Part shown: positions 1 to 64,000 of the stretch, piece by piece
Numbering within the stretch: position 1 is the first letter of the stretch
How the letters are laid out: every line of letters starts with the position of its first letter
Assembly (NCBI GenBank): GCA_964561155.1
Contig: CAZLOI010000002.1
Coordinates: 89,629 to 153,628, forward strand
Length of the DNA stretch: 64,000 nt
Reading direction: 5' to 3'
Source of the DNA: an uncultured Candidatus Saccharibacteria bacterium
GTDB taxonomy: Bacteria > Patescibacteriota > Dojkabacteria > J137
Program-made: the position numbers and the translations under genes
Notes under the pieces: model-generated
What the model saw: the letters and a program-made list of their open reading frames with translations, nothing else
Told to the model about the DNA's origin: nothing
Database searches by the model: none

Positions 1-358
1 CATCTTCCTCTTCACTGGATTTAATTCAAGAGACGAAGAAGGTACAAATCCTTTGGCTGTAATATTCGCTATAGTTGTAGCCCCACTTGCATCTTCCTTA
101 ATTCAATTCGCAATATCTAGAAACAGGGAATATTCTGCAGACGAAGCAGCTGCTTTCTATACAAAGAAACCAGAGTCTCTAGCCAATGCTTTAATAAAGA
201 TAGAGCAACTGGTACAGAGATACCCAATGAATGTTAACCCTGCTTTGAGTAGCCTATACATTCAGAATCCTTTCGGAGGAAGAGCTGTTATGGAGCTATT
301 CTCTACACATCCTTCAACTGAAAAGAGAGTAGAGAAACTGCTAAGTATGCAGGTGTAA
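1..358 (+). CDS. htpX: HtpX-like M48 zinc metalloprotease, C-terminal part (5' end lies outside the window; the track start at 53 is a TTG inside an open frame)
   Basis: The frame is open from nt 2 and carries the characteristic HtpX C-terminus ...AISRNREYSADEAAA...ALIKIEQ...STHPSTEKRVEKL. Confidence 0.7.
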   Translation, partial: IFLFTGFNSRDEEGTNPLAVIFAIVVAPLASSLIQFAISRNREYSADEAAAFYTKKPESLANALIKIEQLVQRYPMNVNPALSSLYIQNPFGGRAVMELFSTHPSTEKRVEKLLSMQV

Positions 359-399
359 AAGAGTTGTGGTTACTTTAATTGCTTCAATTGTTTTGATTG

Positions 400-1197
400 C
401 TATATCTGTATTTCCTTCTGCTTAAACACTCGGTACGAAAGAATAGATACTACTATTGTGAAGATAACCAGAACTATCATTCTTTCAGGATGTAGAGAGT
501 CTATAACCGATGTATTCTCTAGATCTAAGTAGAAGTATGGAGTTAGGTATTTAAGAAACTCAGGGCCTCCTTCTACTCTAGAAATGGTATCTACTATAAA
601 CCCTATGATTGTTAATCCAAGAACGGAGAATACAGCCATAGTTTCATTTTTAACAACACCTATTAGTAATCCTATTGATGAAAATACTAATTGAACAATT
701 AATGCTCCTAAGAAAGATGCTGCAAAGAAACTAATACTTACGTTGTCTTCTGTAGTAAATAGAGAAATAGAAACCAGAGTTACCACAAACGCTACTAGGT
801 TAATTAATATCATGTTGATTAAGAATGTAGAAAGCTTACCTAGGTAGATATTAAGCCTAGTTATGTTTCTAACAAATAACATTGTAATATTCTTGTTGTT
901 TATTTCCTTTCCAGTAATTCCTGCAATAGTAGCTGCACCCCATACAGAGTTCATAATAATAAAGAGGAAGAGAAACCTTCCATTAAAATATCCTTCGATA
1001 TCTGTGAATGAACTTGTACCAAATGCCTTCAATAGTTCTGGCGGAAGTGATTCTGTTAAGGATTTAATTGCCTCGGCACTTGATTTAACTGTTTCAAAGA
1101 AACCCATTAGGAATGCACACAAAGCACCAATTATAGATGCCCAAATAAAGACATTTCTAAAACTCTTTTTGAATTCAAACTTAATAACTTCTATCAT
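400..1197 (-). CDS. ABC-2 family transporter permease
   Basis: A polytopic hydrophobic protein whose stop overlaps the upstream ABC ATPase start by 4 nt. Confidence 0.6.
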   Translation of the reverse strand: MIEVIKFEFKKSFRNVFIWASIIGALCAFLMGFFETVKSSAEAIKSLTESLPPELLKAFGTSSFTDIEGYFNGRFLFLFIIMNSVWGAATIAGITGKEINNKNITMLFVRNITRLNIYLGKLSTFLINMILINLVAFVVTLVSISLFTTEDNVSISFFAASFLGALIVQLVFSSIGLLIGVVKNETMAVFSVLGLTIIGFIVDTISRVEGGPEFLKYLTPYFYLDLENTSVIDSLHPERMIVLVIFTIVVSILSYRVFKQKEIQI

Positions 1198-2081
1198 GAT
1201 TTATAATTCTTAAGAAATATCTCTTCTAGTGTTAGCTTTGCTACAAAGAAACTAAAGTAATTATTCTCTACAAATAAACTAATAACTTCCTTTGCACTAG
1301 TTGTTAGGAACTCATAATCTTCGTGTCCAACATTCTTAAACAAAGATACATGATCTAGTTTCTTAAGCTTTAGAAGTAATTCTTTTGGAATATCTTCAAC
1401 AAGAATCTTTCTATGATCGTTACTTAATACTTCTTTTCTTGTTGCAGTTGTTACTATCCTTGCATCTTTAATCATAACTATAGTATCTGCGATCTTCTCA
1501 ACTTCATTAAGAATGTGTGAAGAGAGTAGAACACTACCTCCTTTTTCTTTAACTTCAAGAATATCTTCGAATAACCTAGACTGAATTATTGGATCGAGAC
1601 TATTTGAAGGCTCATCCATTATTAAAAGAGTTGGATTATTTAGAAAACAATTTACAATCCCAACTTTCTTTTTGTTGCCAAGAGATAGTTGAGAGAACTT
1701 CTTTGTAATATCAAGCTCATACCTCTCGGAAAGTTCCTTAACTCTTTTTGTATTTAGACCAGAAAGTTTTGCAGAATAGTTTAATACACTTTCAATACGA
1801 ACATCATAGAATGCAGGTTCTCCAGGAAGGAATCCAATCCTATCTATATGTTTAAGTCGAGTACTTTCTGAATCCATAGTCTCTCCAAACATCTCTACAC
1901 TTCCTTTGTCAGCAACAGCAAGATTCATGATAAGTTTCATTGTTGTTGTCTTACCAGCTCCGTTGGGACCTAAGAAACCAATAATCTCTCCTTCTTTAAG
2001 GTCGATATTTATATCTAGAGCACCTCTGCCCATTCCGTAGTCTTTAGTTAATTCAATTGTTTTAAGTACAGATTTCTTCAT
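1194..2081 (-). CDS. ABC transporter ATP-binding protein
   Basis: Walker A GPNGAGKTTT, signature LSLGNKKKV and Walker B LLIMDEPSNSLD. Confidence 0.85.
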   Translation of the reverse strand: MKKSVLKTIELTKDYGMGRGALDINIDLKEGEIIGFLGPNGAGKTTTMKLIMNLAVADKGSVEMFGETMDSESTRLKHIDRIGFLPGEPAFYDVRIESVLNYSAKLSGLNTKRVKELSERYELDITKKFSQLSLGNKKKVGIVNCFLNNPTLLIMDEPSNSLDPIIQSRLFEDILEVKEKGGSVLLSSHILNEVEKIADTIVMIKDARIVTTATRKEVLSNDHRKILVEDIPKELLLKLKKLDHVSLFKNVGHEDYEFLTTSAKEVISLFVENNYFSFFVAKLTLEEIFLKNYKS

Positions 2082-2141
2082 ATTCGATATTTTACCTTAA
2101 TAACAATGTGCTGCATATACCTAGTCAGATAATCAATATGA

Positions 2142-3791
2142 CTAACGCTTTGTTCCAGCTTTAATTAATTCTAGGAACAATGGGTGCGCTTTAAGCAGGT
2201 AACTTTTATACTCAGGGTGAGCTTGAGTTCCTACAAAGAATGGATGTATCTTACGATCAAGTTCGATAAATTCAACTAGTTCTCCATCTACAGATGTTCC
2301 TGATATCCTCATACCATTCTTTTCAAACTCATCTCTATATACGTTATTAAATTCATATCTGTGCCTGTGCCTTTCAGATATTATAGACTTCTTTACATTC
2401 TTAAAAGCGTCATGCTTCTTGTACACATTAAATACAGTAGAGCCTTCTTTAAGTACACAATCCCATCCTCCAAGCCTTATAGTTCCTCCATATTGTTGCT
2501 TAGCCAAATATTCCTTTTGATTAGGCATTATATGAATAACATTGTTTTTGGTCTTCGCATCAATCTCTTCGGAGTTTGCATCTTTGTAACCTAGAACATT
2601 TCTAGCAAATTCTATAGCCGCCATCTGCATTCCGTAACATAGCCCTAAGTATGGAATCTTATTCTTACGTACATATTCAATAGCTTTAATCTTTCCTTCG
2701 CTACCTCGACTTCCCCAACCTTGAGGAACTATTACGCAGTCCAAGTCATTAAGTTCAGAAAGTTTTGATTTATCCTTTTCAAATACATCTGAAGCAATCA
2801 TTCTAATCTCTGGTTTAACTCCAAGCTCTCCCGCTGCATGCTTTATAGCTTCAAGAACTGATATGTATGTATCTAAGTGTGCAGTACTTCCATGAGTAAT
2901 GTACTTCCCAATTATTCCAATCTTTACATGTTTCTTTGAAGACTTTAATGTCTTAACAAAACTAGCAAGATCATCTACGTTTGATTTCTTAAGTTTCAAA
3001 TTAAATTTAGCAAGTACTTTCTTATCAAACTCTTCGTTATGGAATCTTAACGGTATTTCGTAGATACTTTCTAAATCTGGGTTATCTATAATATTAGTAA
3101 CATCAACGAAGCATCTCTTCGAAATGCTTTCCTTTCTTGGTTCATCTATTGGAATCTCGTTTCTAGTTATTATAAAGTCAGGAATGATTCCTACCTGTCT
3201 TAAGTTTGCCACAGCGTGCTGTGTTGGTTTTGTTTTTAATTCTCCAACAGATTTCAAGAAAGGAAGATAGGTAACCATAATGTAGATTGCTTCGTTTTCT
3301 TTCCCCATCTCTCTTGCAGCATGCAGGAAAGGAAGATTCTCTACATCTCCTGTTGTACCTCCTATTTCAACCATTACGAAGTCTTCATCGGTAATATTTT
3401 CTCTAATCATTGTTTTAATCTCATTTATCATATCTGGGAATATCTCTACATCGCGTCCTCCATAGCTCATTTGCCTTTCTTTGTTTATGATTCTTTCATA
3501 TACCTTTCCTGAAGTAATGTTGTTTCGTTTAGAAAATGTATGGTGAAGAAAGCGCTCGTAGTTACCTAAATCTTGATCAATTTCTCCTCCATCTTCTGTA
3601 ACATAGACTTCTCCGTGTTCTGCTGGACGCATTAGTCCTGCATCGATGTTTAGGTATGGATCAATCTTTACTGCAGTTACTTTGTAGCCTTGTTCTTTGA
3701 GAAGATATCCAATGGAAGCTGTAGCGATTCCTTTGCCTACGCCAGAGAGTACTCCACCGCATACAAATATAAATTTAGGATTTTTCGACAT
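2142..3791 (-). CDS. pyrG: CTP synthase
   Basis: N-terminus KFIFVCGGVLSGVGKGIATASIGYLLK; a glutamine amidotransferase C-terminal domain (GLCYGMQ); 549 aa. Confidence 0.95.
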   Translation of the reverse strand: MSKNPKFIFVCGGVLSGVGKGIATASIGYLLKEQGYKVTAVKIDPYLNIDAGLMRPAEHGEVYVTEDGGEIDQDLGNYERFLHHTFSKRNNITSGKVYERIINKERQMSYGGRDVEIFPDMINEIKTMIRENITDEDFVMVEIGGTTGDVENLPFLHAAREMGKENEAIYIMVTYLPFLKSVGELKTKPTQHAVANLRQVGIIPDFIITRNEIPIDEPRKESISKRCFVDVTNIIDNPDLESIYEIPLRFHNEEFDKKVLAKFNLKLKKSNVDDLASFVKTLKSSKKHVKIGIIGKYITHGSTAHLDTYISVLEAIKHAAGELGVKPEIRMIASDVFEKDKSKLSELNDLDCVIVPQGWGSRGSEGKIKAIEYVRKNKIPYLGLCYGMQMAAIEFARNVLGYKDANSEEIDAKTKNNVIHIMPNQKEYLAKQQYGGTIRLGGWDCVLKEGSTVFNVYKKHDAFKNVKKSIISERHRHRYEFNNVYRDEFEKNGMRISGTSVDGELVEFIELDRKIHPFFVGTQAHPEYKSYLLKAHPLFLELIKAGTKR

Positions 3792-3907
3792 AGTTGAGGA
3801 TGTTAAAACTATGTATTTAATCCTATTAAAGTTTAGGTCTTTTGAACAGGTGCTATAGTAAATATTTTTAATGGAAAGCTCGTATTCGCTATAACTGTTG
3901 TATAATC

Positions 3908-4555
3908 TTGGTTATGTCAGACAACAGTTTAGATCAACAACAAAACCTATTAACTTTATTACCTGCTAGAAAGGTTAGCTTGTCTCCTGAAGACAGAGAG
4001 ATTGAAACTTCGAAGCTTGTAGCTTTGCTTAAGGATGTAAACGCACATTTACAAGAAACTCAAGGTCTTCATCATTACGATTGGTACACAGAGAATGAAG
4101 GTATGAGGGTTAAAGAGAAGATTGCCAAAGGTAATACGTATATTATTGAATCAGAGAGCGGAGAAGTTATTGCTGCTTTTTCTATTGGAAGAGAAAAGCT
4201 ATTGTACCCAGGAGATGCTCAGTTCGATGACCGAGAAGCATATTATCTTTCTTTGATATGTGTTTCTCCAAAGTATCAAGGACATGGTATTGGATCTAAA
4301 CTACTTAAAAGCATTGAAAGCATTATTGCAATTGATGTTAAAACAAGAGGAGACGATAGATACTTGATTCGTTTTGATGCAAGACAGGAGTATGAGGAAC
4401 TAATTAAGTTCTATAAGAAAAGAGACTATGTTGAGATCGGTACTGTTACTGAGGACGAAGGTGAGCATTATATTCTTTTTGAGAAACTCACTTATATTCC
4501 AGATATTCCTCAACCATATAAGAAGTATCATCTCCCACAATCAAAGGAAGCTTGA
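3908..4555 (+). CDS. GNAT-family N-acetyltransferase with N-terminal extension
   Basis: An acetyl-CoA binding-like motif YQGHGIGSKLL lies in the C-terminal half. Confidence 0.45.
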   Translation: MVMSDNSLDQQQNLLTLLPARKVSLSPEDREIETSKLVALLKDVNAHLQETQGLHHYDWYTENEGMRVKEKIAKGNTYIIESESGEVIAAFSIGREKLLYPGDAQFDDREAYYLSLICVSPKYQGHGIGSKLLKSIESIIAIDVKTRGDDRYLIRFDARQEYEELIKFYKKRDYVEIGTVTEDEGEHYILFEKLTYIPDIPQPYKKYHLPQSKEA

Positions 4556-4590
4556 AGTCGAGTTAGCTAGTTAGTAGTTATATATCTTCC

Positions 4591-5043
4591 CTAGTTCTCA
4601 CAGATTTGAGTTTCTGAAGTGTACTTTTGTGTAAAGCTAAATTCATTCTCTGAACCGATGCATTCCTTCAATTGTTGTTCCCAAAGTTTCTTTAATGCCC
4701 AACCTAGTTTCCCGACTGTAACTAGTTCTTCACTATCTAGGGTTTTATATTGTAATTGTAGATCCAACATTTCAAGTAGCATTGCCATTTTTGTTCTTCT
4801 TTCGTCTGGATTCAAATACTTAGCTCGTATTTGAAGTATTTCAATTAGCATTCTATATCCTTGTGGTGTAAGGGAGCTAATGTCGTATTCAATTAGGTGT
4901 TGTGGGTGTACTGATTTCAACCATTCTATTATTTCGTTGGATGTATTGCTTTCTGTTTCTGCTTTGTCGAAGTATTGGTTATTTTGCATATTAGTTGAAT
5001 TTCTCTTTGTCTTTGAATTCATTTGACCAAGAGAATGCAGCAC
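4591..5043 (-). CDS. hypothetical protein (true start is probably the internal Met near 4989, just after the stop of the upstream ORF)
   Basis: A long ORF that overlaps 4991..5344 by 53 nt in another frame, with no recognisable domain. Confidence 0.35.
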   Translation of the reverse strand: MLHSLGQMNSKTKRNSTNMQNNQYFDKAETESNTSNEIIEWLKSVHPQHLIEYDISSLTPQGYRMLIEILQIRAKYLNPDERRTKMAMLLEMLDLQLQYKTLDSEELVTVGKLGWALKKLWEQQLKECIGSENEFSFTQKYTSETQICEN

Positions 5044-5344
5044 GTTTTGCGAATTGAATAGCTACTTTTAGGTGTTCGAATGATAGTCCTTTGTCTTTAC
5101 ATTTTTTAGCTATGTGTCTCCACATTCTTCTTTCAACACTTTCTTCAAGACAGTATGGGTACTGCGATCTTAGTTCAAGTATGTATATTATGAAGTATGC
5201 AATTCTTGGGTCTTCTACCTTCTGATATATTAGGTCCTGTAGTTGAGGTGGAACTACGTTACTTGTACCATTTTCTACTATGTTTTGTATCTTCTGGTCG
5301 TACCAGTTTAGTATTCTATTTGTATTGTTTCCATTACTATCCAT
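4991..5344 (-). CDS. hypothetical protein
   Basis: An ORF with no recognisable motif. Confidence 0.35.
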   Translation of the reverse strand: MDSNGNNTNRILNWYDQKIQNIVENGTSNVVPPQLQDLIYQKVEDPRIAYFIIYILELRSQYPYCLEESVERRMWRHIAKKCKDKGLSFEHLKVAIQFAKRAAFSWSNEFKDKEKFN

Positions 5345-5408
5345 GCACGGATTATATCAAACCTGTCTATATTTGAAAGGTTTTATGTTAAAATTACACG
5401 ACGATTAT

Positions 5409-5485
5409 GGTGGCCATAGCTCAGTCGGTAGAGCGCCAGTTTGTGGAACTGGATGTCGTGGGTTCGAGCCCCACTGGCTACCCCA
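5409..5485 (+). tRNA. tRNA-His (anticodon GTG) with encoded G-1 and 3' CCA
   Basis: G-1 then a GTGGCCA/TGGCTAC acceptor stem with one G-U pair; D-arm AGCTCAGTCGGTAGAGC; anticodon stem CCAGT/ACTGG with loop TTGTGGA (anticodon GTG); T-arm GTGGGTTCGAGCCCCAC; discriminator C73 pairing with G-1; CCA encoded. It is close to bacterial tRNA-His. Confidence 0.9.
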
Positions 5486-7100
5486 TTTGAATAACCCCCA
5501 TTTTTCCGTAAGTTTTGAAAGGCTCATTAAGCTCATAGGATATGACTTTACCTCCCTTTATAACAAAGTTTAAAAACACATTTCTGACTAGTTGATCAAT
5601 TAGGTGTAAATCTCTGGTTGATTTGATTACCTGTTCAGCATTATCAAAGGAGTTTAAGAAATTTTCATAAGGTATAATATTCTCGTTGCTATTTGCTTCA
5701 AGTCTGATTTTTTGTTCTTCTAATTTCTCTCTTTCAATATTCAATTCATAAATCTCATCACTAGTCTTTTTAATTTGACCATTAATTGGTTCAGCTTTAC
5801 TTGGCTCAATATTTCTTAAAGAATCAGCCAAAGCATCTAATCTATTTTTCAAGTTTTCGATCTTATTGTTGATATTTGATAGAGTTGAGTTAATAGACTC
5901 TGCTTGAGTTCCCCTAACCTGTGAATAATCATTCTTGAAATTCTCATATAATTCTTTGGTGATATTCAATTTAGATGAGATTACTTCAATTATAAAATCC
6001 ATTAGAACTTTACCTCTTATTGCGGATTTAATGCGTCGATTTTTATTTGAAATACATTCTTCGTCACTACAACCAACATAATAATACCGTTCACCTGTCT
6101 TGCTTCTAGCTTTGTAAGGAGTCATGTAATGATTACAATAGCCACACTTTGCCATTTTCTTGAATAACACATTTTTTATCTCCTGAGTTGGGTTAAATGC
6201 TCTTCGACCATCTATAGTTTCTCTAACATTAATAAACTCCTTAAATGTAATCATAGGCTCAAATTTGGGGTCTAGAGCTTTAAGATCAATGACATTATCC
6301 CCATGAATAAATATTCCCGCATAGAAAGGATCGGCAAATACCCGAGAACGTGTTGTGTCATTTAAATTTTTATATCCATTGTCGAATAGATATTTGCTAA
6401 TCATTCCAAGGGTTTTTCCTTCTGCAAGCATTAACCATGAGTTTCTGAAAATAGGGAAGAATTTAGGATCAGGTCTGTAAAATTTATCTACAATTTGATA
6501 ACCATGTTTTAATTTACCCATTGATTTTCCCTCACCAACCGTTCTATCGCTTCCTCTTGTAGTGTTAACTGAAATTCCATCCGAGTAATTCTTAGCCAAG
6601 ACAAATTGAATACCTAATGCCATTTTTCCACTTGGATCATTATTAAATGTGTATGATGAAAACTTTAAATCAGCTATCTTGCCTTCATCTAGCATATCAA
6701 TAATTACGCCTGCATCTCGCATATTTCGGGCTAGACGGTCTGGATGCCATGAAAGAATACTATTATATAGTTTGCCCTCTTCAATAGTCTTTAAAACTTC
6801 AGCAAATACACTTCGCATATTGGATTTATGGGCTGTTTCTTTCTCCTCTAAAATTCCATAAACCTTTAGATTATTGCGTATCGCAAATTCTTTACATTCC
6901 GCAATTTGATCGGCAACTGACCTTTCTTGTTTATCTTTACCTTTGGTAGAACGACGAGCATAAATTATATAAGTTTTCTCAACTTCAGTATTCACAATCC
7001 CTCGTCTAATTAGGTTTGAAGCTTTTAAAATGTTTGCATATTCTAAAACTTTTTCTTTATAGAAGTCTCTATCTTCGAATTGTTGTGAAATATTGCTCAT
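5478..7100 (-). mobile_element. large serine recombinase (integrase); the C-terminal codons overlap the tRNA-His 3' end
   Basis: An N-terminal resolvase domain with the catalytic Ser in YARRSTKGKDKQERSVADQ and SWHPDRLARN; a recombinase domain; a zinc ribbon CGYCNHY...YYVGCSDEEC; and a C-terminal coiled coil (LKNRLDALADSL). 540 aa. Confidence 0.88.
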
Positions 7101-7119
7101 GAGCAGATATTATCATTCT

Positions 7120-7311
7120 TTACAGGAAAAAAGCACCCTTTGCATCTTTAAGAATATATGGATTTTTAGAAGAAGTTTTCGGAAGAGAATTTCTATTTAC
7201 TTTGATAGACTTAATGCTTTGAAATGTTGAAATGACCTCAAAAAGAGATAATTGTTTTAAATTATTCTTAATTATTCTTTTAGTTTTTGGCTTTGAATTT
7301 TTGACCTTCAT
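7120..7311 (-). CDS. small basic protein upstream of the recombinase, a possible recombination directionality factor
   Basis: 63 aa and Lys/Arg rich (KPKTKRIIKNNLKQ), sitting 20 nt upstream of the recombinase start on the same strand. Confidence 0.25.
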   Translation of the reverse strand: MKVKNSKPKTKRIIKNNLKQLSLFEVISTFQSIKSIKVNRNSLPKTSSKNPYILKDAKGAFFL

Positions 7312-7381
7312 TATGCCTTAGTTTATGCAAAAAGCATGAAACTATCTTTTTTGAAGGGAGATAAAGGGATTTAAGGGGAGA

Positions 7382-8020
7382 TTATAGTGTTATTGGATTT
7401 TTAAATTTTATTGAGGATGTCTTATCACTAATATCAAAAAAAGCAGCCTTTAAACCACGTCTGAAGCCCAAATTTTCTACTATTTTATCGAAGCTTTGAG
7501 TAATTTCCTTATGAGTTTCTTCTTCTATTTCCTTTTTAGAAAATAGTTTATTTGGATTGTCATAAAGGAATATAAAAATAGCTTCATTAGTTCCGCCAAA
7601 ATCGGGTTTAGCAATGTCTATTTTTCCGTTCAACATTATTCTTCTATCTGAGTTAAATTCAATAAAAAAGTTATTAATTGCTGGTAATTTCTCCTCACTA
7701 AGGTATTGCTTATGCTTCAAAAACTCTTTTTCAAAGTAATCCACTTCAATATTACTCACCTCAATATAGTTTTCTGGTTGACCAATGTGAAGATAAAACG
7801 ATTTGAGAATAGGAGAGGGTTTACCAATATACACATTTTCAACTTTTAGCTTGTGAAGGTTTTGAAACTGAATCAATATATCTCTTATTTCATGTTCTTC
7901 TATGGAATTGAGAGGTCTTTTCTCAGTAAAAAGTATAAACTTTCTATTCTCAATGTGTAATTTCTTAGCCTCAAGAATTGAATGAATTATAATGGCTTTC
8001 TTTTCTTCATACATCAACAT
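7382..8020 (-). CDS. hypothetical protein (island cargo)
   Basis: A 212 aa ORF with no recognisable domain. Confidence 0.4.
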   Translation of the reverse strand: MLMYEEKKAIIIHSILEAKKLHIENRKFILFTEKRPLNSIEEHEIRDILIQFQNLHKLKVENVYIGKPSPILKSFYLHIGQPENYIEVSNIEVDYFEKEFLKHKQYLSEEKLPAINNFFIEFNSDRRIMLNGKIDIAKPDFGGTNEAIFIFLYDNPNKLFSKKEIEEETHKEITQSFDKIVENLGFRRGLKAAFFDISDKTSSIKFKNPITL

Positions 8021-8111
8021 AATCTATTTTTTAAAAACATTGAATTATACTTCTGATTAGAAATATAGCGCAAATCATAGTAGAATCAATCAATAATTTC
8101 GAATTTATAAA

Positions 8112-8390
8112 ATGGGTAAAAATCAAGGACTGAACAATTTAACTAAAGGTTTTAATAGAAGGCTAACTCAAAGTGAAGTTTCTAGAGGTTATCTTTTTAT
8201 TTCAAAAGATAGAGCAATATTGAAGATTTTAGACGAGGGCTTTAAAGTTAGAATAGGAGAGATTGAGCTGAAGAATAAAAAATTGGATAGTTCAGGAAGA
8301 ATCACTATTGGGAAGGTGTTATCTTCAAAACTTGCAGAAAAAGAAATTAGACTGAAATTAGAGAAGAATAATCTTCTTATAACGTATTGA
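8112..8390 (+). CDS. small hypothetical protein, possibly AbrB/MazE-like
   Basis: 92 aa; GRITIGKVL resembles a swapped-hairpin DNA-binding motif. It is the only plus-strand gene in the island. Confidence 0.25.
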   Translation: MGKNQGLNNLTKGFNRRLTQSEVSRGYLFISKDRAILKILDEGFKVRIGEIELKNKKLDSSGRITIGKVLSSKLAEKEIRLKLEKNNLLITY

Positions 8391-8413
8391 TATTTCAATA
8401 CTCACAATTATAA

Positions 8414-9175
8414 TCATGTATTCTGAGATTTGAATAACTCCACTGGGTTTATTTTAAATTGAAGCATTTTTGCTGACTCTCTTCCTCCGTCACCACCTTT
8501 TCGTTGCATAGTGATTTTTCCAATTCTTAAATTCCCTTGCTTTGTAATTGTCACATCTCCATTTCCAAACAAATTTAGTGCATGATTTATAGATTTTAAT
8601 GTCCATTTTGTAGTTTCATCTATTTTCAAAGCTACCATCATCCACCCCGCAGATAATTTTCCTCTTCCTTTTATAATATCGCTGACAATAAGAAATTTAT
8701 TTTCTGTGAAGAAGTCTAGAATATCATTCCTCACATCTTCATTTAATTCATCCAAGAACATTCTTCGTGAGTCTCTTACATCTGTTTTATTTGGTGCAAG
8801 CTCACCAGTAAAGTATTTTAAACCTGTTGCAATACTCTCAGGTAAAGTCCACATTTCAATATATTTCTCTACTTTCCTTTTATCTATTTGATTGAATCCC
8901 TGAGGATTGCTCACTAATTTAATAGAGATATTTTCTGCAGAAATTGCCTCTTTCAAAAAAATAGAAATTTGAACTTGAACGTCAGTTTTAAATCCATGAA
9001 TTTTAATCGCAAGTATCTTCTCAATCTCTTCAAGTTTGTAGCCCATTATAGATAACCACTCTTTGGCGTCTTCATCTTCTACCCAATTATTAAATTTTTC
9101 AACAATATCATCTTCATTACTAAAACCTGCCTTTGCAGTTTTTGAACCTAGTAGAATTAAGTCTTTTGTGTCCAT
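8414..9175 (-). CDS. candidate Type II restriction endonuclease (partner of the adjacent m5C methyltransferase)
   Basis: 253 aa, placed immediately downstream of the methyltransferase with its start abutting the methyltransferase stop. No recognisable family; the call rests on position alone. Confidence 0.4.
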   Translation of the reverse strand: MDTKDLILLGSKTAKAGFSNEDDIVEKFNNWVEDEDAKEWLSIMGYKLEEIEKILAIKIHGFKTDVQVQISIFLKEAISAENISIKLVSNPQGFNQIDKRKVEKYIEMWTLPESIATGLKYFTGELAPNKTDVRDSRRMFLDELNEDVRNDILDFFTENKFLIVSDIIKGRGKLSAGWMMVALKIDETTKWTLKSINHALNLFGNGDVTITKQGNLRIGKITMQRKGGDGGRESAKMLQFKINPVELFKSQNT

Positions 9176-10156
9176 TTAATTTAAAGTAAGAATTATTTGT
9201 TGAAATATATTTTTTAAAACATTTATTGCCACACTATTTCCGAACTGCTTATAAGCTTGCGATTTACTTACTACAATTTTATAGTCCTTTGGGAAACCCA
9301 TAATATTTGCACATTCCCTAGGGCTTAGTTTTCTAATTTTACCATCAACTAAGTAAGCACCTGTTTTACTGGCAATCCCACCACCATGAGCCGACAAAGT
9401 GATTGCATGCCCTAAATCGCTGTAAATTCGTTCACCTTGACCTCCATTATTAATTGTTCCTAATCTTATAGGTTTTTGTGGGTAATTGCCAAAAATATCT
9501 GGTTCTACCGCTTTATCATTCATTTTAATTCTTATATCTGTTCTTGTAATTTCATATGGACTATTATCATCATTCAATTCTAAATAATCTCTTAGCTTAG
9601 TATTAATATTAAGAGGGGAGGGAAATTTAAATTCTTCTACTCCTAAATCTTTTCTAAATCCAATAATATAAATTCTTTCTCTTGTAGTTGGCAATCCATA
9701 ATCTCCTGCATTTAAAACTTGATGAAAGACATTATAATTTAATTCCTTGAGGGTATTAGTCACGGTTTCTAAAGTTTTTCCATTATCATGTTTTGCAAAG
9801 TTTTTAACATTTTCTAAAAATAACACTTCTGGTTTATGGTGTTTTACAATTCTCGCAACATCAAAAAAGAGAGTACCTCGTGTATCGTTAAATCCCAATC
9901 TTTTGCCCGAAATACTGAAAGCTTGACAAGGAAAGCCACCACATAAAATGGAATGCTTAGGAATAGTTTTTTCGTCTACTTTCGTAATATCCCCATCAGG
10001 AGTTTCGCCAAAGTTTGCTTGATAAGTTGTTTGTGCCTGTTTATCCCACTCATTTGAATATACACATTCAAGACCAAAAGAATCTAATGCTATTCGGAAG
10101 CCCCCTATACCTGCAAATAGGTCGATATATTTAGCTTTTTTAACATCAAATTTCAT
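9176..10156 (-). CDS. DNA (cytosine-5)-methyltransferase
   Basis: Motif I FAGIGGF, motif IV GGFPCQAFS, motif VI FLENVKNF and motif X QFGNSV. Confidence 0.9.
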   Translation of the reverse strand: MKFDVKKAKYIDLFAGIGGFRIALDSFGLECVYSNEWDKQAQTTYQANFGETPDGDITKVDEKTIPKHSILCGGFPCQAFSISGKRLGFNDTRGTLFFDVARIVKHHKPEVLFLENVKNFAKHDNGKTLETVTNTLKELNYNVFHQVLNAGDYGLPTTRERIYIIGFRKDLGVEEFKFPSPLNINTKLRDYLELNDDNSPYEITRTDIRIKMNDKAVEPDIFGNYPQKPIRLGTINNGGQGERIYSDLGHAITLSAHGGGIASKTGAYLVDGKIRKLSPRECANIMGFPKDYKIVVSKSQAYKQFGNSVAINVLKNIFQQIILTLN

Positions 10157-10219
10157 ATGGATTTATATTACGTATAACAAAGAATTATACATTATAATAT
10201 TTAAATAAATTCTAGAGGT

Positions 10220-10654
10220 CTAAGGATTTAATTTTTGTTTCTTTAATTCGTTTAAATCATACTCACTTTCAAATTCTTCAAATATGAAATTCAAATCTTG
10301 AGTTTCTTCATCTTTCTCATTACTTATTCTTGCTTTGCTTACAAGTCTATCAACCCAATCCAATAGGAATTTATCACTTGAAAAGGATTTGGATACATAT
10401 TCAAATGCAACTAAATCCTTTACCTTAAACTTCTTTTTATTCTTTTTCATTTGCTCCTTTAATTGTTCAAATTCATCTATAGTTAATTCCTGATATTCAA
10501 TTATTTTGTCTAAAAATATCTGAGATTGTTTTTTCCTTTGCCAACCTTCAGCCTTAGAGCTTGGGCTAGGCTGATTAGTTGTGCTGAATTGAGTAGATTT
10601 ACCGTTTTTTACGCCGTTTTTCATATGATAATTATAAATTGCAATCTTTCTCAT
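10220..10654 (-). CDS. hypothetical protein (island cargo)
   Basis: A 144 aa ORF, charged and Lys-rich, with no recognisable domain. Confidence 0.35.
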   Translation of the reverse strand: MRKIAIYNYHMKNGVKNGKSTQFSTTNQPSPSSKAEGWQRKKQSQIFLDKIIEYQELTIDEFEQLKEQMKKNKKKFKVKDLVAFEYVSKSFSSDKFLLDWVDRLVSKARISNEKDEETQDLNFIFEEFESEYDLNELKKQKLNP

Positions 10655-10669
10655 GAAGAAAATAAAAAT

Positions 10670-12907
10670 TTATACTTTCACAGGAACTTTGGATTGTAAT
10701 TTATTGTACAAATTATTTTGTGCGATGATATTATACAAATCAATCCTACTGTCTTCATCTGGGCTAATATCTTGAACAGTGATTACAAGAGCATAATTTT
10801 GTTGGTAATTTACGTCAGTAATCCCTCTCGTTGTCATATCCATCCATAACTCCCAATCACCTCCTTGATAACTTTGACAATGTTTTTCAAAGCTAAGTAT
10901 TGGATTCCATCTTTTTCTATATTGAAATTTAGATTTTTTTATAAGATCGCCTCCAATTAAGTTACCTTTTGAATTTTTATAATGTAAATTCAACTGAATA
11001 TCCACAGAACAATAATCTTGAAGTGCTGTATTTGAAACTTCGGGTAGATATACTAGAGTACCTCTTATTTTTATTTTTTTACCTTTACCCTCTAATTCTT
11101 TAGGCACGGTAAATTTTAATTTATGCTTTGTATATTTTGCCGTTTTAGAATCGACAGCAGGCTCTCCAATTAAACCTGTAAAAATAAAAGTTGCCGATGA
11201 ATTGACACAATCAATAGCACTTGTTAAATCGGGGATTCCAAATCCAAGAAGTCGATTTAGTTCAAAACCCATCCATTTATCATCTGCCTGAATTGAATAG
11301 GAAGCTGAATGAATAAGTAATGCTTTTACTAATTCAGCAGGAGGTTCATTCCATTGTCTTGTTGTATCTAAATATGCAAAGAGTTGAGCAGCAATTTGGC
11401 TTACCAAGGGTGCTGCAAAACTTGTTCCGACGGCTTCAGCTATACCATCTTCTTTAATTGATAACCCTTTAACACCTATTCCCCCATATTGGTCATATTT
11501 ATCAGTATTCCCTCCAAAATGTACCAAATCAGGTTTAAAATCCCCTATTAAACCTGACCTTGTAAAAGGAGAAGGTTCATTTATATTTGCAATTGATCGA
11601 GTTGAATGTGTATCTGCTACTGAACCAACTACTACAGTGTTGAGACTATCCGCTGGAGGAGTAATAATGGATTCCTTATCCAAAAAATATTTTGGATATT
11701 CTCCCGTTATTTCCTTTAAATTACCTGAGGAAATTACAAATAAAACATTATATTTTTTTGCTAATGAATCAAGCTCCATTGTGATGAAGCTGTGCTTAGG
11801 TCTAGAAGGCCAATCATAATCACCATTATTAATTGACAGATTGAAAACTTTAGCCGTTTTATAATATTTTTTGACAGCAGTCGTAATCGAATCTACTAAA
11901 AATTTTTCTTTTATAAGTGTATGATTGCTAAGTTTTACATCAATCACTTTAACTTTGGCATTTAATTGACCCTGTTGAATCTGATCCTCAATATCATTAC
12001 CAAAAATTGCTCTTGAAGCAACAAAAGTTCCATGCGTTAAATCCTCTGAATCCTTATCGTTAATACAATCTAATTGATCTATTACGAGTCCATTTAAAAC
12101 TTTTAAATTGGCTATGCCCGAATCTAAAATGACTACTTTGGCGTCAGAATCAGGCTCTACAACTTCAATATCTGATAGCTTGTAATTGGATGAGGGTATT
12201 TGAGATATTCCAAAATCAAGTGATTTTTCAACTCTAAGAATTGGATTATTAGGAAGTGGATTTGTAATTTCTTCTACTAATTTATGGTATAGATCTCCAT
12301 ATAATAATTTGGCTCCAGCATTTGAGGTAAAAAAGCTCAGATTCGTTCCATACTTTTTGTTTATAATTCCACAAATCTTATTTCCCTCAAATTCAGGAAT
12401 AGAGTTGTAAAGATATATAAATCCAGTGAATTTTGATAGTTCAAACGTATCTGAATCTATAATATCCTCCCTATTTAATGGGATAAACTCTTCTATAGTA
12501 GATAGAAAGGCTCCGTCTCTGGGATTTGATTGCAAACTCAGTTGAGATATATTTTGCTGAAAAGACTTAAGATTTTTTACATTTGTTGTCGCTAAAAAAG
12601 TTGTTTCATTTTGTTGACCCTGAAAATCAATATTGAATTTTTTTGTAAAAGCCGTGGGTTGTGCGGATTTACTTGTAGCTTTTTTATTTAATTTAATTTT
12701 GAAAAAGACTGTATCTTTATTCACCGAATAATCACTTACGTGTTGCTCAGAAGAAAATATCAATTTTGATAATTCTGTAGTTCTTTTTCTTTTGAAGTTA
12801 TCAAAATCATTAGCTTTTACAAATAATGTAGGTTCACCACCACCACCTTTTTTATCTTGAATTAAATTACTGTTTGGAATTACAAATACAGGATTATTTA
12901 TTATCAT
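10670..12907 (-). CDS. subtilase (peptidase S8) with large N- and C-terminal extensions and no signal peptide
   Basis: Catalytic triad contexts VVILDSGIAN (Asp), HGTFVASRA (His) and GTSFAAPLVS (Ser). About 250 aa of unique sequence precede the catalytic domain and about 230 aa follow it. The start overlaps the AAA gene stop by 14 nt. Confidence 0.85.
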   Translation of the reverse strand: MIINNPVFVIPNSNLIQDKKGGGGEPTLFVKANDFDNFKRKRTTELSKLIFSSEQHVSDYSVNKDTVFFKIKLNKKATSKSAQPTAFTKKFNIDFQGQQNETTFLATTNVKNLKSFQQNISQLSLQSNPRDGAFLSTIEEFIPLNREDIIDSDTFELSKFTGFIYLYNSIPEFEGNKICGIINKKYGTNLSFFTSNAGAKLLYGDLYHKLVEEITNPLPNNPILRVEKSLDFGISQIPSSNYKLSDIEVVEPDSDAKVVILDSGIANLKVLNGLVIDQLDCINDKDSEDLTHGTFVASRAIFGNDIEDQIQQGQLNAKVKVIDVKLSNHTLIKEKFLVDSITTAVKKYYKTAKVFNLSINNGDYDWPSRPKHSFITMELDSLAKKYNVLFVISSGNLKEITGEYPKYFLDKESIITPPADSLNTVVVGSVADTHSTRSIANINEPSPFTRSGLIGDFKPDLVHFGGNTDKYDQYGGIGVKGLSIKEDGIAEAVGTSFAAPLVSQIAAQLFAYLDTTRQWNEPPAELVKALLIHSASYSIQADDKWMGFELNRLLGFGIPDLTSAIDCVNSSATFIFTGLIGEPAVDSKTAKYTKHKLKFTVPKELEGKGKKIKIRGTLVYLPEVSNTALQDYCSVDIQLNLHYKNSKGNLIGGDLIKKSKFQYRKRWNPILSFEKHCQSYQGGDWELWMDMTTRGITDVNYQQNYALVITVQDISPDEDSRIDLYNIIAQNNLYNKLQSKVPVKV

Positions 12908-14018
12908 ACTTGCTGTTTAAAATATTAGATAAAGTTGAATCAGGAATCCCAGTTATATTTTCTAAATATTTAAAAGTAAACAATTTGTCATCATTCTTTC
13001 TAAGAATCTTAACTATTTCTTTTAAGTTTTTTCTGTCCATCTTATCTTTAATATTATATTTGTTGGTTTGCAATTTAAATTCTGCAACATTTTTTAATAA
13101 TAAATTGTCTAGATTTACTTTTTTATCATTTAAGATCCACATTCTTAAACTTCTATTTATTAAATTTCTTAAAGATGATCCAGAAATTTGTCCACTAATC
13201 TCAACTAGTGTAGAAATATTTTTAATCATATAATCCTTTAAATATAATTCAAAAAACTTTCTTATAGCTTCTTTATCAAACAAATCTAAATTTAGTGTAT
13301 ATGTAAATCTTCTTTTAATTGCAGAATCCAAAAGATGGTCATGGTTAGTTGCTGCAACAAGAATGGTTGAGCTATTAAGTTCATCTATGTTCTGCAAAAG
13401 AACTGTCACAACTCTTTTTAATTCACCTAATTCATTAGAATCATCTCTTTTCTTTCCTAATGCATCGAACTCGTCCAAAAATAAAATGCACGGAGATTTA
13501 TTCGCTTCAGTAAAAACTTTTCTGATATTTCGACCCGTATCACCTAAATATGAAGATATAATTCCATCCAAATAAACATGAAGTATGGGTAAATTAAGTT
13601 CTCCCGCTAAAATATAAGAAAATAGAGTTTTTCCTGTTCCTGGTGGACCATAAAGTAATATTTTATTTTCCAAGGGCACATTATTCTCTATTAATAGTTT
13701 TCTCTTCTTAAAGTTTTTAATTACTTCATCTAAAAGTGAAGTGTTTTCTTCATTTAGAATGATATAGCTTTTATTAATTTCAGACTCCCTAAATTCAAAT
13801 AACTTTGAGTCTGAATTATTTATACTAGAATTTGAAAAATCCAAATCTTTATTTTCAGATTGAGGTATAGACAGTAGCTTTCTTAAATTTTTTGCTAAAT
13901 TATATTGCCCTGTATTTTCAATATCTGAAATGTATTTCTGTAGAAATTTATCAGCAGTATGTATATTCCCTTTCTTATACATTTCTGCTACTTTAAGAAG
14001 AATGTCAGTTTTAGTCAT
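12894..14018 (-). CDS. classical-clade AAA+ ATPase with MIT-like N-terminal helical domain
   Basis: Walker A LLYGPPGTGKTLF, Walker B ILFLDEFDALG and a sensor-1 region ATNHDHLLD. It has a helical N-terminus of about 100 aa. Confidence 0.85.
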   Translation of the reverse strand: MTKTDILLKVAEMYKKGNIHTADKFLQKYISDIENTGQYNLAKNLRKLLSIPQSENKDLDFSNSSINNSDSKLFEFRESEINKSYIILNEENTSLLDEVIKNFKKRKLLIENNVPLENKILLYGPPGTGKTLFSYILAGELNLPILHVYLDGIISSYLGDTGRNIRKVFTEANKSPCILFLDEFDALGKKRDDSNELGELKRVVTVLLQNIDELNSSTILVAATNHDHLLDSAIKRRFTYTLNLDLFDKEAIRKFFELYLKDYMIKNISTLVEISGQISGSSLRNLINRSLRMWILNDKKVNLDNLLLKNVAEFKLQTNKYNIKDKMDRKNLKEIVKILRKNDDKLFTFKYLENITGIPDSTLSNILNSKYDNK

Positions 14019-14417
14019 AAATATATCTTATCCCAAACCTAGTAAAACTTCAAACTTTGGGATAATTCGAGCTGATATATATATGGGATGATATTAATTC
14101 TAGTCTATCTTTATCCGATGATAAAGTTTAAAGTCGTCATGTCTAAGATAATGTTAAATAATTAATTCTATATTATAAAATCAATTTCCTTGGTTTTACC
14201 TCCCTTCGCTTCGATAACTGCCAATTCATACCTATGCTCAACAATAGTGATTTGGTTCAATACAGTCAAATCAATCCAAGATTCCCAATTTGAAAAGTTT
14301 GAAGTATAATTCTGTGTTGACCCCAAAATGAAACATCCTAAACTACACAAAGTTATGTAGCTTTGACATATCCCTAATATATTTTTAAAATAGAGCATTA
14401 CTTATTAACGTATCTAC

Positions 14418-14813
14418 ATGGTTGAAGTAAATATAGTTGCTGTTTTAGTTGCTGCTTTATCCGCTTTCTTTCTAGGCTATATTTGGTACACAGTAGTGTT
14501 TGTGAAACCATGGAAGGAAGAAATTGGAATGGGAGAGAATAGCGATGCTGTAGCTCCAAATCTGGGTATGTTATTAATAGGATCATTTGTTCTAGAAATA
14601 ATCATGGCATTTGTTATGGCACGATTCTTTATAGGTAACGCAGATGCTTTGGGAGGATTAAAAGCAGGTTTCTTAATTGGATTACCAGTTGTTGCTTTTG
14701 CATTCGGAGTTAATTACTTATTCGAAGGAAGATCATTAAAGCATTGGTTAATTAATGCTGCATACTATACAGTTGTATTCTCTGTAATGGGATTGATACT
14801 AGGAGCAATGTAA
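14418..14813 (+). CDS. DUF1761-like small membrane protein (paralog of 54640..55062)
   Basis: Four transmembrane segments; shares GY(I/L)WY...K(P/K)W(K/M)(E/K)E(I/V)G with the 54640..55062 product. Confidence 0.5.
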   Translation: MVEVNIVAVLVAALSAFFLGYIWYTVVFVKPWKEEIGMGENSDAVAPNLGMLLIGSFVLEIIMAFVMARFFIGNADALGGLKAGFLIGLPVVAFAFGVNYLFEGRSLKHWLINAAYYTVVFSVMGLILGAM

Positions 14814-14841
14814 ATCTTTCATTATCCATGGGATGATTGTT

Positions 14842-14880
14842 AACACTTAGAGTAGAGGACTGCCCTAAGTGTTTTTTGTT
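14842..14880 (+). terminator. intrinsic terminator candidate
   Basis: AACACTTAG...CTAAGTGTT stem followed by TTTTTT, 29 nt after the stop of 14418..14813. Confidence 0.45.
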
Positions 14881-15268
14881 TCTCTTAGAATACTTTGATA
14901 CTAGTTATATCAATTGTGAATGATCCTCCATAATAGAATCTAGTGTGTATTGTATTTGTTCCTTGAGTTAGATTGAAACCTATAAATGCTGATAGATTGA
15001 GATTCTAAAGGGATTTAATATTTGGAGCTTTACAAGCATATGTGTTTTGTAATTATTGCATTTTGCCCTAAAGTCTACTCATATTCCAAGAATGACACAT
15101 ACAAATTAAAAGTGATACATGATTACAAAAATGGATTGCAATGTTGAATTTATCTATGCCAGACAGTTGTTATTGACATACATAATAAGTATATCTATTA
15201 TGTGAATATACTAAACAAGAACCAAACTTTTATACGTTACCATAGATATTTCTTAAGCAATTCTTCAT

Positions 15269-17020
15269 ATGAGATCAAAGAAATACCTAATACTTGGAGT
15301 CACAATATTCCTTGGATTAAGTAGTGTTGCAATATTTTTAATAATGAACCAGAACCTTGCGATAGAGGATTCAGAAGCAAGTAACTCAGCAGATTTGGAA
15401 GAAGCTGTAGCTGCATGGCCTGCATCCTCAGACTTAGTAACACTAGCCGCAGTTGGAACAAACCAGCAGACTTGTTCGGATTTAAGTGGTCCAGCTGTGT
15501 TGGTAAGTAGCGATCTTCCTACATTCTTAAAGAAAGGAGAAGCTTTCACTGGAACATTAAAAATATTGAACTGTTCTAAAGCTACATGGAAAAAGTATAA
15601 CGGGAGTAGAGGACATAACTTTGGTCCTGTTAATCCTCAAGAGAACAATACATTTGGTCCAACTAGATATGCACTACCAAATGATGTAGCACCAGGAACT
15701 TCCGTAGATCTACAAGTAACTGGAACAGCGCCTTCTACAAACGGAAGTTACGTATTTCAACTAGGATTAGTTAAGGAATCTGTAAAATGGATTACACCAT
15801 ATCTATCTCCTCATATATTTATCGTTGGAGACTACAAGACATGTGATACAGCAAGAGCATTAGTGAATACAACTCAGGATGCAAAGCAAACACTACAAAC
15901 ATGTATAGATGCAGCTCCAGTGGGATCTACAGTTGTACTACCAGCTGGTGTGTACACAGTCTCAGGTCAAGTTCGAGTTAAAAGTACAATCAGTTTGGTG
16001 TCTGAAAAAAGTGTATCTACGCGAGCTGCTTTTACATGTGATACAGAACCCTACACCAACTGTGCTGTTATAAAGGCAGGAGCTACCTATAGGGGATCTG
16101 GAACTACAGAGCCAGAAATAGCTGTGCTAAGAGTTGCGAGTGAAAACGGAGGAAATGTTGATAACTTTACAATGGTAAATATTGTAATCGATGGAAACAT
16201 TACAGAACGGCTCGCTGCTTCAACTGGTAAGTGTCTTGCTGGAGTATCTAGAGACTTTAATATCTCTGCAAACAGCTATGGATTTAAAATGTTTAGAAGT
16301 GCATCTGTTAATGCAGTCTGCGGTACTGGACTATCTCTTTTTGGAGGAACATCTACCGAAGGTGGAGGATCAGTGATCGCATTCAATCTATTTGCTAAAA
16401 ATGGAACACATCACCAAGATGACGGCAATCATGGACCATGGGCAGATGGTGCATCTATTGTAGGGAGAAACATGTATGTATTCAACAATACTTTCTATAA
16501 CAATACAGATGTTGATCTAATCTTCTGGTACAGCAAAGGAAGTCATATACATTACAATAGACTAAACCACGACGATCAAGACTACTACAGTTATGCAACA
16601 TTAATGTTAACTTCAAATGTTAATGATCCAATTGGAACAGATCACTCTGGAACTGTAATATCATTTAATAAAATAAAGTGTGGAAGAGCATGTGGTTTTG
16701 GAATAGTTGTTGGAGGAAAGAATTGGTCTCCTGATGCTACAAAATCTTTAGGAGGAACAGTTAAGAACAATACAATTCAAGGAACATATCAAGCAATAAG
16801 TGTTGCTGGTGCAGGAACAGCAGAAGCTCCAGTCATTATCTCTGGTAACAAGTTTGTGAATACAAGATATATTAAGAACAGTTGTGGAGAAACAACAACA
16901 GACCTTGTATTTAACCCAGGTAGTGTAGTCTCACATGACCTAACTAGTAAAGTTAATAGCAAGGGTTGGAACTGTACCTTACCTAGCTGTAACTTTGATC
17001 AGAACTTCTGTGCGAAGTAG
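15269..17020 (+). CDS. secreted or anchored right-handed parallel beta-helix protein (pectate-lyase/tailspike-like fold)
   Basis: An N-terminal signal/anchor (ILGVTIFLGLSSVAIFLI), then repeated N/G-rich turns typical of PbH1 repeats (NNTFYNNTDVDLIF, GTVKNNTIQG, ISGNKFVNT). Confidence 0.55.
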   Translation: MRSKKYLILGVTIFLGLSSVAIFLIMNQNLAIEDSEASNSADLEEAVAAWPASSDLVTLAAVGTNQQTCSDLSGPAVLVSSDLPTFLKKGEAFTGTLKILNCSKATWKKYNGSRGHNFGPVNPQENNTFGPTRYALPNDVAPGTSVDLQVTGTAPSTNGSYVFQLGLVKESVKWITPYLSPHIFIVGDYKTCDTARALVNTTQDAKQTLQTCIDAAPVGSTVVLPAGVYTVSGQVRVKSTISLVSEKSVSTRAAFTCDTEPYTNCAVIKAGATYRGSGTTEPEIAVLRVASENGGNVDNFTMVNIVIDGNITERLAASTGKCLAGVSRDFNISANSYGFKMFRSASVNAVCGTGLSLFGGTSTEGGGSVIAFNLFAKNGTHHQDDGNHGPWADGASIVGRNMYVFNNTFYNNTDVDLIFWYSKGSHIHYNRLNHDDQDYYSYATLMLTSNVNDPIGTDHSGTVISFNKIKCGRACGFGIVVGGKNWSPDATKSLGGTVKNNTIQGTYQAISVAGAGTAEAPVIISGNKFVNTRYIKNSCGETTTDLVFNPGSVVSHDLTSKVNSKGWNCTLPSCNFDQNFCAK

Positions 17021-17080
17021 TATTAGAAAAAGTAAAGATAGATAGAATCGAGTATAGAACTAGGATAAATAGAATTGAAA

Positions 17081-17106
17081 AAGGCACCGTTTGGTGCCTT
17101 TTCTTT
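17081..17106. terminator. bidirectional intrinsic terminator between convergent genes
   Basis: AAGGCACC-GTTT-GGTGCCTT hairpin flanked by A-run and T-run. Confidence 0.55.
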
Positions 17107-17120
17107 AACATCAATAAACC

Positions 17121-17372
17121 TTATGAAAGGTGTGCTGATACTAACTTAGTCATTTCAAACATATTTACAGTTTCCTTACCTCCGAAAACCTTCTTTAGCT
17201 TTTCATCAGCATTAATATTTCTCTTGTTTGTAGGATCCTGAAGATTGTTTGCCTTAATATATACCCATAATGCCTTAGTAACTTCAGTTCTTGGCATAGG
17301 TCCAGCACCTACAACAGCCTGTAACTCAGGAGAAAGATTCATTGGTTTTGACAATCCACCATTAGCAGCCAT
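17121..17372 (-). CDS. SWIB/MDM2-domain protein
   Basis: LSPELQAVVG...MPRTEVTKALWVYIKANNLQDP...KLKKVFG...VNMFEMTKLVSAHL matches the SWIB fold consensus. 83 aa. Confidence 0.65.
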   Translation of the reverse strand: MAANGGLSKPMNLSPELQAVVGAGPMPRTEVTKALWVYIKANNLQDPTNKRNINADEKLKKVFGGKETVNMFEMTKLVSAHLS

Positions 17373-17489
17373 AAAAGATTATTAAAAATTAATTGTCTCA
17401 ATTTATCACATTATCCTTCTTTTGCCAATTTTTCTCCTCTGAAGACGCCTCCTAGAGTCGTTTACTTCGGCAACCATATTAGATAGAAT

Positions 17490-17885
17490 TTGATTAATAA
17501 ATTAGAAACTACAAACGCTATGCAGCCACAAATAATATTAATCGCAATCTGGATAGCTCTAATGCTTGTATACCTGTTAGGAGATGTGCTTAGAATATTT
17601 AGTGGAGACTTTAAGCCTGGAGAAATCGAGGGAGTGAAAGTATCTCAAATTCAGTGGTTAGGGATATCAATTCTGATGGTAATTCCAATTGTAATGATCA
17701 TACTCACACTTTCTTTAGATTACTCTGCAAACAGAATACTTAACATTGTTGTAGCTGGATTCTTTTTTGCTTTCAATCTATTTGGACTACCCACCTATCC
17801 TAGTGCATATGACAAATTCCTAATAGTTGTTGGACTTGTATTCAATATAATAACTATTGTATATGCATGTAACTGGGTTTTATGA
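17490..17885 (+). CDS. small membrane protein
   Basis: Four predicted transmembrane segments and no other motif. Confidence 0.4.
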   Translation: MINKLETTNAMQPQIILIAIWIALMLVYLLGDVLRIFSGDFKPGEIEGVKVSQIQWLGISILMVIPIVMIILTLSLDYSANRILNIVVAGFFFAFNLFGLPTYPSAYDKFLIVVGLVFNIITIVYACNWVL

Positions 17886-17944
17886 CAAAATATTTGACAT
17901 AAGCTGCGACATATAATAAATTATTGTCATATAAAATTATCGTA

Positions 17945-18882
17945 ATGATAAAAACTAACGTATTAGGTAAGCTTTCATTATTTCTCTTTATTCTCTCGCT
18001 TTTTTAACCTCAACAGCAACAATAGTACAAGCGCAATCAGAGCCCCTGAAAGTTCGAGTTGCTGTATACGAGAACCCACCTAAAATATATACCGATGTAG
18101 ATGGAAAGCTTAAAGGATTCTGGCCAGAAATTGTTGACTATCTAGCAGAGAAAATGAACTGGGAAGTAGAGTATGTACCTGGAACATTTAATGAAGGTTT
18201 AGAAAGACTATTAAACAATGATGTAGATACTCTAGTTGACGTAGGATATTCTGTAGAGCGATCTAGAATATATGATTTCAATGAAGAAACTGTGTTTATA
18301 AACTGGGCAGGAGTATATTCGAGTGAAAATCTTAATATCAATTCCATTGCAGATTTAGAAGGAAAGAGAATAGCAGTACTGAAGGGTGATATTCATTTCT
18401 TGGGTCCACTTGGAATGCAAGCGCTGTTAGATTCATTTGGTTTTGATGCAACTTTCATAGCTCTTGATTCATACGCAGATAATATGCAGGCAGTTTCTGA
18501 TGGTGAAGCAGATATTGCTATAGTTAATAGACTATTTGGTAGCTTTCAGGAAGAGAATTACAATGTAAAGAAAACTGGAATTGTCTTTAATCCAATTGAA
18601 CTTAAGTTTGCATTTTCAAAAAATGGTCCAAACTCAGAAAGATTAATATCAGAAATCGACACAACGCTTTTTGAACTCAAAGGTGACGCAGACAGCATAT
18701 ACTACGATGCAATAATTCGAAATCTAGAAAATGTTGTTAGAACTGTTGAAGTTGAAGTGCCCCAGACATTTGCTGCTACAAGTTTACACATTGTACTCAC
18801 ATTACTCGTACTATTCTCTGTAGTATTAGTAATTAACAGCAGATACCATATTACATTTACAAGACGAACGGCAGCAATTTAA
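17945..18882 (+). CDS. periplasmic solute-binding-like (SBP_bac_3) sensor domain with C-terminal TM anchor; the signal peptide is out of frame (frameshift near a T6 run)
   Basis: ATG at 17945 encodes MIKTNVLGKLSLFLFILSLF* in frame 2. Frame 1 is open from 17971 and continues ...TATIVQAQSEPLKVRVAVYENPPKIYTDVDGKLKGFWPEIVDYL... (an SBP family 3 fold), ending in a transmembrane segment LHIVLTLLVLFSVVLVI. Confidence 0.55.
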
Positions 18883-19616
18883 TGCATGTTCTTATGTAAA
18901 TCTATCTTATCGAGTTCTGTTTCAATTGAGTATTCCCCAAAGTCTATAATTACAATACCACCATTCTTAACTTCAATTTCTCCAGTTACAACCTGAGCTA
19001 TAGTCTCCCCTACAAACTCTGGACTCTGTGCCTTGCTGGCCTCCTCAGCCCCTCGTAGAGTGGCCTGCATCTGTGTATTAGTTCTACCAGGAACTATAGT
19101 AATAGCTTTAAGACTTGGATTCTCTAGAGCTACTGTTCCACTAAAGGATGTTAGTGCTGCCTTGCTTGAAGCATACACTGCCATGTTGTTGTAGCCATAT
19201 ACGTTAGACCTTGAAGCAATATTAAGAATCATACCAGAAGATCTCTCTTGCATTGAAGGCAGTACTGCTTGAATTAATTCGAATGGAGCCCTTACATTCA
19301 CTTTATATGCAAGATCCAAATCAGAAACACTTAGATTCTCAAAAGAATCTAGCTTGTGTACAACCCCAGCATTGTTGACAAGAACATCAATATTAGCATC
19401 TGAAATATATGTTCGAAGAGTTTGAATAAATTCTGGGTTAGATAAATCTCCTGAGAAACTCACTACATCTTTACATATAGGTTTTAATTCGGAAACAGAG
19501 GTATTTAACTTCTCTTCGTTCAGATCCACAAGAATTAATGTATTCAAAGAATTTGCTAGAGACTTAGCAATAGCTGCACCTATACCCTGAGCTGCACCAG
19601 TTATTAGAATGTTCAT
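18879..19616 (-). CDS. SDR-family oxidoreductase
   Basis: TGAAQGIGAAIA Rossmann motif and YASSKAAL catalytic YxxxK. Confidence 0.85.
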   Translation of the reverse strand: MNILITGAAQGIGAAIAKSLANSLNTLILVDLNEEKLNTSVSELKPICKDVVSFSGDLSNPEFIQTLRTYISDANIDVLVNNAGVVHKLDSFENLSVSDLDLAYKVNVRAPFELIQAVLPSMQERSSGMILNIASRSNVYGYNNMAVYASSKAALTSFSGTVALENPSLKAITIVPGRTNTQMQATLRGAEEASKAQSPEFVGETIAQVVTGEIEVKNGGIVIIDFGEYSIETELDKIDLHKNMH

Positions 19617-19663
19617 ATATTAAGAAATGATAATTAGGATATCTAAAGTTTATCACTAAAGCA

Positions 19664-22081
19664 TCAAATCTTCATTCTCTTTAACCTTAGAGAATTTCCA
19701 ACAACAGATACGCTACTAAATGCCATAGCAAGTCCTGCGAAGATTGGATTCAATAATATTCCAAAGAATGGATACAAAAGCCCTGCAGCCAATGGGATAC
19801 CAAAAATATTGTATGCAAATGCCCAGAACAGATTCTGTTTAATAGCGCGCATAGTAAACTTGGAAAGCTTTATAGCTTGAACAACTTTTGAAAGATCTCC
19901 TAAAAGCAGAGTAATCTCTGCAGATTCAATTGCAACATCTGTACCTGTTCCCATTGCAATTCCTACATCGGACTGGGATAGAGCAGGAGCATCGTTAATA
20001 CCATCTCCAAGCATTGCAACAATACTTCCGGTACTTTGAAGATCCTTAATCTTCTGAGCTTTCTCTTGAGGAAGTACTTCTGCAATCACTTCATCTATTC
20101 CAACCAAAGATGCAATATAGTTCGCAGTTCTTGTATTGTCACCAGTTAGCATAACAACCTTAATTCCAAGTTTATGTAACTCATTTATAGTTTCCTTTGC
20201 ATTCTCTTTTAGCGTATCTGCAACAGCAGCTATAGCCAGTACTTTGGAATCTGTTGCCAGAATTACCGGAGTCTTGCCTTGTTCAGCAAGTTTCAAAATT
20301 TTGTTTCTTTCAAACTGAATACCAAGTGAATCAATTAGCTTCTCATTTCCTGCATAGTATTTCATGCCTTCGATGCTTCCTTTCAAACCCATTCCCTCAA
20401 TTATTTCAAAACCTTCAACCTTTAGAATCTCTATCCCATCATTCCGAGCCTTTTTAAGGATCGCTTTGGCAATTGTATGTTCCGAATATTTCTCAAGCGA
20501 AGCAAGAAGCTTCAAACTATCAGAAATGCTTAACTCACTATCGACTACATTAATATCTGTAAGTTCAGGTTCACCTTTAGTTAATGTTCCTGTCTTGTCT
20601 GTTACTACTGTATTAACTAGATGAAGTTTTTCCAAACTCTCAGCATTTTTTATTAAGATACCATTTTCAGCACCTTTACCTGTACCAACAATTATTGCGG
20701 TCGGTGTTGCAAGTCCCAGAGCGCAAGGGCAAGCTATAACTAATACACCAACAAAACTCATAAGGCCAATGGAGAGTGCTTCTGTGAATGGCAGAAATTG
20801 AGAACCAAGGATAATCCAAGTGAATAAGGTAACCAACGATATTACTAAAACTGTTGGTACAAAGACAGCTGAGATCCTATCTGCAAGTCCTTGAATTGGT
20901 GCCTTGGATCCTTGTGCTTCATCTACCATACTGATAATTTGAGCAAGCAAAGTTTCTGAACCAACTTTTGTTGCCTTAAATTTAAAGGAACCTTGTTTGT
21001 TAATTGTTCCACCAATCACCTTGTCATCTATACCCTTATCAACTGGCATCGATTCACCTGTAATCATAGATTCATCAATTGAAGATGAGCCTTCTATTAT
21101 TACTCCATCTACAGCAATCTTTCCTCCTGGTTTAACAATCAACAAATCAGATACCAAAACTTCATCGATTGAAATTTCAATTTCCTTTCCATCTCTTTCA
21201 ACCAAAGCAGTCTTTGCTTGCAGGTTTAATAGTTTCTCTATAGCTTCTCCTGTTCGTAGCTTTGACTTTGTTTCAAGATATCTTCCGTAATATACAAAAC
21301 CAATTACAACAACGACTACATCGAAATACGTAGAAGAACTTAAACCCAAAGAATCTTTTATACTTGGAAACAGTACAATCAATGCACTATATATGTATGC
21401 AGTTAGCGTACCTATACCAATTAATGTATACATATTTGCAACTCTATATTTAGCAAATACCAATACTTCTTTGAGAAAATCGCGTCCAATCCAGAAAAGC
21501 ATAACAGTCGATACTATTAACAATACTCCTTGAAATATCTCATGAGGAATTGGAAACATTGGCAAAGTTGAAATAGCTTCCGCAGCTATTTCCCACAACA
21601 TCAAACCAAATACTATAAACGTAACTGGCAGTACAAAAAGAATCTTGTTTCTTTGATCTGCTAACTCTTTCAATTTGTCTTCCTTGGATTGCCCTATGCC
21701 AAGGTGAGCAGAGTGGTCCATAGAAGAATCTTTTGAATGATCCATATGTTCATGGTCCATATCTTCATTCTTCATTACAGATCCATCTGGCATTGTGTGA
21801 GTACCGTGATTCGCATGAACATTACTTTCATCACTTTCCTGAGCTTTACTAGATACAACAGCCTTCTTTTCAGCACCGTACAATGAATATCCGAATGGTT
21901 CAATATTCTTGCTTAGCTCAGAAACATTTGTAACCTCTGGATCAAATTCAATCTTCAACTTCTCATTTCCATAGTTAACCTCACAAGACGCTACTCCTTT
22001 GATCTCTTTCAATTTCCATTCAATAGTCTTTGCACAACTTGCACAATGCATTCCTTTTACAGCGATTGTTTGTTTCTCCAT
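19664..22081 (-). CDS. copA: copper-translocating P1B-type ATPase
   Basis: N-terminal HMA domain GMHCASCAKTIE; a His-rich stretch; CPCALGLATP; DKTGTLT; GDGINDAPAL. Confidence 0.95.
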   Translation of the reverse strand: MEKQTIAVKGMHCASCAKTIEWKLKEIKGVASCEVNYGNEKLKIEFDPEVTNVSELSKNIEPFGYSLYGAEKKAVVSSKAQESDESNVHANHGTHTMPDGSVMKNEDMDHEHMDHSKDSSMDHSAHLGIGQSKEDKLKELADQRNKILFVLPVTFIVFGLMLWEIAAEAISTLPMFPIPHEIFQGVLLIVSTVMLFWIGRDFLKEVLVFAKYRVANMYTLIGIGTLTAYIYSALIVLFPSIKDSLGLSSSTYFDVVVVVIGFVYYGRYLETKSKLRTGEAIEKLLNLQAKTALVERDGKEIEISIDEVLVSDLLIVKPGGKIAVDGVIIEGSSSIDESMITGESMPVDKGIDDKVIGGTINKQGSFKFKATKVGSETLLAQIISMVDEAQGSKAPIQGLADRISAVFVPTVLVISLVTLFTWIILGSQFLPFTEALSIGLMSFVGVLVIACPCALGLATPTAIIVGTGKGAENGILIKNAESLEKLHLVNTVVTDKTGTLTKGEPELTDINVVDSELSISDSLKLLASLEKYSEHTIAKAILKKARNDGIEILKVEGFEIIEGMGLKGSIEGMKYYAGNEKLIDSLGIQFERNKILKLAEQGKTPVILATDSKVLAIAAVADTLKENAKETINELHKLGIKVVMLTGDNTRTANYIASLVGIDEVIAEVLPQEKAQKIKDLQSTGSIVAMLGDGINDAPALSQSDVGIAMGTGTDVAIESAEITLLLGDLSKVVQAIKLSKFTMRAIKQNLFWAFAYNIFGIPLAAGLLYPFFGILLNPIFAGLAMAFSSVSVVGNSLRLKRMKI

Positions 22082-22153
22082 ACTTTAGTTCTAATATGTA
22101 GGTTGATAGATTCTGTTTTATATTTAGTATTAGTTTTTAGTAGTTTCTTAGTA

Positions 22154-22423
22154 TCATTTTAAATCCAATATTCTAACTAGCTCATCTATAGTTCTAGTCT
22201 TGTCTTCCTGTAATTTGTCTAATAGGCAATGATCCAGATGTCCTAGCAACAAATTCTTCTTTGATGAATTCAGAAGACCAATGCATGCATCAATCTGCTG
22301 AATAATATCTGGACAATAACTATTGTCTTCAACCATTCTTTGAACCTTAGCTAAAGTACCCGAAGCTTTTTTAATTGATAATAATGATTTAGCCTTTTCC
22401 GGAGTTATTTCCTTATCTTGCAT
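22154..22423 (-). CDS. csoR: CsoR-family copper-sensing transcriptional repressor
   Basis: 89 aa with the C-H-C metal triad context (YCPDI ... GHLDHC). It lies directly upstream of copA on the same strand. Confidence 0.75.
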   Translation of the reverse strand: MQDKEITPEKAKSLLSIKKASGTLAKVQRMVEDNSYCPDIIQQIDACIGLLNSSKKNLLLGHLDHCLLDKLQEDKTRTIDELVRILDLK

Positions 22424-22460
22424 AAAAGTAACAGAAATATATAGAATGTTATGTATAACG

Positions 22461-22476
22461 TATACCTATGGTATAG
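22461..22476. promoter_or_regulatory. candidate CsoR operator (inverted repeat TATACC-TAT-GGTATA)
   Basis: A perfect 6-bp inverted repeat with a 3-bp spacer 38 nt upstream of the csoR start. It resembles the known ATACC...GGTAT core of CsoR operators. Confidence 0.4.
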
Positions 22477-22586
22477 GTTACCTCTATAACTTTTAGAATT
22501 CAATAGCTTAATAATGTTTATTTTAATTTCTAGGTATATAATCAAATTATCCTCATCTAGAAAACAATATTTCTTAACACATATAT

Positions 22587-22943
22587 ATGGCTAAACCACA
22601 TCTACACATAAATATCGAGAAGGATACTCTCGGAAACACAAACTACAGAAAAGTTATATACACAGGATTTCTCCAACTTGTTCTAATGAAACTTAATGTA
22701 GGAGAAGAAATTGGAATGGAAGTACACGATACCCATGATCAATTTTTTAGAGTAGAACAAGGAGAAGCAAAAGCTATACTTGATGGAGTAGAAGTAATGG
22801 TTAAGGAAGATGAAGTACTAGTTGTACCTGCAGGAACAAACCACAATATAATAAATAGTGGAGACAAAGAACTAAAACTCTATACTATATATGCTCCATC
22901 CGAACACCCAGAGAACACAGTACAAGTTACAAAGCCTGAATGA
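22587..22943 (+). CDS. cupin-domain protein
   Basis: A small beta-barrel motif VLVVPAGTNHNIINSG...ELKLYTIYAP. Confidence 0.6.
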   Translation: MAKPHLHINIEKDTLGNTNYRKVIYTGFLQLVLMKLNVGEEIGMEVHDTHDQFFRVEQGEAKAILDGVEVMVKEDEVLVVPAGTNHNIINSGDKELKLYTIYAPSEHPENTVQVTKPE

Positions 22944-24052
22944 TAAAGCATAAGGTTGTATCGTTTCTATACAAAAATATACTTAAGAAAATATTCTTTA
23001 GGTTTGACCCAGAGAGTGTCCACGACAGGATGCTCTCTTCAGGTCACTTCCTAGGAAAGTATAGTCTTACTCGCTTCATTACAAGAAAAGCTTTCGCATA
23101 TCAAAACCCAATGCTTATTCAAAACATTGCAGGGTTAACATTTAATAATCCAGTGTGTCTTTCTGCAGGTTTTGATAAGAATGCAACACTTGTAGATATA
23201 CTTCCAGAAGTTGGATTTGGAGCAATGGAGCTTGGTTCTGTCACACTTAATTCGTACGAGGGAAACCCTAAGCCTAGATTATTTAGACTACCTAAATCCA
23301 AAGCATTGGTTGTGTACTACGGCCTTATGAATGTGGGAGTTAAAACATTTGTAGAAAGACTTAAAGCGTTTAAACAAACCAAAGCAATAGTTGGAATATC
23401 TGTAGCTAAGACAAATAGTACAGACACTTCTACAGAAGAAGGTGGAATATCTGACTACTACGAATGTTTAAAATATTTGGAATCAGAAAAAATTGGTGAT
23501 TTTTATACTATAAACATTTCTTGTCCCAATACGTTTGGTGGTGAACCATACACGACAGAAGAAAAACTAGAAAAGCTTTTAAAGAAAGTATCGGAATTAA
23601 ATATAAAGAAACCAACGTTTGTTAAGATGCCAATCAATCTATCTTTCGAAGAATTCGATACCCTACTTAAGGTGATAATAAAGTACAAGTTAACTGGAGT
23701 TGTAATAGGAAACCTAACCAAAGTACGTGATCCAGAATTAATTAAAGATGAAATACCAGAACACATAAAAGGTGGTATCAGTGGTCTTCCAACTCAGAAA
23801 CTAAACAACGATTTAATTTCATATACATACAAAAAATATGGTAAGGAACTAATCATTGTTGGAGTGGGAGGAATATTCTCTGCATCAGATGCATACGAAA
23901 AGATTAAAAGAGGAGCATCTTTTGTACAGTTAATAACAGGAATGATATTTGAAGGTCCACAGCTAATTGGAGAAATTAATCATGGGTTAACAAAGCTATT
24001 AAAGAAGGATGGTTACAGAAATATTTCAGAAGCTATAGGAACATTCAAATAG
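22940..24052 (+). CDS. pyrD: dihydroorotate dehydrogenase (quinone), class 2
   Basis: N-terminal membrane-association extension, then IAGLTFNNPVCLSAGFDKN, NISCPNT, GVVIGN and VGGI. Confidence 0.88.
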   Translation: MIKHKVVSFLYKNILKKIFFRFDPESVHDRMLSSGHFLGKYSLTRFITRKAFAYQNPMLIQNIAGLTFNNPVCLSAGFDKNATLVDILPEVGFGAMELGSVTLNSYEGNPKPRLFRLPKSKALVVYYGLMNVGVKTFVERLKAFKQTKAIVGISVAKTNSTDTSTEEGGISDYYECLKYLESEKIGDFYTINISCPNTFGGEPYTTEEKLEKLLKKVSELNIKKPTFVKMPINLSFEEFDTLLKVIIKYKLTGVVIGNLTKVRDPELIKDEIPEHIKGGISGLPTQKLNNDLISYTYKKYGKELIIVGVGGIFSASDAYEKIKRGASFVQLITGMIFEGPQLIGEINHGLTKLLKKDGYRNISEAIGTFK

Positions 24053-24070
24053 CTATGTAGATATAGTTAT

Positions 24071-24601
24071 CTATGTATTTATATGCCCATACCTGTTGTT
24101 TGTAGGATCTCTGAATAGGAATATCTTTGGTGGGTAAAACGTGAAGAGAGCAAACAATACAAATATAACTATACCTATAATCAACGCTACACTTTCAGAT
24201 ATAAATGTAGTCTTGCTTGATATCAACATAAACTCTATAAGATACCCTAAAGAAACGCTAAGGATAAATATCCCTATACTTAAAAGAACAACTTCCTTTT
24301 TTAAGACGAACCTAACTGGATAATATATCAGTGGAATAAGTATCATAGTACATATTGCACCTAATAGAGATGCTTCAAGTATATTTGGATAATCATTTCT
24401 TAAGACGATAGTTTGAACAAAGCATAGAAAGAGCATAGGCATAAAGGCAAGCTTTAAATGTTCCCAAGTACTTTCGTTAACTGCTGAAACAAAATGAACA
24501 AATATGCTCTTTGTATTTGGTTTATGAGTATAGTGAAGTGCGATTCCAATTATATTAGCAACAATTGCACAGAGAATAACTATTGTGATCATAGCTTCCA
24601 A
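24071..24601 (-). CDS. polytopic membrane protein
   Basis: Five to six hydrophobic segments. Confidence 0.4.
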   Translation of the reverse strand: MEAMITIVILCAIVANIIGIALHYTHKPNTKSIFVHFVSAVNESTWEHLKLAFMPMLFLCFVQTIVLRNDYPNILEASLLGAICTMILIPLIYYPVRFVLKKEVVLLSIGIFILSVSLGYLIEFMLISSKTTFISESVALIIGIVIFVLFALFTFYPPKIFLFRDPTNNRYGHINT

Positions 24602-24705
24602 ATAACAAGTACGATTAATGGATATTCTATACCTTAAGCTTAATCAATTAAATAGCTACTCCTATTCAATCTAGGAATGTATAATGCTTTAGTTATTAAA
24701 AACCT

Positions 24706-25494
24706 ATGCAAACAATAAAACTAGTGTCCTGGAACGTTAATGGTATTAGGGCAGCGTTAAAAAAAGGATTCATTGATTTTGTTCGAGAAGAAAATCCAGA
24801 CATACTTTGTTTACAGGAAACAAAGGCCATGAAAGGACAAGCAGAGATTGATCTACCTGAATATACAGAATATTGGAACTCTGCAGAAAGAAAAGGATAC
24901 TCAGGAACAGCAATCTTTACAAAAACACCTGCACTTTCTATAACAAATAACTTTGAAAGCACAGTATCGTTTAAAGATACCTATGGCGATGCAAATATAG
25001 AAGGAAGGGTTATAACCGCGGAATATGAAAAGTTCTACTTAGTTACAGTTTATACTCCAAACTCTAAAGGAGACCTATCAAGGCTTGATTTTAGACACAA
25101 GACTTGGGATCCAGCATTCTTGGATCATTTAAAGAAACTGGAGGAAACTAAACCAGTAATATATTGTGGTGATCTAAATGTTGCTCATGAAGAAATAGAC
25201 CTTGCTAGACCTAAAGACAATCATATGAGTCATGGATTTACAGATCAGGAAAGAGAAGGATTTACGAAACTAGTTACAAATGGCTTCACAGATACCTTTA
25301 GAATGTTTAACAAGGATGGTGGTAACTACACTTGGTGGAACCCAATGGGAGGAGCAAGAGAAAGAAATGTAGGCTGGAGAATCGACTACTTTGGAATATC
25401 AAAGAGTCTTGAAAGCAACGTTAAAGAAGCTTTCATTCGTCCTCAAGTTATGGGCTCGGATCATTGCCCAATTGGAATCGTAATTGAAGTATAA
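24706..25494 (+). CDS. xth: exodeoxyribonuclease III (AP endonuclease)
   Basis: LVSWNVNGIRA, ILCLQETK, GDLNVAHEEID and SDHCPI. Confidence 0.9.
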   Translation: MQTIKLVSWNVNGIRAALKKGFIDFVREENPDILCLQETKAMKGQAEIDLPEYTEYWNSAERKGYSGTAIFTKTPALSITNNFESTVSFKDTYGDANIEGRVITAEYEKFYLVTVYTPNSKGDLSRLDFRHKTWDPAFLDHLKKLEETKPVIYCGDLNVAHEEIDLARPKDNHMSHGFTDQEREGFTKLVTNGFTDTFRMFNKDGGNYTWWNPMGGARERNVGWRIDYFGISKSLESNVKEAFIRPQVMGSDHCPIGIVIEV

Positions 25495-26179
25495 TAAGCG
25501 AATGGACATTGGCGATATAGATTTCTTAAAGGCTACAGCATCAACAGGTGCAGGAGCATTCTTAAAACTTCCTAACGAAGAGATAGTAACTCTTCCTAAA
25601 TTCGAACAGCTAGGACAAATAGAAGTTGGAAAAGAATATCTTGTAATCCTATACCAGGACAAGATTACCTACGTAACCTACGCATCAGAAAGAATTGATG
25701 AGCACCTCTTCGAAAGAGCAAATCATATTGATTTCAAACTAGATCAAGAAGTAGAAGGAGTAGTATATGGCTTTACTCCGATGGGAGCAAAGGTTGCTAT
25801 AAATAGAACATACAAAGCATTCATCTTTGAAAACGATATACACCAAGACCTTTCAATTGGAGAAAGGCTCCTCTTTTACATTAAAGAAATACGACCAGAT
25901 GGAAAGATTGGATTGACTCTACGAAGATCCGGGTACAAAGGCTTTATCGAATCAACTACAGATCAAATATTACGAGCATTGAATGAAGCATCTGGAGAAC
26001 TACCATTCAACGACAATAGTAGTCCTGAAGAAATTAGCAAACAATTCAAAATGAGCAAAAAAGTCTTCAAGGAAACTATAGGCAAGCTATACAAGCTTAG
26101 AAAGATTGAAATAACAGATAATGGTATTAAGCTAATTCAGAATTCAGGTACCCCAAACAAAGAAACCAAAGTAAGTTGA
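25484..26179 (+). CDS. S1-domain nucleic-acid-binding protein (CvfB/YitL-like)
   Basis: S1-like barrel segments and a C-terminal winged-helix-like region. This is a weak call. Confidence 0.45.
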   Translation: MKYNKRMDIGDIDFLKATASTGAGAFLKLPNEEIVTLPKFEQLGQIEVGKEYLVILYQDKITYVTYASERIDEHLFERANHIDFKLDQEVEGVVYGFTPMGAKVAINRTYKAFIFENDIHQDLSIGERLLFYIKEIRPDGKIGLTLRRSGYKGFIESTTDQILRALNEASGELPFNDNSSPEEISKQFKMSKKVFKETIGKLYKLRKIEITDNGIKLIQNSGTPNKETKVS

Positions 26180-26760
26180 ACTGCTTTCTCGACATCATAT
26201 AAAACTAAGGCTGCCTCAATCTCTCTATAAAGATTCTTGATATGATCTTCATTGTAATCATCGTCCAAATTAACATGACCTACAAAATCCATAACCTTGG
26301 ATGGATCCGAATCAAATTCCGGTAATCTTTGTAGGAAGGTCTTAATACCAAATTGAAGTGTGTCAATATTCTGTAACTGGTCATGAATAAACTGCTCCTT
26401 CTCACTAAGTGCCAAATATTCCTCAGTTGTAAGATCTTCGTTGAAGTTGTAATACAATCCATCGATAATTGGAAGTTGCATAATTAATGAAAAAAGCCTG
26501 CTAGCAAAGAGCTCATTAAATTCCTGAATAACTCTATCGCTTATATCATTATCAGTTCGATTAGCTAATGAATCAGCAATGTAGCACCATTTGTCAGAGA
26601 AATCTCTTGTAGATATCGCTACCAAATCATCGCTTTTAAGATCAGTTCCTGCTGGAGGGAAGCGTGATAGTAGCTTGGTAATACAAACACCTACAAACAA
26701 ATCATCCAAATCACATTTGAATTCTGTTTCAGGTAGAAAGTCATTTATTTCAAGAACCAT
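26137..26760 (-). CDS. hypothetical protein
   Basis: An acidic 207 aa ORF. Confidence 0.35.
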   Translation of the reverse strand: MVLEINDFLPETEFKCDLDDLFVGVCITKLLSRFPPAGTDLKSDDLVAISTRDFSDKWCYIADSLANRTDNDISDRVIQEFNELFASRLFSLIMQLPIIDGLYYNFNEDLTTEEYLALSEKEQFIHDQLQNIDTLQFGIKTFLQRLPEFDSDPSKVMDFVGHVNLDDDYNEDHIKNLYREIEAALVLYDVEKAVQLTLVSLFGVPEF

Positions 26761-26906
26761 TTAAGAACAATAATTAACAGAGATTCTAACTACAAAATAC
26801 GAATTTGTAAAATAAGATCTAATCATACTAAGGCGACAACATCTTTAATCTAGCTTCCTTAATACCAATAAGCATAATCACTCGACTTTTGGTATAATGC
26901 AGGGCT

Positions 26907-28355
26907 ATGAATAATACAGAAACAATACTTAGATTTAGCAACGTATACTTTAGCTACAAGAACAAACCAATACTTATTGGAGCTAATTTTTCGATAAAGC
27001 GAGATTCTAAAGTAACGATAATAGGACAAAACGGAGCAGGAAAAAGCACCATCTTCAAACTTATAACAAAAGTTTTAAAACCAGATAGTGGTGATATATT
27101 CATGGAGAATGATGCGAGTGTTGGAATAGCATTGCAGATGGTACCTCATGAAAAACTTAATCTAAGTCTTCAGGAATTCTTTGAATCAGCATTTCTTGAG
27201 CCAAACTATGCAATTGGAAAAGATATTGCAAGGGTAATGGATGTAGTAAATCTAGATCTACCATTAGACAAGAAAGTAAAAGATCTATCTGGTGGACAAA
27301 AGGCTAGACTATTACTTGCTTATGCAATTATTCAAGATCCAGATATCTTGCTACTTGATGAACCTACAAACAATCTCGACCACGCTGGAATAGATCATTT
27401 AACAATGTTTCTAATTAACTATCCAAAGACTGTTATCGTAATATCCCACGATGCAGACTTCCTAAACTCATTTACAGATGGAGTTCTAAACCTGGACGTA
27501 CATACAAAATCAGTTGAGCAGTATCAAGGTAACTACTATGATCTACTAGATCAAATTGAAATACGACTTGAGAAGGATAGGATGCAGAATGCTCGAATGC
27601 AAAAGGCAATTACCGAGAACTGGGAGAAAGTGAACTTCTTTAAAAACAAAAGTGCACAAATGAACAAACTTGCTAACAAGCTAGAAGCAAAGGTAGAAGA
27701 AGCTAAAGAGAACATGGTTGAAGCAAGACAAGAAGACAAAACAATAAAGAGCTTTGTAATTGAAGAACAGCATATACCAAGACTAGCAGCTGAATTAAAG
27801 TCCGTTACTTTCTTGAGAGATGGTAATCCAACTACTAAACCTGTTGAGATTAGACTTAGAAAAGGAGATCGATTGCTTCTTGCAGGACCAAATGGAATAG
27901 GAAAGAGCACGTTACTTAAATCTATGTTGGAGGGAACAGCAGAAGGAACATACATAGATTCCGATACAAGAATTGGATACTATAGCCAGGACTTTTCAGA
28001 ACTAAACTTTGAAGATACTGTGCAAAAGACTTTGCTTGATGTAATGCCTGAAAAGAATATGAAGGATTTATATGCAACAGCTTCAGCTTTTCTAATAACA
28101 AGCGATATGATGCAAAATCAAGTTGGAACTCTTTCAGAAGGTCAAAAAGGTCTTCTTTGCTATGCAAGGTTTGTTCTACAGAAACCTGGAATATTAATAA
28201 TGGATGAACCAACTAATCACATTAACTTTAGACATCTTCCAGTTATAGCCCAGGCTTTGGTTGATTACAAAGGAGCCATGATTATAATCTCCCACGATGC
28301 TGGTTTTGTTAAGCAGCTAGGGATCGACGATGTTCTTGATTTAGGAAGGCTTTAA
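26907..28355 (+). CDS. ABC-F family ATPase (tandem nucleotide-binding domains, no transmembrane domain)
   Basis: Two Walker A motifs (GQNGAGKST, GPNGIGKST), two signature motifs (LSGGQKARL, LSEGQKGLL) and a charged inter-domain linker. Confidence 0.8.
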   Translation: MNNTETILRFSNVYFSYKNKPILIGANFSIKRDSKVTIIGQNGAGKSTIFKLITKVLKPDSGDIFMENDASVGIALQMVPHEKLNLSLQEFFESAFLEPNYAIGKDIARVMDVVNLDLPLDKKVKDLSGGQKARLLLAYAIIQDPDILLLDEPTNNLDHAGIDHLTMFLINYPKTVIVISHDADFLNSFTDGVLNLDVHTKSVEQYQGNYYDLLDQIEIRLEKDRMQNARMQKAITENWEKVNFFKNKSAQMNKLANKLEAKVEEAKENMVEARQEDKTIKSFVIEEQHIPRLAAELKSVTFLRDGNPTTKPVEIRLRKGDRLLLAGPNGIGKSTLLKSMLEGTAEGTYIDSDTRIGYYSQDFSELNFEDTVQKTLLDVMPEKNMKDLYATASAFLITSDMMQNQVGTLSEGQKGLLCYARFVLQKPGILIMDEPTNHINFRHLPVIAQALVDYKGAMIIISHDAGFVKQLGIDDVLDLGRL

Positions 28356-28416
28356 TTTCCCCTAGTTTATATTATAATAAATAGCAATTAGCTAACCTAT
28401 TTGTTATATCTATCAA

Positions 28417-28719
28417 ATGCCTCCAGAAGAATTCCCAGATTCAGAAAAATTTATATTACAACCAGGAGATTTCGAAGACTATGCAGATGTAGACGATGCA
28501 AGAGCTTCGATAAGGTTTGCAAGGTTACCTGATGGAGAGGTTGCAGTGATAGGAGACCTTGATCTTTATGGTTTGAATCACAACACTGCAGTTGAAGCTA
28601 TTATGCCCTACGAAGAATATCTTAAATTCTATAACTCTATTACCATAGAAACTCCATCAACCGTGATCATGGCAAAGCTAAGGGAGTACATAACTCCTAA
28701 AACAGAGGTCGAATCTTAA
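28417..28719 (+). CDS. hypothetical protein
   Basis: A 100 aa ORF. Confidence 0.3.
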   Translation: MPPEEFPDSEKFILQPGDFEDYADVDDARASIRFARLPDGEVAVIGDLDLYGLNHNTAVEAIMPYEEYLKFYNSITIETPSTVIMAKLREYITPKTEVES

Positions 28720-28791
28720 ATTTAAGGCTAAGAAGCGCCATTCAGGAGTATCAATTTACAAGTCCTTCTTGGAATGTAGTAAAATAGCCCT

Positions 28792-29730
28792 ATGAACGAC
28801 AGAATATTGGCACTCCTACGTAGAGTATTACAAACAAAGGATCCTAACCTGAGCTTTTCAAAAGTTAATGAAGATAACGTAACGTTGGTATACAAGATAC
28901 TAAATGGGAAAGATACATTGTATTTAAAGATGGCTGAGGAAAGGGACGAAATGATATCCCCACAAATACTTGCACACGAACTACTTCTAAAAAGAGATAT
29001 ACGGGTACCTAGATTTGTTTCTTGGGATGATATGAATGCAACTCTTGGAAGATCATATATGATCGTAAAAGAGATGCCAGGAATATCTTTAAACAAGCTT
29101 CGAAAGACAGACAAAGCAATGTTTGATTCATGCGTTGAACAGGTCCTAATCGAAGCTGGTAGAGATATTTCTAAGCTTGCCACTATCTCAACAAAAGGCT
29201 ACGGCTTTATTAAAAGAGACAAGAAAAAAACTAAAGAACTAATTGGTGAATATGATTCATACAAAGGATATCTTCTAGACAAGTTGGAGAAGAAAGTATC
29301 AGATCTTAAAAACTTTGGATTTGAAACATTTAGTGAAGATGAATTAGAGAAGTTTAAGATGTTTGTATACAAGTACATCGATGAAGAGAAACCAATACTG
29401 GCCCACGGAGATCTAGATATGAATCATATCTATGTAAACAACGGTAGGTATTCAGGAATTATAGATTGGGGAGATATTAGATCAACAGGAAGACTCTACG
29501 ATATAGCATTGTTCTCTGCAATTCATCCAGAGTATCAAGAAGCAATACTAACTGGTTTTAAAGAATTCGCAAGACTTGGTAAAGAGTTTGAAAAGGAACT
29601 AGTATTGTTAAGAGCTAGTATATGTATCCACAGACTATGGTGGATAGCCAAGAATCAGAATGCAAAGTTCCAAAATCACCCATTACAAGCAGTTCTTCTA
29701 AAAGATATAGAGACGATTAAAACTTTCTAG
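28792..29730 (+). CDS. aminoglycoside-phosphotransferase (APH)-fold kinase
   Basis: Catalytic loop AHGDLDMNHIYV and IDWGD. Confidence 0.7.
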   Translation: MNDRILALLRRVLQTKDPNLSFSKVNEDNVTLVYKILNGKDTLYLKMAEERDEMISPQILAHELLLKRDIRVPRFVSWDDMNATLGRSYMIVKEMPGISLNKLRKTDKAMFDSCVEQVLIEAGRDISKLATISTKGYGFIKRDKKKTKELIGEYDSYKGYLLDKLEKKVSDLKNFGFETFSEDELEKFKMFVYKYIDEEKPILAHGDLDMNHIYVNNGRYSGIIDWGDIRSTGRLYDIALFSAIHPEYQEAILTGFKEFARLGKEFEKELVLLRASICIHRLWWIAKNQNAKFQNHPLQAVLLKDIETIKTF

Positions 29731-29806
29731 TATCTTTTTAAAATCACTTCTAAACACATCTCTAAAAGCGAATATTGTGTATAATCCAGGGAATTAATAC
29801 AATCGT

Positions 29807-30367
29807 ATGACCGATCACTTAGATAGTACTGACGAAGAGAAGTTGCTCGTTGCTCCAGATCATACTGATACAGCTGATGCACCCGAAATGAATGCAATAA
29901 CAGATAGCATAGATGAAGAGAATGACGACATGTATTTGACAATGGGTAATGAGATTAAGGATCTTTGTAGAGATGAATTAAGGATAGAAGTTGACTTAGA
30001 GTTTCTGATTAAAGGTATAAAGTTGAGAGGATTACTATTTAGTCGTTTTCTAGAACTATTAAGTACCTATGGTGATGATTATGAGAAGCTTACAAGGCAT
30101 GGGTTTAGATACACTGTGAATGTCGAAGATGGTAAGGATGTGCTACATTTAGTAGTTTATAGATCTCCAGAGCATGTTTGCACTGTAAAAAATATAATAC
30201 TGAAAACTGAGAGAGGGTTCACCTGTGAACCAATATCTTCTGAAGTTAGAATGGAGCTAAGACTAGAAAATGGTGGCACAGAAATGATATCTATTGAAAC
30301 ATACGATAATATTCCTCACATACAGAGAATTCCCAAGGTTCTGTACCCGGAATCATTCGAAGTATAG
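29807..30367 (+). CDS. hypothetical acidic protein
   Basis: A 186 aa ORF. Confidence 0.35.
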   Translation: MTDHLDSTDEEKLLVAPDHTDTADAPEMNAITDSIDEENDDMYLTMGNEIKDLCRDELRIEVDLEFLIKGIKLRGLLFSRFLELLSTYGDDYEKLTRHGFRYTVNVEDGKDVLHLVVYRSPEHVCTVKNIILKTERGFTCEPISSEVRMELRLENGGTEMISIETYDNIPHIQRIPKVLYPESFEV

Positions 30368-30473
30368 ACTTAAAGTGTCTTGATTTACCAATATCAGAGT
30401 ATTATCATATCAATATACGCAATCGCACCGTTTGCAAAGACGATCCTTGTCACATACATCTTAATATACTCAT

Positions 30474-31472
30474 ATGAACAAATCGGATATTAATCATAGG
30501 CGATGGGACTATGATTACATCGAGAAGAGAATTCTTGATGCTCTTGCTCTCATTACAATAGGGGTTGTTTTACTTCTAAATACCACTGGGAATCTTTCCT
30601 GGGGAATATGGCTTAACTTTATAAAGTTGTGGCCATTATTAATTATATCTATTGGAGTAGGTTTAATATTTAGCTGGTCAAGACTTGCAAGATTCATAGG
30701 TGCTTTAATATCATTCATCATTTTCCTGTCTGCGTTATTCATAGCTATATCTCCAAACACACTAAACTTAAATCTAAATATCTTTAATCTAGTAAACAAT
30801 AATACTAACTCAGTTACATCTGAAAAGGAGGTTGAGATTGATGAAGTTGTTTTGGTAGCAATTTCTGATGTTGATTTAGATATAGATATGTCTTTTGGTA
30901 ATGTAGCTGTTAGCGAAGATGAAGATTTAGCTATTCTAAAGACTCAATCAGAATACTCTAGTAACTTGATAGAACCAAAACTTGATTATGTACTTAATGA
31001 GGATACATTGAACATTACCTATAACGATGCAGAACGAAAGAGTTTTAATATTGGAAACAATCATGCAAGCCATTCATTAATTCTAGGAACAACAAAGGTT
31101 GTTAAGAATATGAATATTAAAGTTGGGGCGGGAAATGGTGATATTAACTTAGAAGATACTATAGTTACATCCTTAAACGCAGACGTAGGAGCTGGTAACT
31201 TAGATGTTACCCTTGATAAAGATACTATCGAGAATATTGAAGATATAAGTCTAAAGGTAGGATTAGGAAACATTAATTTTAAGCTACAAGATGATATTGG
31301 ATATGAGATTAAATACAAAGTTGGCTTAGGAGAATTAAAGGTTGATGATCTAGACGTTGGACAATCTTTTGGAAAGGATGGTATATATCTATCTGAAAAC
31401 TATACTGATGCTACAAAGAAAGTAGAGATTCTGGTAGAGGTTGGTTTGGGTAATGTTGAGTTTTACTATTAA
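30474..31472 (+). CDS. LiaF-like / DUF4097-type membrane protein with internal beta-strand repeats
   Basis: N-terminal transmembrane segments, then five repeats of the form KVG(A/L)GN(G/L)D(I/V)(N/T)L. Confidence 0.5.
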   Translation: MNKSDINHRRWDYDYIEKRILDALALITIGVVLLLNTTGNLSWGIWLNFIKLWPLLIISIGVGLIFSWSRLARFIGALISFIIFLSALFIAISPNTLNLNLNIFNLVNNNTNSVTSEKEVEIDEVVLVAISDVDLDIDMSFGNVAVSEDEDLAILKTQSEYSSNLIEPKLDYVLNEDTLNITYNDAERKSFNIGNNHASHSLILGTTKVVKNMNIKVGAGNGDINLEDTIVTSLNADVGAGNLDVTLDKDTIENIEDISLKVGLGNINFKLQDDIGYEIKYKVGLGELKVDDLDVGQSFGKDGIYLSENYTDATKKVEILVEVGLGNVEFYY

Positions 31473-31497
31473 TTTATATACTTATTAATACTTTGTT

Positions 31498-32166
31498 ATG
31501 AATAACGGACTTCTAACTCGAATGTTCATCGGAATCTTCATGGTTCTTTTGGGAGTAGGGTTTCTTCTAGACCAACTTGGTCTAAATGTTTTTGGTTTTA
31601 ATGTATTTAATCTATGGCCACTAATCTTCTTTGTTGTAGGGTTACCTATGCTTGTTAGAAGAAACTTTATTGGTGGTGCAATATTCTTAACACTTGGAAT
31701 TGCATTCTTGTTTGCTAACTTCTTTGGATACAGTGTATTTGCAGTTATCTGGCCAATCATCATTATTATAATTGGTTTCTCAATCATCTTCAGACCAAAG
31801 CATGGCCCATGGAATGAATCAGCAAGAAACGAAGTATCAAAAGATCACATAAGTGAATCCATTGTTTTCTGGGGAATGGATGAAGTAATAAGGTCTGAGA
31901 ATTTTGAAGGAGGAGAAGTAGACTGCGTATTTGGTGGATTCAAGATCGATTTAAGAAGTGCAAAGATTAAAGATGGAGCAATGCTTGAAGTAAGCTGTGT
32001 ATTCGGAGGAGGAGAACTACTTCTACCTAGAGATGTAAGAGTTTCTATGGAAGGCTCATCTGTTATGGGTGGAGTTACTAACTCAACTATCTCAGGAAAG
32101 GAAGGTGATCCTTTGTTTAGAATAAAAGCTAACGCAGTATTTGGAGGTATTGATATAAAGAACTAA
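31498..32166 (+). CDS. LiaF-like (DUF2154-type) membrane protein
   Basis: Four N-terminal transmembrane segments and a C-terminal VDCVFGGFKIDLR...VSCVFGGGELLLP...ANAVFGGIDI repeat. Confidence 0.5.
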   Translation: MNNGLLTRMFIGIFMVLLGVGFLLDQLGLNVFGFNVFNLWPLIFFVVGLPMLVRRNFIGGAIFLTLGIAFLFANFFGYSVFAVIWPIIIIIIGFSIIFRPKHGPWNESARNEVSKDHISESIVFWGMDEVIRSENFEGGEVDCVFGGFKIDLRSAKIKDGAMLEVSCVFGGGELLLPRDVRVSMEGSSVMGGVTNSTISGKEGDPLFRIKANAVFGGIDIKN

Positions 32167-32240
32167 GAAGATGTAACTGGGAGTGAAGGAGAATAAAGAA
32201 CGAGCTATGAAATCATAGCTCGTATCTATTTCGAAGTTCC

Positions 32241-32645
32241 TTAAAGTACCAATAAACCAATAATAGCTACAACTGTTGTCATTACTGTTCCCCAAGCCAT
32301 ATCAACTAAAGCAACCTTTCTTGAGAAATCTTTGAATGTTGCGTAGTTAGTTAGATCGTATGTAGCGTATGCAGTTAAACCAAAGAATGCAGCTAGTGGC
32401 ATAATCTCTAGAATAGTATCCATTCTGTTTGGTAGTACAACGAATACTAGAATAGCTAGGATATAGATTAGGTAGAACAATGTAGCCGGAATCATCTTTG
32501 GATCTAAGTCTCCCTTACTATCCTTTCTGATTAAACTACCGAGTTCAGCCTTGTAGAATTTCTTTGCAATGAAAGTTAACCATATATAATCGAGAGCAAA
32601 ACCGCATAATAGCATTACAATATAAGCAACATATGTTGGGTTCAT
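32241..32645 (-). CDS. small membrane protein
   Basis: Four transmembrane segments. Confidence 0.4.
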   Translation of the reverse strand: MNPTYVAYIVMLLCGFALDYIWLTFIAKKFYKAELGSLIRKDSKGDLDPKMIPATLFYLIYILAILVFVVLPNRMDTILEIMPLAAFFGLTAYATYDLTNYATFKDFSRKVALVDMAWGTVMTTVVAIIGLLVL

Positions 32646-32714
32646 ATACTAGTATAGGTCAAATAGTATTACTCAATTATACACAAATTAAAAAATGGAA
32701 TATATAGTTTTTAA

Positions 32715-33344
32715 TTATGCTTCTGTGTACGAACCTGTATCACTTGTTATAGAATGCTCCTCTTTGTATGCATCCCATACAATATCTAAAAGATTACCTA
32801 ATCGAACATTCTTTTTCAGAACCATAACAACTCTTCCGTTTACATAGAACCCCTCTGATTCTCTAGAGAATCTTGTAGGATCATTCGATGCTATAGCATT
32901 CGACCATTCAGTGTAACTACAGTATTCTCCTGGTTTTATATATTCAATTACAGACCCTGCGTAAGATTTATAGACAGTCAGTACCAAATCATTATCAAAT
33001 AGATCCTGAATAGCTCCATCTCTAAGTCTAGGCGTACCTACTTGAATCCTATCTGGATTCTTTACTAAATCATCTAGGATAAAGCCTTCAAGACCTGCTG
33101 TAGAACCATAAAGTTTACCTAGATGTTCCAAGTCTCTCGAAGAAATAACACCAGTTTGAATAGCATCGTTTACAGCGTCCAGTATCGTTTCAGCTATAGT
33201 TCTATCAGCACTTCTTTGCTTGAAAGAAATGTGGCTAGTTACTCCCCTAATCTTTAAGGTGATTCGCTCTCCTTCTTCGAAGGGAAGATCCATGAATGAT
33301 TTGTTCTCATCTACTAATAGTTCCTTCTCTTCGCTTATATCCAT
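32715..33344 (-). CDS. hypothetical protein
   Basis: A 209 aa ORF. Confidence 0.35.
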   Translation of the reverse strand: MDISEEKELLVDENKSFMDLPFEEGERITLKIRGVTSHISFKQRSADRTIAETILDAVNDAIQTGVISSRDLEHLGKLYGSTAGLEGFILDDLVKNPDRIQVGTPRLRDGAIQDLFDNDLVLTVYKSYAGSVIEYIKPGEYCSYTEWSNAIASNDPTRFSRESEGFYVNGRVVMVLKKNVRLGNLLDIVWDAYKEEHSITSDTGSYTEA

Positions 33345-33475
33345 CTTTGTATATTAATATGCGTAAGTTTAACGCGAGAAGATCAAAATTGACAAATATG
33401 CAGAGAATCAACACAATAAAAATCTAATCCTTTCAAAGATCGTATATAATCTTCTAGTATTTAAACAAAAAACTT

Positions 33476-35242
33476 ATGAAAAATATCTTTAAAATCCTAA
33501 CTCTTTCTAAGCCTATGCATAGATTGATGTTCCTAATAATGTTTGTGGTACTTGTATCTGTAGGCTTCGATATTGTAGCTCCTCTTCTTTCAGGTAGGAT
33601 ACTTGATGAGGTAATTACACAAGCAAGTAATGATTCCAAAGAATATGCAACACTGATTCGGTTGCTTGGAATATCTGCATTTGCATCCATTACTTATTTA
33701 ATACTTAGATCAATTGGTCAAAGACTTGGAGATCATTTAGCAGGAAAGATACGTAAGTATTTAACTGAAGTATTCTATGAAAAAGCGCTAACTCTTCCAC
33801 AATCATATTACGATTCCGAAGTATCTGGAAAGATTGTTAATCAGTTAAATAGAGGAATTAATTCAATTCAAGACTTTGTTAACACAGCAACTAACTACAT
33901 TATTCCAACATTCTTACAAGCAATCGTTGTTATAGCAATTCTTGGATACTACAACATAGCTCTTGGTGCCTTAATGATTGTAATATTCCCAATATATTTA
34001 GGTATAAGTAGAATCTCTACTAGAAGATGGGGAAAAAGAGAAGAGAAGAAGAACAAGATCGAAGACCATAACCGAGGAAGGATTCAGGAAGCTATTTCAA
34101 ACATAAAGCTTGTTAAAGGATTCACAAATGAAAAGACTGAGTTTGAATTGGTTTCTAATAATCTAACGGATATTAATTCAATTTATAAGCAACAGAGTAA
34201 CGAGTTCCATCTGTTCGATTTTGCCAGAGAAATATCTTTGTATCTTATACTTTTTGGAACTACGATAATTATCTTTTTAAACGCGTTTGAAGGGTTGATC
34301 ACTGTTGGTACAGTAATCATACTTATACAGCTCGTAGAGCGTGCTAGAGCTCCACTTTTTGGTATGTCCTACATTCTAGGTCAGATTCAACAAGCAGAGT
34401 CTGGATCAAAGGAGTTCTTTGAAATACTAGATCTAAAATCTACTGAAGACTATCATCAAGATCAAAGTGTTGAGAAGATTATCGATCCAAAGATTGAATT
34501 CAAGAATGTATCGTTTAACTATGAATCTTCAGAGAATGTTTTAGAAGATGTTTCTTTCTCCATACATGAAAATGAAATGGTTGCTTTGGTTGGTCCAAGT
34601 GGATCTGGAAAGTCTACGATAGTTAATCTTATCCTTAAATTCTATAACTCAAGTGGCGGAGATATACTGTTGAACGGAAAACCATATTCTGAATTAAGTC
34701 ACAATCATATTAGAAAGAATATTGCTCTGGTGTTTCAGGAGAATGAGTTGTTCTCATCAACAATTAAAGAGAACGTATCATATGGATCTATGGTTGATGA
34801 AGAGAGAGTTATCGAGTCTTTGAAGAAAGCCAATGCATGGGATTTTGTTTCAAAGTTACCAGAAGGTATTAATCAGGAAGTAGGGGAGAGAGGTGTTAAG
34901 TTGTCTGGAGGACAGCGTCAAAGAATTCAAATTGCTAGAGCTATATACAAAGATGCACCAATTCTAATATTGGATGAAGCTACTTCTAGTTTAGATGCAA
35001 AGTCTGAGTCAGAAGTATCTGAAGCTATAGACAACCTAGTTAAGGATAGGTTGGTTCTTGTTATTGCACATAGGTTCTCAACTATTCAAAACGCAAGCAA
35101 GGTGATTGTTCTAAATGAAAAGAAAGTAGAAGCTATTGGAACACCACAGGATCTATCTACAAAGCCTGGTATATATTCAGATCTATTGAAATATCAGATT
35201 GAAGGAAACAAGAAATTACTAAAGAAGTTTGAGATTTATTAA
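33476..35242 (+). CDS. ABC exporter, fused permease-ATPase (MsbA-like)
   Basis: Six-TM N-terminal domain; GPSGSGKST; LSGGQRQRIQIARA; ILILDEATSSLD. Confidence 0.9.
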   Translation: MKNIFKILTLSKPMHRLMFLIMFVVLVSVGFDIVAPLLSGRILDEVITQASNDSKEYATLIRLLGISAFASITYLILRSIGQRLGDHLAGKIRKYLTEVFYEKALTLPQSYYDSEVSGKIVNQLNRGINSIQDFVNTATNYIIPTFLQAIVVIAILGYYNIALGALMIVIFPIYLGISRISTRRWGKREEKKNKIEDHNRGRIQEAISNIKLVKGFTNEKTEFELVSNNLTDINSIYKQQSNEFHLFDFAREISLYLILFGTTIIIFLNAFEGLITVGTVIILIQLVERARAPLFGMSYILGQIQQAESGSKEFFEILDLKSTEDYHQDQSVEKIIDPKIEFKNVSFNYESSENVLEDVSFSIHENEMVALVGPSGSGKSTIVNLILKFYNSSGGDILLNGKPYSELSHNHIRKNIALVFQENELFSSTIKENVSYGSMVDEERVIESLKKANAWDFVSKLPEGINQEVGERGVKLSGGQRQRIQIARAIYKDAPILILDEATSSLDAKSESEVSEAIDNLVKDRLVLVIAHRFSTIQNASKVIVLNEKKVEAIGTPQDLSTKPGIYSDLLKYQIEGNKKLLKKFEIY

Positions 35243-35260
35243 ATCTCAATAGAGGATATA

Positions 35261-35683
35261 TTAGAACAGTTCAGGACAGATTTGTTCTCGAAGAGTTTTG
35301 ATGTTCTCCTTTGTAAAGTGCACAGCTTCAAATGCCTTAGCACCAAGTGGATTTTCTCCTGGAAATTTCCCTATGTTAAAGGTTACGTAGTCTTGTTTTA
35401 GATTTGATATACCGATGTATCTAGGGTTGTATCCCATTACTTCCAAGTTCTTCTTTACTTTGTCTCCATGTACGAATCTTCCATTAGAATCTCTACCTAG
35501 ATTGTCATCAAGAAATACGTAGTGTAGCTTACTCATTGAAGGATCTGTAGATTCTTCTTCAAACCTTGTCCAATGGCTATATATACGAATATTCACTTCA
35601 TGTCCTTCAAATACTTTAGATAGTATTCTCTTGGCGCTTGAGTGATAGAAGGAATCATCTTCGAAGACTGCTATGTTTATCAT
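35261..35683 (-). CDS. receiver-like stand-alone domain (degenerate)
   Basis: IAVFEDD and YVFLDDNLG acidic pocket-like motifs. This is a weak call. Confidence 0.3.
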   Translation of the reverse strand: MINIAVFEDDSFYHSSAKRILSKVFEGHEVNIRIYSHWTRFEEESTDPSMSKLHYVFLDDNLGRDSNGRFVHGDKVKKNLEVMGYNPRYIGISNLKQDYVTFNIGKFPGENPLGAKAFEAVHFTKENIKTLREQICPELF

Positions 35684-35743
35684 GTATTAAGTATACTACA
35701 GGTATGCAAGTGCGAAGCTATTATGTCTTCAATGAACGCGAGA

Positions 35744-36553
35744 TTAAAGAAATCTAACATAGATATCTCCGAAATATGCGTTTTTCTTTGCATCGGACAA
35801 AATTTCTCTGAAATCTGATGAAGGAACCCATTTCCTTTCAACAAGTTTCATTGTCTCTCCCCAGGAGTAGTTACACTCTACTGGAGCAATAGATTCTATA
35901 TATTCTAAACACTCTAATGCTTGGTTATAGAATTCTGGAAACATAAATTCATATGAGATACAGCCGACTTTTTGGGTAAGACCCTTCAAAACATTAATCT
36001 CGAATCCTTCAACATCAACTTTTACAAGATGCGGTATCCCATGTTGGATGATTAGGTTATCTAAGGTATCAACTTTCACCTTTTCTTGTCTATTCCAACT
36101 ATTTTCTTTAAAAACCCCATTCTTAACTGAATTTATCCAGTCTAAATTCATTGAACTAATGGTATCTACATCTGCTATATGAATAACAGTCTCACCTGCT
36201 TTTTGATCCATACCTCCTTCAAAGAGAACAAAATTTTCGTTATTTCCAAATTTGTCATTCAGAATTCTAACGCAATTTGCTTGCGGCTCGACTGCTACTA
36301 CTCTTGCTCCTATATTTAGTAGAACTTCAGTTCTATTCCCTACATTTGCTCCAATATCAAAGACTAGGTCTCCCTTATTTATTAAGCTGGAATATAGAGC
36401 TCTCCTTCTCTGGAATTCTTTATATTCTGGAGACATTAAATACTTTGCATGATTATATTTTCTTGATACAAATTCTTTTGCTTTCTTAGCAGGCTTGTAT
36501 AAATTCGTTTTCTCTAAAGTATTTTTAATTAGTTCTTTTGTCTTCATAAACAT
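35744..36553 (-). CDS. FkbM-family methyltransferase
   Basis: VFDIGANVGNRTE...VVAVEP and VDVEGFE. Confidence 0.75.
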   Translation of the reverse strand: MFMKTKELIKNTLEKTNLYKPAKKAKEFVSRKYNHAKYLMSPEYKEFQRRRALYSSLINKGDLVFDIGANVGNRTEVLLNIGARVVAVEPQANCVRILNDKFGNNENFVLFEGGMDQKAGETVIHIADVDTISSMNLDWINSVKNGVFKENSWNRQEKVKVDTLDNLIIQHGIPHLVKVDVEGFEINVLKGLTQKVGCISYEFMFPEFYNQALECLEYIESIAPVECNYSWGETMKLVERKWVPSSDFREILSDAKKNAYFGDIYVRFL

Positions 36554-36555
36554 TT

Positions 36556-37542
36556 TTAATTATCTTTTAATAAAAATTGTTCATACTCAGCTTTCGACTT
36601 GAAACCTAAGTGGCTTAAGTGGCCTGCGATATCTCTATATGCTAGAAACAGTTTATGTTTTCTATAAAAATTTCTCAGTGCAGATTTTATAGTATCATTA
36701 TTAAACCTAGTTTTAGTATAGCTACTGTTTGTAGATTTGTCTGGTGCAAAATTTGCAGAATAGTGGATACACATAGCCATGTGACAATTCATGAACTTAT
36801 GACCAGTACTATTCAATCTATAGCTGAATTCATTATCCTCATAGTATGTACCCAGAGTATCATCAAACTTATTCTCGATTAAAACACTTGAGCGCCATAA
36901 TGTTGCTCCAGAAGGTAGCCAATTACAGTAATCGCTAACTAAAGTTGTTTGATCACTAAACTGTTTCTCAAAATCTCTTTCCTTGAATATTATCCAGTTA
37001 CCTTCGATTCTATACTCAGGTCTATTAATTTGTATCAAACCGTTGGGCATTATAACCTTGGATTGAACTGCTGATACTCCTGGATTGCTCTTCAGTGTGT
37101 GAACTAAATGTTCAAAATATCCAGGCATAATGTAAATATCATTATCTAGAAAAGCAACAAACTCACTCATAACGTACTTCATACCTTCATTTCTTGAGCC
37201 CGAACCACCAACATTTTTATCGAGGAGAACAATCTGAATATTGGAGTATTGCTTCGCAAGATCTGATAGGTACTCTTTGGTACCATCAGAAGAATTATTA
37301 TCTATTAGAATCAGTTTGAAACTTATCTTACAGGTTTTGAGCAAGTGATTTATTATTCTTTTTGTTTCTCTGATCCTATTGAAAGTAGGCATTATTATAT
37401 CTATTGTTTCTATATAGTCGCTATGCACCTCAAACTGGTTTTGAAAAATAAATGTCATGACATCCTTTTTTGTTCTTGGATATGTATAATCGAGATTGGC
37501 TACTTCAAGTAGCTTTGCTTTTATATTAGTTAATAAGTTCAT
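36556..37542 (-). CDS. glycosyltransferase family 2
   Basis: IIMPTFNR...LILIDNNSSDGT and DND. Confidence 0.8.
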   Translation of the reverse strand: MNLLTNIKAKLLEVANLDYTYPRTKKDVMTFIFQNQFEVHSDYIETIDIIMPTFNRIRETKRIINHLLKTCKISFKLILIDNNSSDGTKEYLSDLAKQYSNIQIVLLDKNVGGSGSRNEGMKYVMSEFVAFLDNDIYIMPGYFEHLVHTLKSNPGVSAVQSKVIMPNGLIQINRPEYRIEGNWIIFKERDFEKQFSDQTTLVSDYCNWLPSGATLWRSSVLIENKFDDTLGTYYEDNEFSYRLNSTGHKFMNCHMAMCIHYSANFAPDKSTNSSYTKTRFNNDTIKSALRNFYRKHKLFLAYRDIAGHLSHLGFKSKAEYEQFLLKDN

Positions 37543-38695
37543 TGAATAAATTTACATAACTAGATTGCATATCTTTTTTGTTAAATTTAGTCTTAACTTT
37601 CTTTACTGTTGGCTCCTGCAGATGATTTCTGTTAATAAAAGCTTCTGAAATCATTTGAGGCATTTCTTTTACTATATCATCATTGTGTAGTAAATATCCA
37701 TCAACACCATTATCGATTATTTCTCTTATTGCTCCCACATTCGTAGTCACTACAGGCTTTCCTAAAGCCATGGATTCCAAAATAACCATAGGAACACCTT
37801 CGAACTGTGACGTTAGTATTACCAAATCACTCATGGATATTATCTTTTTAACGACCTCATTATCTCTAGCCCCTGTTAATAGAATATTTGAATACGAAGC
37901 CTGTTGCTGAATACTTGTAAATAATTCGCCGTCTCCTATAAGAATGAAGTTGTAATCATTCATGATACGAGCTAGCTCAACTACTTTTTCAGGCTGTTTT
38001 TCAGGTGACATTCTCGCAGCCCATGTAATAATGTGCCCTTTATTTATGAAGGCTTCGATATTTGAGTCTAGATCAATATCTTTAATACGATTATTAATTT
38101 CATCGATATCAACACCATTTCTAATTACTTCTATCTTTTCTGGATTAATTTTATATTGATTTATATATAAGTTCTTAAGTCTATCGCTTATCACAATTCT
38201 GCTATCAATATACTCATCAAACATTGCTGAAAAGGCTGGTGAGCCTCCTTGATCCTCTGAACCACCTTCGCTATGTGTTAGGTCAGCTGTGTAACAGAGT
38301 TCGTGTATATGTTTGCATGATAAATAGCCACTAATCGAATTGGAGATAAATGTTACATCTATATTCAATTTCTTCACTGTTTCTGTGATTATATAAGTCT
38401 GAAGTTTCTCTGGAAAGTTTTCAATATGTATAATTCTATCAGAAACCGAACGAAATTTATCCTTCCATTCATGTCTCTTTTGTTTCGTTGTTATAATTGT
38501 AATATCCCAACCGTCTATCTTAAGTGCCTCTAGAATCTCGAGATTCACTTTCTCCGCACCGCCAAATGTTAACCAAGGTACAATAACCAGAATAGATTTA
38601 GCATTTTCTTCAACACTTCTTGAGTACTTGAGCAGAAATATCTTAGCTATTAACACTGCTAGAATATTCCAAATCTTGTTTAAAATGTACCTCAT
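37526..38695 (-). CDS. glycosyltransferase family 4
   Basis: EGVPMVILESMALGKPVVTTNVGAIREII. Confidence 0.8.
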   Translation of the reverse strand: MRYILNKIWNILAVLIAKIFLLKYSRSVEENAKSILVIVPWLTFGGAEKVNLEILEALKIDGWDITIITTKQKRHEWKDKFRSVSDRIIHIENFPEKLQTYIITETVKKLNIDVTFISNSISGYLSCKHIHELCYTADLTHSEGGSEDQGGSPAFSAMFDEYIDSRIVISDRLKNLYINQYKINPEKIEVIRNGVDIDEINNRIKDIDLDSNIEAFINKGHIITWAARMSPEKQPEKVVELARIMNDYNFILIGDGELFTSIQQQASYSNILLTGARDNEVVKKIISMSDLVILTSQFEGVPMVILESMALGKPVVTTNVGAIREIIDNGVDGYLLHNDDIVKEMPQMISEAFINRNHLQEPTVKKVKTKFNKKDMQSSYVNLFNELIN

Positions 38696-38696
38696 A

Positions 38697-40472
38697 TTAT
38701 TTGTCTATTGGCTTGTTTAAAAATATATCAACATATGCGTCTTTTGAAATTTTCGTATATTTTGCCTGTAACTCAGTATATCGCGATTTTACGTTTTCAT
38801 CAGAATAATGATAGATAACTAGATAATCCCATGATTTTTGATCTAATATACCATCTAGTATATCTATCATATTAATGTATTCGACATTATTTTCCCACCG
38901 TTCGCCATAGTATGGGTAGAGTGGAGAATCATTGTTGCCTGATACCAAAATCCTAGATGGTACACCATTACGATGATTATCCAACTCGCCAACATTCTCC
39001 ATATATCGCGGCTTATAATAATCTCCTATTGACATAGGCACCTGTTTTTCAAACCAAGATTTAACTGATAGCTTGAGCACTGGGTATTGAATCTTCGCGA
39101 AAGTGAGACCTAGATTAAATAATACAAGTGATAGTAAAACTACAATGGATAAGTACCTAATATATTTCCTTGAGCTATTCAAAAGGTATAGAGTACCAAT
39201 GAATACAGCAGTAACTGGTAGGAATAGGATCAATCGCAAGTCCCATTCATCTGGATTACGAATCGAGAAAAGAACAGCAAGTGTTCCCCAAATAACTAGA
39301 AAGAAAAGTGCATGACTATAGTGTCTTCTTAATAGGACTTTAACCCCTACAAAAATGTATATTGGTAATGCAAACATATTAAGAAACCCTGCATGTCCCA
39401 CATCGTGACTAAAGTACCTTGCTTCTTCTATCGATCTTAAGTAGAACCACGCTCCAAAGTGTCTAATATTATTCCATATAGTTAATGGCCCTACTGTCAC
39501 TTTCTTGGCATCACCTGGATCAAGTGCGATGAAGGATCCATAGTGTATAAATCCAATTATGTTATTTGGAATTGCTATTAATATTAGTAATGGAGTAGCT
39601 AAGATTATTACTAACCATTCCCTTGTCGTTAAAACCGGAGATTTATACAAGTTCTGCACGAGTCTTATCAAGATCAAGGCACCAATAATCCCACCAGCGA
39701 TGGTTCCATGGTGCTTTGTTCCAACAAGTATAGCTACAGCAAACAATAGTAATAATAAGTTCGGTAGATTAAATTTAAGATAAAGCCTATGAAGCATGAT
39801 CACTGATATGAGCAGTATCAACATAAATGTAAGATCATTTTGTGTAGTGTTAGCTTCGTAAAGATATAAAGGGACTGTTAACACTGCTAAAGATGACAAG
39901 ATGCTTGATACCTTACTCTTTTTAAAGATTTCTACACCAATATAAACTAATGCCAGAGGTATAAGAATAGCTGACAATAGTTGTGGTAGCTCTATCAGAT
40001 AGTCAATACCAAATATCGCAAATGCTACCCCATTAAGTATAGATGAGTTACTCCCAAATATATTAACTCTGGATACCGTTATGTTTGGGTCATACCAAAG
40101 TGATCCATGCTGCATACCGTTAGCCACTTTAGTCAGGTGATAGGTTAGACTATCCCAGTTTATTGCTGGGGAGAACGTAATGTATATCAAGTTAAAAAGC
40201 AGGAATGTTATCCAGACACCTACTACTAGAAGGACCAATATCTTGTTCCTTCTTGAAAGTCTCATAAATCTAGATTTGTATGCACCTAGATTTATGTATA
40301 TAGATTGTCTCCTTAGGATTAGATAGGAGAATAATACTATAAAGAAGAATATTGTGATTAGTAATACAGATTTAGTGGTATAGAGGGATAAAGCTGATAA
40401 TATCCAGGCACAAATCACCTCGAACGCCCAGAAGATGATGATAATGTGGAAAAGTTTAAGAATATACTTCAT
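38697..40472 (-). CDS. large polytopic membrane protein (GT-C-like / polymerase-like)
   Basis: 591 aa with more than 12 transmembrane segments, embedded in the glycan cluster. Confidence 0.45.
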   Translation of the reverse strand: MKYILKLFHIIIIFWAFEVICAWILSALSLYTTKSVLLITIFFFIVLFSYLILRRQSIYINLGAYKSRFMRLSRRNKILVLLVVGVWITFLLFNLIYITFSPAINWDSLTYHLTKVANGMQHGSLWYDPNITVSRVNIFGSNSSILNGVAFAIFGIDYLIELPQLLSAILIPLALVYIGVEIFKKSKVSSILSSLAVLTVPLYLYEANTTQNDLTFMLILLISVIMLHRLYLKFNLPNLLLLLFAVAILVGTKHHGTIAGGIIGALILIRLVQNLYKSPVLTTREWLVIILATPLLILIAIPNNIIGFIHYGSFIALDPGDAKKVTVGPLTIWNNIRHFGAWFYLRSIEEARYFSHDVGHAGFLNMFALPIYIFVGVKVLLRRHYSHALFFLVIWGTLAVLFSIRNPDEWDLRLILFLPVTAVFIGTLYLLNSSRKYIRYLSIVVLLSLVLFNLGLTFAKIQYPVLKLSVKSWFEKQVPMSIGDYYKPRYMENVGELDNHRNGVPSRILVSGNNDSPLYPYYGERWENNVEYINMIDILDGILDQKSWDYLVIYHYSDENVKSRYTELQAKYTKISKDAYVDIFLNKPIDK

Positions 40473-40473
40473 C

Positions 40474-41307
40474 TTATTTTGTAAAATCCTCTACAGCTTC
40501 TATAACTCTAAGTTTGACATTACCATACCACGATGCAAATTGACTGAAAGTACTTGGAGGACCAATTATTAGATCCATCTTTGCAAGTAGGAATAGATCA
40601 ACAATGAACTCATTATTTGAAATTATTAACTCATCTTCATTAATACCATTAAATTCTGACTTATCTCTTTTTTCATCTGAAAAAATCACAAATACAACAC
40701 TATTGTCTTGAAACTCTTCTCTCAATTTCTTCATACCGTTCAGGTAATCTTTTACCTCATAGAAATACTTACCATTAAGGTGATCCTTGTAATCAGTTCT
40801 ACGCATATGAACAGCTATCTTAAGCTTATCTCTTGGAATATCTAACAAAAAACTGTCTATAGCATCTCGATATTGCTTTGCTGGTTTAAATTTCTCGCGA
40901 ACGGTGTCACCGTGCTTATCCAAACCGAGCGTATTTCGAAATAGCCACCCGTTCAGAAACAGTACTGGGTAACGAGCTTGAAAGGCGTTGTTCGTTGGAG
41001 GCAAGATTATTGCATTATCTTCATGTCCTGTATGAAGTACATTCGCTATTTTAATACGTGAATTTACTTTTAAAAGAAATGATGAAAGGATGTGTCCCCA
41101 ACTTTTACCTAAGTAACCCCTCATCCGAAGGGAAGGAGAATGCAAGGAATTATTTTCGAGATAATGGAAGTACTTGGCGTAGGGCTCAAAAGTCGGATTT
41201 ATCAACAGATATTTCTTATCTACACAATATGCATAAATACTAATGTAATTCCAGAGTTGATTTGCAAGCCTACCACCATTATGACTTTGAATAATGACTA
41301 TTTTCAT
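40474..41307 (-). CDS. GT11-like fucosyltransferase
   Basis: N-terminal GGRLANQLWNY (compare GGLGNQ) and HMRRTDY (compare the HxRRGDY motif). Confidence 0.55.
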   Translation of the reverse strand: MKIVIIQSHNGGRLANQLWNYISIYAYCVDKKYLLINPTFEPYAKYFHYLENNSLHSPSLRMRGYLGKSWGHILSSFLLKVNSRIKIANVLHTGHEDNAIILPPTNNAFQARYPVLFLNGWLFRNTLGLDKHGDTVREKFKPAKQYRDAIDSFLLDIPRDKLKIAVHMRRTDYKDHLNGKYFYEVKDYLNGMKKLREEFQDNSVVFVIFSDEKRDKSEFNGINEDELIISNNEFIVDLFLLAKMDLIIGPPSTFSQFASWYGNVKLRVIEAVEDFTK

Positions 41308-42083
41308 TGCTTCAATAAGCTAAAAACCTTTCGGTATTTGTAGTATCTTGCATAAATGTGCTGGAGGAATCTTCTATAGAACTTTAATTCCCAAATCTTC
41401 CCCCAATATCTTTTTGCAACTTTATCGTGCTCTCTTACAAATTTCGGGATAGAGCTACCGGTCTTAGATTCAGGATGCAATTGGTACACAGATAACAAAT
41501 CTGGCACTACTTTGAATTTTTCACCTCCAGTTAGGAACCGTAACCATAAATCATGATCCATGCAATAGTGTAAGCTCTCATCAATTGATCCATACTTATC
41601 AAGTAATGATTTTCTAAAGAAGATCGAAGGTTGAGCTGGGATAGAATATTCAACCCACCATCTAATTAGTGTCTCTTCATTAATCTCTAACTGTGGGATT
41701 AACTTTTCTTCTCCTGTTTCTAAATCTAGTAACATACACTTACCAGAGAGTATTGTTACACTTGGGTCTTCAAAATATTCTGCGACTCTAGAAAGGACAT
41801 TGTCATCAGAGTAAAAGTCGTCTGCATTCAACCAGGTAACTATATCTCCCGTTACCATTTTTAAACCCTTATTAATAGCATTAGATTGTCCAGAATCTTT
41901 TTCAGAAACATAGGTGAGCTTATCTTTATGTTTCTCCAGAATCTCAACTGTCCCATCACTTGATGCTCCATCTATTACAATATGTTCAATATTTCTATGC
42001 GTTTGTTTTTGGAGCTTTAGTATGTGATCCTCTATAAACTTAGCTCCGTTATAGACAGGTGTCACTATAGAGAACTTTACCAT
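41304..42083 (-). CDS. glycosyltransferase family 2
   Basis: FSIVTPVYNGAKFIE...IVIDGASSDGT. Confidence 0.8.
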   Translation of the reverse strand: MVKFSIVTPVYNGAKFIEDHILKLQKQTHRNIEHIVIDGASSDGTVEILEKHKDKLTYVSEKDSGQSNAINKGLKMVTGDIVTWLNADDFYSDDNVLSRVAEYFEDPSVTILSGKCMLLDLETGEEKLIPQLEINEETLIRWWVEYSIPAQPSIFFRKSLLDKYGSIDESLHYCMDHDLWLRFLTGGEKFKVVPDLLSVYQLHPESKTGSSIPKFVREHDKVAKRYWGKIWELKFYRRFLQHIYARYYKYRKVFSLLKQ

Positions 42084-43123
42084 ATTCTATTTATGTCAGG
42101 ATTAATTACTTTAAATTTAGAATTTTGTCTTCTTCTTCCTTTGTAGAACTCTTTTGAGTGAACAAAAGATTGAAATGGTGCTCTTGTAGTCTCATCTTTA
42201 TTTTGTTGTTCCTTTAACCTAAGATCTGTCATGCTAGGAGTTGTTGTTGTATGGACTCTATACAAATGATAGAAACCTTCAATATGCTTTATCCTTGCCC
42301 CAGCTTTTGCCATACGCATCCAGAAATCCCAGTCTTCAAAGATCTGTCGACTTGTTGAATAACCGATATGATTCTCTTCCCAGAAAGATTTTCTGAATAC
42401 AGAAGGAGTTGGTATCGTATTAAATTCAAAGATATTATCATAGTAGAATTCTGGCATATCGTGTTCCCTATCTTCTTCCTCAAAGTATTTTATATCAGGA
42501 TATACAATGTCATAATATTCTTCTTCAAGGACGCGTATAGCATGTTTAAAGTAACCTTCAGCAAGCATATCATCAGCATCTAACATGCAGATGTATCTGC
42601 CTCTAGATTCCTCTATACCTCTCAACCTATTTTCTCCAATTGAGGACTTTGCTTCTTGGAAGACAACCCTTGTATTAGGCCATGATTTTGCTTTTATTTC
42701 TTCTCTTGACCCATCTGTTGACATTCCTTCTACTATTATTACTTCTACACGATCTCCCAACCCTTGGTTGTTTATGCTATTTACACAGTCATCTATGTAG
42801 TTCATATAGTTAAAGAAGGGGATAACGACACTAATTAATGGACCATCTACTCTAGTATTCTGTATTGTCGTACTTGTAAGGTGAAGATACAACTCGTGTG
42901 ATTTTTTATACAGGAATGAGATCCCTGGAATTGCATTCAGTAACATATCTATTCGCTGTATTGGGTTTAAATGTCGTGCAAATAACATCTCTCTAAGCCT
43001 CCATATTCTACTTCGATGAATGCTAGCAAGCTGATGCTTCACTTTATCTAACTCGAGAAGTTGGTGTCGGGTGATCAACAGATCCCTTTCAAGTTTTGCA
43101 ATTTTCTTATCTTTATCGTCCAT
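42077..43123 (-). CDS. glycosyltransferase family 2 with N-terminal coiled coil
   Basis: ISVVIPFFNYMNYIDDCVNSINNQ...DADD. Confidence 0.75.
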   Translation of the reverse strand: MDDKDKKIAKLERDLLITRHQLLELDKVKHQLASIHRSRIWRLREMLFARHLNPIQRIDMLLNAIPGISFLYKKSHELYLHLTSTTIQNTRVDGPLISVVIPFFNYMNYIDDCVNSINNQGLGDRVEVIIVEGMSTDGSREEIKAKSWPNTRVVFQEAKSSIGENRLRGIEESRGRYICMLDADDMLAEGYFKHAIRVLEEEYYDIVYPDIKYFEEEDREHDMPEFYYDNIFEFNTIPTPSVFRKSFWEENHIGYSTSRQIFEDWDFWMRMAKAGARIKHIEGFYHLYRVHTTTTPSMTDLRLKEQQNKDETTRAPFQSFVHSKEFYKGRRRQNSKFKVINPDINRIW

Positions 43124-43127
43124 ATGA

Positions 43128-44441
43128 TTACTGCTTTAACATCTCAGTATAAAGGCTAATGTATTTTTTGACCATAGTATCTAAAGTGAATCTTTCTTTA
43201 AAAACCTTTGTGGATTGGTTTGCAGCGCTGTTTCTTAGCTCTGTATTATCTAAAAAGAGCTTAACTCCTTTAATGAAATCTTGGCTGTCATTGTATTTAG
43301 CAATATACCCAGTCTCCATGTGGGTTACCAACTCAGGAATCCCCCCCGTATTATATGTAATTACTGGTGTACCAACTGCCATATTTTCAATAACAGTAAG
43401 TGGGCAGTTATCCCAAAGTGATGGATATATGAATAGATCAGCTGATGAGTAGTATTTAGCAAGCAAGAATTGATCACTAATGTAGGATATCGTTACTGTA
43501 TTCTCCGCCATGAAATCCTCTCCACCACCTCCGAGTATTGCAAAGACAATATTGGGATCATATGACAGTTCTTTATACATTGCGAGTAGAGTAGCTCTAG
43601 AATCTTTAGTACCTTCTGCTAACCCCCAAGCTGCACTGAATAGAAGAATGGTCTTATCTAATGGCAAACCTAACTCTTCCCTAACTGATGCTTTATCATA
43701 TTGCTTGAATACCGACTCATCTACCCCGTTATATATTAGATGGACTTCTTTATCTTTAAAAATACCTCGTTTTGCTTTCTTTCTCAACCATTCAGATGGT
43801 GTAACTACCATAATGTGAGAGTTTTCAACTATTTTTCTAGATAGATTCCTAAAAAAAAGTCTCCTACGTGTACTCAAATCAGGATATGTTTGTAATTCTC
43901 CTGAGACACTATTCGAATCAGGATAATCTTCAAATAAATCTAAGGTGTCATGTAATGTCCAGATGGTAGGCTTAACGGCAGAAATCTTTGGTAATACTAA
44001 CTTGTTGAAGTAGTTTACATGAAGATTGTGCAAATGTACTATATCCGCATCCTTAAAAGCATCAAAGTTTATAACTCCAAATGACGCACTAGTGAGGAAG
44101 TCATAGAACCTAAATTTTGTATCTAATCTATGCATAAGGTTAGACATGCCTTGCTCACTTACACTTATTGGATGAATATTTTCTTCTGGGCTTGTGATCA
44201 GTCCTGCAATAATCTTTGAATCTACACCTGATTTTTGAAGTTTCTTATGTAATCTATAAGCTAACATAGCGGCACCACCTTTCTTATCTACTTCTGAAAT
44301 ACTTGTTACTGCTAATAGTTTATTCTTGTTCAAATATGACTTTTTATGTTTGTAAGCAACAAAAACAAACACCACATTAAGATAAATGGATAAGAAACTC
44401 TGAATAAGTCTTGTAATTATCTTCTTAAAACTCTTTTGCAT
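43128..44441 (-). CDS. glycosyltransferase family 4
   Basis: GT-B C-terminal domain ...GGIPELV.... Confidence 0.7.
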   Translation of the reverse strand: MQKSFKKIITRLIQSFLSIYLNVVFVFVAYKHKKSYLNKNKLLAVTSISEVDKKGGAAMLAYRLHKKLQKSGVDSKIIAGLITSPEENIHPISVSEQGMSNLMHRLDTKFRFYDFLTSASFGVINFDAFKDADIVHLHNLHVNYFNKLVLPKISAVKPTIWTLHDTLDLFEDYPDSNSVSGELQTYPDLSTRRRLFFRNLSRKIVENSHIMVVTPSEWLRKKAKRGIFKDKEVHLIYNGVDESVFKQYDKASVREELGLPLDKTILLFSAAWGLAEGTKDSRATLLAMYKELSYDPNIVFAILGGGGEDFMAENTVTISYISDQFLLAKYYSSADLFIYPSLWDNCPLTVIENMAVGTPVITYNTGGIPELVTHMETGYIAKYNDSQDFIKGVKLFLDNTELRNSAANQSTKVFKERFTLDTMVKKYISLYTEMLKQ

Positions 44442-45354
44442 ATCTTAAAATGAATAAATTCCTTAGCTTTGCATCTTTTAAAATAGATGCGCTGTTGCTA
44501 TAAAATATTTTCTGAGCATGTTTTAGATCAGGAAAGTGTTGGATAAAGGCATGGTTTAGCTCGATTAAAAATTTTAATGTATTTCTATTTCCCCAGAATC
44601 CCTGCTTCCCAACTCTGTTTCTTAATAAATCTATTTGAGTTTCAGAAATATCAATATCTAGTAGCTTCTTTACATATTTTTTGATTATAAAACCTGCAAT
44701 CTCTTCCTGTCTTGTTCTATGTTGAGTTGTAATACTTTGAGAATGAACACGATACTGGATCAAAAACTCTTGTAGATTGTGTACCTTTCCGCCTGCTTCG
44801 ATTATTTTCAACCAAAGCTCATAGTCCTGCGCTTTATTGTATTCTGTACTATATCCTCCTATGTTTAGTACAAAATCTCTAAGAAACATAGCACTACTGT
44901 GCGCAATACTATTCACAAATATTATATTGCCAACATTGTCTTCGTGAGTTTCTGGATTTATTATTGTGCCGATAACATCACCTTTTTCATTGATTAAGGT
45001 TAGATTGCTTCCTACTAAGGTATAGCCAGTGCTTTCTAAAAACTCAACCTGCTTTTCAAATCTAGTAGAATCAGATACATCATCTGCATCGATTCTTGCA
45101 ATGTACTTACCTTTAGATAGAGATATACCCGTATTTGCAGATACGAATGGACCTGAGTTACTTTTATTAGTATGTATGAGTAATCTCTTATCTTTTATAG
45201 TACTCAATATTGAACCAGTACTATCTGTCGAGGCATCATCAACTACTATCAGTTCAAAATTCTTATACGTTTGATTTAAGATACTATTTAAGCACTCTAA
45301 CAAGTAGTCCTGTCCGTTATATACAGTTACGATTACACTGACTAGTGGTTTCAT
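44425..45354 (-). CDS. glycosyltransferase family 2
   Basis: VSVIVTVYNGQDYLLECLNSILNQTY...LIVVDDASTD. Confidence 0.85.
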   Translation of the reverse strand: MKPLVSVIVTVYNGQDYLLECLNSILNQTYKNFELIVVDDASTDSTGSILSTIKDKRLLIHTNKSNSGPFVSANTGISLSKGKYIARIDADDVSDSTRFEKQVEFLESTGYTLVGSNLTLINEKGDVIGTIINPETHEDNVGNIIFVNSIAHSSAMFLRDFVLNIGGYSTEYNKAQDYELWLKIIEAGGKVHNLQEFLIQYRVHSQSITTQHRTRQEEIAGFIIKKYVKKLLDIDISETQIDLLRNRVGKQGFWGNRNTLKFLIELNHAFIQHFPDLKHAQKIFYSNSASILKDAKLRNLFILRYAKEF

Positions 45355-46250
45355 ATTGGTAACCTAATCCAGTTAGATAAAACTATTTCATTTTTATTCA
45401 TAATATCATCTCTAAACCACTGATTTGGCGCTATAACTACTTTTTCTTTGTTTTCGGAAAGCCAAGCTCCCCACCAGCTAAAAGTACTGTTAGCAATAAT
45501 AAAATGTTTGCAGTGCTTCATTAACTCCAGATCAATATAGCCGTTTTCTATAGAATTAGAATCGCAAATTACGAAGTTACTTTGCATTTTAAGATTAGCT
45601 TTTACCCAGTCCACATCATCTGAAAAGATAAAGAAGGTGGGGTTAATTACCTTGTTATTAATATAATCTATAGCCTTTTCATAGTATCCTAAACTTAAAC
45701 TAGCAAAATGATTTGCAGCTGCACTATTTGTTACATAGTCACTCCTCCTAACATGAAGAGCTACTGATTCACTTTTAAGAATCTGATTCAAGAACTCTTC
45801 GTTTTTTCCCTCTAGCTTACTCTTAAGTGTAAAGTCTTTTAGTAGCTGTGGTCTAATTGACTCGAAATATTTGTGATTTGGCCAATACCCTTCAAGATAG
45901 ATATTCGCTTTCAAAGAAAAAAGAAGACTATCAAACATCCTTGATTTCTCTTTGTAGTATATATTTAAGTTAGTGATACTTAAGTAGCTTGCAAGAAAGA
46001 TCTTAATTGTATTGAAGAAACCTTTTGAGAATTTCTGTTTTTCTTCCACTGAACATTCAGTTAAATCAGTGTTAAATACTCCAAGTTTCAAGCTTCTACT
46101 GATATAGTCGCCCTGCAGTTGGTCTTTATCTCTTTCCAGAGAACTTGAATCGACCTTGAAATTAGTAGCTAATTTAGTTGCCAAAGACTTACCTATAGAA
46201 TACTGGAGCATTTGGTTACCAAGTCCTCCTTCTAGTTTGGTTATGATCAT
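45351..46250 (-). CDS. GT11 alpha-1,2-fucosyltransferase
   Basis: LEGGLGNQMLQY and ALHVRRSDYV. Confidence 0.8.
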   Translation of the reverse strand: MIITKLEGGLGNQMLQYSIGKSLATKLATNFKVDSSSLERDKDQLQGDYISRSLKLGVFNTDLTECSVEEKQKFSKGFFNTIKIFLASYLSITNLNIYYKEKSRMFDSLLFSLKANIYLEGYWPNHKYFESIRPQLLKDFTLKSKLEGKNEEFLNQILKSESVALHVRRSDYVTNSAAANHFASLSLGYYEKAIDYINNKVINPTFFIFSDDVDWVKANLKMQSNFVICDSNSIENGYIDLELMKHCKHFIIANSTFSWWGAWLSENKEKVVIAPNQWFRDDIMNKNEIVLSNWIRLPI

Positions 46251-46251
46251 A

Positions 46252-47184
46252 TTATAAAGAAATTAAATCCTTAAAATCTTCCTTGAATTTTTCAATCATA
46301 TCATTTGGTATTGCAACAATGTTCGCTATCTTTGAATCCAAGCTAGTGTGCAAAATATTGTCCTTATAGTCTTCCGATAATCCAAGAAAGCTATAGTTAC
46401 TTCTCAAGAACTCTAGATGCAGAATATCTTCTTTAGTATAACTTGCATCCTTTGATGTATTTGACGAAAACTCGAAGATTATTATTGGTTTTGCGTCTTC
46501 AATAGTATTTTTTGCACCTTTCAGTACATTAATCTCAAAACCTTCGACGTCAATCTTCATTAACCCTGGTTTTAAAAAATTCATTTTTTTACTTATACCA
46601 TCTAATGATACAAGTTCAACAGATTGTATCCCTGAGCATTGAATATACTGACCATCAACATCCTTTCTCCGAACTAATGAGTTTTGTCCTGAGTTATCAT
46701 ATAGATTAATCTGTTCGTTTCCAGCATTGTCTGATAACGCATAATTTAGATGACTGATGTTAGCACTCCCACTCAAGACAATATTCTTTTTAAGAATATT
46801 GACTGTTGATGATACTGGCTCAAATGCATAAATCTTAGAGAAAAGTTTTGATAATAATACACTGTAATATCCTATATTAGCTCCAATATCCATAAAGGCA
46901 GTATTTTTTAGCTCATCTCTATATCGATTTGATATTGTTTTCAACCAAAACTCAACATTATGTTCATAATACCCCTCGTTACTAAAAGCCCATGCCCTGT
47001 CATCTGGAATAAAAATAGAGAAAGCTCCAAAATTCTTTGTTATAGTGTTTGATGGGGTTCGAAGGAATATACTTCTAAAAAATCTTTTGAAGTGCTTTAA
47101 GACCCTGACTGGAAAGCCATCCTGATATTCCAAAATATGATTGGGATTATTTTTAATAGTTTTTTTAACTGATAAATTCCCCAT
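46252..47184 (-). CDS. FkbM-family methyltransferase
   Basis: MDIGANIGYYS...AFEP and IDVEGFE. Confidence 0.75.
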   Translation of the reverse strand: MGNLSVKKTIKNNPNHILEYQDGFPVRVLKHFKRFFRSIFLRTPSNTITKNFGAFSIFIPDDRAWAFSNEGYYEHNVEFWLKTISNRYRDELKNTAFMDIGANIGYYSVLLSKLFSKIYAFEPVSSTVNILKKNIVLSGSANISHLNYALSDNAGNEQINLYDNSGQNSLVRRKDVDGQYIQCSGIQSVELVSLDGISKKMNFLKPGLMKIDVEGFEINVLKGAKNTIEDAKPIIIFEFSSNTSKDASYTKEDILHLEFLRSNYSFLGLSEDYKDNILHTSLDSKIANIVAIPNDMIEKFKEDFKDLISL

Positions 47185-47194
47185 ATAACTTCGG

Positions 47195-48424
47195 TTACTT
47201 CTTAATGTGCCACTCTGTAGGCAATTGTAAAAGCCCGTGAGTTAGTGGTTTATCTGCAAAGACTGTAAACAAGAAGTTCTTTTCATGCCAGTCCAACACA
47301 TTCCCCATGTCACCCTCTGCCAATGTTATTGTACATCTGTAATTACCTGGCTTTAGATATAACTTAGGTACTACAAAATCATAGAAGCCGATACCATTGA
47401 GATTAAGGTTTTTTGTGTCAACATGTTGATTAGAGAATGAAACTATCACGCTAATATTCTCAACGTTTGCAATACCGAACGTGAATAGTGGGGTTTTAAC
47501 TTCTCTTTTTAGATCATAATGTATTCGCGCTTTAAAATAATCTCCTACCCCGAACTCTGTCTTCTTATCTTCATTCTCATCTAAAAACTCTACATTATTT
47601 ATTATTGTCTGCACATCGTTCGTAATATGGGTACCCACAGAGGTTAAATCGTCCTTGTCCTTCTTAAACATGAAGTTTTCGAAGTGATCACAGACAGTAT
47701 TAACATCTCCTGATTCTCTGACCACACCATTGTCAATCCAGATCACTTTTTCACATACGTTACGTATCTGATTCATTCCATGACTCACAAGTATTATTGA
47801 ACCGCCCTTTTGTCTATATTCAGAGATTTTTTTATGACACTTCAAAGCAAACTGTAGATCACCGACTGCTAAAACTTCATCTGCAAGTAATATTTCGGTA
47901 TCACTATGTATTGCTATAGAGAATCCTAGTCTAACTGTCATACCAGAAGAATAAGTAGAAACTGGAGCGTCAATAAACTCGCCAATATCAGCAAACTCAA
48001 GTATATTATCAAACTGTCGTGCTATTTGCTCTTTTGTCATTCCCAATATTGTTCCATTCAAATACACATTTTCTCTACCACTCATGTGAGGATGGAAACC
48101 AGCACCCACAGCAATCAAGGCTCCTATTTTTCCACGTACAGTTATCTTTCCAGTGTCTGGTGGAAAAATGCCATTAATTATTCTTAGAAGTGTAGATTTA
48201 CCAGAACCATTACTTCCTATAATGCCTAAACCACCGCCTCTCCTAAGCTCGAAGTTAATATCTTTTAATGACCAGAATTCACCTTTACGTAGCTTAGAGG
48301 TCTCAGGTTTTATACCCACCATACTCTTAGCGATATCCGAAGTTCCATAAAGCATGCTTCTCTTTATGCTTCTGGTAAACTTCTTACTAACATTTTCTAC
48401 TTTTATTACTATGTCGTCATCCAT
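47195..48424 (-). CDS. wzt: polysaccharide ABC transporter ATP-binding protein with C-terminal extension
   Basis: GIIGSNGSGKSTLLR, YSSGMTVRLGF and LLADEVLAVGD, plus about 150 aa of C-terminal beta-rich domain beyond the nucleotide-binding domain. Confidence 0.85.
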   Translation of the reverse strand: MDDDIVIKVENVSKKFTRSIKRSMLYGTSDIAKSMVGIKPETSKLRKGEFWSLKDINFELRRGGGLGIIGSNGSGKSTLLRIINGIFPPDTGKITVRGKIGALIAVGAGFHPHMSGRENVYLNGTILGMTKEQIARQFDNILEFADIGEFIDAPVSTYSSGMTVRLGFSIAIHSDTEILLADEVLAVGDLQFALKCHKKISEYRQKGGSIILVSHGMNQIRNVCEKVIWIDNGVVRESGDVNTVCDHFENFMFKKDKDDLTSVGTHITNDVQTIINNVEFLDENEDKKTEFGVGDYFKARIHYDLKREVKTPLFTFGIANVENISVIVSFSNQHVDTKNLNLNGIGFYDFVVPKLYLKPGNYRCTITLAEGDMGNVLDWHEKNFLFTVFADKPLTHGLLQLPTEWHIKK

Positions 48425-48425
48425 A

Positions 48426-49298
48426 TTAGATCATTCTTTCAATAACTTTATCTTCGGAAACAAAGAATAGTCTCCATGACAACATAAAGAATAGAAAGGA
48501 AATAATTGAAACTAAAATATAACGTTCTGGATAATAAATCTGTCCTTCAACAATCAAATCTCTTGCCCCTGTTATCAAATAAGTTAGTGGGTTAATCTGT
48601 ACAACAGTTCTTAGTAACTCATTATCAATCCTATCAAGTTGATAAACAATCGGAATTGCATAAAATACAAACCCCATTAGTATATTGATTATATTGGTTA
48701 AGTCACTAGCAACGACACTTACTACACTAACTACAAGACCCATACCTGCACCAAGAAGGAATATTGGTATCACAACTAGAGGAAAGAAGATAATACTTGG
48801 ACTTGGAACAACACCAAAAAGTAAAAGTACTACAATATTTACTAAGAAAGTTATCAAGAAGTTGGCTAAATGCTGCGATACTTGTTTTACCAATAGTACC
48901 TCATGTGGGTATTTAACCTGATTAATAAATCCTGCGCCTGCATTCAGTGTTCCAGCAGATGAACTATAAAAACCCATAAATAATCCCCAGATAGAAGATC
49001 CTAATAATACATAAGCAGGGAAAGGGATGGGTGTATCTCCAGGTTGCAGAATTCCAGCAGAGTTCAAAAATACCCAAGATACAATACCTACTAGAGGCGA
49101 AATAAATATCCAAGCCATACCAATAAAAGATTTCTTATATGACATGAAGAAATCTCTTCTAAATAATTGCCATATAAGCTCTCTAGACTTAAAGATATTT
49201 CTAAACATAGTACCCCAAGTCTCAAAGAATCCAATCTTTAATCTCTGGTTAGGTTCATATATACTTATGTTTGATTCTTGTATAATATTTCCATTCAT
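48426..49298 (-). CDS. wzm: polysaccharide ABC-2 transporter permease
   Basis: Six transmembrane segments; its stop sits 1 nt from the wzt start. Confidence 0.75.
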   Translation of the reverse strand: MNGNIIQESNISIYEPNQRLKIGFFETWGTMFRNIFKSRELIWQLFRRDFFMSYKKSFIGMAWIFISPLVGIVSWVFLNSAGILQPGDTPIPFPAYVLLGSSIWGLFMGFYSSSAGTLNAGAGFINQVKYPHEVLLVKQVSQHLANFLITFLVNIVVLLLFGVVPSPSIIFFPLVVIPIFLLGAGMGLVVSVVSVVASDLTNIINILMGFVFYAIPIVYQLDRIDNELLRTVVQINPLTYLITGARDLIVEGQIYYPERYILVSIISFLFFMLSWRLFFVSEDKVIERMI

Positions 49299-49398
49299 AA
49301 CTCCATTTTAGCAGATTTGATTCAATCTGAGTTACAAAGATTATCTATAGGACAAATATGAAATAGAACCTGCAGAACTGATAATTGAACCTCTAAAC

Positions 49399-49782
49399 TC
49401 AATCTAGAATACCTTTCTCCACCTCATCTACAATCTGAGTGACAGTATACAAAGACTTGGTATAGTATTTAGAAATACCTAAAGATTTATACTCTTCCAA
49501 ATAACTATCTGCTTCTTCACCAGTTACTAAGATAGTGGCACCATCTTTATATAATTCATAAACGCGGTTACTACGAATAGTCTTTAAGAAATCTAAACCT
49601 GTTTCTTGTCCAACAAGACTATGATCTACCCAAAACAAATCAATCCTTGTACCTTCTTCTAAAAACTTTAAAGCGTCAGGAACATTATCAAAAGGTACAA
49701 CCTCATATCCTTTTAATCTTAACTTTGAAACTATCACCCTTTGTAGTCCAGGTGAATCCTCTAGTACCAATATTCTTGACAT
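49399..49782 (-). CDS. stand-alone response-regulator receiver domain
   Basis: ILVLEDS acidic pair, phosphoacceptor-like DLFWVDHSL, ILVTGE and a conserved Lys; 127 aa. Confidence 0.55.
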   Translation of the reverse strand: MSRILVLEDSPGLQRVIVSKLRLKGYEVVPFDNVPDALKFLEEGTRIDLFWVDHSLVGQETGLDFLKTIRSNRVYELYKDGATILVTGEEADSYLEEYKSLGISKYYTKSLYTVTQIVDEVEKGILD

Positions 49783-50037
49783 AAATTAAAGTTAAAAAGT
49801 AACTCCCTTAACTACGTCTATATACATCATACCTCGAAATGCTTTAACAGAGAAGCATTCCGCTCATATGCCCAGTCTAGCAACATGTTTCAAATGGAAT
49901 ACTGACAGTAATAATTGATAACAAACGAGTAGAAACTTGGAATATCAATACTGTATGTACTATCGGGAACCTAATCTTGACTTAGAACGAAGCTAATTTA
50001 TACTGTAACTAGTTATCTTATTTCTTATCTAGCATGT

Positions 50038-50343
50038 ATGAATAACAACAATACAAAAGGAGATACAGATGATTTGAAAGATCCAAATACACGATTCAAT
50101 GAAGATGATGTTGTAGAAAACAAATCAGTAGATAGAATAATTGATCCATCAGAAAGACAGCAGTGGGACGAAGATGATGCATCTCTTGCAGGTGATGAAG
50201 TTGGAGAAAAAGAAACCGGTATGGAGGATGTAGATGATCCTAACAGAAGACTTGGTCAAAGAGAAGGTGCGGCAGATGAAGGAAGTATAGTTGAAGATGA
50301 TGACTTTGACGATGAAGATGAGATCGCTGATCTTCCGATGTAA
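50038..50343 (+). CDS. highly acidic small protein
   Basis: 101 aa, Asp/Glu rich (EDDDFDDEDEIADLPM). Confidence 0.35.
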   Translation: MNNNNTKGDTDDLKDPNTRFNEDDVVENKSVDRIIDPSERQQWDEDDASLAGDEVGEKETGMEDVDDPNRRLGQREGAADEGSIVEDDDFDDEDEIADLPM

Positions 50344-50562
50344 TCTAACAAAGAAGATTAGATAGTTATCCTAACTTCCAAAAGGATTAGGCATAGCTCC
50401 CGAGATATCAGTACCCTTATTTAAGGGTACTACGTTTATATTATGATCAAGAAAACCATGGTGAGTTATTCGAATATACATCTTGATTGATAATAGGTCC
50501 AATTTACTTGCCATAGGCTCATTCTATGCTAGTATGTAAGCATTACTTCTTAACATATTCCT

Positions 50563-51168
50563 ATGGCACTAGATAACATCTTTGATTTGTTTGCTGTAAG
50601 TTTAAAAGATATTTACAGTGGAGAAAAACAGTTGGTTGATGCAATGCCTAAGATGGCAGATGCAGCTACTTCGCTTTCTCTTAAAGAAGGATTTGGTAAT
50701 CATTTAAAGGAAACAGAAGGACAAGTTGAGAGACTAGAAAAAATAGCTGAGATATTAGAAATTGAACTTGATGGAAATGATTGTGAAGCGATGTCAGGAT
50801 TAATTAAGGAAGGAGGAGAATTTGTTGGAATAGAAGGTAGTCCAAGTGTAATTGATTTAGGATTAATAGCTTCTGCTCAAAAGATTGAACACTACGAAAT
50901 AGCGGGATATCTTTCAGCAATGGCATTGGCAGATATGATGGGGTTCGAAGAAGTATCAGATCTTCTTGCTCAAACGCTTGAAGAAGAGGTACGAACAGAT
51001 GAGAAACTACAAATGATTGCAGAAGATGAACTATATCCTTTAGCTATCGAAACACTTGATGGTGAAGATATTGAGGAAGAGGAAGAAGAGTCCGAAGATG
51101 AGGAAAAGTCTGAAGAAATGGAAGAAGGAGAAGACGAATCAGACAAAGAAGAAAAGCTGGCAGAATAA
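50563..51168 (+). CDS. DUF892 (YciE/YciF ferritin-like) stress protein with poly-acidic tail
   Basis: LKDIYSGEKQLVDAMPKMA...HLKETEGQVERLEKI family signature, and a tail EEEEEESEDEEKSEEMEEGEDESDKEEK. Confidence 0.65.
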   Translation: MALDNIFDLFAVSLKDIYSGEKQLVDAMPKMADAATSLSLKEGFGNHLKETEGQVERLEKIAEILEIELDGNDCEAMSGLIKEGGEFVGIEGSPSVIDLGLIASAQKIEHYEIAGYLSAMALADMMGFEEVSDLLAQTLEEEVRTDEKLQMIAEDELYPLAIETLDGEDIEEEEEESEDEEKSEEMEEGEDESDKEEKLAE

Positions 51169-51310
51169 TCAGAAAAGATGTCTTTGATACGCTTTACCAA
51201 AGGTGTATATGTGCCTTTGGGTTTGCCTGAAAAGTATCACATATTAAAATATACTAGGTCCAAGATTTAATAAGTACTTATTAAAATATTTTACTTGTTA
51301 TAACTATTTT

Positions 51311-51565
51311 ATGGGACTACTTCTTTCTCTTCTCGTTGGTTTAATTGCTGGAGCACTAGCAGGACAATTTGTTAAAGGCAGAGGCTTTGGTTTAATCGGA
51401 GATACCATTGTTGGTTTAATTGGAGGAGCAATTGGAGGATTACTCTTTGGATTGCTTGGATTAGACCCAGATGGAACAAATATTCTAGGATCTATTGCAG
51501 TGTCTTTCATCGGAGCTGTAATCCTGCTGTCAATTGTTAAAGGAATGGTTAGTTCAAAACAATAA
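51311..51565 (+). CDS. GlsB/YeaQ/YmgE-family transglycosylase-associated membrane protein
   Basis: LLVGLIAGALAGQFVKGRGFGLIGDTIVGLIGGAIGG. Confidence 0.8.
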   Translation: MGLLLSLLVGLIAGALAGQFVKGRGFGLIGDTIVGLIGGAIGGLLFGLLGLDPDGTNILGSIAVSFIGAVILLSIVKGMVSSKQ

Positions 51566-51584
51566 TAGATATTAAATTTGTAAT

Positions 51585-52019
51585 ATGAAAAAGAAAAATA
51601 ATGATAACAATGTTTTGGGGAAAGTAGCGTTAGGTGCAGCTGTAATTGGAGCTGGAGCTCTTGCTGCCAAGGTACTTTCGGATGAAGATAACAGAAAGAA
51701 AATTGGGAATGCTATATCTGATGCAGGTGAGAAAGGAAAGGAAATCATTACAAATGTTAAGGAACGATTTGCGGACTCTATTGAAGCATTACGTGCAGAG
51801 TATGATAGTCTAGTTGAGACTATAGAGGAAAGGCTTTCTGATGCTCAAGGCAGAGGAGAAAAGATATTAAAGGAGATTCAAGTTAAGGCAAAGAAAGTTG
51901 GGAAGGAATTTGATGAGTTTAAGGATGATGCTTCAGAAAAAGGTAGTGCAGGAATAGAGAAGTTGAAAGAGAAAGTAAGTGAGATTAGAGAAGAACTATC
52001 CGATGCTATTGCTGAATAG
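51585..52019 (+). CDS. hypothetical helical protein (YtxH/LEA-like)
   Basis: An N-terminal hydrophobic segment, then charged amphipathic helices. Confidence 0.35.
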   Translation: MKKKNNDNNVLGKVALGAAVIGAGALAAKVLSDEDNRKKIGNAISDAGEKGKEIITNVKERFADSIEALRAEYDSLVETIEERLSDAQGRGEKILKEIQVKAKKVGKEFDEFKDDASEKGSAGIEKLKEKVSEIREELSDAIAE

Positions 52020-52086
52020 AATTAACTACACAACATATTGTAGTGTGATTGTTTCTCATATATACTTATAGTATTAATAACACTCA

Positions 52087-52215
52087 TATGTCGTCTAAAG
52101 ATAAAGGAAACCAAAAAGTAAGTCCTAAGGACCAAGATGCAAAGAAACCTAAGAGCAGCAAACAAGCTCGAAAGGAAAGAGAAGCAAAAAAAGCTGCAAA
52201 AGCTGCAAGGAAATA
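52087..52215 (+). CDS. unannotated 42-aa lysine-rich peptide
   Basis: ATG at 52087 encodes MSSKDKGNQKVSPKDQDAKKPKSSKQARKEREAKKAAKAARK followed by TAA. An intrinsic terminator follows 140 nt downstream. Confidence 0.25.
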
Positions 52216-52354
52216 AAGCATAACTGTCTGTCCTTTTGACATATAATTTGCTAACTATTCATTTTGTTGCTAGAATTTAGTCACAGAACTATATGAACAG
52301 ACTGAATCTAGATATAAAATTTAAACCGCCGATTAAATTTAAAGTAGTAATCTA

Positions 52355-52380
52355 ATCCCGCCAAAAGCGGGATTTTTTTT
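52355..52380 (+). terminator. intrinsic terminator
   Basis: ATCCCGC-CAAAA-GCGGGAT hairpin followed by TTTTTTTT. Confidence 0.6.
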
Positions 52381-52388
52381 AACTAAAA

Positions 52389-54023
52389 ATGAAGAGAGTA
52401 AATCTAATACTTACAAATGAACAGTATCAGTTTCTTCAACGAAGATCAGTTCATACCGGGATCTCTAAAGCTCAGTCATTAAGAGTATTGGTTGAAAAGA
52501 AGATGTATACGGAATACTTTCGAGATCACAGAGTTAATCTTAAATCTTGGAAACTCTTTAACGGTGTAACCTTTAATCTAAGAGTAATACCTTCGATATA
52601 TAACTGGCTAGAAGAAACGTCGAAGATTGCTAACTGCAGCAAAAGTGATTTAATAAGATACATTATAGACTTAGACAATCCAAAGGTAGTTAGCTTTGAA
52701 CTAATTCCGGCTGTAGCAAAGAGTGAACCTATAAGCTTAGTTCAGAAGAACATAGGCAATCTACTATCATCAAGAGAGTATTTTGGATTAAACAAGTACC
52801 TATCATCTGTACATCCAAACGAGATTATTAATCTTGGTAAACCAGATCTAATTAATGAAGCCATTACAAAGATAGATCACGCAGGAGTTCTAATATCAAA
52901 CAAGACAAGAATAATGAATGCACAGATGTCATGGTTCTTAGGAAATACAGGCAAAGCTTTAGATGACTTACAGAATGTTATTAAGCAAAAAGATCCACTA
53001 TACCACTACAGCGCTCTGTTAACATATGGAGAAATATTAAGTGACCTTGGTGTACGTAACGAATCTAGTAGAGTACTTACAGAAATTGTATCCCAAGAGA
53101 AGGGCATAGTTCCATATAACGATCTACTAAAAGCATATGACAAGTTAGGTGTAAGTACGTATTACAGCAGTTCACTATTTGATGTACACGAGAACTATAC
53201 GAAAGCACTTCAATGTGCCAGAACACTTGAAGAAAAAGCAACTGCATACAGATACTTGGCCAGCATAAATTTCAGTATTGAAGAATATCAACTAGCTGAG
53301 CAGTATTTTAAGTTATCTGAAAGTCTGTTTGAAAAATGCCCAAATAAGAACTTGGATGAATACTGCCGAATGTTAATCACGTACGGGCATTTCCATCTGC
53401 ATTCAGCAAACTGGGGCAAAGCAAAAGACTTGGCTAACAAGGCAATTAAGATTGCTCTGAGTATAAATCATGCAAGCAACCTTGGCTGGGCTCATATAAT
53501 ACTTTCAAATGCCACATTCGGGACAGGAGATACAGATCTAGCATTACAGCAGATAGAAACTTCAATTTCTACAGCACATAACACAGGTAGCTCAGCACAA
53601 TTAATGAAAGCGTACAGAGCTAAAAGCAAGTTTTTAATAGGGAAAGGCAATAGTTCTGAAGCATATTACAACATCATTAAATCAAGTGAAGCAGAGTCTG
53701 ATATGACTTCAAAGAAACTGGCAGACTATAGTACAACATTGAGTTGGAAATTCTATCTAGATTTCCTGCATATGAAGGATGTGCCAGTACAGATATTGCA
53801 CAGCTTTTCAAAGACCATGAACTTAAAGAACAGAAAGAAGGATCAAAGTATTAACGACTATGTTCTAGGGTTCTTGTACTATGGATCATCGGATACAGAA
53901 AAACAAGATGCAGGAAAAGGAATGCTTCGCAAACTGCACGAACATACAATGAGAATAGGTGACAAGAAGATACAGTTTGCGATTGAAGGAATATTTAAAT
54001 TCAATCAATTCTCCGTAGTATAG
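52389..54023 (+). CDS. putative regulator: two ribbon-helix-helix-like N-terminal modules plus TPR-like helical repeats
   Basis: RVNLILTNEQYQFLQRRSVHTGISKAQSLRVLVEK and a second module SKIANCSKSDLIRYIIDL, then repeated helical hairpins (YGEIL, YRYLASINF, YGHFHLHSANWGKA). Confidence 0.45.
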   Translation: MKRVNLILTNEQYQFLQRRSVHTGISKAQSLRVLVEKKMYTEYFRDHRVNLKSWKLFNGVTFNLRVIPSIYNWLEETSKIANCSKSDLIRYIIDLDNPKVVSFELIPAVAKSEPISLVQKNIGNLLSSREYFGLNKYLSSVHPNEIINLGKPDLINEAITKIDHAGVLISNKTRIMNAQMSWFLGNTGKALDDLQNVIKQKDPLYHYSALLTYGEILSDLGVRNESSRVLTEIVSQEKGIVPYNDLLKAYDKLGVSTYYSSSLFDVHENYTKALQCARTLEEKATAYRYLASINFSIEEYQLAEQYFKLSESLFEKCPNKNLDEYCRMLITYGHFHLHSANWGKAKDLANKAIKIALSINHASNLGWAHIILSNATFGTGDTDLALQQIETSISTAHNTGSSAQLMKAYRAKSKFLIGKGNSSEAYYNIIKSSEAESDMTSKKLADYSTTLSWKFYLDFLHMKDVPVQILHSFSKTMNLKNRKKDQSINDYVLGFLYYGSSDTEKQDAGKGMLRKLHEHTMRIGDKKIQFAIEGIFKFNQFSVV

Positions 54024-54166
54024 TTCTTCTGTCGCTATATCTGGTTAACACACACTTGCATTTGTTTTTGGATAGTACTACAATACAATGTATATGAGCA
54101 CCCAAACTACAGAACCTTTCGACCAACCCTTTCTCTCCCCATGCCAATATTTGTTAATAAACATTT

Positions 54167-54595
54167 ATGCATCATTTAATTCAAGCCGAGGGAATAGTAT
54201 TCTCTGGGGAGAAATATAACCTAAAGTTCCTTCTACTCAAGCGACTACTTAAATTTGGAGGTTTCTGGGAACCACTTGTAGCCAAGCTAGATGACCATAT
54301 CCATACAAAGGAAAATATTCTAAAGGAACTAGATGAAACAATTGGAGTTAAATCACCAATCAAAATAACACATGAACTATGGAGATTTAACTGGCAGAAT
54401 TCTGAAGATATTGTTCACGAGACAGTATATGGGATTCAGATAGATGAGAACGAAGAAATTAAACTAGACAACGATGAATTCATGTCATACAAGTGGGTAA
54501 CGTATGATCAAGCAATGGTATTGATGGGAAAAGAGAACAACAAGAAAGCATTTGAACTATTCAAGACATTTATCTCCGAAGTAATAACGGTATAA
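54167..54595 (+). CDS. NUDIX-like hydrolase
   Basis: GGFWEP...(K)ELDETIGV approximates the Nudix box Gx5Ex7REuxEExGu. Confidence 0.4.
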   Translation: MHHLIQAEGIVFSGEKYNLKFLLLKRLLKFGGFWEPLVAKLDDHIHTKENILKELDETIGVKSPIKITHELWRFNWQNSEDIVHETVYGIQIDENEEIKLDNDEFMSYKWVTYDQAMVLMGKENNKKAFELFKTFISEVITV

Positions 54596-54622
54596 AAAAA
54601 GCCTCAGTTAAGAGGCTTTTTT
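54596..54622. terminator. bidirectional intrinsic terminator
   Basis: AAAAA-GCCTC-AGTTAA-GAGGC-TTTTTT between convergent genes. Confidence 0.6.
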
Positions 54623-54639
54623 AACATTAAGGCAATACA

Positions 54640-55062
54640 CTATCTAATTAATGTAGCAAGAAGACCAGCTACAGTTATAGTTAAGATTTGATATCCTGCA
54701 TCGATAGCATAAAGAGACCATGATCTCTTTGAAAATATGTATGTAGTTAAGAAAGCTGTACCTACATATCCAACTCCGATTAATAATCCAAGGGCAACAC
54801 CATGCAGAGCATCTGTAACATTCAACATATTAACTAGAGCAGATGTAACAGCTCCCATTAAAAGCGCTGCTAGGAATGTATAGAAGTATCCAATACCTGG
54901 ACCATTTCCAATTTCTTGCTCAGTTAATCCGACTTCCTTCATCCATTTCTTAGAGAATATTGGGCCGTACCAAAGGAATCCGATCACCATGTTGGCTACT
55001 CCAACAGCAAGTGCTGCAAGAAAATTTATAGGCATAGATTGTAGATAATAAATAATACTCAC
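54640..55062 (-). CDS. DUF1761-like small membrane protein (paralog of 14418..14813)
   Basis: Shares IGFLWYGPIFSKKWMKEVGL with GYIWYTVVFVKPWKEEIGM of the paralog. Confidence 0.5.
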   Translation of the reverse strand: MSIIYYLQSMPINFLAALAVGVANMVIGFLWYGPIFSKKWMKEVGLTEQEIGNGPGIGYFYTFLAALLMGAVTSALVNMLNVTDALHGVALGLLIGVGYVGTAFLTTYIFSKRSWSLYAIDAGYQILTITVAGLLATLIR

Positions 55063-55114
55063 ATTATAAATTTTCTAGGGGTCTAGTCAATACTAGGAAA
55101 CGCTGACATCTCAC

Positions 55115-55918
55115 CTATTTCATATTGGTGTATCTAGAAGTAACTGTAGGCATGTTCTTGATCAGATCGATACAAAGAATTGTATATTTAAGGAATGTAT
55201 TCTTGGCCCTTCGTAAATCTTGATGTGTTTTGAACTCTAGATTGGGCACAGCTTTTAAAAGCAAGTATGCTGAAAACTCATGAATAAGTTCACCTAAACT
55301 TGAAATGCCTACCTTGTCCAGATATAAAGTAATCACCCCGCTGTTATCTAATTGCAATGTTCCGTGATTGTCAGGAACTCCTTTGAAACCAGATTGATTT
55401 GGCATCTTAACGATATTTAAACCCTGTTTAATAACCTGTTCTTGTAATCTATCTATTTCAGTCTGTTCAATATCTCTTGCTTCGTATCTTGCCTTGAGCC
55501 CAATACTGATAAGATTTCGAAGCACAGGATTTGAAGCAATCAACGTAAGTGCTTGCTCCATTGCTTTAATCAAGATTAGTCTTTCTTGCTGATAGCTATT
55601 AACCAATGTATCAAAGTAAGGGTTTCCCTTCCACAAATCAAAGTCACTTGGAGTTACAGCCTTTTCTTTGACGACAGTTGAAAATCCATACTGTAGTTCA
55701 AATACTTCTCTTCCTGCAGCTGAATTTAGTAATAAATCAGTAATGAATCTATTAAGAAAGTCTCTTCGTGAAGAAATATCCAATGTTTTCTTTGCTAGTA
55801 AAGTACTTTCGTTGGAAGATAACAATGTAGATACCACATCTTCTGGAAATACAATTGGCACCTGTTTAAGGTTTGGATTTATATTTTCTTGTGTCCAATC
55901 GAACTTACCTTCGTTCAT
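55115..55918 (-). CDS. hypothetical protein
   Basis: A 267 aa ORF. Confidence 0.35.
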   Translation of the reverse strand: MNEGKFDWTQENINPNLKQVPIVFPEDVVSTLLSSNESTLLAKKTLDISSRRDFLNRFITDLLLNSAAGREVFELQYGFSTVVKEKAVTPSDFDLWKGNPYFDTLVNSYQQERLILIKAMEQALTLIASNPVLRNLISIGLKARYEARDIEQTEIDRLQEQVIKQGLNIVKMPNQSGFKGVPDNHGTLQLDNSGVITLYLDKVGISSLGELIHEFSAYLLLKAVPNLEFKTHQDLRRAKNTFLKYTILCIDLIKNMPTVTSRYTNMK

Positions 55919-56166
55919 ATTAATTTCGTTAAACTAATCATCTGAATCTTATCTTCTCGCTTCATTTTCTTTATTTCAAATTCTCGCTTCAAGGCAACAG
56001 ATTTGTTTTCAACTTCTTCAGAATATACCAATTTGAAGGGAGATCTTGCTCTTACATACTTAGAACCCTTTCCACTTTCGTGTACCTTCATCCTCTTTTC
56101 AATATCATTGGTTGTACCTGTATACAAAGAACCATCATTACAGCTTAGTATATAAACGAAGTACAT
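55915..56166 (-). CDS. GIY-YIG nuclease-domain small protein (YhbQ-like)
   Basis: YFVYILSCNDGSLYTGTTNDIEKRMKVH. Its start overlaps the korB stop by 1 nt. Confidence 0.7.
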   Translation of the reverse strand: MYFVYILSCNDGSLYTGTTNDIEKRMKVHESGKGSKYVRARSPFKLVYSEEVENKSVALKREFEIKKMKREDKIQMISLTKLI

Positions 56167-57065
56167 TAAACCAACTCTTTAACAAAAGTATCGACATTGA
56201 ACTTCTGTACTTGATCTGTTAGAACCATACCTGAATCATAGTGTGCTCTGTCGAAGTATGAAGATGAATCGTCATCTTGGTAAAGTACTCCTGTAGCAAT
56301 ATTGGTATCCTGATTCTTAGAGATTTCTAGAGCATCAGCCAAACTTTGTTTTTCATTCTTGAAATCTTTAACTCTGTTTGAATACCATTCATTGTTCATC
56401 TCTTTGTTGTATGTAGGACATGTTTGTAAGATATCGACATACGAAAACCCTTTTTCCTGAAACAATATTGCTTCTTTGAATATCTCAATCATCTGTCTAA
56501 TGTTTCCTGAAAACCCTCTTGCTACAAATGGAGCATTCAAAGACAAAGCCAAGTGTACTGGATTTAATGTATCTGCTGCAGGTCCATATGGACTTGCATT
56601 CCTTTTTACACCCTGATGAGTTGTAGCCGAAGCCTGACCTGTAGTTAAGCCATAGTTACCGTTGTTGTGAACAAACAGAGTGATTGGATAGTTATTCCTA
56701 ATAGTATTTATGAAATGATTAATACCTTCTGAATATGTAGCACCATCTCCTGCGAATGCTATAACTTTCAAATTAGGATTCGCAAGCTTTGCACCTGCAG
56801 CCAAAGGTAATACTCGTCCATGAAGAGAGTGAACTCGATATCCTTTAATCTTGTCACTCATGTTTCCGTTACACCCAATATCAAAACACAAGAGTACATC
56901 GTGTGTGGGTATCTCAAGCTCTACCAAAGCTCTCTTTATCGCAGCCCAAATAGCATAGTCTCCACAACCTGAACACCATGTAGGTTGCACTTCTGAATTA
57001 AAATCAGATACCTTTACATTACCTACTTCATAATCGTAGTTTGTATCGCAATCGTTACAACTCAT
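56166..57065 (-). CDS. korB: 2-oxoacid:ferredoxin oxidoreductase beta subunit (TPP-binding)
   Basis: PTWCSGCGDYAI; a GDG TPP-Mg motif context (AFAGDGATYSEG); 299 aa. Confidence 0.85.
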   Translation of the reverse strand: MSCNDCDTNYDYEVGNVKVSDFNSEVQPTWCSGCGDYAIWAAIKRALVELEIPTHDVLLCFDIGCNGNMSDKIKGYRVHSLHGRVLPLAAGAKLANPNLKVIAFAGDGATYSEGINHFINTIRNNYPITLFVHNNGNYGLTTGQASATTHQGVKRNASPYGPAADTLNPVHLALSLNAPFVARGFSGNIRQMIEIFKEAILFQEKGFSYVDILQTCPTYNKEMNNEWYSNRVKDFKNEKQSLADALEISKNQDTNIATGVLYQDDDSSSYFDRAHYDSGMVLTDQVQKFNVDTFVKELV

Positions 57066-57066
57066 A

Positions 57067-57720
57067 TTAGTTACTTAAAATATCTTCTAATTTCTTTATA
57101 ATCTCATCAACAAAGAATGGTCTTCCATCCCACTTCAATATCTTGTCTTCAATATCGATACCGGTTTTCATCTTAATTAAACTTCCTAATTGTGCATTGT
57201 GATTCCCTTCAATTAATACAAGATTCTTGCTGTGTAAAAACGCATTCACAACTTCCTTTCTAAATGGCCACAGATATTTAAGGTTCAATGAATTAACCCT
57301 AATACTTCTTTCTTCAAATACCTTCATCGCATCTTCAACAACACCTCCAGTACTTCCCCAACTTAGTATATTAATTTCATCTAATTCGTTAGAGCTCTTC
57401 TTCGTTCTCTTCCTCTGTACGTTATTTGAAACAATATGTTCTTCGGGTAGATTATTTAGTATCGTTTGTTCCTTCCTTAATCTCTTTGCAATCATTTCCG
57501 AAGACTCAAAACTTTCCTCTGTTATGTTTCCTTCTTCGGTATGCTCATCTGAATTACTGTTATAGTCCTCAGCTAATGAACCTGGCAACCAGCGGTGTGA
57601 TACACCAGACTTTGTTATCTTGTACCTGTCTGAACTTTCAAGAAGAGACAGCTCCCTTGGATCGGTTATAAGGTTCCTCGATATAATCAAACTGAGTAAT
57701 CGATGCCATACTCTCAGCAA
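57067..57720 (-). CDS. korA: C-terminal remainder of korA (linker + domain III)
   Basis: KITKSGVSHRWLPG...SDEHTEEG...MIAKRLRK linker motifs and a C-terminal domain III (ILSWGSTGGVVEDAM...). It overlaps the 3' end of the upstream korA fragment by 83 nt in a different frame. Confidence 0.65.
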   Translation of the reverse strand: MLRVWHRLLSLIISRNLITDPRELSLLESSDRYKITKSGVSHRWLPGSLAEDYNSNSDEHTEEGNITEESFESSEMIAKRLRKEQTILNNLPEEHIVSNNVQRKRTKKSSNELDEINILSWGSTGGVVEDAMKVFEERSIRVNSLNLKYLWPFRKEVVNAFLHSKNLVLIEGNHNAQLGSLIKMKTGIDIEDKILKWDGRPFFVDEIIKKLEDILSN

Positions 57721-58933
57721 TTAGCTTGTCTGTAAGAATAATAACTGGAACCTGATACTGTTCTGCAATATTGAATCCTTCCTGAATAGAGTAGAAGCAA
57801 TCTTCAATATTCTTTGGTGCAATAACAACCCTGCTAAACTCTCCGTGTCCTGAAAATATCGATAGCATTAGATCAGATTGTGCAGTCCATGTAGGCATAC
57901 CGGTTGCAGGACCTGGTCTCTGCCCTAGTATTACAACAAATGGAACCTCAATCATCCCAGCCAGACTCAAATGCTCTGTCATTAAATCAAACCCACCACC
58001 AGATGTTCCTGTTAGCGCTCTTGTTCCCATAAAGTTGGATCCAATAGACATAGCAGCAGCTGTAATCTCATCTTCAACCTGCTTAACAATCATTCCTGTT
58101 AAATTAGATTTCTCCGCTAAATACGTAAGGATAGAGCTCGATGGAGTCATTGGATATGAATAATAGATTCTAACTCCGGAATGAATTGCTCCTATAGACA
58201 GTGCTGTGTTTCCAGATACCAAAAGGTTGTCCTTGAACCCCTTAGACTCATCAAGATTTAATTCAAAGAGATTAGTGACAGCTGATGTTATATGCAAGCC
58301 AGATTTTTCTTCTTCAGAAATTAGATCGTTTGTATCATATCTTGTAATCCTGCTTTTAAAACTAGGTAATCTTGAGAAATCGTTGTACAACAGACCCAAG
58401 TTCAAACACTGAATATTCTTTTCAACAATCTCTGGTTTCTTCTCGAAAGTCTTTGCAATAATGTCTTCAAGGCTGGAAGATAGCCCTGTTAACTGCCAAA
58501 TTACACCTGCAAATGTCATATTCGCATGCAATTCATTTCCACCTACTTCTCTAACAATATCTGTTGCAGGAATATACAATAATTTAATCTCTTTCTGCTT
58601 AATTATTTCATATTCAGTTTTTGCAATTCTTGGATTATCAATATTGTGTATAATAATCGCTCCTTGCTTTAAATCATCTAAATGCCATCTAGTTGACTGT
58701 TTGTTTAGAACAAGTAACAAATCTACTACATTTGATGAAGCATTTATCAATGATTCCGATACATCTATCTGATATGTAGCATGACCACCCTTTATTAATG
58801 ATGGATACTCTCTATATGCATAAACTCCGAAACCACCTCTCTTAAAAGCTTTGGAGAGTATGTCTCCAATAACGTTTAGACCTTGTCCCGAAGCTCCTGC
58901 TATTTTTACTACAAACCTCTTATTCATAAGCAA
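57638..58933 (-). CDS. korA: 2-oxoacid:ferredoxin oxidoreductase alpha subunit, gamma-alpha fused N-terminal part (interrupted)
   Basis: An N-terminal gamma-like domain (IAGASGQGLNVIGDIL) followed by the alpha domain I. It ends prematurely and continues in another frame in 57067..57720. Confidence 0.75.
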   Translation of the reverse strand: MLMNKRFVVKIAGASGQGLNVIGDILSKAFKRGGFGVYAYREYPSLIKGGHATYQIDVSESLINASSNVVDLLLVLNKQSTRWHLDDLKQGAIIIHNIDNPRIAKTEYEIIKQKEIKLLYIPATDIVREVGGNELHANMTFAGVIWQLTGLSSSLEDIIAKTFEKKPEIVEKNIQCLNLGLLYNDFSRLPSFKSRITRYDTNDLISEEEKSGLHITSAVTNLFELNLDESKGFKDNLLVSGNTALSIGAIHSGVRIYYSYPMTPSSSILTYLAEKSNLTGMIVKQVEDEITAAAMSIGSNFMGTRALTGTSGGGFDLMTEHLSLAGMIEVPFVVILGQRPGPATGMPTWTAQSDLMLSIFSGHGEFSRVVIAPKNIEDCFYSIQEGFNIAEQYQVPVIILTDKLIAESMASITQFDYIEEPYNRSKGAVSS

Positions 58934-58997
58934 TTTAGATTTGTTACATTCCTTACATTATTTAATAGATTTATTAAGGTCTAATCGTTTTATTTAG

Positions 58998-59603
58998 CTA
59001 TTTAGCTTTACCTATTTTTCCAAGAAACTCTTTTGCAAGCTCATTACCCCAACTTCGATACTCCTTTAACTTTGAATACACTTCTCCATCAATTCTTAAA
59101 GTATGCATTAACTGAGTAGCATTTGTTTTCTTAACACTTTCTTCCATAATATCTGCAGCTCCACAGAATATATCGTAGTTCTTACTATCCCCAAGTCCTA
59201 CTATAGCTACATACTTATCCTTCAAATCAAGTTCCTTAAAATCTCTATCAAAACCAATATAGTTAATATTAAGCTTTCCTACATCCCAAGTAGAGGAGAC
59301 TAGTACTAAAAGACCGTAATCAGTCGAAATAGATGCTTTGATAAGTTCAGATCTCTTTAGATCAACCTCCAAACCTTCATCACATAATCCATCTTTAATT
59401 GCTTCAGCTACAGCTTCAGCGTTACCTGAACATGTACCATATACAACTAGGACATTCCTATTCGTTCCGTTGGTTTCATTTGCTACAACAGCAGAATCAC
59501 TAGGAGCAGGAACAGGTGTAGTAGTATTTGTATCTGTACTTGTATTAACTGATTGCTTACTTCTAAATGGGTGTTCCAAGATATATGATTTAACCATACT
59601 CAT
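58998..59603 (-). CDS. flavodoxin-like protein with low-complexity Thr/Asn-rich N-terminal extension (the true start may be internal)
   Basis: VLVVYGTCSGNAEAVAEAIKDGL flavodoxin FMN-loop region; residues 20-50 read NTSTDTNTTTPVPAPSDSAVVANETNGTNRN. Confidence 0.6.
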   Translation of the reverse strand: MSMVKSYILEHPFRSKQSVNTSTDTNTTTPVPAPSDSAVVANETNGTNRNVLVVYGTCSGNAEAVAEAIKDGLCDEGLEVDLKRSELIKASISTDYGLLVLVSSTWDVGKLNINYIGFDRDFKELDLKDKYVAIVGLGDSKNYDIFCGAADIMEESVKKTNATQLMHTLRIDGEVYSKLKEYRSWGNELAKEFLGKIGKAK

Positions 59604-59808
59604 TCTCTCTAGAAACTAGCTCAAAGTAAAGGTATTAGCAAATATTGAGAGGGATTTACGAAGTAATATTTTAATACTATAATATTAGTACAAATATTTT
59701 TTACGATTCATAATGTGAGAAATATTGAAATGACTGATAAAACAATACAGATATACCTTCTTAATCACGAGTTTAATTCCCATTACCAACCAAAAACTAC
59801 TATTCTAG

Positions 59809-60090
59809 TTGTTAAAAAGACAGCACAAAATGAAAAAAGAGAATGAGTTCTATATGCTCTGTAGTTCCATATTAGCTATTGGAGGAGTGCTTGCAATATC
59901 AGTAAGTGAATCATATATAGGTCTATCTTTGTTTTTCTTTGGCTGTGGCTTCATTGCCCTATCCCCTAAGGTTTCTAGGTCACTTTTGAGTAGAGTGGAC
60001 GAGAACTTTAGAATTGACCATTGGGTTGCCTATGGCTGTGCATCTTTTGCTACATTTATGCTTTTACTGTTCCTACTTTCTAAGGCATAG
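59809..60090 (+). CDS. small membrane protein
   Basis: Three hydrophobic segments in 93 aa. Confidence 0.3.
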   Translation: MLKRQHKMKKENEFYMLCSSILAIGGVLAISVSESYIGLSLFFFGCGFIALSPKVSRSLLSRVDENFRIDHWVAYGCASFATFMLLLFLLSKA

Positions 60091-60172
60091 TTCCCTATAG
60101 TAAAATTTTAGAAACCCTATACATATCACTAATTTCTGTTATAATATCTCTAATATTTATTTAATCTAATCT

Positions 60173-60466
60173 ATGCAAACAGGTAAGGTAAAACACTACA
60201 ATAATGAGAAAGGTTACGGATTCATTAAATCTGGAGAGGAGGAATATTTCTTCCACATCAGCGGTTTAAAGAATTGGGCTCAGGGAATGTTCCCAGAGAA
60301 GGACCAAGAAGTATCTTTCAAAGTTGTTGACGGAGACAGAGGACCAAAAGCAATCGAGGTTACTCTATTAGACGGAGCAGCAGAAGGATCAGTTGAAGGA
60401 GAAGAATCAGTTATTGATTTCCCTCAGGCTGTTGATTCTGAAGAAGATATGGAAGAAGCTGCATAA
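60173..60466 (+). CDS. cold-shock protein with acidic C-terminal tail
   Basis: GKVKHYNNEKGYGFIK cold-shock domain RNP1 region, followed by ...EGEESVIDFPQAVDSEEDMEEAA. Confidence 0.85.
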   Translation: MQTGKVKHYNNEKGYGFIKSGEEEYFFHISGLKNWAQGMFPEKDQEVSFKVVDGDRGPKAIEVTLLDGAAEGSVEGEESVIDFPQAVDSEEDMEEAA

Positions 60467-60588
60467 GCTTATCTAAATCAAGACTCTTAAGGGAAGCCGC
60501 AAGGCTTCCCTTTCTTATGGCTACATCTCTTCAAATTCAAGAAAAGTAACCATATTTCTGATATCATTTACTTAATTCAAAACAAAAT

Positions 60589-62277
60589 ATGATTAAGTGG
60601 ATATTAGTTTTCTTGGTTATAATTGCTAGCGTATTCATTAATGGATCACCCTTTATCTTTGGTGATGGATATGGATACTATCATTCAGCTAAAAGCCTTA
60701 TAACTGAAGGAACTTTCACAAGCACAGTTGAACCTTCATACTACAAATATACAGGACATGCAGTTTCCCTAGACGACAATGGCAACTACACAACAATCTA
60801 TCCAGTTGGGAATGCTTTATTCTGGGTACCTGGTCTTACCGTTTCAAAGGCTATATCACAAACACCAAACCTTGATTACTTCACGGTATTCAACGGACAT
60901 ATCGTTAACGATGGGATTGCCATACTAGTAACAGCGACACTTGCTACATTTGCATCTATATTCCTAATCTTTAAGACTTTGCGAAGAATAGGATTTTCGG
61001 AAAAGACTTCCTTTGTATCAGTCCTTTCAGTATATCTAGCAATGTATGTGTTCTCGTATCTTTTCTACTTCTCAAGCTATTCACATATCTACGAAATATT
61101 CGCATTCTCGTTACTAATATACCTATTCCAAAAAATACTGCTCCATGATGGAAGAGCATATGAATTCGTATTTGGTGTATCAATTGGAATATTAACCCTC
61201 ACAAGACTTGTAGACTTTGTAATAGTAATACCATTCCTAATATACTTCCTATTCGATAGAAGATTCAAAACCCTATTATTCACAATCCTTGGTGGTATAC
61301 CAATGGCTTCAATACTTTTTTTCTACAATCACGTAGTATATGGATCCATACTTTCATTTGGATACAGTGAAAACAGAGGAGGAATGCTATCTACAGAAAA
61401 CTTTAATCTCTTCCAGCTACTATTCTCAGATGTTAGAGGTCTCTTTGTCTGGTCACCGCTATTAATCCTAAGCATAATTGGATTAATCCTTGGTTTAAGA
61501 AAGTTTAAAGCGCTATTCGTATCAAGTATTCTTTCAGTAATACTTCTAGCAGCATTGTATACCTTCTGGCCTAACTGGTGGGGAGGCGATAGTCTTGGTC
61601 AACGATTCTTCCTAGTTCTTAGTCCAATTTTTATTCTAGGTATAGCACGATTTATTCAAGTAGTAGCAGGCCTACAAAGTAAGCCAATTAGAATTCTAAT
61701 ATATAGTCTAATCCTTGTACTAACTGCATACTCAACCTTGGTACAAGTATTGTACAGAGTAACACCTGTAAAGGAATTACACACAGACGCAATTAGTCTT
61801 GATAGCATTAGTATTCCAAGCGAAGAACGCTTTACACCTTTTGATATTCTTAACTACCATTCAAATGTAATATCCGAAGTCGGTATTTCTACAGAGTATC
61901 TAAAAACTGTATTCAACTCTTTCAATGGTGGTAGATCACTAATACTCCTATCTATGGGTCAAACTGATCCTCTAGTTAAGGCTACTGCGGTTGGGAATAT
62001 ATTTAAACTAACAGTTGTACCAAATACAAATGGTATCTTGCCACAAGATCTTAAAGTTAACTTCAGATACTTAAACAACCATTACACAGTATCTGGGTTC
62101 CCTCAAATTGCTTCTGAGATTAACATAATATGTGACTTTGATATCTGTGTATCAGATATATCAAATATAAGCCGTTCAAGTATGAATTCAGGTACATATA
62201 CTGTGGTAAATTCAGAATTCGATATACAAGTACAAAGTGCTTCAAGAGTTAATTTGGTGAATAGGAAATTGAAGTAG
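60589..62277 (+). CDS. polytopic membrane protein, GT-C-like (paralog of 62672..end)
   Basis: More than 10 transmembrane segments; GDGYGYYH and DDNGNYTTIYPVGNALFWVPG shared with the convergent paralog. Confidence 0.45.
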   Translation: MIKWILVFLVIIASVFINGSPFIFGDGYGYYHSAKSLITEGTFTSTVEPSYYKYTGHAVSLDDNGNYTTIYPVGNALFWVPGLTVSKAISQTPNLDYFTVFNGHIVNDGIAILVTATLATFASIFLIFKTLRRIGFSEKTSFVSVLSVYLAMYVFSYLFYFSSYSHIYEIFAFSLLIYLFQKILLHDGRAYEFVFGVSIGILTLTRLVDFVIVIPFLIYFLFDRRFKTLLFTILGGIPMASILFFYNHVVYGSILSFGYSENRGGMLSTENFNLFQLLFSDVRGLFVWSPLLILSIIGLILGLRKFKALFVSSILSVILLAALYTFWPNWWGGDSLGQRFFLVLSPIFILGIARFIQVVAGLQSKPIRILIYSLILVLTAYSTLVQVLYRVTPVKELHTDAISLDSISIPSEERFTPFDILNYHSNVISEVGISTEYLKTVFNSFNGGRSLILLSMGQTDPLVKATAVGNIFKLTVVPNTNGILPQDLKVNFRYLNNHYTVSGFPQIASEINIICDFDICVSDISNISRSSMNSGTYTVVNSEFDIQVQSASRVNLVNRKLK

Positions 62278-62281
62278 AGAA

Positions 62282-62665
62282 CTAGTCTACATTCACTGGA
62301 AAGATATGCTCAGAAATATCATAATCTCCTTGATCTATGCGATCCAATAGTTCTGCAACTGACATATCATGCTGATCTGCGAAAGCCTTAAGCTTCTTAA
62401 ATAGAAGTGGGTAATATGATTTAAGAAGATCAACCCCCTTCATTTCCTTCGAATTCAGTTTGGCCATATATGCCTTAGCTGAGAACCTTGCAATAAGCAT
62501 TCTTGGCATCGCATCTATTTCTTCTTGCGTACAGTATTCTATAAGGTTACTGTGAATTGTACCCTTCGATACAGAATCAGGATTTGTACGAGCTTCTGCA
62601 ATTAAATCCCTGTCTGAGAGTCCACCTCGTATCTTATATTCTTCTTCTATGCCTTCTCTATCCAT
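62282..62665 (-). CDS. hypothetical protein
   Basis: A 127 aa ORF. Confidence 0.35.
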   Translation of the reverse strand: MDREGIEEEYKIRGGLSDRDLIAEARTNPDSVSKGTIHSNLIEYCTQEEIDAMPRMLIARFSAKAYMAKLNSKEMKGVDLLKSYYPLLFKKLKAFADQHDMSVAELLDRIDQGDYDISEHIFPVNVD

Positions 62666-62671
62666 AATATA

Positions 62672-64000
62672 TTATCTAATAGCTTCACAGCCTTGTCCTG
62701 GAATATCTTCTACACAAAGCTTTAAGAATACCTTCTCATACTTCTCTTGCGTCATACCATCTGGATTCAAAACACCTCTCCAGTATTGCTGCATGAAATT
62801 AAAGTTTAGAACAACGAGGAACAGAAAGATTGATATTCCAAGGTAAATAACTGCCTTTCTTCTATGAAAGAACCACTTAAGTGTATATGCCATTGGTATG
62901 GCAAGAAGAATTAGAAACTCAGTAAATCCTCTGTGCCCATAGGAGAATCCAAAAGACCATGCCCACCATGAAGCTACAATGTATACCTGAGCGAGTAATA
63001 TGAATGAAGCAAGGTATCGAAGTTTCTCAGATTGTTTAAACATTAAATAAAACCCTGGAATAGATATTAGAATTAGTGGGGACCAAAGAAACAATCCTTT
63101 TCTAAAACCAAACAACACTTCATAGACTTGAGGATTAGCAAAATCAAAATACTCCCCCTGATACGCAAATATAAACCAGCTACCTGTAACAAGTTTCCAG
63201 TATAGGAGTTGAATAAATACTACTAGGAAAGATGAAACAAGCATTACAAGAATCTGCTTCCAGTACTTTCTTAAAGAATCTACTATTCCAAAATTGTTAT
63301 ATAACTTTATAGCAGGTATTAGAAGAACTAGGCCAAGAATTGCATTCGTTTGTCTAACAGCAATAATCAAACCCAGAATCAATCCTATTCTTAAATAATA
63401 TCTCCATTGTTTCTTGTCTAAACCAAAGTCATCTATTAAATAGAGTAGATAGGCAAAGAGTGCGAAACTAAATACATGACTAAACGATACATCGTAAGTT
63501 GTATAGTGAATTATATTAGTACCTAGAAGTATTACAACTAAAGTAGCGTATGTTACCTTCTCACTAAACCTCTTTATCAAAATCTTCCATAGGAAATAGA
63601 AGCCAATAAATAGAGCTACAATGCCACTAACGAGCACAGAAACTTGATATGGACCTGCATATTGATCGAAGCTACCTTGATAGAAGATATTGTTAATAGC
63701 CGTAGCTACAAGATATCCTGGTGTCTCAAGCAGTGCCACTCCAATTGGATACTTGTTTAAATAGTTACCATTGTCTTGAAGTATAAGTCTGCCTTTAGAT
63801 TCATCGACCCATTCTGTTGGTAGATCTTCCACCAGATTCTTTCCAGTTATATCTTTGTAATGAAATATGCTTGGTAGATACGCATAGTATCCAAAACCAT
63901 CCGAGGAAATAGCAGTCCAGGTAGCACCAAAGAGCTTTAATGCTACAGTTGAACTAACTAGTATTACAACCAATACTAGAACAAAATATCTGAATCGTAT
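62672..64000 (-). CDS. polytopic membrane protein, GT-C-like paralog (the N-terminus may extend beyond the window)
   Basis: SDGFGYYAY and QDNGNYLNKYPIGVALLETPG. The ORF is open to the window edge. Confidence 0.45.
   Translation of the reverse strand: MRFRYFVLVLVVILVSSTVALKLFGATWTAISSDGFGYYAYLPSIFHYKDITGKNLVEDLPTEWVDESKGRLILQDNGNYLNKYPIGVALLETPGYLVATAINNIFYQGSFDQYAGPYQVSVLVSGIVALFIGFYFLWKILIKRFSEKVTYATLVVILLGTNIIHYTTYDVSFSHVFSFALFAYLLYLIDDFGLDKKQWRYYLRIGLILGLIIAVRQTNAILGLVLLIPAIKLYNNFGIVDSLRKYWKQILVMLVSSFLVVFIQLLYWKLVTGSWFIFAYQGEYFDFANPQVYEVLFGFRKGLFLWSPLILISIPGFYLMFKQSEKLRYLASFILLAQVYIVASWWAWSFGFSYGHRGFTEFLILLAIPMAYTLKWFFHRRKAVIYLGISIFLFLVVLNFNFMQQYWRGVLNPDGMTQEKYEKVFLKLCVEDIPGQGCEAIR

Follow-up and report, generated by a model that had tools for sequence, protein, structure and literature searches.

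A defence island at the 3′ end of a patescibacterial tRNA-His gene, probably inserted by its own large serine recombinase

An 8,840-bp segment in an uncultured Patescibacteria (CPR) bacterium is very probably an integrative defence element whose own large serine recombinase inserted it at the 3′ terminus of tRNA-His. The island occupies positions 5486–14325 of the window, the whole stretch of 64,000 nucleotides analysed here, and abuts the 3′ end of the tRNA-His gene exactly. By annotation it carries two anti-phage systems, a HinP1I-like restriction-modification (R-M) pair and an IetA/IetS pair. As read from the reconstructed attP, the core of its attachment site falls within the coding frame of the recombinase, with 51 codons left ahead of the stop codon. 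The gain is a precisely bounded mobile defence island in Patescibacteria, for which the empty site, the two att junctions and a set of relatives are also available.

The tRNA-His (GTG) gene, which the initial annotation had placed at the edge of the island, is borne out by ARAGORN and Rfam (RF00005, 67.8 bits) at 5410–5485 of the + strand. Its CCA end is encoded, as is G-1 at 5409, and the gene is intact and identical to the allele of four contigs (L090–L093) in which the site is empty. These contigs derive from four different sequencing runs of other samples and their flanks are 96–100% identical to the window. In all four the gene of a 117-aa protein and tRNA-His are followed directly by the DUF1761 gene, which is the arrangement that the initial annotation had proposed to look for in related genomes. 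Homology to the left flank ends at 5485 and homology to the right flank restarts at 14320, the two sharing only ACCCCA, and the limits of the island are therefore fixed to the base at 5486 and 14325. The island of about 9 kb suspected at tRNA-His is thus real, and absent from the same locus in near-identical strains. Its distal boundary falls inside the bracket of 14018 to 14418 given earlier, exactly at 14325. A 6-bp direct repeat, identical to the last six bases of tRNA-His, bounds the island, with core copy 1 (attL) at 5480–5485 and core copy 2 (attR) at 14320–14325, both on the + strand. Copy 1 corresponds to tRNA positions 71–76, that is, the last two acceptor-stem bases, the discriminator C and CCA. 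The earlier expectation of a short att core without a long repeat therefore held; a short direct repeat does mark the distal boundary, where no obvious one had been noted. The composition is also distinct, as had been judged by eye from the AT-richness relative to the flanks. The GC content is 0.304 within 5486–14325 against 0.350 in the rest of the window, and none of 408 other 8,840-bp windows lies below 0.339 (mean 0.348, sd 0.005). Absence of the block from the locus and its differing GC content favour an island over a block conserved at this position. The two closest species-level genomes (L001 and L002) were rejected as empty sites, the locus being rearranged in both: in L001 pyrG lies directly beside the 583-aa gene with no tRNA-His there, and in L002 about 9 kb of unrelated genes separate tRNA-His from DUF1761.

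Large serine recombinases use short att sites with few shared bases around a 2-bp crossover, and the arms of attP and attB have an imperfect inverted symmetry. The 6-bp core, with no other identity between the flanks, fits such sites. On the left, the tRNA-His gene provides the B arm of the attachment site. The element-side (P) arm carries a motif directly before the distal core, AAAAGTTTGAAG followed by 11 nt and GTTG (14293–14319, + strand). The inverted symmetry of the arms is weak, the best centres giving 7–11 matches of 24. Three probes of 20–22 nt covering the tRNA 3′ region and the downstream junction detected no second copy of the tRNA 3′ end with up to three mismatches, and the repeat measures just 6 bp; a displaced tRNA fragment of the classical kind was therefore abandoned as a model. 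A generic repeat search over 5.3–17.5 kb returned chance-level AT-rich repeats only, and metagenome scans with a 35-mer from the tRNA 3′ half and with a family-level attP pattern gave no match.

The recombinase gene (5478–7100, − strand) encodes 540 residues in its integrated, truncated form. Its stop codon TAG is made up of core base A5480 and the tRNA bases T5479 and C5478, which confirms the overlap between the 3′ end of the gene and the last 8 nt of tRNA-His noted before. The call of a large serine recombinase is upheld by Resolvase, Recombinase and Zn_ribbon_recom domains and intact catalytic residues. PF00239 is matched with 68 bits (E 1.2e-18; cut-off 23.3), PF13408 (23.6 bits, cut-off 25.3) and PF07508 (18.4 bits, cut-off 21.1) fall just under threshold, and the integrase family phrog_95 is matched with an E-value of 2.7e-55. 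The protein displays the motifs YARRST, which contains S51, and DRLARN; Y47-x-R49-x-S51 and D121-R122-L123-x-R125 are invariant in 46 homologs, and four cysteines (C319, C322, C344 and C349) are likewise invariant among homologs. The AF2 model (pLDDT 74.7) shows a long coiled coil built from helices 382–430 and 433–472 (block-mean pLDDT about 61–92). Foldseek aligns this model to full-length serine integrases over 548–574 columns (E 4e-15 to 8.5e-12), the matches including the full-length serine integrase-DNA complex 9dxd and the Bxb1 and PhiC31 integrases. Judged from these sequence and model features, the enzyme truly belongs to the large serine recombinases, and its catalytic residues are intact. 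No island ORF contains a phage-integrase domain of the tyrosine type, and the sole recombinase is of the serine type.

Recombinases 39–54% identical to that of the island end on tRNA-His at six other loci, this site being shared with related enzymes of other Patescibacteria. The homologs in L084, L086, L087, L088/L089 and L102 end on the ACCCCA of the tRNA, and a conserved distal arm lies beside a second ACCCCA 7–10 kb away in L084–L087 and 5.5 kb away in L102. The P-arm motif adjoins the distal core with the same spacing in L082/L083, L084, L085, L086 and L087, and is weak in L088. The conserved backbone comprises the distal arm with the tail segment at one end, and the genes of the 212-aa and 63-aa proteins and of the recombinase make up the other. 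The basic 63-aa ORF (7120–7311, − strand; pI 10.8) is separated by 19 nt from the recombinase downstream of it, in agreement with the small basic ORF described earlier at that position. By tblastn it is found upstream of the recombinase in L082 (twice), L084, L085, L086 and L087, with a conserved C-terminus (KNPY-x-LKD-x-KG-x-F-x-L), and it has no match in Pfam, PHROGs, NCBIfam or PADLOC. Its position suggests a candidate accessory or directionality factor. The 212-aa protein (7382–8020, − strand) has homologs of 38–43% identity at the same position in L082, L085 and L086, and no family match in the same four collections. The cargo between the conserved ends is variable and mostly defence-related, and the relatives carry other defence systems. 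The L082 element has a recombinase 81% identical to that of the island, yet its IetAS pair is only 25–40% identical. Related elements are sometimes arranged in tandem arrays (L082, L085), and this swapping of cargo on one backbone at one site, sometimes in tandem, points to an exchange of defence systems among very small genomes. These large serine recombinases belong to a clade with tRNA genes as targets, tRNA-His here and tRNA-Gly in a more distant relative, a niche usually linked to tyrosine integrases.

Integration separates the recombinase gene from its own 3′ end. The detached segment, 51 codons and a stop codon (14168–14323, − strand), is stranded 8.8 kb away beside attR and joins recombinase codon 539 in frame only in the excised (attP) form, the reconstructed attP of the island giving a 590-aa ORF. 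The 76-aa ORF at 14168–14398 would accordingly not be an ordinary gene, as its last 51 codons read as the integrase 3′ end and its first 24 as host flank. In all seven elements examined closely the frame continues across the reconstructed attP, the excised form would encode 585–594 residues, and a conserved tail of some 51 residues is lost on integration. The integrated 540-aa protein keeps all recognised catalytic and DNA-binding domains. The tails share motifs in the alignment and have a dN/dS of 0.27–0.44. In the AF2 model of the 590-aa form the recombinase is modelled well and the tail has a pLDDT of 30–43, so a role of the tail is unsupported by structure. Alternatively, the small ORF at the distal end might be a gene in its own right, such as a small regulator or a directionality factor with its start on the core, and its in-frame continuity incidental. 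This view draws on the ATG (ATG GGG TCA) that overlaps the attP core in the lineages of the window, L082 and P0132/P0133, and on gene callers, which annotate the tail as a stand-alone ORF and report 52-aa proteins. In addition, the frame of LSR-A, the upstream recombinase at the tandem junction of L082, does not match that of this ORF and ends after 11 codons; such a mismatch is to be expected, as the arm there is that of LSR-B and not of LSR-A. Against an independent gene, Met is entirely absent from 8 of 12 tails, and natural long forms of 590 and 593 residues exist (P0006 and P0032). Moreover, three different frames run through the core, and in each case the tail is in that of its own recombinase (7/7, resting on about three independent frame states, not seven). 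An independent gene is therefore quite unlikely, though the tail may be translated on its own in the lineage of the window.

Whether the element is still competent to move is a separate matter. It may be a decayed, fixed remnant whose integrase was disabled by truncation and which is immobile, like elements with the 'suicidal' archaeal integrases. The integrated gene does lack the conserved 51-aa tail, no excised circle or attP junction of this element was observed, and in an exact search no further contig carried the recombinase, the sequence being known from one genome only. However, no frameshift interrupts the 540-aa ORF or the tail segment, both of which are intact, as are the two cores, and the truncated protein retains every recognised domain. 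The right flank is 99.4–100% identical to that of the empty-site strains, which indicates a recent insertion. Decay is on balance unlikely, while keeping appreciable weight. Far less probable is an origin as a prophage remnant or phage satellite: the match of the recombinase to a phage integrase family (phrog_95) is the only PHROG match of the island, structural, packaging and replication genes are absent, and a viral contig collection contained only distant relatives, of at most 33% identity. The segment might also be an ordinary variable region left by deletion or rearrangement in other strains, not a site-specific insertion, a reading to which the rearranged gene order around pyrG in the nearest species-level relatives lends itself. 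In four samples the breakpoints lie exactly on the 6-bp repeat that ends the tRNA gene, the recombinase abuts the junction, and hosts that are unrelated show this architecture at tRNA-His as well; this reading is effectively refuted and its probability negligible.

On insertion, the element and the tRNA gene recombined inside the ACCCCA core common to both, which left the tRNA gene intact and duplicated the core at the two ends. With attP inside the integrase gene, the free circle would make the full-length enzyme of about 590 residues and the integrated element the 540-aa protein. We infer that the full-length protein made from the circular form performs integration, and that loss of the tail upon integration may alter the activity, stability or directionality of the enzyme, in which case the enzyme made would report the state of the element. 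We tentatively propose, as a possibility short of a probable reading, that this constitutes a new directionality control, in which the circle-encoded enzyme integrates and the 540-aa isoform differs in being inactive, unstable or excision-competent. Large serine recombinases require a separate recombination directionality factor for excision. Excision of the element, if it occurs, would probably need such an accessory factor, for which the 63-aa protein is the obvious candidate. The target to which this switch would be coupled, the CCA end of tRNA-His, is present wherever a genome encodes it, and should the two isoforms behave differently, they would offer a novel and simple means of giving a serine integrase directionality, of interest for serine integrases as genome-writing tools and for genetic tools for Patescibacteria.

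Among serine recombinases of bacteria, the proposed switch would parallel the 'suicidal' tyrosine integrases of archaea. In these SSV-type (type I) integrases attP lies in the integrase frame, integration into a tRNA gene splits the gene and leaves its halves at opposite ends of the element, and the disruption has been proposed as a control of directionality (PMC7253208). The island similarly has its attP core within its own integrase ORF and integration splits the gene. In contrast to the SSV-type enzymes, which are tyrosine recombinases of archaea with both fragments inactive, the island encodes a serine recombinase in a bacterium, which loses only the last 51 of about 590 residues and keeps all known domains. 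In the literature searched, attP within an integrase gene was found only for archaeal tyrosine integrases and no serine integrase with attP in its own gene was encountered, which does not prove novelty. In mycobacteriophages with integration-dependent immunity, which use tyrosine integrases, attP lies in the repressor coding sequence, and integration at a tRNA 3′ end shortens the repressor with a new stop created at attL from host bases (PMC8092301). The island shares both attP in a coding sequence and a stop codon made at attL from host bases, although the truncated gene is the serine integrase itself and not a repressor. Classical Islander-type tRNA islands have tyrosine integrases and a displaced tRNA fragment of tens of bases (PMC4383910). 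Insertion at a tRNA 3′ end with the gene kept functional, accessory cargo and skewed composition are common to both, but the island shares only the 6-bp core and has no tyrosine integrase. Staphylococcal SCC, SCCmec and SCC-like cassettes are small, non-conjugative, defence-enriched elements with Ccr large serine recombinases, which use a single site at the 3′ end of the housekeeping gene rlmH and form tandem arrays (PMC11470126). The likeness extends to small, non-conjugative serine-recombinase cassettes, one site at the 3′ end of a gene, tandem arrays and anti-phage cargo. The island differs in its target, tRNA-His and not rlmH, in its patescibacterial host and in the att core inside the recombinase gene. 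Its recombinase is also no Ccr ortholog, the CcrB model giving 49.9 bits against a cut-off of 900.

The remaining island genes lie between the backbone ends, and the earlier statement that all but one are on the − strand holds for every ORF from 5478 to 14398, the exception being a 92-aa ORF in the ORF list (8112–8390, + strand). This ORF has no family match in Pfam or PHROGs and no homolog in related loci, and its status as a real gene is uncertain. The cytosine-5 DNA methyltransferase gene (9176–10156, − strand) directly abuts that of a type II restriction endonuclease of the R.HinP1I family (8414–9175, − strand), so that the candidate endonuclease which the initial annotation had seen beside the methyltransferase is now assigned to a family. 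The methyltransferase matches PF00145 (334.6 bits, E 9.4e-100), PADLOC MTase_II (E 5e-120) and TIGR00675 (323.8 bits, cut-off 100.65), and the endonuclease PF11463 (262.7 bits, E 2.6e-78) and PADLOC REase_II (E 1.5e-96). The family name suggests GCGC specificity. Avoidance of GCGC, which would suggest that the restriction system has long been resident, was considered and set aside, GCGC occurring at its expected count in the window (25 observed, 24.9 expected). A 144-aa protein (10220–10654, − strand) recurs in related elements, with a 53% identical homolog at 11788–12114 of L085, where it is the first gene of the second tandem element. The adjacent subtilase and AAA+ genes recognised earlier are recovered by Pfam (PF00082 and PF00004) and further identified as IetS and IetA. 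The IetS-like S8 subtilase of 745 residues (10670–12907, − strand) aligns over residues 4–744 with positions 5–748 of the 749-position PADLOC IetS profile (E 1.3e-96). The IetA-like AAA+ ATPase of 374 residues (12894–14018, − strand) matches PADLOC IetA over its full length (E 4e-95), and the 3′ end of its gene overlaps the start of the IetS gene by 14 nt. Both score under the NCBI equivalog cut-offs, IetS with 242.2 bits to IteS_antiphage (E 1e-71; cut-off 900) and IetA with 293.9 bits to IteA_antiphage (E 1.8e-87; cut-off 510). Full-length profile matches and the usual adjacent, co-directional pairs agree with known IetAS (Gao_Iet) and HinP1I type II R-M systems, and by these profiles the subtilase/AAA+ pair is an IetAS defence system, for which phage protection is predicted. 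Pfam and PHROGs revealed no conjugation, replication or virion genes in the island. The 6-bp repeat, the IetAS identity, the conserved backbone genes and the att site within the integrase gene had no counterpart in the initial annotation. Outside the island, the 583-aa flanking protein formerly labelled 'beta-helix' has only a weak Ig-like match in Pfam, and the chromosomal paralog of the DUF1761 gene is present at 54658–54981 (− strand), 32% identical.

An exact look-up of the protein encoded by the DUF1761 gene (14418–14813) in public assemblies recovered five short contigs from five sequencing runs. The tRNA-His gene lies immediately upstream of the DUF1761 gene in four of the five, and a 117-aa gene is found beyond the tRNA in three of these four. 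In nucleotide comparison the left parts of the empty sites align with the window up to position 5485 (96.2–99.0% identity) and the right parts from position 14320 onwards (99.4–100%), with the two matches overlapping by the six bases ACCCCA. These limits place the insert at 5486–14325, or equivalently 5480–14319, and by this alignment it is 8,840 bp long with a 6-bp direct repeat at both ends. The proposal in the initial annotation of a genomic island at tRNA-His is thus borne out by four contigs in which tRNA-His is followed by the DUF1761 gene without the 8,840 bp, and the cores of the attachment sites that it proposed to look for at 5486–5500 and 14020–14420 are found as ACCCCA at 5480–5485 and 14320–14325. 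The tRNA-His gene (GTG; 5410–5485, plus strand) is the single tRNA of the window (ARAGORN, with which Rfam agrees). The repeat corresponds to tRNA positions 71–76, comprising the last two acceptor-stem bases, the discriminator C and the encoded CCA, and the tRNA gene sequence is unaltered by the insertion. A repeat of the tRNA end of only 6 bp is consistent with a serine recombinase but not with a tyrosine integrase; insertion by the latter was considered and rejected, as no longer repeat of the tRNA-His end occurs anywhere in the window. The insertion was made site-specifically at the CCA end of tRNA-His by a large serine recombinase with preservation of the tRNA, and is a recent polymorphism among strains. 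In the empty-site strains the left flank (2443–5485) is less conserved than the right flank (14320–15729).

The recombinase, encoded at 5478–7100 on the minus strand, displays the Pfam Resolvase, Zn_ribbon_recom and Recombinase domains, the catalytic motif YARRST (S51), the motif DRLARN and four invariant cysteines, and matches the full-length phage-integrase family phrog_95 (E 2.7e-55). In its AlphaFold model (pLDDT 74.7) the catalytic and recombinase domains are accompanied by a zinc ribbon and a coiled coil of 90 residues. The best fold matches, with E values of 4e-15 to 1.5e-9, include a full-length serine integrase-DNA complex (9dxd) and the Bxb1, PhiC31 and A118-type large serine recombinases. 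The nucleophile of well-studied serine integrases lies near residue 10–12; here it is found at S51 because an N-terminal helix of about 44 residues (residues 1–44, window 6969–7100), which is kept in the family, precedes the catalytic domain. PhiC31 S12 is named in the title of one PDB entry among the fold matches.

Related elements were found by tracing database homologs of the recombinase to their contigs. Recombinases 39–54% identical to that of the window terminate on the ACCCCA of tRNA-His in L084, L086, L087, L088/L089 and L102, contigs from other genomes or samples. In the sense of the recombinase gene, a second ACCCCA lies 7–10 kb upstream in L084–L087 and 5.5 kb upstream in L102. The arm preceding the second core is conserved in L084–L087 as AAAAGTTT(G/A)A(G/A)G, 11 nt and GTTG; it is weak in L088, and the same arm is present in the window at 14293–14319. 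The backbone is also kept, with a 63-aa basic ORF just 5' of the recombinase gene and, in several elements, a 212-aa protein. Two contigs, L082 (1103–9884) and L085 (10001–21773), each carry two recombinase elements in tandem, whose junction has the attP configuration of distal arm, core and recombinase 3' end. The recombinase-proximal flank of L082 is a degenerate look-alike of a tRNA 3' end (ttccaaatcccatcccatccagtACCCCA) and not a full tRNA-His. The downstream arms of the empty sites differ between hosts and are not conserved, which suggests that the tRNA half may be the main determinant of site recognition; such a dependence would account for the tandem arrays. A more distant recombinase, with 33% identity to that of the window, adjoins a tRNA-Gly (GCC) in a viral contig collection (L103, L104; 6001–7620), and the C-terminal tails of many database homologs resemble translated antisense tRNA (e.g. 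GERTRT, GVEDGT), so tRNA targeting appears to be a property of the wider recombinase clade. Other elements (L095–L100), with a tail segment 69–73% identical, are inserted beside arrays of predicted immunity proteins (Imm44, DUF6572, DUF4265). A scan of three of these contigs (L095–L097) revealed no tRNA; the contigs are short and stop before the recombinase-proximal end.

To rebuild attP, the distal arm was fused with the recombinase end of the element, the arrangement of the excised circle. In the window attP the recombinase ORF passes codon 540 and continues for 50 more codons, giving a protein of 590 aa. All seven reconstructions (window, L082-B, L084, L085-1, L086, L087 and L088) similarly yield an ORF of 585–594 aa, while the integrated forms span 535–558 aa with one exception, a tandem case in which the ORF continues into the arm of the neighbouring element. 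The core is read in three different frames across the seven elements, and in each case the only open frame of the tail is that of the recombinase to which it belongs, so that indels on either side of the core compensate. The tails align over about 51 residues with the motifs (W/Y)IDL..L, YELAV(I/V)E and a terminal IDF(I/K)(I/L), and two comparisons gave tail dN/dS values of 0.44 and 0.27. Natural long forms are represented by P0006 (590 aa), at the tandem junction of L085, and P0032 (593 aa), on contig L101, whose ORF spans a TGGGGT core and ends in ...VDFIL. In the integrated window gene the stop codon TAG is formed by one core base and two tRNA bases, and the 76-aa ORF at 14168–14398 consists of the detached tail and 24 host-derived codons. 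The reconstructions show the integrase gene to be split by the element's own integration. The tail may alternatively be translated separately in the window's lineage, where an ATG overlaps the core and gene callers annotate 52-aa ORFs; methionine is absent from 8 of 12 tails, which are therefore not ordinary ATG-initiated genes. A confident AF2 model of the tail was not obtained.

With the gene split by integration, the circular form would express the full-length enzyme, which would integrate the element; integration would then strip the tail, and the resident copy would make a different isoform. This isoform could lack activity, have lower or higher stability, or be adapted to excision in concert with the 63-aa protein. 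The closest systems in behaviour are the staphylococcal SCC-like cassettes, defence-rich and tandem elements with a serine recombinase at the 3' end of a housekeeping gene (PMC11470126), although the window recombinase is not a Ccr ortholog. The split serine recombinase gene is paralleled by the split gene of the SSV-type 'suicidal' tyrosine integrases, and the stop codon formed at the window attL by that created at attL in mycobacteriophage integration-dependent immunity (PMC8092301). In a limited literature search, no serine integrase was found for which attP had been reported to lie within the integrase gene. As an object the island is of an ordinary kind, a further member of the recombinase-borne defence cassettes; what goes beyond this is its target at the CCA end of tRNA-His, the presence of related elements across Patescibacteria and, most of all, a serine integrase gene that is split by its own reaction.

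All ORFs of at least 60 aa in 5478–14398 lie on the minus strand except a 92-aa ORF at 8112–8390. Pfam identifies an R.HinP1I endonuclease (8414–9175, E 2.6e-78), a cytosine-5 methyltransferase (9176–10156, E 9.4e-100), an S8 subtilase (10670–12907) and an AAA ATPase (12894–14018), all on the minus strand, and the flanking genes are housekeeping or ordinary (CTP synthase, GNAT acetyltransferase, copper P-type ATPase). The GC content is 0.304 in 5486–14325 against 0.350 in the rest of the window, and all 408 other windows of that length are at 0.339 or above. The earlier description of an AT-rich, one-strand block of accessory genes is therefore accurate. The 92-aa ORF, basic and located on the plus strand between the 212-aa gene and the endonuclease gene, is without homolog or family match; it may encode a small protein that regulates the restriction system, or be spurious.

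By sequence, the HinP1I-like endonuclease and the methyltransferase make up a standard type II pair. The window shows no depletion of GCGC (25 observed, 24.9 expected), which is compatible with a recent arrival without proving it. PADLOC assigns the AAA+/subtilase pair to IetA (E 4e-95) and IetS (E 1.3e-96), both full length, and the NCBIfam models for anti-phage IteA and IteS support this at the level of the family, with scores below the equivalog cut-offs. The cargo of the relatives varies and is mostly defence-related: L082 carries IetAS, L085 has type IIG/ISP-like restriction enzymes along with a methylase and a HEPN protein, L087 pairs a methylase with an NgoFVII-like endonuclease, and L088 encodes an OLD-family ATPase and an HNH protein. 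The IetA/IetS pairs of the window (10670–14018) and L082 (3677–7135) occupy the same position but share only 25–40% identity, against 81% for the recombinases and 77% for the distal arm DNA, a pattern suggestive of defence genes that were replaced as cassettes, or that diverged very fast, on a stable backbone. The window 144-aa protein (10220–10654), without a recognised domain, has a 53% identical homolog at 11788–12114 of L085, the first gene of the second tandem element, and is probably a further recurrent element gene.

The CTP synthases nearest to that of the window, at 86% and 80% identity, come from two metagenome-assembled Patescibacteria/Saccharibacteria genomes, and all others are about 50% identical; this assigns the window, on protein identity, to a CPR (Patescibacteria) bacterium. 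The closest species-level relatives, L001 and L002, are unusable as empty sites because the locus is rearranged in both. In L001, the closest of all (pyrG 86% identical; 7162–10708), 143 bp separate pyrG from the counterpart of the window 583-aa gene (15269–17020); the GNAT gene-tRNA-His-DUF1761 block is missing between them and DUF1761 is found elsewhere on the contig. In L002, the tRNA-His locus (8990–9360) has 19 nt of the tRNA 3' end (gagccccatcttccacccc) repeated directly about 140 bp past the gene, and a pseudo 5' fragment of tRNA-His lies directly upstream of it; both resemble scars left by previous integrations of another kind, in which the core was longer. In L002 tRNA-His and DUF1761 are kept apart by some 9 kb of unrelated genes (proteasome-like, HEPN, DUF4209, VanW).

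Follow-up and report, generated by a model that had tools for sequence, protein, structure and literature searches.

The locus examined here raises the question of what two overlapping genes, one for an AAA+ ATPase and one for a subtilisin-like protease, do together in an uncultivated low-GC organism, and whether they form a new conflict module. The window, that is, the whole stretch of DNA analysed, is 64,000 nucleotides long. The initial annotation had described the pair as a translationally coupled ATPase-protease conflict module without a name. The first part of this description was borne out. The second was not, because the pair is already known: both proteins matched the profiles of IetAS, a named and experimentally validated family. 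We are confident that the window pair is an intact, divergent copy of this two-gene toxin-antitoxin-type abortive-infection system, carried on an island that has a serine recombinase and lies inserted beside a tRNA-His gene, in what is probably a Patescibacteria/CPR bacterium. Family membership, intact motifs, gene order and accessory status were observed directly, and the function is assigned by analogy with studied members.

According to later papers, IetAS was described in 2009 by Yamamoto et al. as a protease-toxin/ATPase-antitoxin pair on the Agrobacterium plasmid pTiC58 (via PMC13069673, PMC8562856) and in 2020 by Gao et al. as an anti-phage system (via PMC13069673, bioRxiv 10.1101/2022.08.27.505566). 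In other members, IetS is cytoplasmic and toxic alone, and IetA neutralises it (PMC13069673, PMC8562856, PMC5006074). Members from E. coli and B. cereus confer phage resistance by abortive infection, and family members protect E. coli and B. subtilis against phage (PMC13069673, bioRxiv 10.1101/2022.08.27.505566). The abortive infection proposed in the initial annotation is the known outcome of the family, and by analogy the likely one here. Expression of a phage protein, YosG of SPbeta, can switch on toxicity (bioRxiv 10.1101/2022.08.27.505566). As of 2026, the toxin-antitoxin roles were described with a mechanism called unknown (PMC13069673), and our literature search found no structural or mechanistic study of IetAS.

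Identity of the two proteins

The upstream gene, ietA (12894-14018, minus strand), was delimited from the ORF list and profile matches, and encodes the AAA+ ATPase antitoxin, of 374 aa. Residues 3-370 aligned with positions 3-371 of the 374 positions of the PADLOC IetA profile PDLC02196 (E = 4e-95), and three more PADLOC IetA sub-models matched. PADLOC IetA and IetS correspond to IteA and IteS in the NCBI nomenclature. The top NCBIfam match was IteA_antiphage, with 294 bits against an equivalog cut-off of 510, and Pfam AAA was matched with an E value of 1.5e-31. The protein comprises a three-helix N-domain (3-50), a disordered linker (55-68), a classical-clade AAA+ core (about 90-300) and a C-terminal helix-turn-helix (about 326-368). 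It contains Walker A (GPPGTGKT at 124), the YLG pore loop (157), Walker B ((F)LDEFD at 181), ATNH (223) and RRF (236). K130 of Walker A, D182 and E183 of Walker B, N225 of sensor 1, and R236 and R237 were invariant across 47 homologs.

The ATPase had been called MIT-like, with a helical N-terminal domain of about 100 aa. In the AF2 model (pLDDT 88), this domain is predicted to span about 50 aa and to be a generic three-helix bundle, compatible with many folds and followed by the disordered linker. Residues 1-110, compared with Pfam at E<=10, matched TPR_6 (0.081) and SocA_Panacea (0.13) only and no MIT domain, and we dropped the MIT label as unsupported. The best Foldseek matches of the model were the AAA domains of Rpt/PAN, FtsH, Rix7 and Vps4. 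Searches by sequence and with Foldseek found no solved IetA structure, the matches being generic AAA+ proteins only. Scores were below the cut-offs of the other families: 95 bits against 600 for FtsH, 93 against 500 for PAN, 85 against 650 for the Vps4-type family CdvC, 24 against 371 for ClpX and 14.5 against 679 for Lon, and Cdc48 was likewise far from being reached. The C-terminal helix-turn-helix is assigned from the alignment with family members; the C-terminus of the window protein searched alone gave no significant match to such a domain.

The second gene, ietS (10670-12907, minus strand), similarly defined by the ORF list and profile matches, encodes the cytoplasmic S8 subtilase toxin, of 745 aa. 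Residues 4-744 aligned with positions 5-748 of the 749 positions of the PADLOC IetS profile PDLC02197 (E = 1.3e-96), and seven more PADLOC IetS sub-models matched. NCBIfam IteS was the top match in that collection, with 242 bits against an equivalog cut-off of 900. IteS and IteA are narrow same-function models, and the scores below their cut-offs mark a divergent clade of the same family. Two N-terminal propeptide-like modules (about 66-142 and 159-228), each beta-alpha-beta-beta-alpha-beta, precede the catalytic domain (255-565), which is followed by a C-terminal beta-sandwich (about 570-715). The catalytic triad is formed by D262 (motif DSG at 262), H292 (HGT(F) at 292) and S496 (GTSFAAP at 494), and N396 is the oxyanion Asn. 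All the ATPase and subtilase motifs first noted are present. D262, N396 and S496 were invariant in two alignments of distant homologs, while H292 was invariant in one of them (A1) and conserved in at least 90% of the sequences of the other (A4). The N-terminus, MIINNPVFVIPNSNLIQDKKGGGGE, lacks a charged n-region followed by a hydrophobic core, and the maximum 19-residue hydropathy falls on the strand of the catalytic Asp. This hydropathy check agrees with the initial statement that the subtilase has no signal peptide.

The Pfam Peptidase_S8 match was confined to residues 255-557, which indicates that the flanking extensions are real, as first noted, but the C-terminal one is about 190 aa long rather than about 230. 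They had also been called unique. In the alignments they are family-wide, collinear across the whole IetS family, whose members are of uniform size (about 730-790 aa; 745 clusters at E<=1e-10). Pfam scans of the N-terminal 250 aa and the C-terminal 231 aa, in a version without PF27160 and PF27210, gave nothing useful. These two newer families were seen on IetS homologs, PF27160 (Y4kK_N) in part as faint matches. No solved structure of an IetS relative was found when searching by sequence. The predicted structure is a compact globule (pTM 0.92) with a monomer-type S8 fold, and not a self-compartmentalised peptidase as partner of the ATPase.

Gene order and the accessory island

The stop of ietA and the start of ietS overlap by 14 nt (12894-12907, minus strand), an arrangement indicative of translational coupling, and both ORFs lie exactly at the coordinates given initially. 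Conservation of this order was examined in homologous loci, by a genome scan seeded with a close alignment, as a more diverse one varied too much for the purpose. In all 76 informative loci, i.e. homologous loci with upstream sequence, ietA immediately preceded ietS in the same orientation, and these loci came from many phyla. The same was true in the 6 annotated contexts of IetS homologs (6/6). As a rule (64 of 76 loci), the two genes either overlapped, by 1-17 nt, or stood a few nt apart; the spacing in the others results from naive start-codon choice or from probable frameshifts. The nearest relatives of the window pair, of any kind, were 39-49% identical and were found in Patescibacteria-type metagenome genomes. 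Identity of IetS was only about 22-28% with the experimentally tested members, and likewise about 22-28% with the enterobacterial and plasmid IetS proteins, so that the triggers and targets of the window copy may differ.

In the annotated cases the homologs stood in mobile or defence-related contexts. One ietAS locus (L003) lies within a prophage-like structural gene cluster, another (L004) also adjoins a restriction-modification system, and two phage-borne homolog families, phrog_3964 and phrog_3757, matched the window pair over their full length.

In the window, a blastn comparison with two contigs of close relatives (L088 and L089) gave homology up to position 5487 and again from 17079. The intervening stretch, 5488-17078, which carries ietAS, is missing from both contigs, and the module is therefore accessory. 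The stretch starts at the 3' end of a tRNA-His (GTG) gene (5410-5485, plus strand), the landmark of the insertion site (ARAGORN; Rfam tRNA, 67.8 bits); Rfam found nothing else. The stop of a large serine recombinase gene (5478-7100, minus strand; Pfam Resolvase, 1.2e-18, and Zn_ribbon_recom) overlaps the final 8 nt of the tRNA gene. This recombinase is what had been taken for an integrase, and it is not of the tyrosine type. Homologous recombinases occur near ietAS in L004, L005/L006 and L010. No convincing direct repeats (att sites) were found flanking the island, as expected for a recombinase of the serine type.

Downstream of ietAS, a type II restriction-modification pair (8414-10156, minus strand) consists of an R.HinP1I-like endonuclease (8414-9175; R-HINP1I, 2.6e-78) and a C5 cytosine methylase (9176-10156; DNA_methylase, 9.4e-100), and also matched the PADLOC profiles REase_II (1.5e-96) and MTase_II (5.4e-120). 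It is a separate defence system, outside IetAS. No other PADLOC profile matched in the island. The position of ietAS beside restriction-modification genes on a mobile island was correctly recognised, but the island runs past the pair and does not end right after it. The DNA next to ietA on its upstream side is non-coding, and beyond it comes a DUF1761 gene on the opposite strand. Directly 3' of ietS lies an ORF of 144 aa (10220-10654), which had no match in Pfam, PADLOC, NCBIfam or PHROG and of which no homolog was found next to ietAS elsewhere. On these grounds we do not count it as a third, conserved part of the system.

Role of the pair and a possible mechanism

The domains Peptidase_S8 and AAA are generic and would also suit a housekeeping pair for protein quality control, or a secreted nutritional protease with its partner, unrelated to conflict. 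This is extremely improbable. A housekeeping gene would be expected to be conserved at this locus in related genomes, whereas the empty site in two close relatives effectively refutes this explanation; the full-length IetA and IetS profile matches, the ATPase scores far under the FtsH, PAN, CdvC and Cdc48 cut-offs, the N-terminus of IetS and the mobile or defence-related contexts of the homologs all argue against it as well. The pair could also act as an ATP-dependent two-component protease, in which the AAA+ ring would unfold a phage or host substrate and feed it to a subtilase that needs the ATPase; licensing of the protease by the ATPase had been the initial suggestion. The classical YLG pore loop and Arg fingers of IetA, its fold, nearest to those of the unfoldases FtsH and the proteasomal ATPases, and the tight translational coupling are compatible with this. 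The published genetics are contrary to it, as they show a protease that is toxic when the ATPase is missing and an ATPase that protects: deletion of the antitoxin alone is lethal in Mycoplasma (PMC8562856), ietA mutants could not be constructed (PMC13069673), and SgiA neutralises the toxicity of SgiT (PMC5006074). Furthermore, subtilases are monomeric open-cleft enzymes without a self-compartmentalised chamber that would need a feeder, and the compact globule predicted for IetS is in line with this. We consider such a machine unlikely.

A stronger case can be made for a pair whose main role is addiction (post-segregational killing), stabilising the tRNA-His island, while phage defence in this host is secondary or lacking. 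It was through this role that the founding members came to light: IetAS stabilises pTiC58 (PMC13069673), and SgiAT stabilises SGI1 (PMC5006074). The window pair is itself on a recombinase-bearing accessory island, and related loci repeatedly have serine recombinases near ietAS. However, addiction and defence are not exclusive, family members do protect E. coli and B. subtilis against phage, a restriction-modification system adjoins the pair both in the window and in L004, and the pair occurs in a prophage-like cluster and in phage protein families. Addiction as the main role is possible, though we lean against it.

Under the preferred assignment to IetAS as an abortive-infection system, IetA would be a hexamer with pore loops that remodels proteins, of the proteasomal/FtsH/Cdc48 type, and would use ATP to hold IetS latent. 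IetS, as judged from its predicted structure, would resemble a pro-subtilase that has not been processed, in which the propeptide-like modules of the protein itself lie packed against the catalytic domain. IetS would be set free by a phage trigger, or when IetA runs short or becomes inactive, and would then cut proteins essential to the cell and so arrest it ahead of phage release. By analogy with what is published for other members, the pair would both stabilise mobile elements and protect by abortive infection, with protease activity being required.

Control of expression may be part of this scheme. An inverted repeat (14028-14065) with perfect 10-nt arms, TTATCCCAAA and TTTGGGATAA, separated by 18 nt, ends 10 nt 5' of the ietA ATG. 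The pattern ATCCMAA-N18-22-TTKGGAT occurred once in the 64 kb, against 0.01 expected. The same motif was present directly 5' of ietA in five other loci (L003, L008, L009, L012 and L014) and in a looser form in four (L004, L010, L011 and L015). It was found in the Patescibacteria-type clade and in two other lineages, and proteobacterial loci, L001 and L002 among them, lacked it. Promoter and terminator scans performed no better than chance in the AT-rich DNA of the window. The repeat is a candidate operator, probably an autoregulatory one, for the C-terminal helix-turn-helix of IetA, through which IetA would repress the operon.

Taken together, we tentatively propose that IetA is a three-part antitoxin (helical N-domain, AAA+ motor, C-terminal helix-turn-helix) that autoregulates through the repeat ATCC(A/C)AA-N20-21-TTGGAT overlapping the promoter region, and that the propeptide-like modules of IetS, a latent unprocessed pro-subtilase, are the target of the AAA+ motor. 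As a whole, this combination is somewhat more apt to fail than to hold. We found no element of this wiring of helix-turn-helix, operator and propeptide latency in the accessible IetAS literature. Should it hold, it would explain in concrete and testable terms how an ATPase both silences and restrains a protease, and the helix-turn-helix, the operator-like repeat and the propeptide-like modules are in any case cheap experimental handles on the mechanism of IetAS.

Comparison with known systems

As a discovery the pair is of small value, since it belongs to a named, validated family and PADLOC profiles match both proteins end to end. It does record that IetAS occurs, in what is probably a Patescibacteria-type organism, on an island linked to a tRNA gene and equipped with a serine recombinase. 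It also illustrates that a reader with the sequence only can rediscover a true defence module and yet call it novel, because the family name is not recoverable without profile searches.

MIT-domain AAA+ ATPases (Vps4, CdvC, katanin, spastin) resemble IetA in that a small helical domain at the N-terminus, and then a flexible linker, lead into a classical-clade AAA+ core, and Vps4 was among the fold matches. They differ from it by their C-terminus, a Vps4-type C-terminal helix instead of a helix-turn-helix, and by their partner, ESCRT-III instead of a protease, in addition to the missing MIT match and the low CdvC score. With the IetAS systems described so far, the window pair shares the two proteins, their order, orientation and tight coupling, full-length collinearity with the profiles, the catalytic triad and ATPase motifs, and a context of mobile element or defence island. 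It differs in belonging to a divergent clade, as indicated by the identities and NCBIfam scores given above.

In SgiAT of Salmonella Genomic Island 1, too, the gene for an AAA-ATPase antitoxin lies upstream of that for a subtilase toxin; this pair is part of an integrative mobile element and acts as a stabiliser (PMC5006074). SgiA is 50% identical to IetA of pTiC58, and SgiT 36% identical to IetS of the same plasmid (PMC5006074), whereas the window pair is much more distant from these, and the host island and integration site differ. The ietHAS system adds a SNF2-type helicase, IetH, to the same IetA-IetS core, and its defence needs protease activity (PMC13069673); no helicase gene lies beside the window pair. 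Finally, TA132/133 of Mycoplasma mycoides, for which the toxin and antitoxin roles are experimental, consists of an AAA-ATPase (353 aa) and a subtilisin-like protease (757 aa), and is chromosomal with signs of horizontal transfer (PMC8562856). It differs from the window pair in lineage and genetic code and is likened to it by description rather than by sequence, but shares its architecture, its similar protein sizes and a low-GC minimal-genome host.

Identity of the overlapping gene pair

The feature comprises two minus-strand ORFs sharing 14 nt of overlap, namely a 374-aa ORF (ietA, 12894-14018) and a 745-aa ORF (ietS, 10670-12907). The positions, the overlap and the Walker and triad motifs had been given in the initial annotation; the two ORFs lie exactly where it placed them, and with minor corrections elsewhere the feature is real and was correctly described. 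IetA contains GPPGTGKT at residue 124, a YLG pore-loop motif at 157, LDEFD at 181, ATNH at 223 and RRF at 236, while IetS contains DSG at 262, HGT at 292 and GTS at 494. In homolog alignments, D262, N396 and S496 of IetS were invariant down to about 22% identity; H292 was fully conserved in the alignment of 16 sequences and nearly so (at least 90%) in that of 50. D262, H292 and S496 are the subtilase triad, and N396 is the oxyanion-hole asparagine. A hydropathy check found no signal-like N-terminus in IetS, as expected from the proposed lack of a signal peptide.

Profile searches, which the initial annotation had proposed, recovered the IetS and IetA families over the full length of both proteins, and its claim that no such system has a name is therefore wrong. 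IetS matched the PADLOC IetS profile PDLC02197 (E 1.3e-96; residues 4-744 on positions 5-748 of 749) and IetA the profile PDLC02196 (E 4e-95; residues 3-370 on positions 3-371 of 374), with several further IetS and IetA sub-models of PADLOC also matching. The top NCBIfam matches, collinear and full length, were 'S8 family anti-phage peptidase IteS' (242 bits, cut-off 900) and 'anti-phage ATPase IteA' (294 bits, cut-off 510), both under narrow equivalog cut-offs. These full-length matches place the pair in the named IetAS family. Judged by sequence, it is an already known system, in the form of a divergent member whose presumed function is that of the family. PHROG families 3964 and 3757 also matched the pair over its full length, indicating that phages carry it too.

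Predicted anatomy of IetA and IetS

Peptidase_S8 (Pfam) spans only residues 255-557 of IetS, so the N- and C-terminal extensions described initially are real. They are not unique, since the family (745 clusters at 50% identity, E<=1e-10) consists almost entirely of proteins of 730-790 aa, indicating that the extensions are family-wide. The Pfam models PF27160 (Y4kK_N) and PF27210 were precomputed on many IetS homologs (the proteins P0003 and P0066, locus L004 and others), some only faintly; curated models thus already exist for the N-terminal region of the family.

The layout of both proteins was read from predicted structures. The IetS model (pLDDT 89, pTM 0.92) is a single compact body, with two beta-alpha-beta-beta-alpha-beta modules (about 66-142 and 159-228) followed by the catalytic domain and a beta-sandwich. 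No solved structure of an IetS relative was detectable by sequence search. The IetA model (pLDDT 88) has a three-helix bundle (3-50), a disordered linker (55-68), a classical AAA+ module, whose predicted fold is closest to proteasomal Rpt/PAN, FtsH, Rix7/NVL and Vps4, and three short helices (326-368). The ATPase had been labelled "MIT-like", but its sequence gave no MIT signal. Its C-terminal tail contains the conserved motif LExITGIPxSTL. Tails of the IetA family matched many helix-turn-helix (HTH) families (best E 1.7e-6), and their profile, searched against the PDB, retrieved mostly HTH DNA-binding proteins, including Lrp/AsnC-type regulators, SinR and HigA; an HTH_38 domain was precomputed on two IetA homologs.

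Gene linkage and the surrounding island

The initial annotation had suggested checking whether the two genes co-occur, adjacent and overlapping, in unrelated genomes. When ietAS loci were collected with one genome per species, 80 loci from many phyla were returned; an IetA homolog lay directly upstream on the same strand in 76 of them, and the protease gene was at a contig edge in the other 4. At the junctions, the two genes typically overlap by 1-17 nt or lie a few nucleotides apart. The same order was found on two annotated plasmids, where an ATP-binding protein gene directly precedes the S8 gene (named iteS in one), and in four metagenomic contexts of closer homologs, where the AAA gene lies directly upstream of the protease gene on the same strand. 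At locus L003, the homologous pair borders a run of phage structural genes (1-6505; tape measure, tail completion, major capsid), which fits carriage on a prophage. In another of the four contexts, ietAS adjoins a DpnII-type restriction-modification system and a serine recombinase. Serine recombinases related to that of the window were found near ietAS in three other loci, and in E. coli a non-random co-localisation of IetAS with type III restriction-modification systems has been described. The nearest named relatives of the window IetS and IetA belong to Moraniibacteriota, Uhrbacteria and Saccharibacteria genomes, and a neighbouring CTP synthase suggests, though not unambiguously, an uncultivated lineage of this type.

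Downstream of ietS come a lysine- and glutamate-rich 144-aa ORF (10220-10654, same strand, starting 16 nt past the ietS stop), a C5 methylase, a HinP1I-type endonuclease, a 212-aa ORF and a large serine recombinase. The stop end of the recombinase ORF overlaps the last 8 nt (3' end) of the tRNA-His gene (5478-5485). The 144-aa ORF had no family match, one sub-threshold Pfam match, and no counterpart beside ietAS in the other loci. Two contigs from close relatives (L088 and L089, about 87% nucleotide identity) align to the window up to 5487 and resume at 17079, so the 11.6-kb stretch 5488-17078, which begins at the 3' end of tRNA-His, is strain-specific and the pair is accessory rather than housekeeping. 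No direct repeats were found flanking the island. GC content drops across it, and the low-GC stretch ends near 14000; beyond this, still within the strain-specific stretch, are a DUF1761 gene (14418-14813) and a 583-aa ORF (15269-17020) with a hydrophobic N-terminal segment, a GC content like that of the rest of the genome and no match in Pfam or PADLOC.

Candidate operator and proposed mode of action

A perfect 10-nt inverted repeat (TTATCCCAAA / TTTGGGATAA, 18 nt between arms; 14028-14065) lies upstream of ietA and stops 10 nt short of its start codon. The pattern ATCCMAA-N18-22-TTKGGAT occurred once in the 64-kb window (0.01 expected) and five times in the compared loci, always directly upstream of ietA (L003 6782-6815, L008 2790-2822, L009 2839-2871, L012 2830-2862, L014 2034-2067). 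A looser form was present in four further loci, Oligoflexia and Nitrospiraceae genomes among them, giving a conserved repeat ATCC(A/C)AA-N20-21-TTGGAT that directly precedes ietA in the window and nine related loci. In several loci its right arm overlaps a TATAAT-like hexamer. The Moraniibacteriota locus L008 has a second copy (ATCCCAA-N20-TTGGAT, 9061-9093), about 6 kb downstream of ietA. The conserved repeat is probably an operator for the HTH tail of IetA.

According to PMC13069673, IetAS came to light as a toxin-antitoxin system that stabilises plasmids, the toxin being a serine protease and the antitoxin an ATPase; its anti-phage role was recognised later. Defence needs protease activity, and construction of ietA mutants was not achievable (PMC13069673). 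Homologous pairs on Salmonella Genomic Island 1 (PMC5006074) and in mycoplasmas, where deletion of the ATPase only is lethal (PMC8562856), are functional toxin-antitoxin modules. In B. subtilis, B. cereus IetAS acts by abortive infection and becomes toxic upon expression of the SPbeta protein YosG (bioRxiv 10.1101/2022.08.27.505566). The initial annotation had proposed that the ATPase could act on targets as an unfoldase and license the protease. IetA does have motor-like features that fit this alternative, but it conflicts with the published genetics, in which the protease proves toxic when the ATPase is missing. A pure addiction role of the pair for the island is a live possibility and compatible with defence.

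By analogy, the published toxin-antitoxin and abortive-infection logic is the best-supported reading of the window copy. IetS would be a latent cytoplasmic protease held back by IetA at the expense of ATP, with IetA probably also repressing transcription. Once set free, by a phage cue or because IetA is lost, IetS would arrest or kill the cell. Our literature search found no structural or mechanistic study of IetAS, the mechanism of which 'remains unknown' (PMC13069673). Modest new leads on the family come from the HTH tail of IetA, the operator-like repeat and the two N-terminal modules of IetS, which resemble propeptides. Taken together, the conserved repeat and the HTH tail suggest that IetA represses its own operon, and in this it may be likened to type II antitoxins, which repress theirs.

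What the first reader, a model, noticed from the sequence alone, without database searches (positions are those of the whole stretch)
35261..49782. 13-gene ABC-transporter-dependent glycan cluster with two FkbM methyltransferases and two GT11 fucosyltransferases, bracketed by stand-alone receiver domains
All genes are on the minus strand with 1 to 4 nt overlaps or gaps: wzm, wzt (C-terminal extension of about 150 aa), FkbM, GT11, GT2, GT4, GT2 (coiled coil), GT2, GT11-like, a large polytopic membrane protein, GT4, GT2 and FkbM. In Wzm/Wzt pathways with an extended Wzt, the C-terminal domain binds a non-reducing-end cap that terminates chain growth. In E. coli O9a that cap is a WbdD-added methyl/phosphate. 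The FkbM methyltransferases here are good candidates for the capping enzyme, which would give a methyl-capped, fucose-containing polymer. The cluster is flanked by two single-domain receiver proteins (49399..49782 upstream, a degenerate one at 35261..35683 downstream). This suggests phosphorelay control of glycan production, which is unusual for O-antigen-type loci.
Basis: partly seen in the sequence, partly recalled or inferred. Interest (0 to 1): 0.55.

Follow-up and report, generated by a model that had tools for sequence, protein, structure and literature searches.

The report
Capped surface-glycan export operon, likely CPR bacterium
This is a real 13-gene operon that builds a fucose-containing, methylated surface sugar chain and exports it through an ABC transporter that checks the chain's end cap; it most likely belongs to an ultra-small bacterium with no outer membrane, so it is not an O-antigen locus, and the two flanking receiver genes are not a conserved part of it.

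Summary
Thirteen tightly packed minus-strand genes (35744..49298) encode Wzm, Wzt with a Wzt_C carbohydrate-binding domain, two FkbM methyltransferases, GT11, a GT11-like protein, four GT2, two GT4 and a 591-aa membrane protein.

New findings:
- The membrane protein is a GT-C-fold (ArnT/PMT_2-like) glycosyltransferase.
- The only solved relative the Wzt C-terminal domain matches is the A. aeolicus domain that binds a 3-O-methyl sugar cap. The methyl-lid Trp is invariant here (W379).
- Relatives carry Wzt::FkbM fusion proteins, and every related cluster examined has at least one FkbM gene. This supports FkbM as the capping enzyme.
- gmd/fcl genes sit next to orthologous clusters, which supports fucose.
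- The nearest named relatives are Patescibacteria/Dojkabacteria, which lack an outer membrane. The product is therefore a monoderm surface glycan, not LPS O-antigen.

The upstream gene is a canonical stand-alone receiver. The downstream 140-aa protein is a probable, very divergent receiver. Neither occurs beside any of six related clusters, and no histidine kinase was detected in the window. Phosphorelay control is unsupported.

Verdict: a new member of a known kind, of moderate interest.

The parts
48426..49298 (-). wzm, the ABC-2 permease of the glycan exporter
   Evidence: Pfam ABC2_membrane, E 2.8e-14. It is 80-86% identical to the gene in the same position in L083 and L089.
47654..48424 (-). 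wzt, nucleotide-binding domain (aa 1-257)
   Evidence: Pfam ABC_tran. The whole protein aligns with A. aeolicus Wzt (8dku/7k2t) at E 1e-65, and it also matches TarH/TagH.
47195..47653 (-). wzt, C-terminal carbohydrate-binding domain (aa 258-409, plus stop codon)
   Evidence: Pfam Wzt_C, 55.2 bits against a gathering score of 30.4. A profile of this domain alone hits the isolated A. aeolicus CBD crystal structures 8dky and 6o14 (E 3e-4) across the full domain. The A. aeolicus Trp362 methyl lid maps to W379, which is invariant in 46 of 46 homologues.
46252..47184 (-). FkbM-family methyltransferase 1, a candidate cap-forming O-methyltransferase
   Evidence: PF05050, E 7.5e-17, and TIGR01444 at 111 bits against a cut-off of 37.7. 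The FkbM domains fused to Wzt in P0019, P0034, P0045 and P0092 match this protein and not FkbM2. A gene with an FkbM hit follows wzt in L089, L090, L093 and, with only a weak Pfam hit, L091.
45351..46250 (-). GT11 fucosyltransferase
   Evidence: PF01531, 125.8 bits. Motif HVRRSDY is present. Orthologues occur in L083, L089 and L090.
44425..45354 (-). GT2 glycosyltransferase (a)
   Evidence: PF00535, E 3.6e-33.
43128..44441 (-). GT4 glycosyltransferase (a), with an N-terminal hydrophobic anchor
   Evidence: Glycos_transf_1 plus Glyco_transf_4. Hydrophobic segment at aa 12-30.
42077..43123 (-). GT2 with a ~50-aa helical, heptad-like N-terminus. It is among the best conserved glycosyltransferases of the cluster (61-71% identical in relatives).
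   Evidence: PF00535 at aa 98-233. 61-71% identity in L083, L089, L090 and L091. The coiled coil was not formally tested.
41304..42083 (-). GT2 glycosyltransferase (c)
   Evidence: PF00535, E 1.1e-28. 68-73% identical in relatives.
40474..41307 (-). GT11-like accessory transferase (probable second fucosyltransferase)
   Evidence: PF01531 at 22.4 bits, below the gathering score of 23.9. Motif HMRRTDY is present. 27% identical to the GT11 over 124 aa. Present in L089 and L091, absent from L083 and L090.
38697..40472 (-). GT-C-fold membrane glycosyltransferase (ArnT/PMT_2-like), with an invariant NWDSLTYH loop containing D107
   Evidence: AF2 model pLDDT 80, pTM 0.85. Foldseek hits: ArnT 5ezm E 6.7e-6, then EmbA/B, DPY19, AftA and STT3. 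Six of 9 homologues hit PMT_2. Only 9 homologues were found in 5.8 billion proteins. Conserved motifs are shown.
37526..38695 (-). GT4 glycosyltransferase (b), with an N-terminal hydrophobic segment
   Evidence: Glycos_transf_1, E 1.9e-24. Hydrophobic segment at aa 4-22.
36556..37542 (-). GT2 glycosyltransferase (d)
   Evidence: PF00535, E 4.3e-26.
35744..36553 (-). FkbM-family methyltransferase 2 (alternative cap enzyme, or an internal O-methyltransferase)
   Evidence: PF05050, E 4.2e-13, and TIGR01444 at 84 bits. Orthologues are the last cluster gene seen in L083 (53%; the locus ends within it) and lie near the 3' end in L091 (58%).
49399..49782 (-). Stand-alone canonical receiver (neighbour; not a conserved part of the system)
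   Evidence: PF00072, 44.6 bits. E8, D9, D53, T86 and K109 align with the CheY/Spo0F/PhoB active-site residues. Absent from all six related clusters.
35261..35683 (-). Orphan 140-aa protein, a probable highly divergent receiver domain (neighbour; not a conserved part of the system)
   Evidence: No Pfam or NCBIfam hit. Only 3 credible homologues among 1.84 billion representatives. E8, D9, D59, S93, K106 and P108 are invariant. AF2 pLDDT 82. The 22 best Foldseek PDB hits are all receiver domains, but weak: E about 1e-2, TM 0.4-0.5. hhalign against a receiver profile gives 71%, E 3.6e-5.

Best explanation
The 13 genes form one operon for an ABC-transporter-dependent cell-surface glycan in a bacterium that is most likely a member of the Patescibacteria (CPR, near Dojkabacteria), and therefore has no outer membrane.

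Proposed steps:
1. Inferred: a polyprenyl-phosphate primer is made by an initiating enzyme encoded outside the window.
2. Inferred from family membership: soluble or peripherally anchored GT2, GT4 and GT11 enzymes build the chain on the cytoplasmic face. It includes fucose added by GT11 from GDP-fucose.
3. Inferred, supported by gene fusion and co-occurrence: an FkbM-family O-methyltransferase methylates the non-reducing terminal sugar. This stops elongation and creates the export signal.
4. Shown by homology: the Wzt C-terminal domain is a member of the cap-binding CBD family. Its only detectable solved relative binds a 3-O-methyl sugar, and the Trp that lids the methyl group is invariant here. 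Wzm/Wzt then exports the capped lipid-linked glycan.
5. Fold shown, role inferred: the GT-C-fold membrane enzyme in the middle of the operon acts on the outer face. It either decorates the exported chain from a polyprenyl-phosphate-sugar donor or transfers the chain to its final acceptor (S-layer protein, wall or lipid).

The two flanking receiver genes are lineage-specific neighbours, not components of the system.
For: Gene content and operon packing:
-.

Wzt carbohydrate-binding domain (CBD):
- Pfam Wzt_C scores above its gathering score.
- The protein aligns over its full length with A. aeolicus Wzt.
- A CBD-only profile hits only the A. aeolicus CBD crystal structures 8dky and 6o14.
- That CBD binds 3-O-methyl-mannose/rhamnose, with Trp362 stacking on the methyl group (PMC9445017).
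- Trp362 maps to W379, invariant in 46 of 46 sequences. Thr346 maps to T365, which is T or S in 43 of 46.

FkbM link:
- Four independent Wzt::FkbM fusion proteins with the order NBD-CBD-FkbM.
- Their methyltransferase domain matches FkbM1.
- L092 (fused) and L093 (split, overlapping genes) are syntenic.
- All 7 clusters (window plus 6 relatives) contain at least one FkbM gene.

Fucose:
- GT11 at 125.8 bits.
- gmd (561 bits, above the cut-off of 415) and an fcl-like gene lie directly upstream of wzm in the syntenic L083. gmd is present in L092 and fcl in L093.

GT-C enzyme:
-.

Conserved core across lineages (Wzt 57-83% identical):
-.

Monoderm host:
- Named nearest relatives are Patescibacteria/Dojkabacteria.
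- CPR cells show an S-layer and no outer membrane and are described as monoderm.

Precedent in a monoderm:
- The Geobacillus S-layer glycan has a 2-O-methyl cap and Wzm/Wzt export (PMC2943079).
Against: - No chemistry is known. The cap could be something other than a methyl sugar. Four of the seven A. aeolicus pocket positions differ here, and the trap loop is 2 residues shorter.
- L083 lacks the FkbM gene after wzt, yet its Wzt has identical residues at all 12 mapped pocket positions. FkbM1 therefore cannot be the only possible capper. FkbM2 may be the capper, or the FkbMs may methylate internal residues.
- The FkbM genes that follow wzt in different lineages are mostly not orthologous to each other.
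- No initiating phosphoglycosyltransferase, GDP-fucose synthesis gene, ligase, LCP enzyme or polyprenyl-phosphate-sugar synthase with membrane helices was found in the window.
- Taxonomy is inferred, not proven. Named CTP-synthase relatives at 59-64% identity include DPANN and other archaea as well as CPR bacteria.
Confidence: 0.6

Rival explanations
1. First reader's model. This is an LPS O-antigen locus for a methyl-capped fucose polymer, and its expression or activity is controlled by a phosphorelay acting through the two flanking single-domain receivers.
For: - Receiver genes do sit on the same strand at both ends.
- RR127 has all the phospho-acceptor residues.
- Single-domain receivers in polysaccharide loci have a precedent in the named NCBIfam family EpsW, which RR127 hits only weakly (E 6.5e-4, far below the cut-off).
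Against: - Neither receiver is present next to any of six related clusters.
- The receivers are separated from the operon by 100 and 60 nt, whereas the operon genes are packed within -17 to +10 nt.
- No histidine kinase was detected in the ORFs scanned across the 64-kb window.
- The receivers have no output domain.
- The two short contigs carrying homologues of the 140-aa protein show no FkbM or ABC neighbours.
- The host is probably a monoderm without LPS.
Confidence: 0.1
2. The export pathway is the same, but the terminal signal is not an FkbM-made methyl group. The chain is instead terminated by a unique terminal sugar, for example the GT11-added fucose (analogous to the Kdo cap of K. pneumoniae O12). 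The FkbM enzymes methylate internal residues.
For: - GT11 follows wzt or FkbM in most clusters.
- L083 has no FkbM after wzt but has an identical mapped pocket.
- Relatives carry several extra methyltransferases, which suggests extensive internal methylation.
Against: - The only solved CBD detectably related by sequence is the methyl-sugar binder, and its methyl-lid Trp is invariant.
- Wzt is fused to FkbM, not to GT11, in four lineages.
- Every cluster keeps at least one FkbM gene.
Confidence: 0.2
3. The locus makes a short, defined oligosaccharide for protein glycosylation (S-layer or pilin) rather than a polymer. The GT-C enzyme would act as the oligosaccharyltransferase.
For: - Eight or nine distinct transferases suit a defined heteroglycan.
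- GT-C enzymes include the oligosaccharyltransferases STT3 and PglB. STT3 is among the fold hits, at rank 9.
- CPR cells carry S-layers.
- The Geobacillus precedent.
Against: - The best fold matches are ArnT and Emb, which use polyprenyl-phosphate monosaccharide donors. Homologues hit PMT_2.
- Cap-dependent CBD-bearing Wzt proteins are known for polymers whose length must be signalled.
Confidence: 0.25

Closest known systems
Aquifex aeolicus WzmWzt O-antigen exporter with a cap-binding CBD (PDB 7K2T, 8DKU, 8DKY, 6O14; PMC9445017)
   Same: - The Wzm plus Wzt(NBD-CBD) architecture is the same.
- It is the only solved CBD that the window's CBD profile hits.
- The Trp that lids the 3-O-methyl group is conserved.
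   Different: - Sequence similarity in the CBD is low (E 3e-4 with a profile, and no hit with the single sequence).
- Four of seven pocket residues differ, and the trap loop is shorter.
- The host there is a diderm with LPS, and the polymer is D-rhamnose/mannose, not fucose-related.
E. coli O8/O9a system: the WbdD terminator plus the Wzt CBD
   Same: The logic is the same: a methyl (or methyl-phosphate) cap ends elongation and licenses export (as summarised).
   Different: - From my own knowledge, WbdD is a class-I methyltransferase (with or without a kinase) on a long coiled-coil ruler.
- Here the candidates are FkbM-family enzymes with no such ruler.
- The O9a CBD is not detected by the profile.
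- In relatives the methyltransferase is fused to the transporter itself.
Geobacillus stearothermophilus NRS 2004/3a S-layer glycan (slg) cluster (PMC2943079)
   Same: - The host is a monoderm.
- wzm and wzt are followed directly by the capping enzyme gene, with overlapping reading frames.
- A 2-O-methyl cap is proposed to be read by Wzt.
   Different: - There the cap methyltransferase is a domain of the rhamnosyltransferase WsaE.
- Transfer to protein there uses a Wzy_C-type enzyme (WsaB), which was not found in the window. Here a GT-C enzyme is embedded instead.
- The sugars there are rhamnose.
Streptococcal rhamnose polysaccharides (GAC/RGP type): ABC export followed by GT-C decoration (GacL). 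Recalled from my own knowledge, not tested here.
   Same: - A monoderm wall glycan.
- Wzm/Wzt-like export.
- A GT-C enzyme inside the cluster that works on the outer face.
   Different: - In those clusters the partner GT2 that makes the lipid-linked sugar, and a flippase, are encoded alongside. None with membrane helices is seen here.
- Their ATPase lacks a Wzt_C domain, as far as I recall.
NoeI, an FkbM-family 2-O-methyltransferase acting on the fucose of rhizobial Nod factors. Recalled from my own knowledge.
   Same: An FkbM-family enzyme that O-methylates a fucose residue. This makes a methyl-fucose product plausible here.
   Different: It acts on a lipo-chitooligosaccharide, not a polymer cap. 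No sequence comparison was run.

Membership tests
Cap-dependent Wzm/Wzt (ABC-transporter-dependent) glycan pathway | ABC-2 permease (Wzm) adjacent to its ATPase (Wzt) | tested here: met
   PF01061 and PF00005 on adjacent genes 1 nt apart. PDB matches to WzmWzt and TarGH ATPases.
Cap-dependent Wzm/Wzt (ABC-transporter-dependent) glycan pathway | C-terminal carbohydrate-binding domain (Wzt_C) on the ATPase | tested here: met
   PF14524 at 55.2 bits against a gathering score of 30.4. The CBD-only profile hits 8dky and 6o14 over the full domain.
Cap-dependent Wzm/Wzt (ABC-transporter-dependent) glycan pathway | Cap-binding pocket conserved | tested here: inconclusive
   The Trp lid is invariant, and Thr346 and Ile299 are conserved. 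Leu300, Ala348, His350 and Val380 differ, and the trap loop is shorter.
Cap-dependent Wzm/Wzt (ABC-transporter-dependent) glycan pathway | A chain-terminating (capping) enzyme encoded in the locus | tested here: inconclusive
   There are two FkbM candidates. Fusion and co-occurrence evidence supports them. No activity data exist.
Cap-dependent Wzm/Wzt (ABC-transporter-dependent) glycan pathway | Initiating polyprenyl-phosphate glycosyl-phosphate transferase (WecA/WbaP type) | tested here: not met
   None was found among the window ORFs scanned with Pfam. It may lie elsewhere in the genome.
LPS O-antigen locus | O-antigen ligase (WaaL/Wzy_C) and an LPS-bearing diderm host | tested here: not met
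   No Wzy_C hit in the window (same Pfam calls). The nearest named relatives are CPR bacteria, which are reported to lack an outer membrane. The rest of the genome was not available.
GT11 alpha-1,2-fucosyltransferases | Pfam PF01531 above its gathering score, plus the HxRRxD motif | tested here: met
   45351-46250: 125.8 bits, motif HVRRSDY. The second gene, 40474-41307, scores 22.4 bits (below 23.9), so it is 'GT11-like' only. It has motif HMRRTDY.
FkbM-family methyltransferases (PF05050 / TIGR01444) | Domain score above the curated cut-offs | tested here: met
   111.3 and 84.2 bits against a cut-off of 37.7. PF05050 scores of 62.4 and 50.2 bits against 22.7.
GT-C fold glycosyltransferases (ArnT/PMT_2-like) | Multi-span GT-C fold with a conserved acidic residue in the first outer loop | tested here: met
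   Foldseek probability 1.00 to ArnT, Emb, DPY19, AftA, STT3 and ALG9. Invariant D107 within NWDSLTYH. The window protein itself has no Pfam hit, but 6 of 9 homologues hit PMT_2.
Response-regulator receiver domain (PF00072) | Domain score above cut-off, plus the acidic pair, phospho-Asp, Thr/Ser and Lys | tested here: met
   For 49399-49782: 44.6 bits against 30.2.
Response-regulator receiver domain (PF00072) | The same features, for the 140-aa protein at 35261-35683 | tested here: inconclusive
   No Pfam, NCBIfam or PDB sequence hit. hhalign gives 71%, covering the first half only. The 22 best Foldseek hits are all receiver domains but with E about 1e-2 and TM 0.4-0.5. The residue quintet is conserved in the 4-member family.
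Two-component or phosphorelay-regulated polysaccharide locus | Receiver-locus linkage conserved in relatives, and a cognate kinase present | tested here: not met
   Zero of 6 related clusters have either receiver. No kinase domain was detected in the ORFs scanned in the window (Pfam).

The most novel reading that the evidence does not exclude
In Patescibacteria (Dojkabacteria and relatives), wzm-wzt(CBD)-FkbM forms a conserved 'cap-and-export' module. In it an FkbM-family methyltransferase is the chain terminator, a role not yet shown for this family. In some lineages the methyltransferase is covalently fused to the transporter's cap-reading domain, so termination and export licensing would happen on the same polypeptide. 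The product would be a methyl-fucose-capped S-layer or wall glycan of an episymbiont, possibly involved in host attachment.
Probability: 0.3. Interest if true: 0.6.

Novelty: new member of a known kind. Interest (0 to 1): 0.38.

Why it matters
- CPR bacteria have genomes of about 1 Mb and live attached to hosts. A conserved ~13.5-kb, 13-gene investment in one surface glycan suggests that this glycan matters for their envelope or for host contact.
- I found no paper describing Wzm/Wzt pathways in this group.
- The Wzt::FkbM fusions give glycobiologists a concrete, testable candidate for a second type of chain terminator, physically tied to the exporter.
- For genome annotation, the finding is a warning that 'O-antigen/LPS export' labels on such genes are wrong in monoderm lineages.

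Tried and rejected
It returned only distant relatives (at most 51% identity, other phyla), so it gave no close synteny or taxonomy. Close relatives were obtained with the look-up of encoding contigs instead.
- The metagenome scan with the 127-aa receiver found only 32%-identical genes in unrelated high-GC contigs with no wzm nearby. It was uninformative.
- The promoter/terminator scan found fewer sites than in shuffled sequence. It says nothing about whether the receivers are co-transcribed. Reading the two spacers showed no clear signal.
- PDB sequence searches with the GT-C family profile and the 140-aa family profile gave nothing. The single-sequence CBD search also gave nothing, so a profile was needed.
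- Exact-sequence cluster look-ups gave no organism names.
- The CTP synthase search gave mixed CPR and archaeal names at about 60% identity. Taxonomy therefore remains an inference.
- I considered that the cluster might be a recently acquired island. Its GC content (0.33-0.36) matches its surroundings, so there is no compositional support.
- I considered that one of the GT2 enzymes might be the GtrB/ArnC-like synthase for the GT-C donor. None has membrane helices, and similarity to ArnC or PgfS is only at the generic GT2 level.

Full report
**1. The observation**

The window carries 15 consecutive minus-strand ORFs between 35261 and 49782, exactly as described.

Pfam and NCBIfam confirm almost every label:
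- Wzm (ABC2_membrane).
- Wzt: ABC_tran plus Wzt_C at 55 bits, above the gathering score of 30.4.
- Two FkbM-family methyltransferases.
- One clear GT11.
- Four GT2 and two GT4 genes.
- A 277-aa protein just below the GT11 threshold. It carries the HxRRxDY motif and is 27% identical to the true GT11 over 124 aa.
- An upstream Response_reg protein.

The 13 biosynthesis and export genes are packed within -17 to +10 nt of each other, as expected for one operon. The two receiver genes lie 100 nt and 60 nt away. GC content (0.33-0.36) matches the surroundings.

**2. The Wzt C-terminal domain**

The evidence goes the other way.
- The whole protein aligns with full-length A. aeolicus Wzt (8dku/7k2t, E 1e-65).
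- That score is carried by the ATPase domain, so I tested the last 152 residues alone.
- The single sequence finds nothing in the PDB.
- A 17-sequence profile of the domain finds only the isolated A. aeolicus CBD crystal structures (8dky, 6o14; E 3e-4). The match covers the whole domain in the same register.
- That CBD binds 3-O-methyl-mannose or -rhamnose but not mannose. Trp362 stacks on the methyl group (PMC9445017).
- Mapping the published pocket gives:
  - Trp362 to W379, invariant in 46 of 46 homologues.
  - Thr346 to T365, which is T or S in 43 of 46.
  - Ile299 to I318.
  - Leu300, Ala348, His350 and Val380 differ.
  - The trap loop is two residues shorter.
- The domain is therefore a genuine cap-binding CBD, closest to a methyl-sugar binder, but probably with a different sugar specificity.

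**3. The capping enzyme**

- The Wzt search returned four independent proteins of 625-657 aa with the order NBD-CBD-FkbM (P0019, P0034, P0045, P0092).
- Their methyltransferase part matches the window's FkbM1, the gene directly after wzt, and not FkbM2.
- The fused locus L092 is syntenic with L093, from a Dojkabacteria MAG (GCA_047445235.1). In L093, wzt and FkbM are separate, overlapping genes. This is a true fusion/split pair.
- Across the window and six related loci, a gene with an FkbM hit follows wzt, or is fused to it, in six of seven (the L091 hit is weak). Every cluster has at least one FkbM gene.
- This is good genomic support for a functional link between the FkbM methyltransferase and the cap-reading transporter.
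- Three caveats apply:
  - L083 has no FkbM after wzt, yet its Wzt is identical at all 12 mapped pocket positions. It keeps only the FkbM2 orthologue.
  - The post-wzt FkbM genes in different lineages are mostly not orthologues of each other.
  - Which of the two window enzymes makes the cap is therefore open, and internal methylation is not excluded.

**4. Fucose**

- The GT11 hit is strong (125.8 bits).
- The window contains no GDP-fucose synthesis genes.
- In the syntenic cluster L083, gmd (TIGR01472, 561 bits against a cut-off of 415) and an fcl-like gene (428 bits) lie directly upstream of wzm. gmd is beside the cluster in L092 and fcl in L093.
- A fucose-containing product is therefore likely.

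**5. The 'large polytopic membrane protein'**

- It has no Pfam, NCBIfam or PDB sequence hit.
- It has only nine relatives among 5.8 billion clustered proteins. Every relative whose genomic context was examined lies in a homologous cluster.
- Six of the nine hit PMT_2.
- The family has an invariant NWDSLTYH loop after the third helix.
- An AF2 model (pLDDT 80, pTM 0.85) matches ArnT (E 6.7e-6), EmbA/B, DPY19, AftA, STT3 and ALG9.
- It is a GT-C-fold glycosyltransferase. Enzymes of this fold act on the outer face of the membrane using lipid-linked donors.
- Inference: it decorates or transfers the exported glycan. No partner lipid-sugar synthase with membrane helices is present in the cluster.

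**6. Whose cluster is it?**

- The exact proteins occur only in metagenome assemblies and one unnamed 216.7-kb NCBI contig.
- The nearest named Wzt relatives are 'Patescibacteria group bacterium' (67% identity, with whole-cluster synteny in L083) and Candidatus Dojkabacteria (about 60%).
- Named relatives of the window's CTP synthase are Patescibacteria, Chisholmbacteria and Collierbacteria. They also include two archaeal lineages at similar identity.
- I therefore treat a CPR origin as probable, about 0.75, not proven.
- CPR cells imaged by cryo-TEM have an S-layer and no outer membrane (bioRxiv 10.1101/2020.05.14.094862; see also PMC8871954).
- The window has no WaaL-type gene.
- The product is therefore best seen as a monoderm surface glycan. 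The closest functional precedent is the Geobacillus S-layer glycan pathway: wzm, wzt, a 2-O-methyl cap, then transfer to the S-layer protein (PMC2943079).

**7. The receivers**

- The upstream 127-aa protein is a canonical stand-alone receiver. Its residues E8, D9, D53, T86 and K109 align with the active-site residues of CheY, Spo0F and PhoB.
- The downstream 140-aa protein is nearly an orphan, with three credible homologues among 1.84 billion representatives.
- Its small family keeps E8, D9, D59, S93, K106 and P108.
- Its AF2 model (pLDDT 82) has 22 receiver domains as its 22 best PDB matches, but weakly: E about 1e-2 and TM 0.4-0.5.
- hhalign against a receiver profile gives 71%, covering the first half only.
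- 'Degenerate receiver' is a fair description and is probably right.
- The interpretation of phosphorelay control has no comparative support:
  - Neither gene is found by tblastn or Pfam in any of six related clusters.
  - The flanks of those clusters differ from each other.
  - The two short contigs carrying relatives of the 140-aa protein show no FkbM or ABC neighbour.
  - No kinase domain was detected in the ORFs scanned (almost all of those of 130 aa or more) in the 64-kb window.
  - Neither protein has an output domain.
- Adjacency in this one lineage is all that remains.

**8. Verdict**

- The finding is real and was well read.
- It is a new member of a known kind: a cap-dependent Wzm/Wzt glycan pathway.
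- Two corrections are needed. It is not an O-antigen locus, and the receivers are not part of the system.
- Three additions were made: the GT-C enzyme, kinship to the methyl-cap CBD, and the Wzt::FkbM fusions.
- Interest is moderate (0.38). The CPR setting and the transporter-methyltransferase fusion are worth a specialist's attention, but the logic of the pathway is established.

Noticed in passing
window 5410-14018: A probable integrated mobile element. tRNA-His (5410-5485) abuts, and overlaps by 8 nt, a 540-aa serine recombinase gene (5478-7100). This is followed by a HinP1I-type restriction enzyme plus a C5 cytosine methylase (8414-10156), a subtilase (10670-12907) and an AAA ATPase (12894-14018). 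GC drops to 0.28-0.31 in this stretch.
   Followed up: no
relatives: P0019, P0034, P0045, P0092; L092 9001-10974 compared with L093 4207-6379: Natural Wzt::FkbM fusion proteins (NBD-CBD-methyltransferase, 625-657 aa) exist in relatives. A syntenic locus has the two as separate, overlapping genes.
   Followed up: yes
window 60589-62277 (+): A second GT-C/PMT_2-type membrane glycosyltransferase lies about 11 kb from the cluster, outside the operon. It hits the LA_3751/LA_3752 family, below the cut-off.
   Followed up: no
window 38697-40472 and 35261-35683: Both proteins belong to extremely rare families. The GT-C protein has 9 homologues among 5.8 billion clustered proteins. The 140-aa protein has 3 credible homologues among 1.84 billion representatives.
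   Followed up: partly
window 50343-50600; L001 1-1500: Homology with the near-identical strain contig L001 stops at window position 50485. Beyond it, L001 has a CarboxypepD_reg protein where the window has DUF892. The flank of the receiver side is therefore rearranged even between strains.
   Followed up: partly
window 47195-48424 compared with L001: Wzt is 100% identical in protein sequence between strains, although parts of the gene's DNA are only about 98% identical, so all differences are synonymous. The neighbouring receiver is 94.5% identical, and the distal half of the cluster is 91-97% identical in protein.
   Followed up: no
window 56166-59603 (-): A pyruvate:ferredoxin oxidoreductase gene set with a flavodoxin. 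The ORFs 57638-58933 (POR + POR_N) and 57067-57720 (PFOR_II) overlap by 83 nt. This may be a frameshift or a mis-called start in one alpha-subunit gene.
   Followed up: no
window 50038-50343 and 50563-51168 (+): Divergent from the receiver gene lie a very acidic 101-aa protein with no family hit and a DUF892 (YciE-like) protein with a long Glu/Asp-rich tail.
   Followed up: no
window 30474-32166 (+); 14418-14813 and 54640-55062: A tandem pair of LiaF-like membrane proteins (LiaF is a cell-wall-stress response protein), and two DUF1761 paralogues about 40 kb apart.
   Followed up: no
relatives: L083, L090, L091, L092 and L093, directly after wzt: The slot after wzt is a variable 'modification module'. 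Its contents differ between lineages: different FkbM paralogues, class-I methyltransferases, a hexapeptide acetyltransferase, or an ATP-grasp (TupA-like) enzyme. This suggests diversification of the terminal or side-group chemistry.
   Followed up: partly
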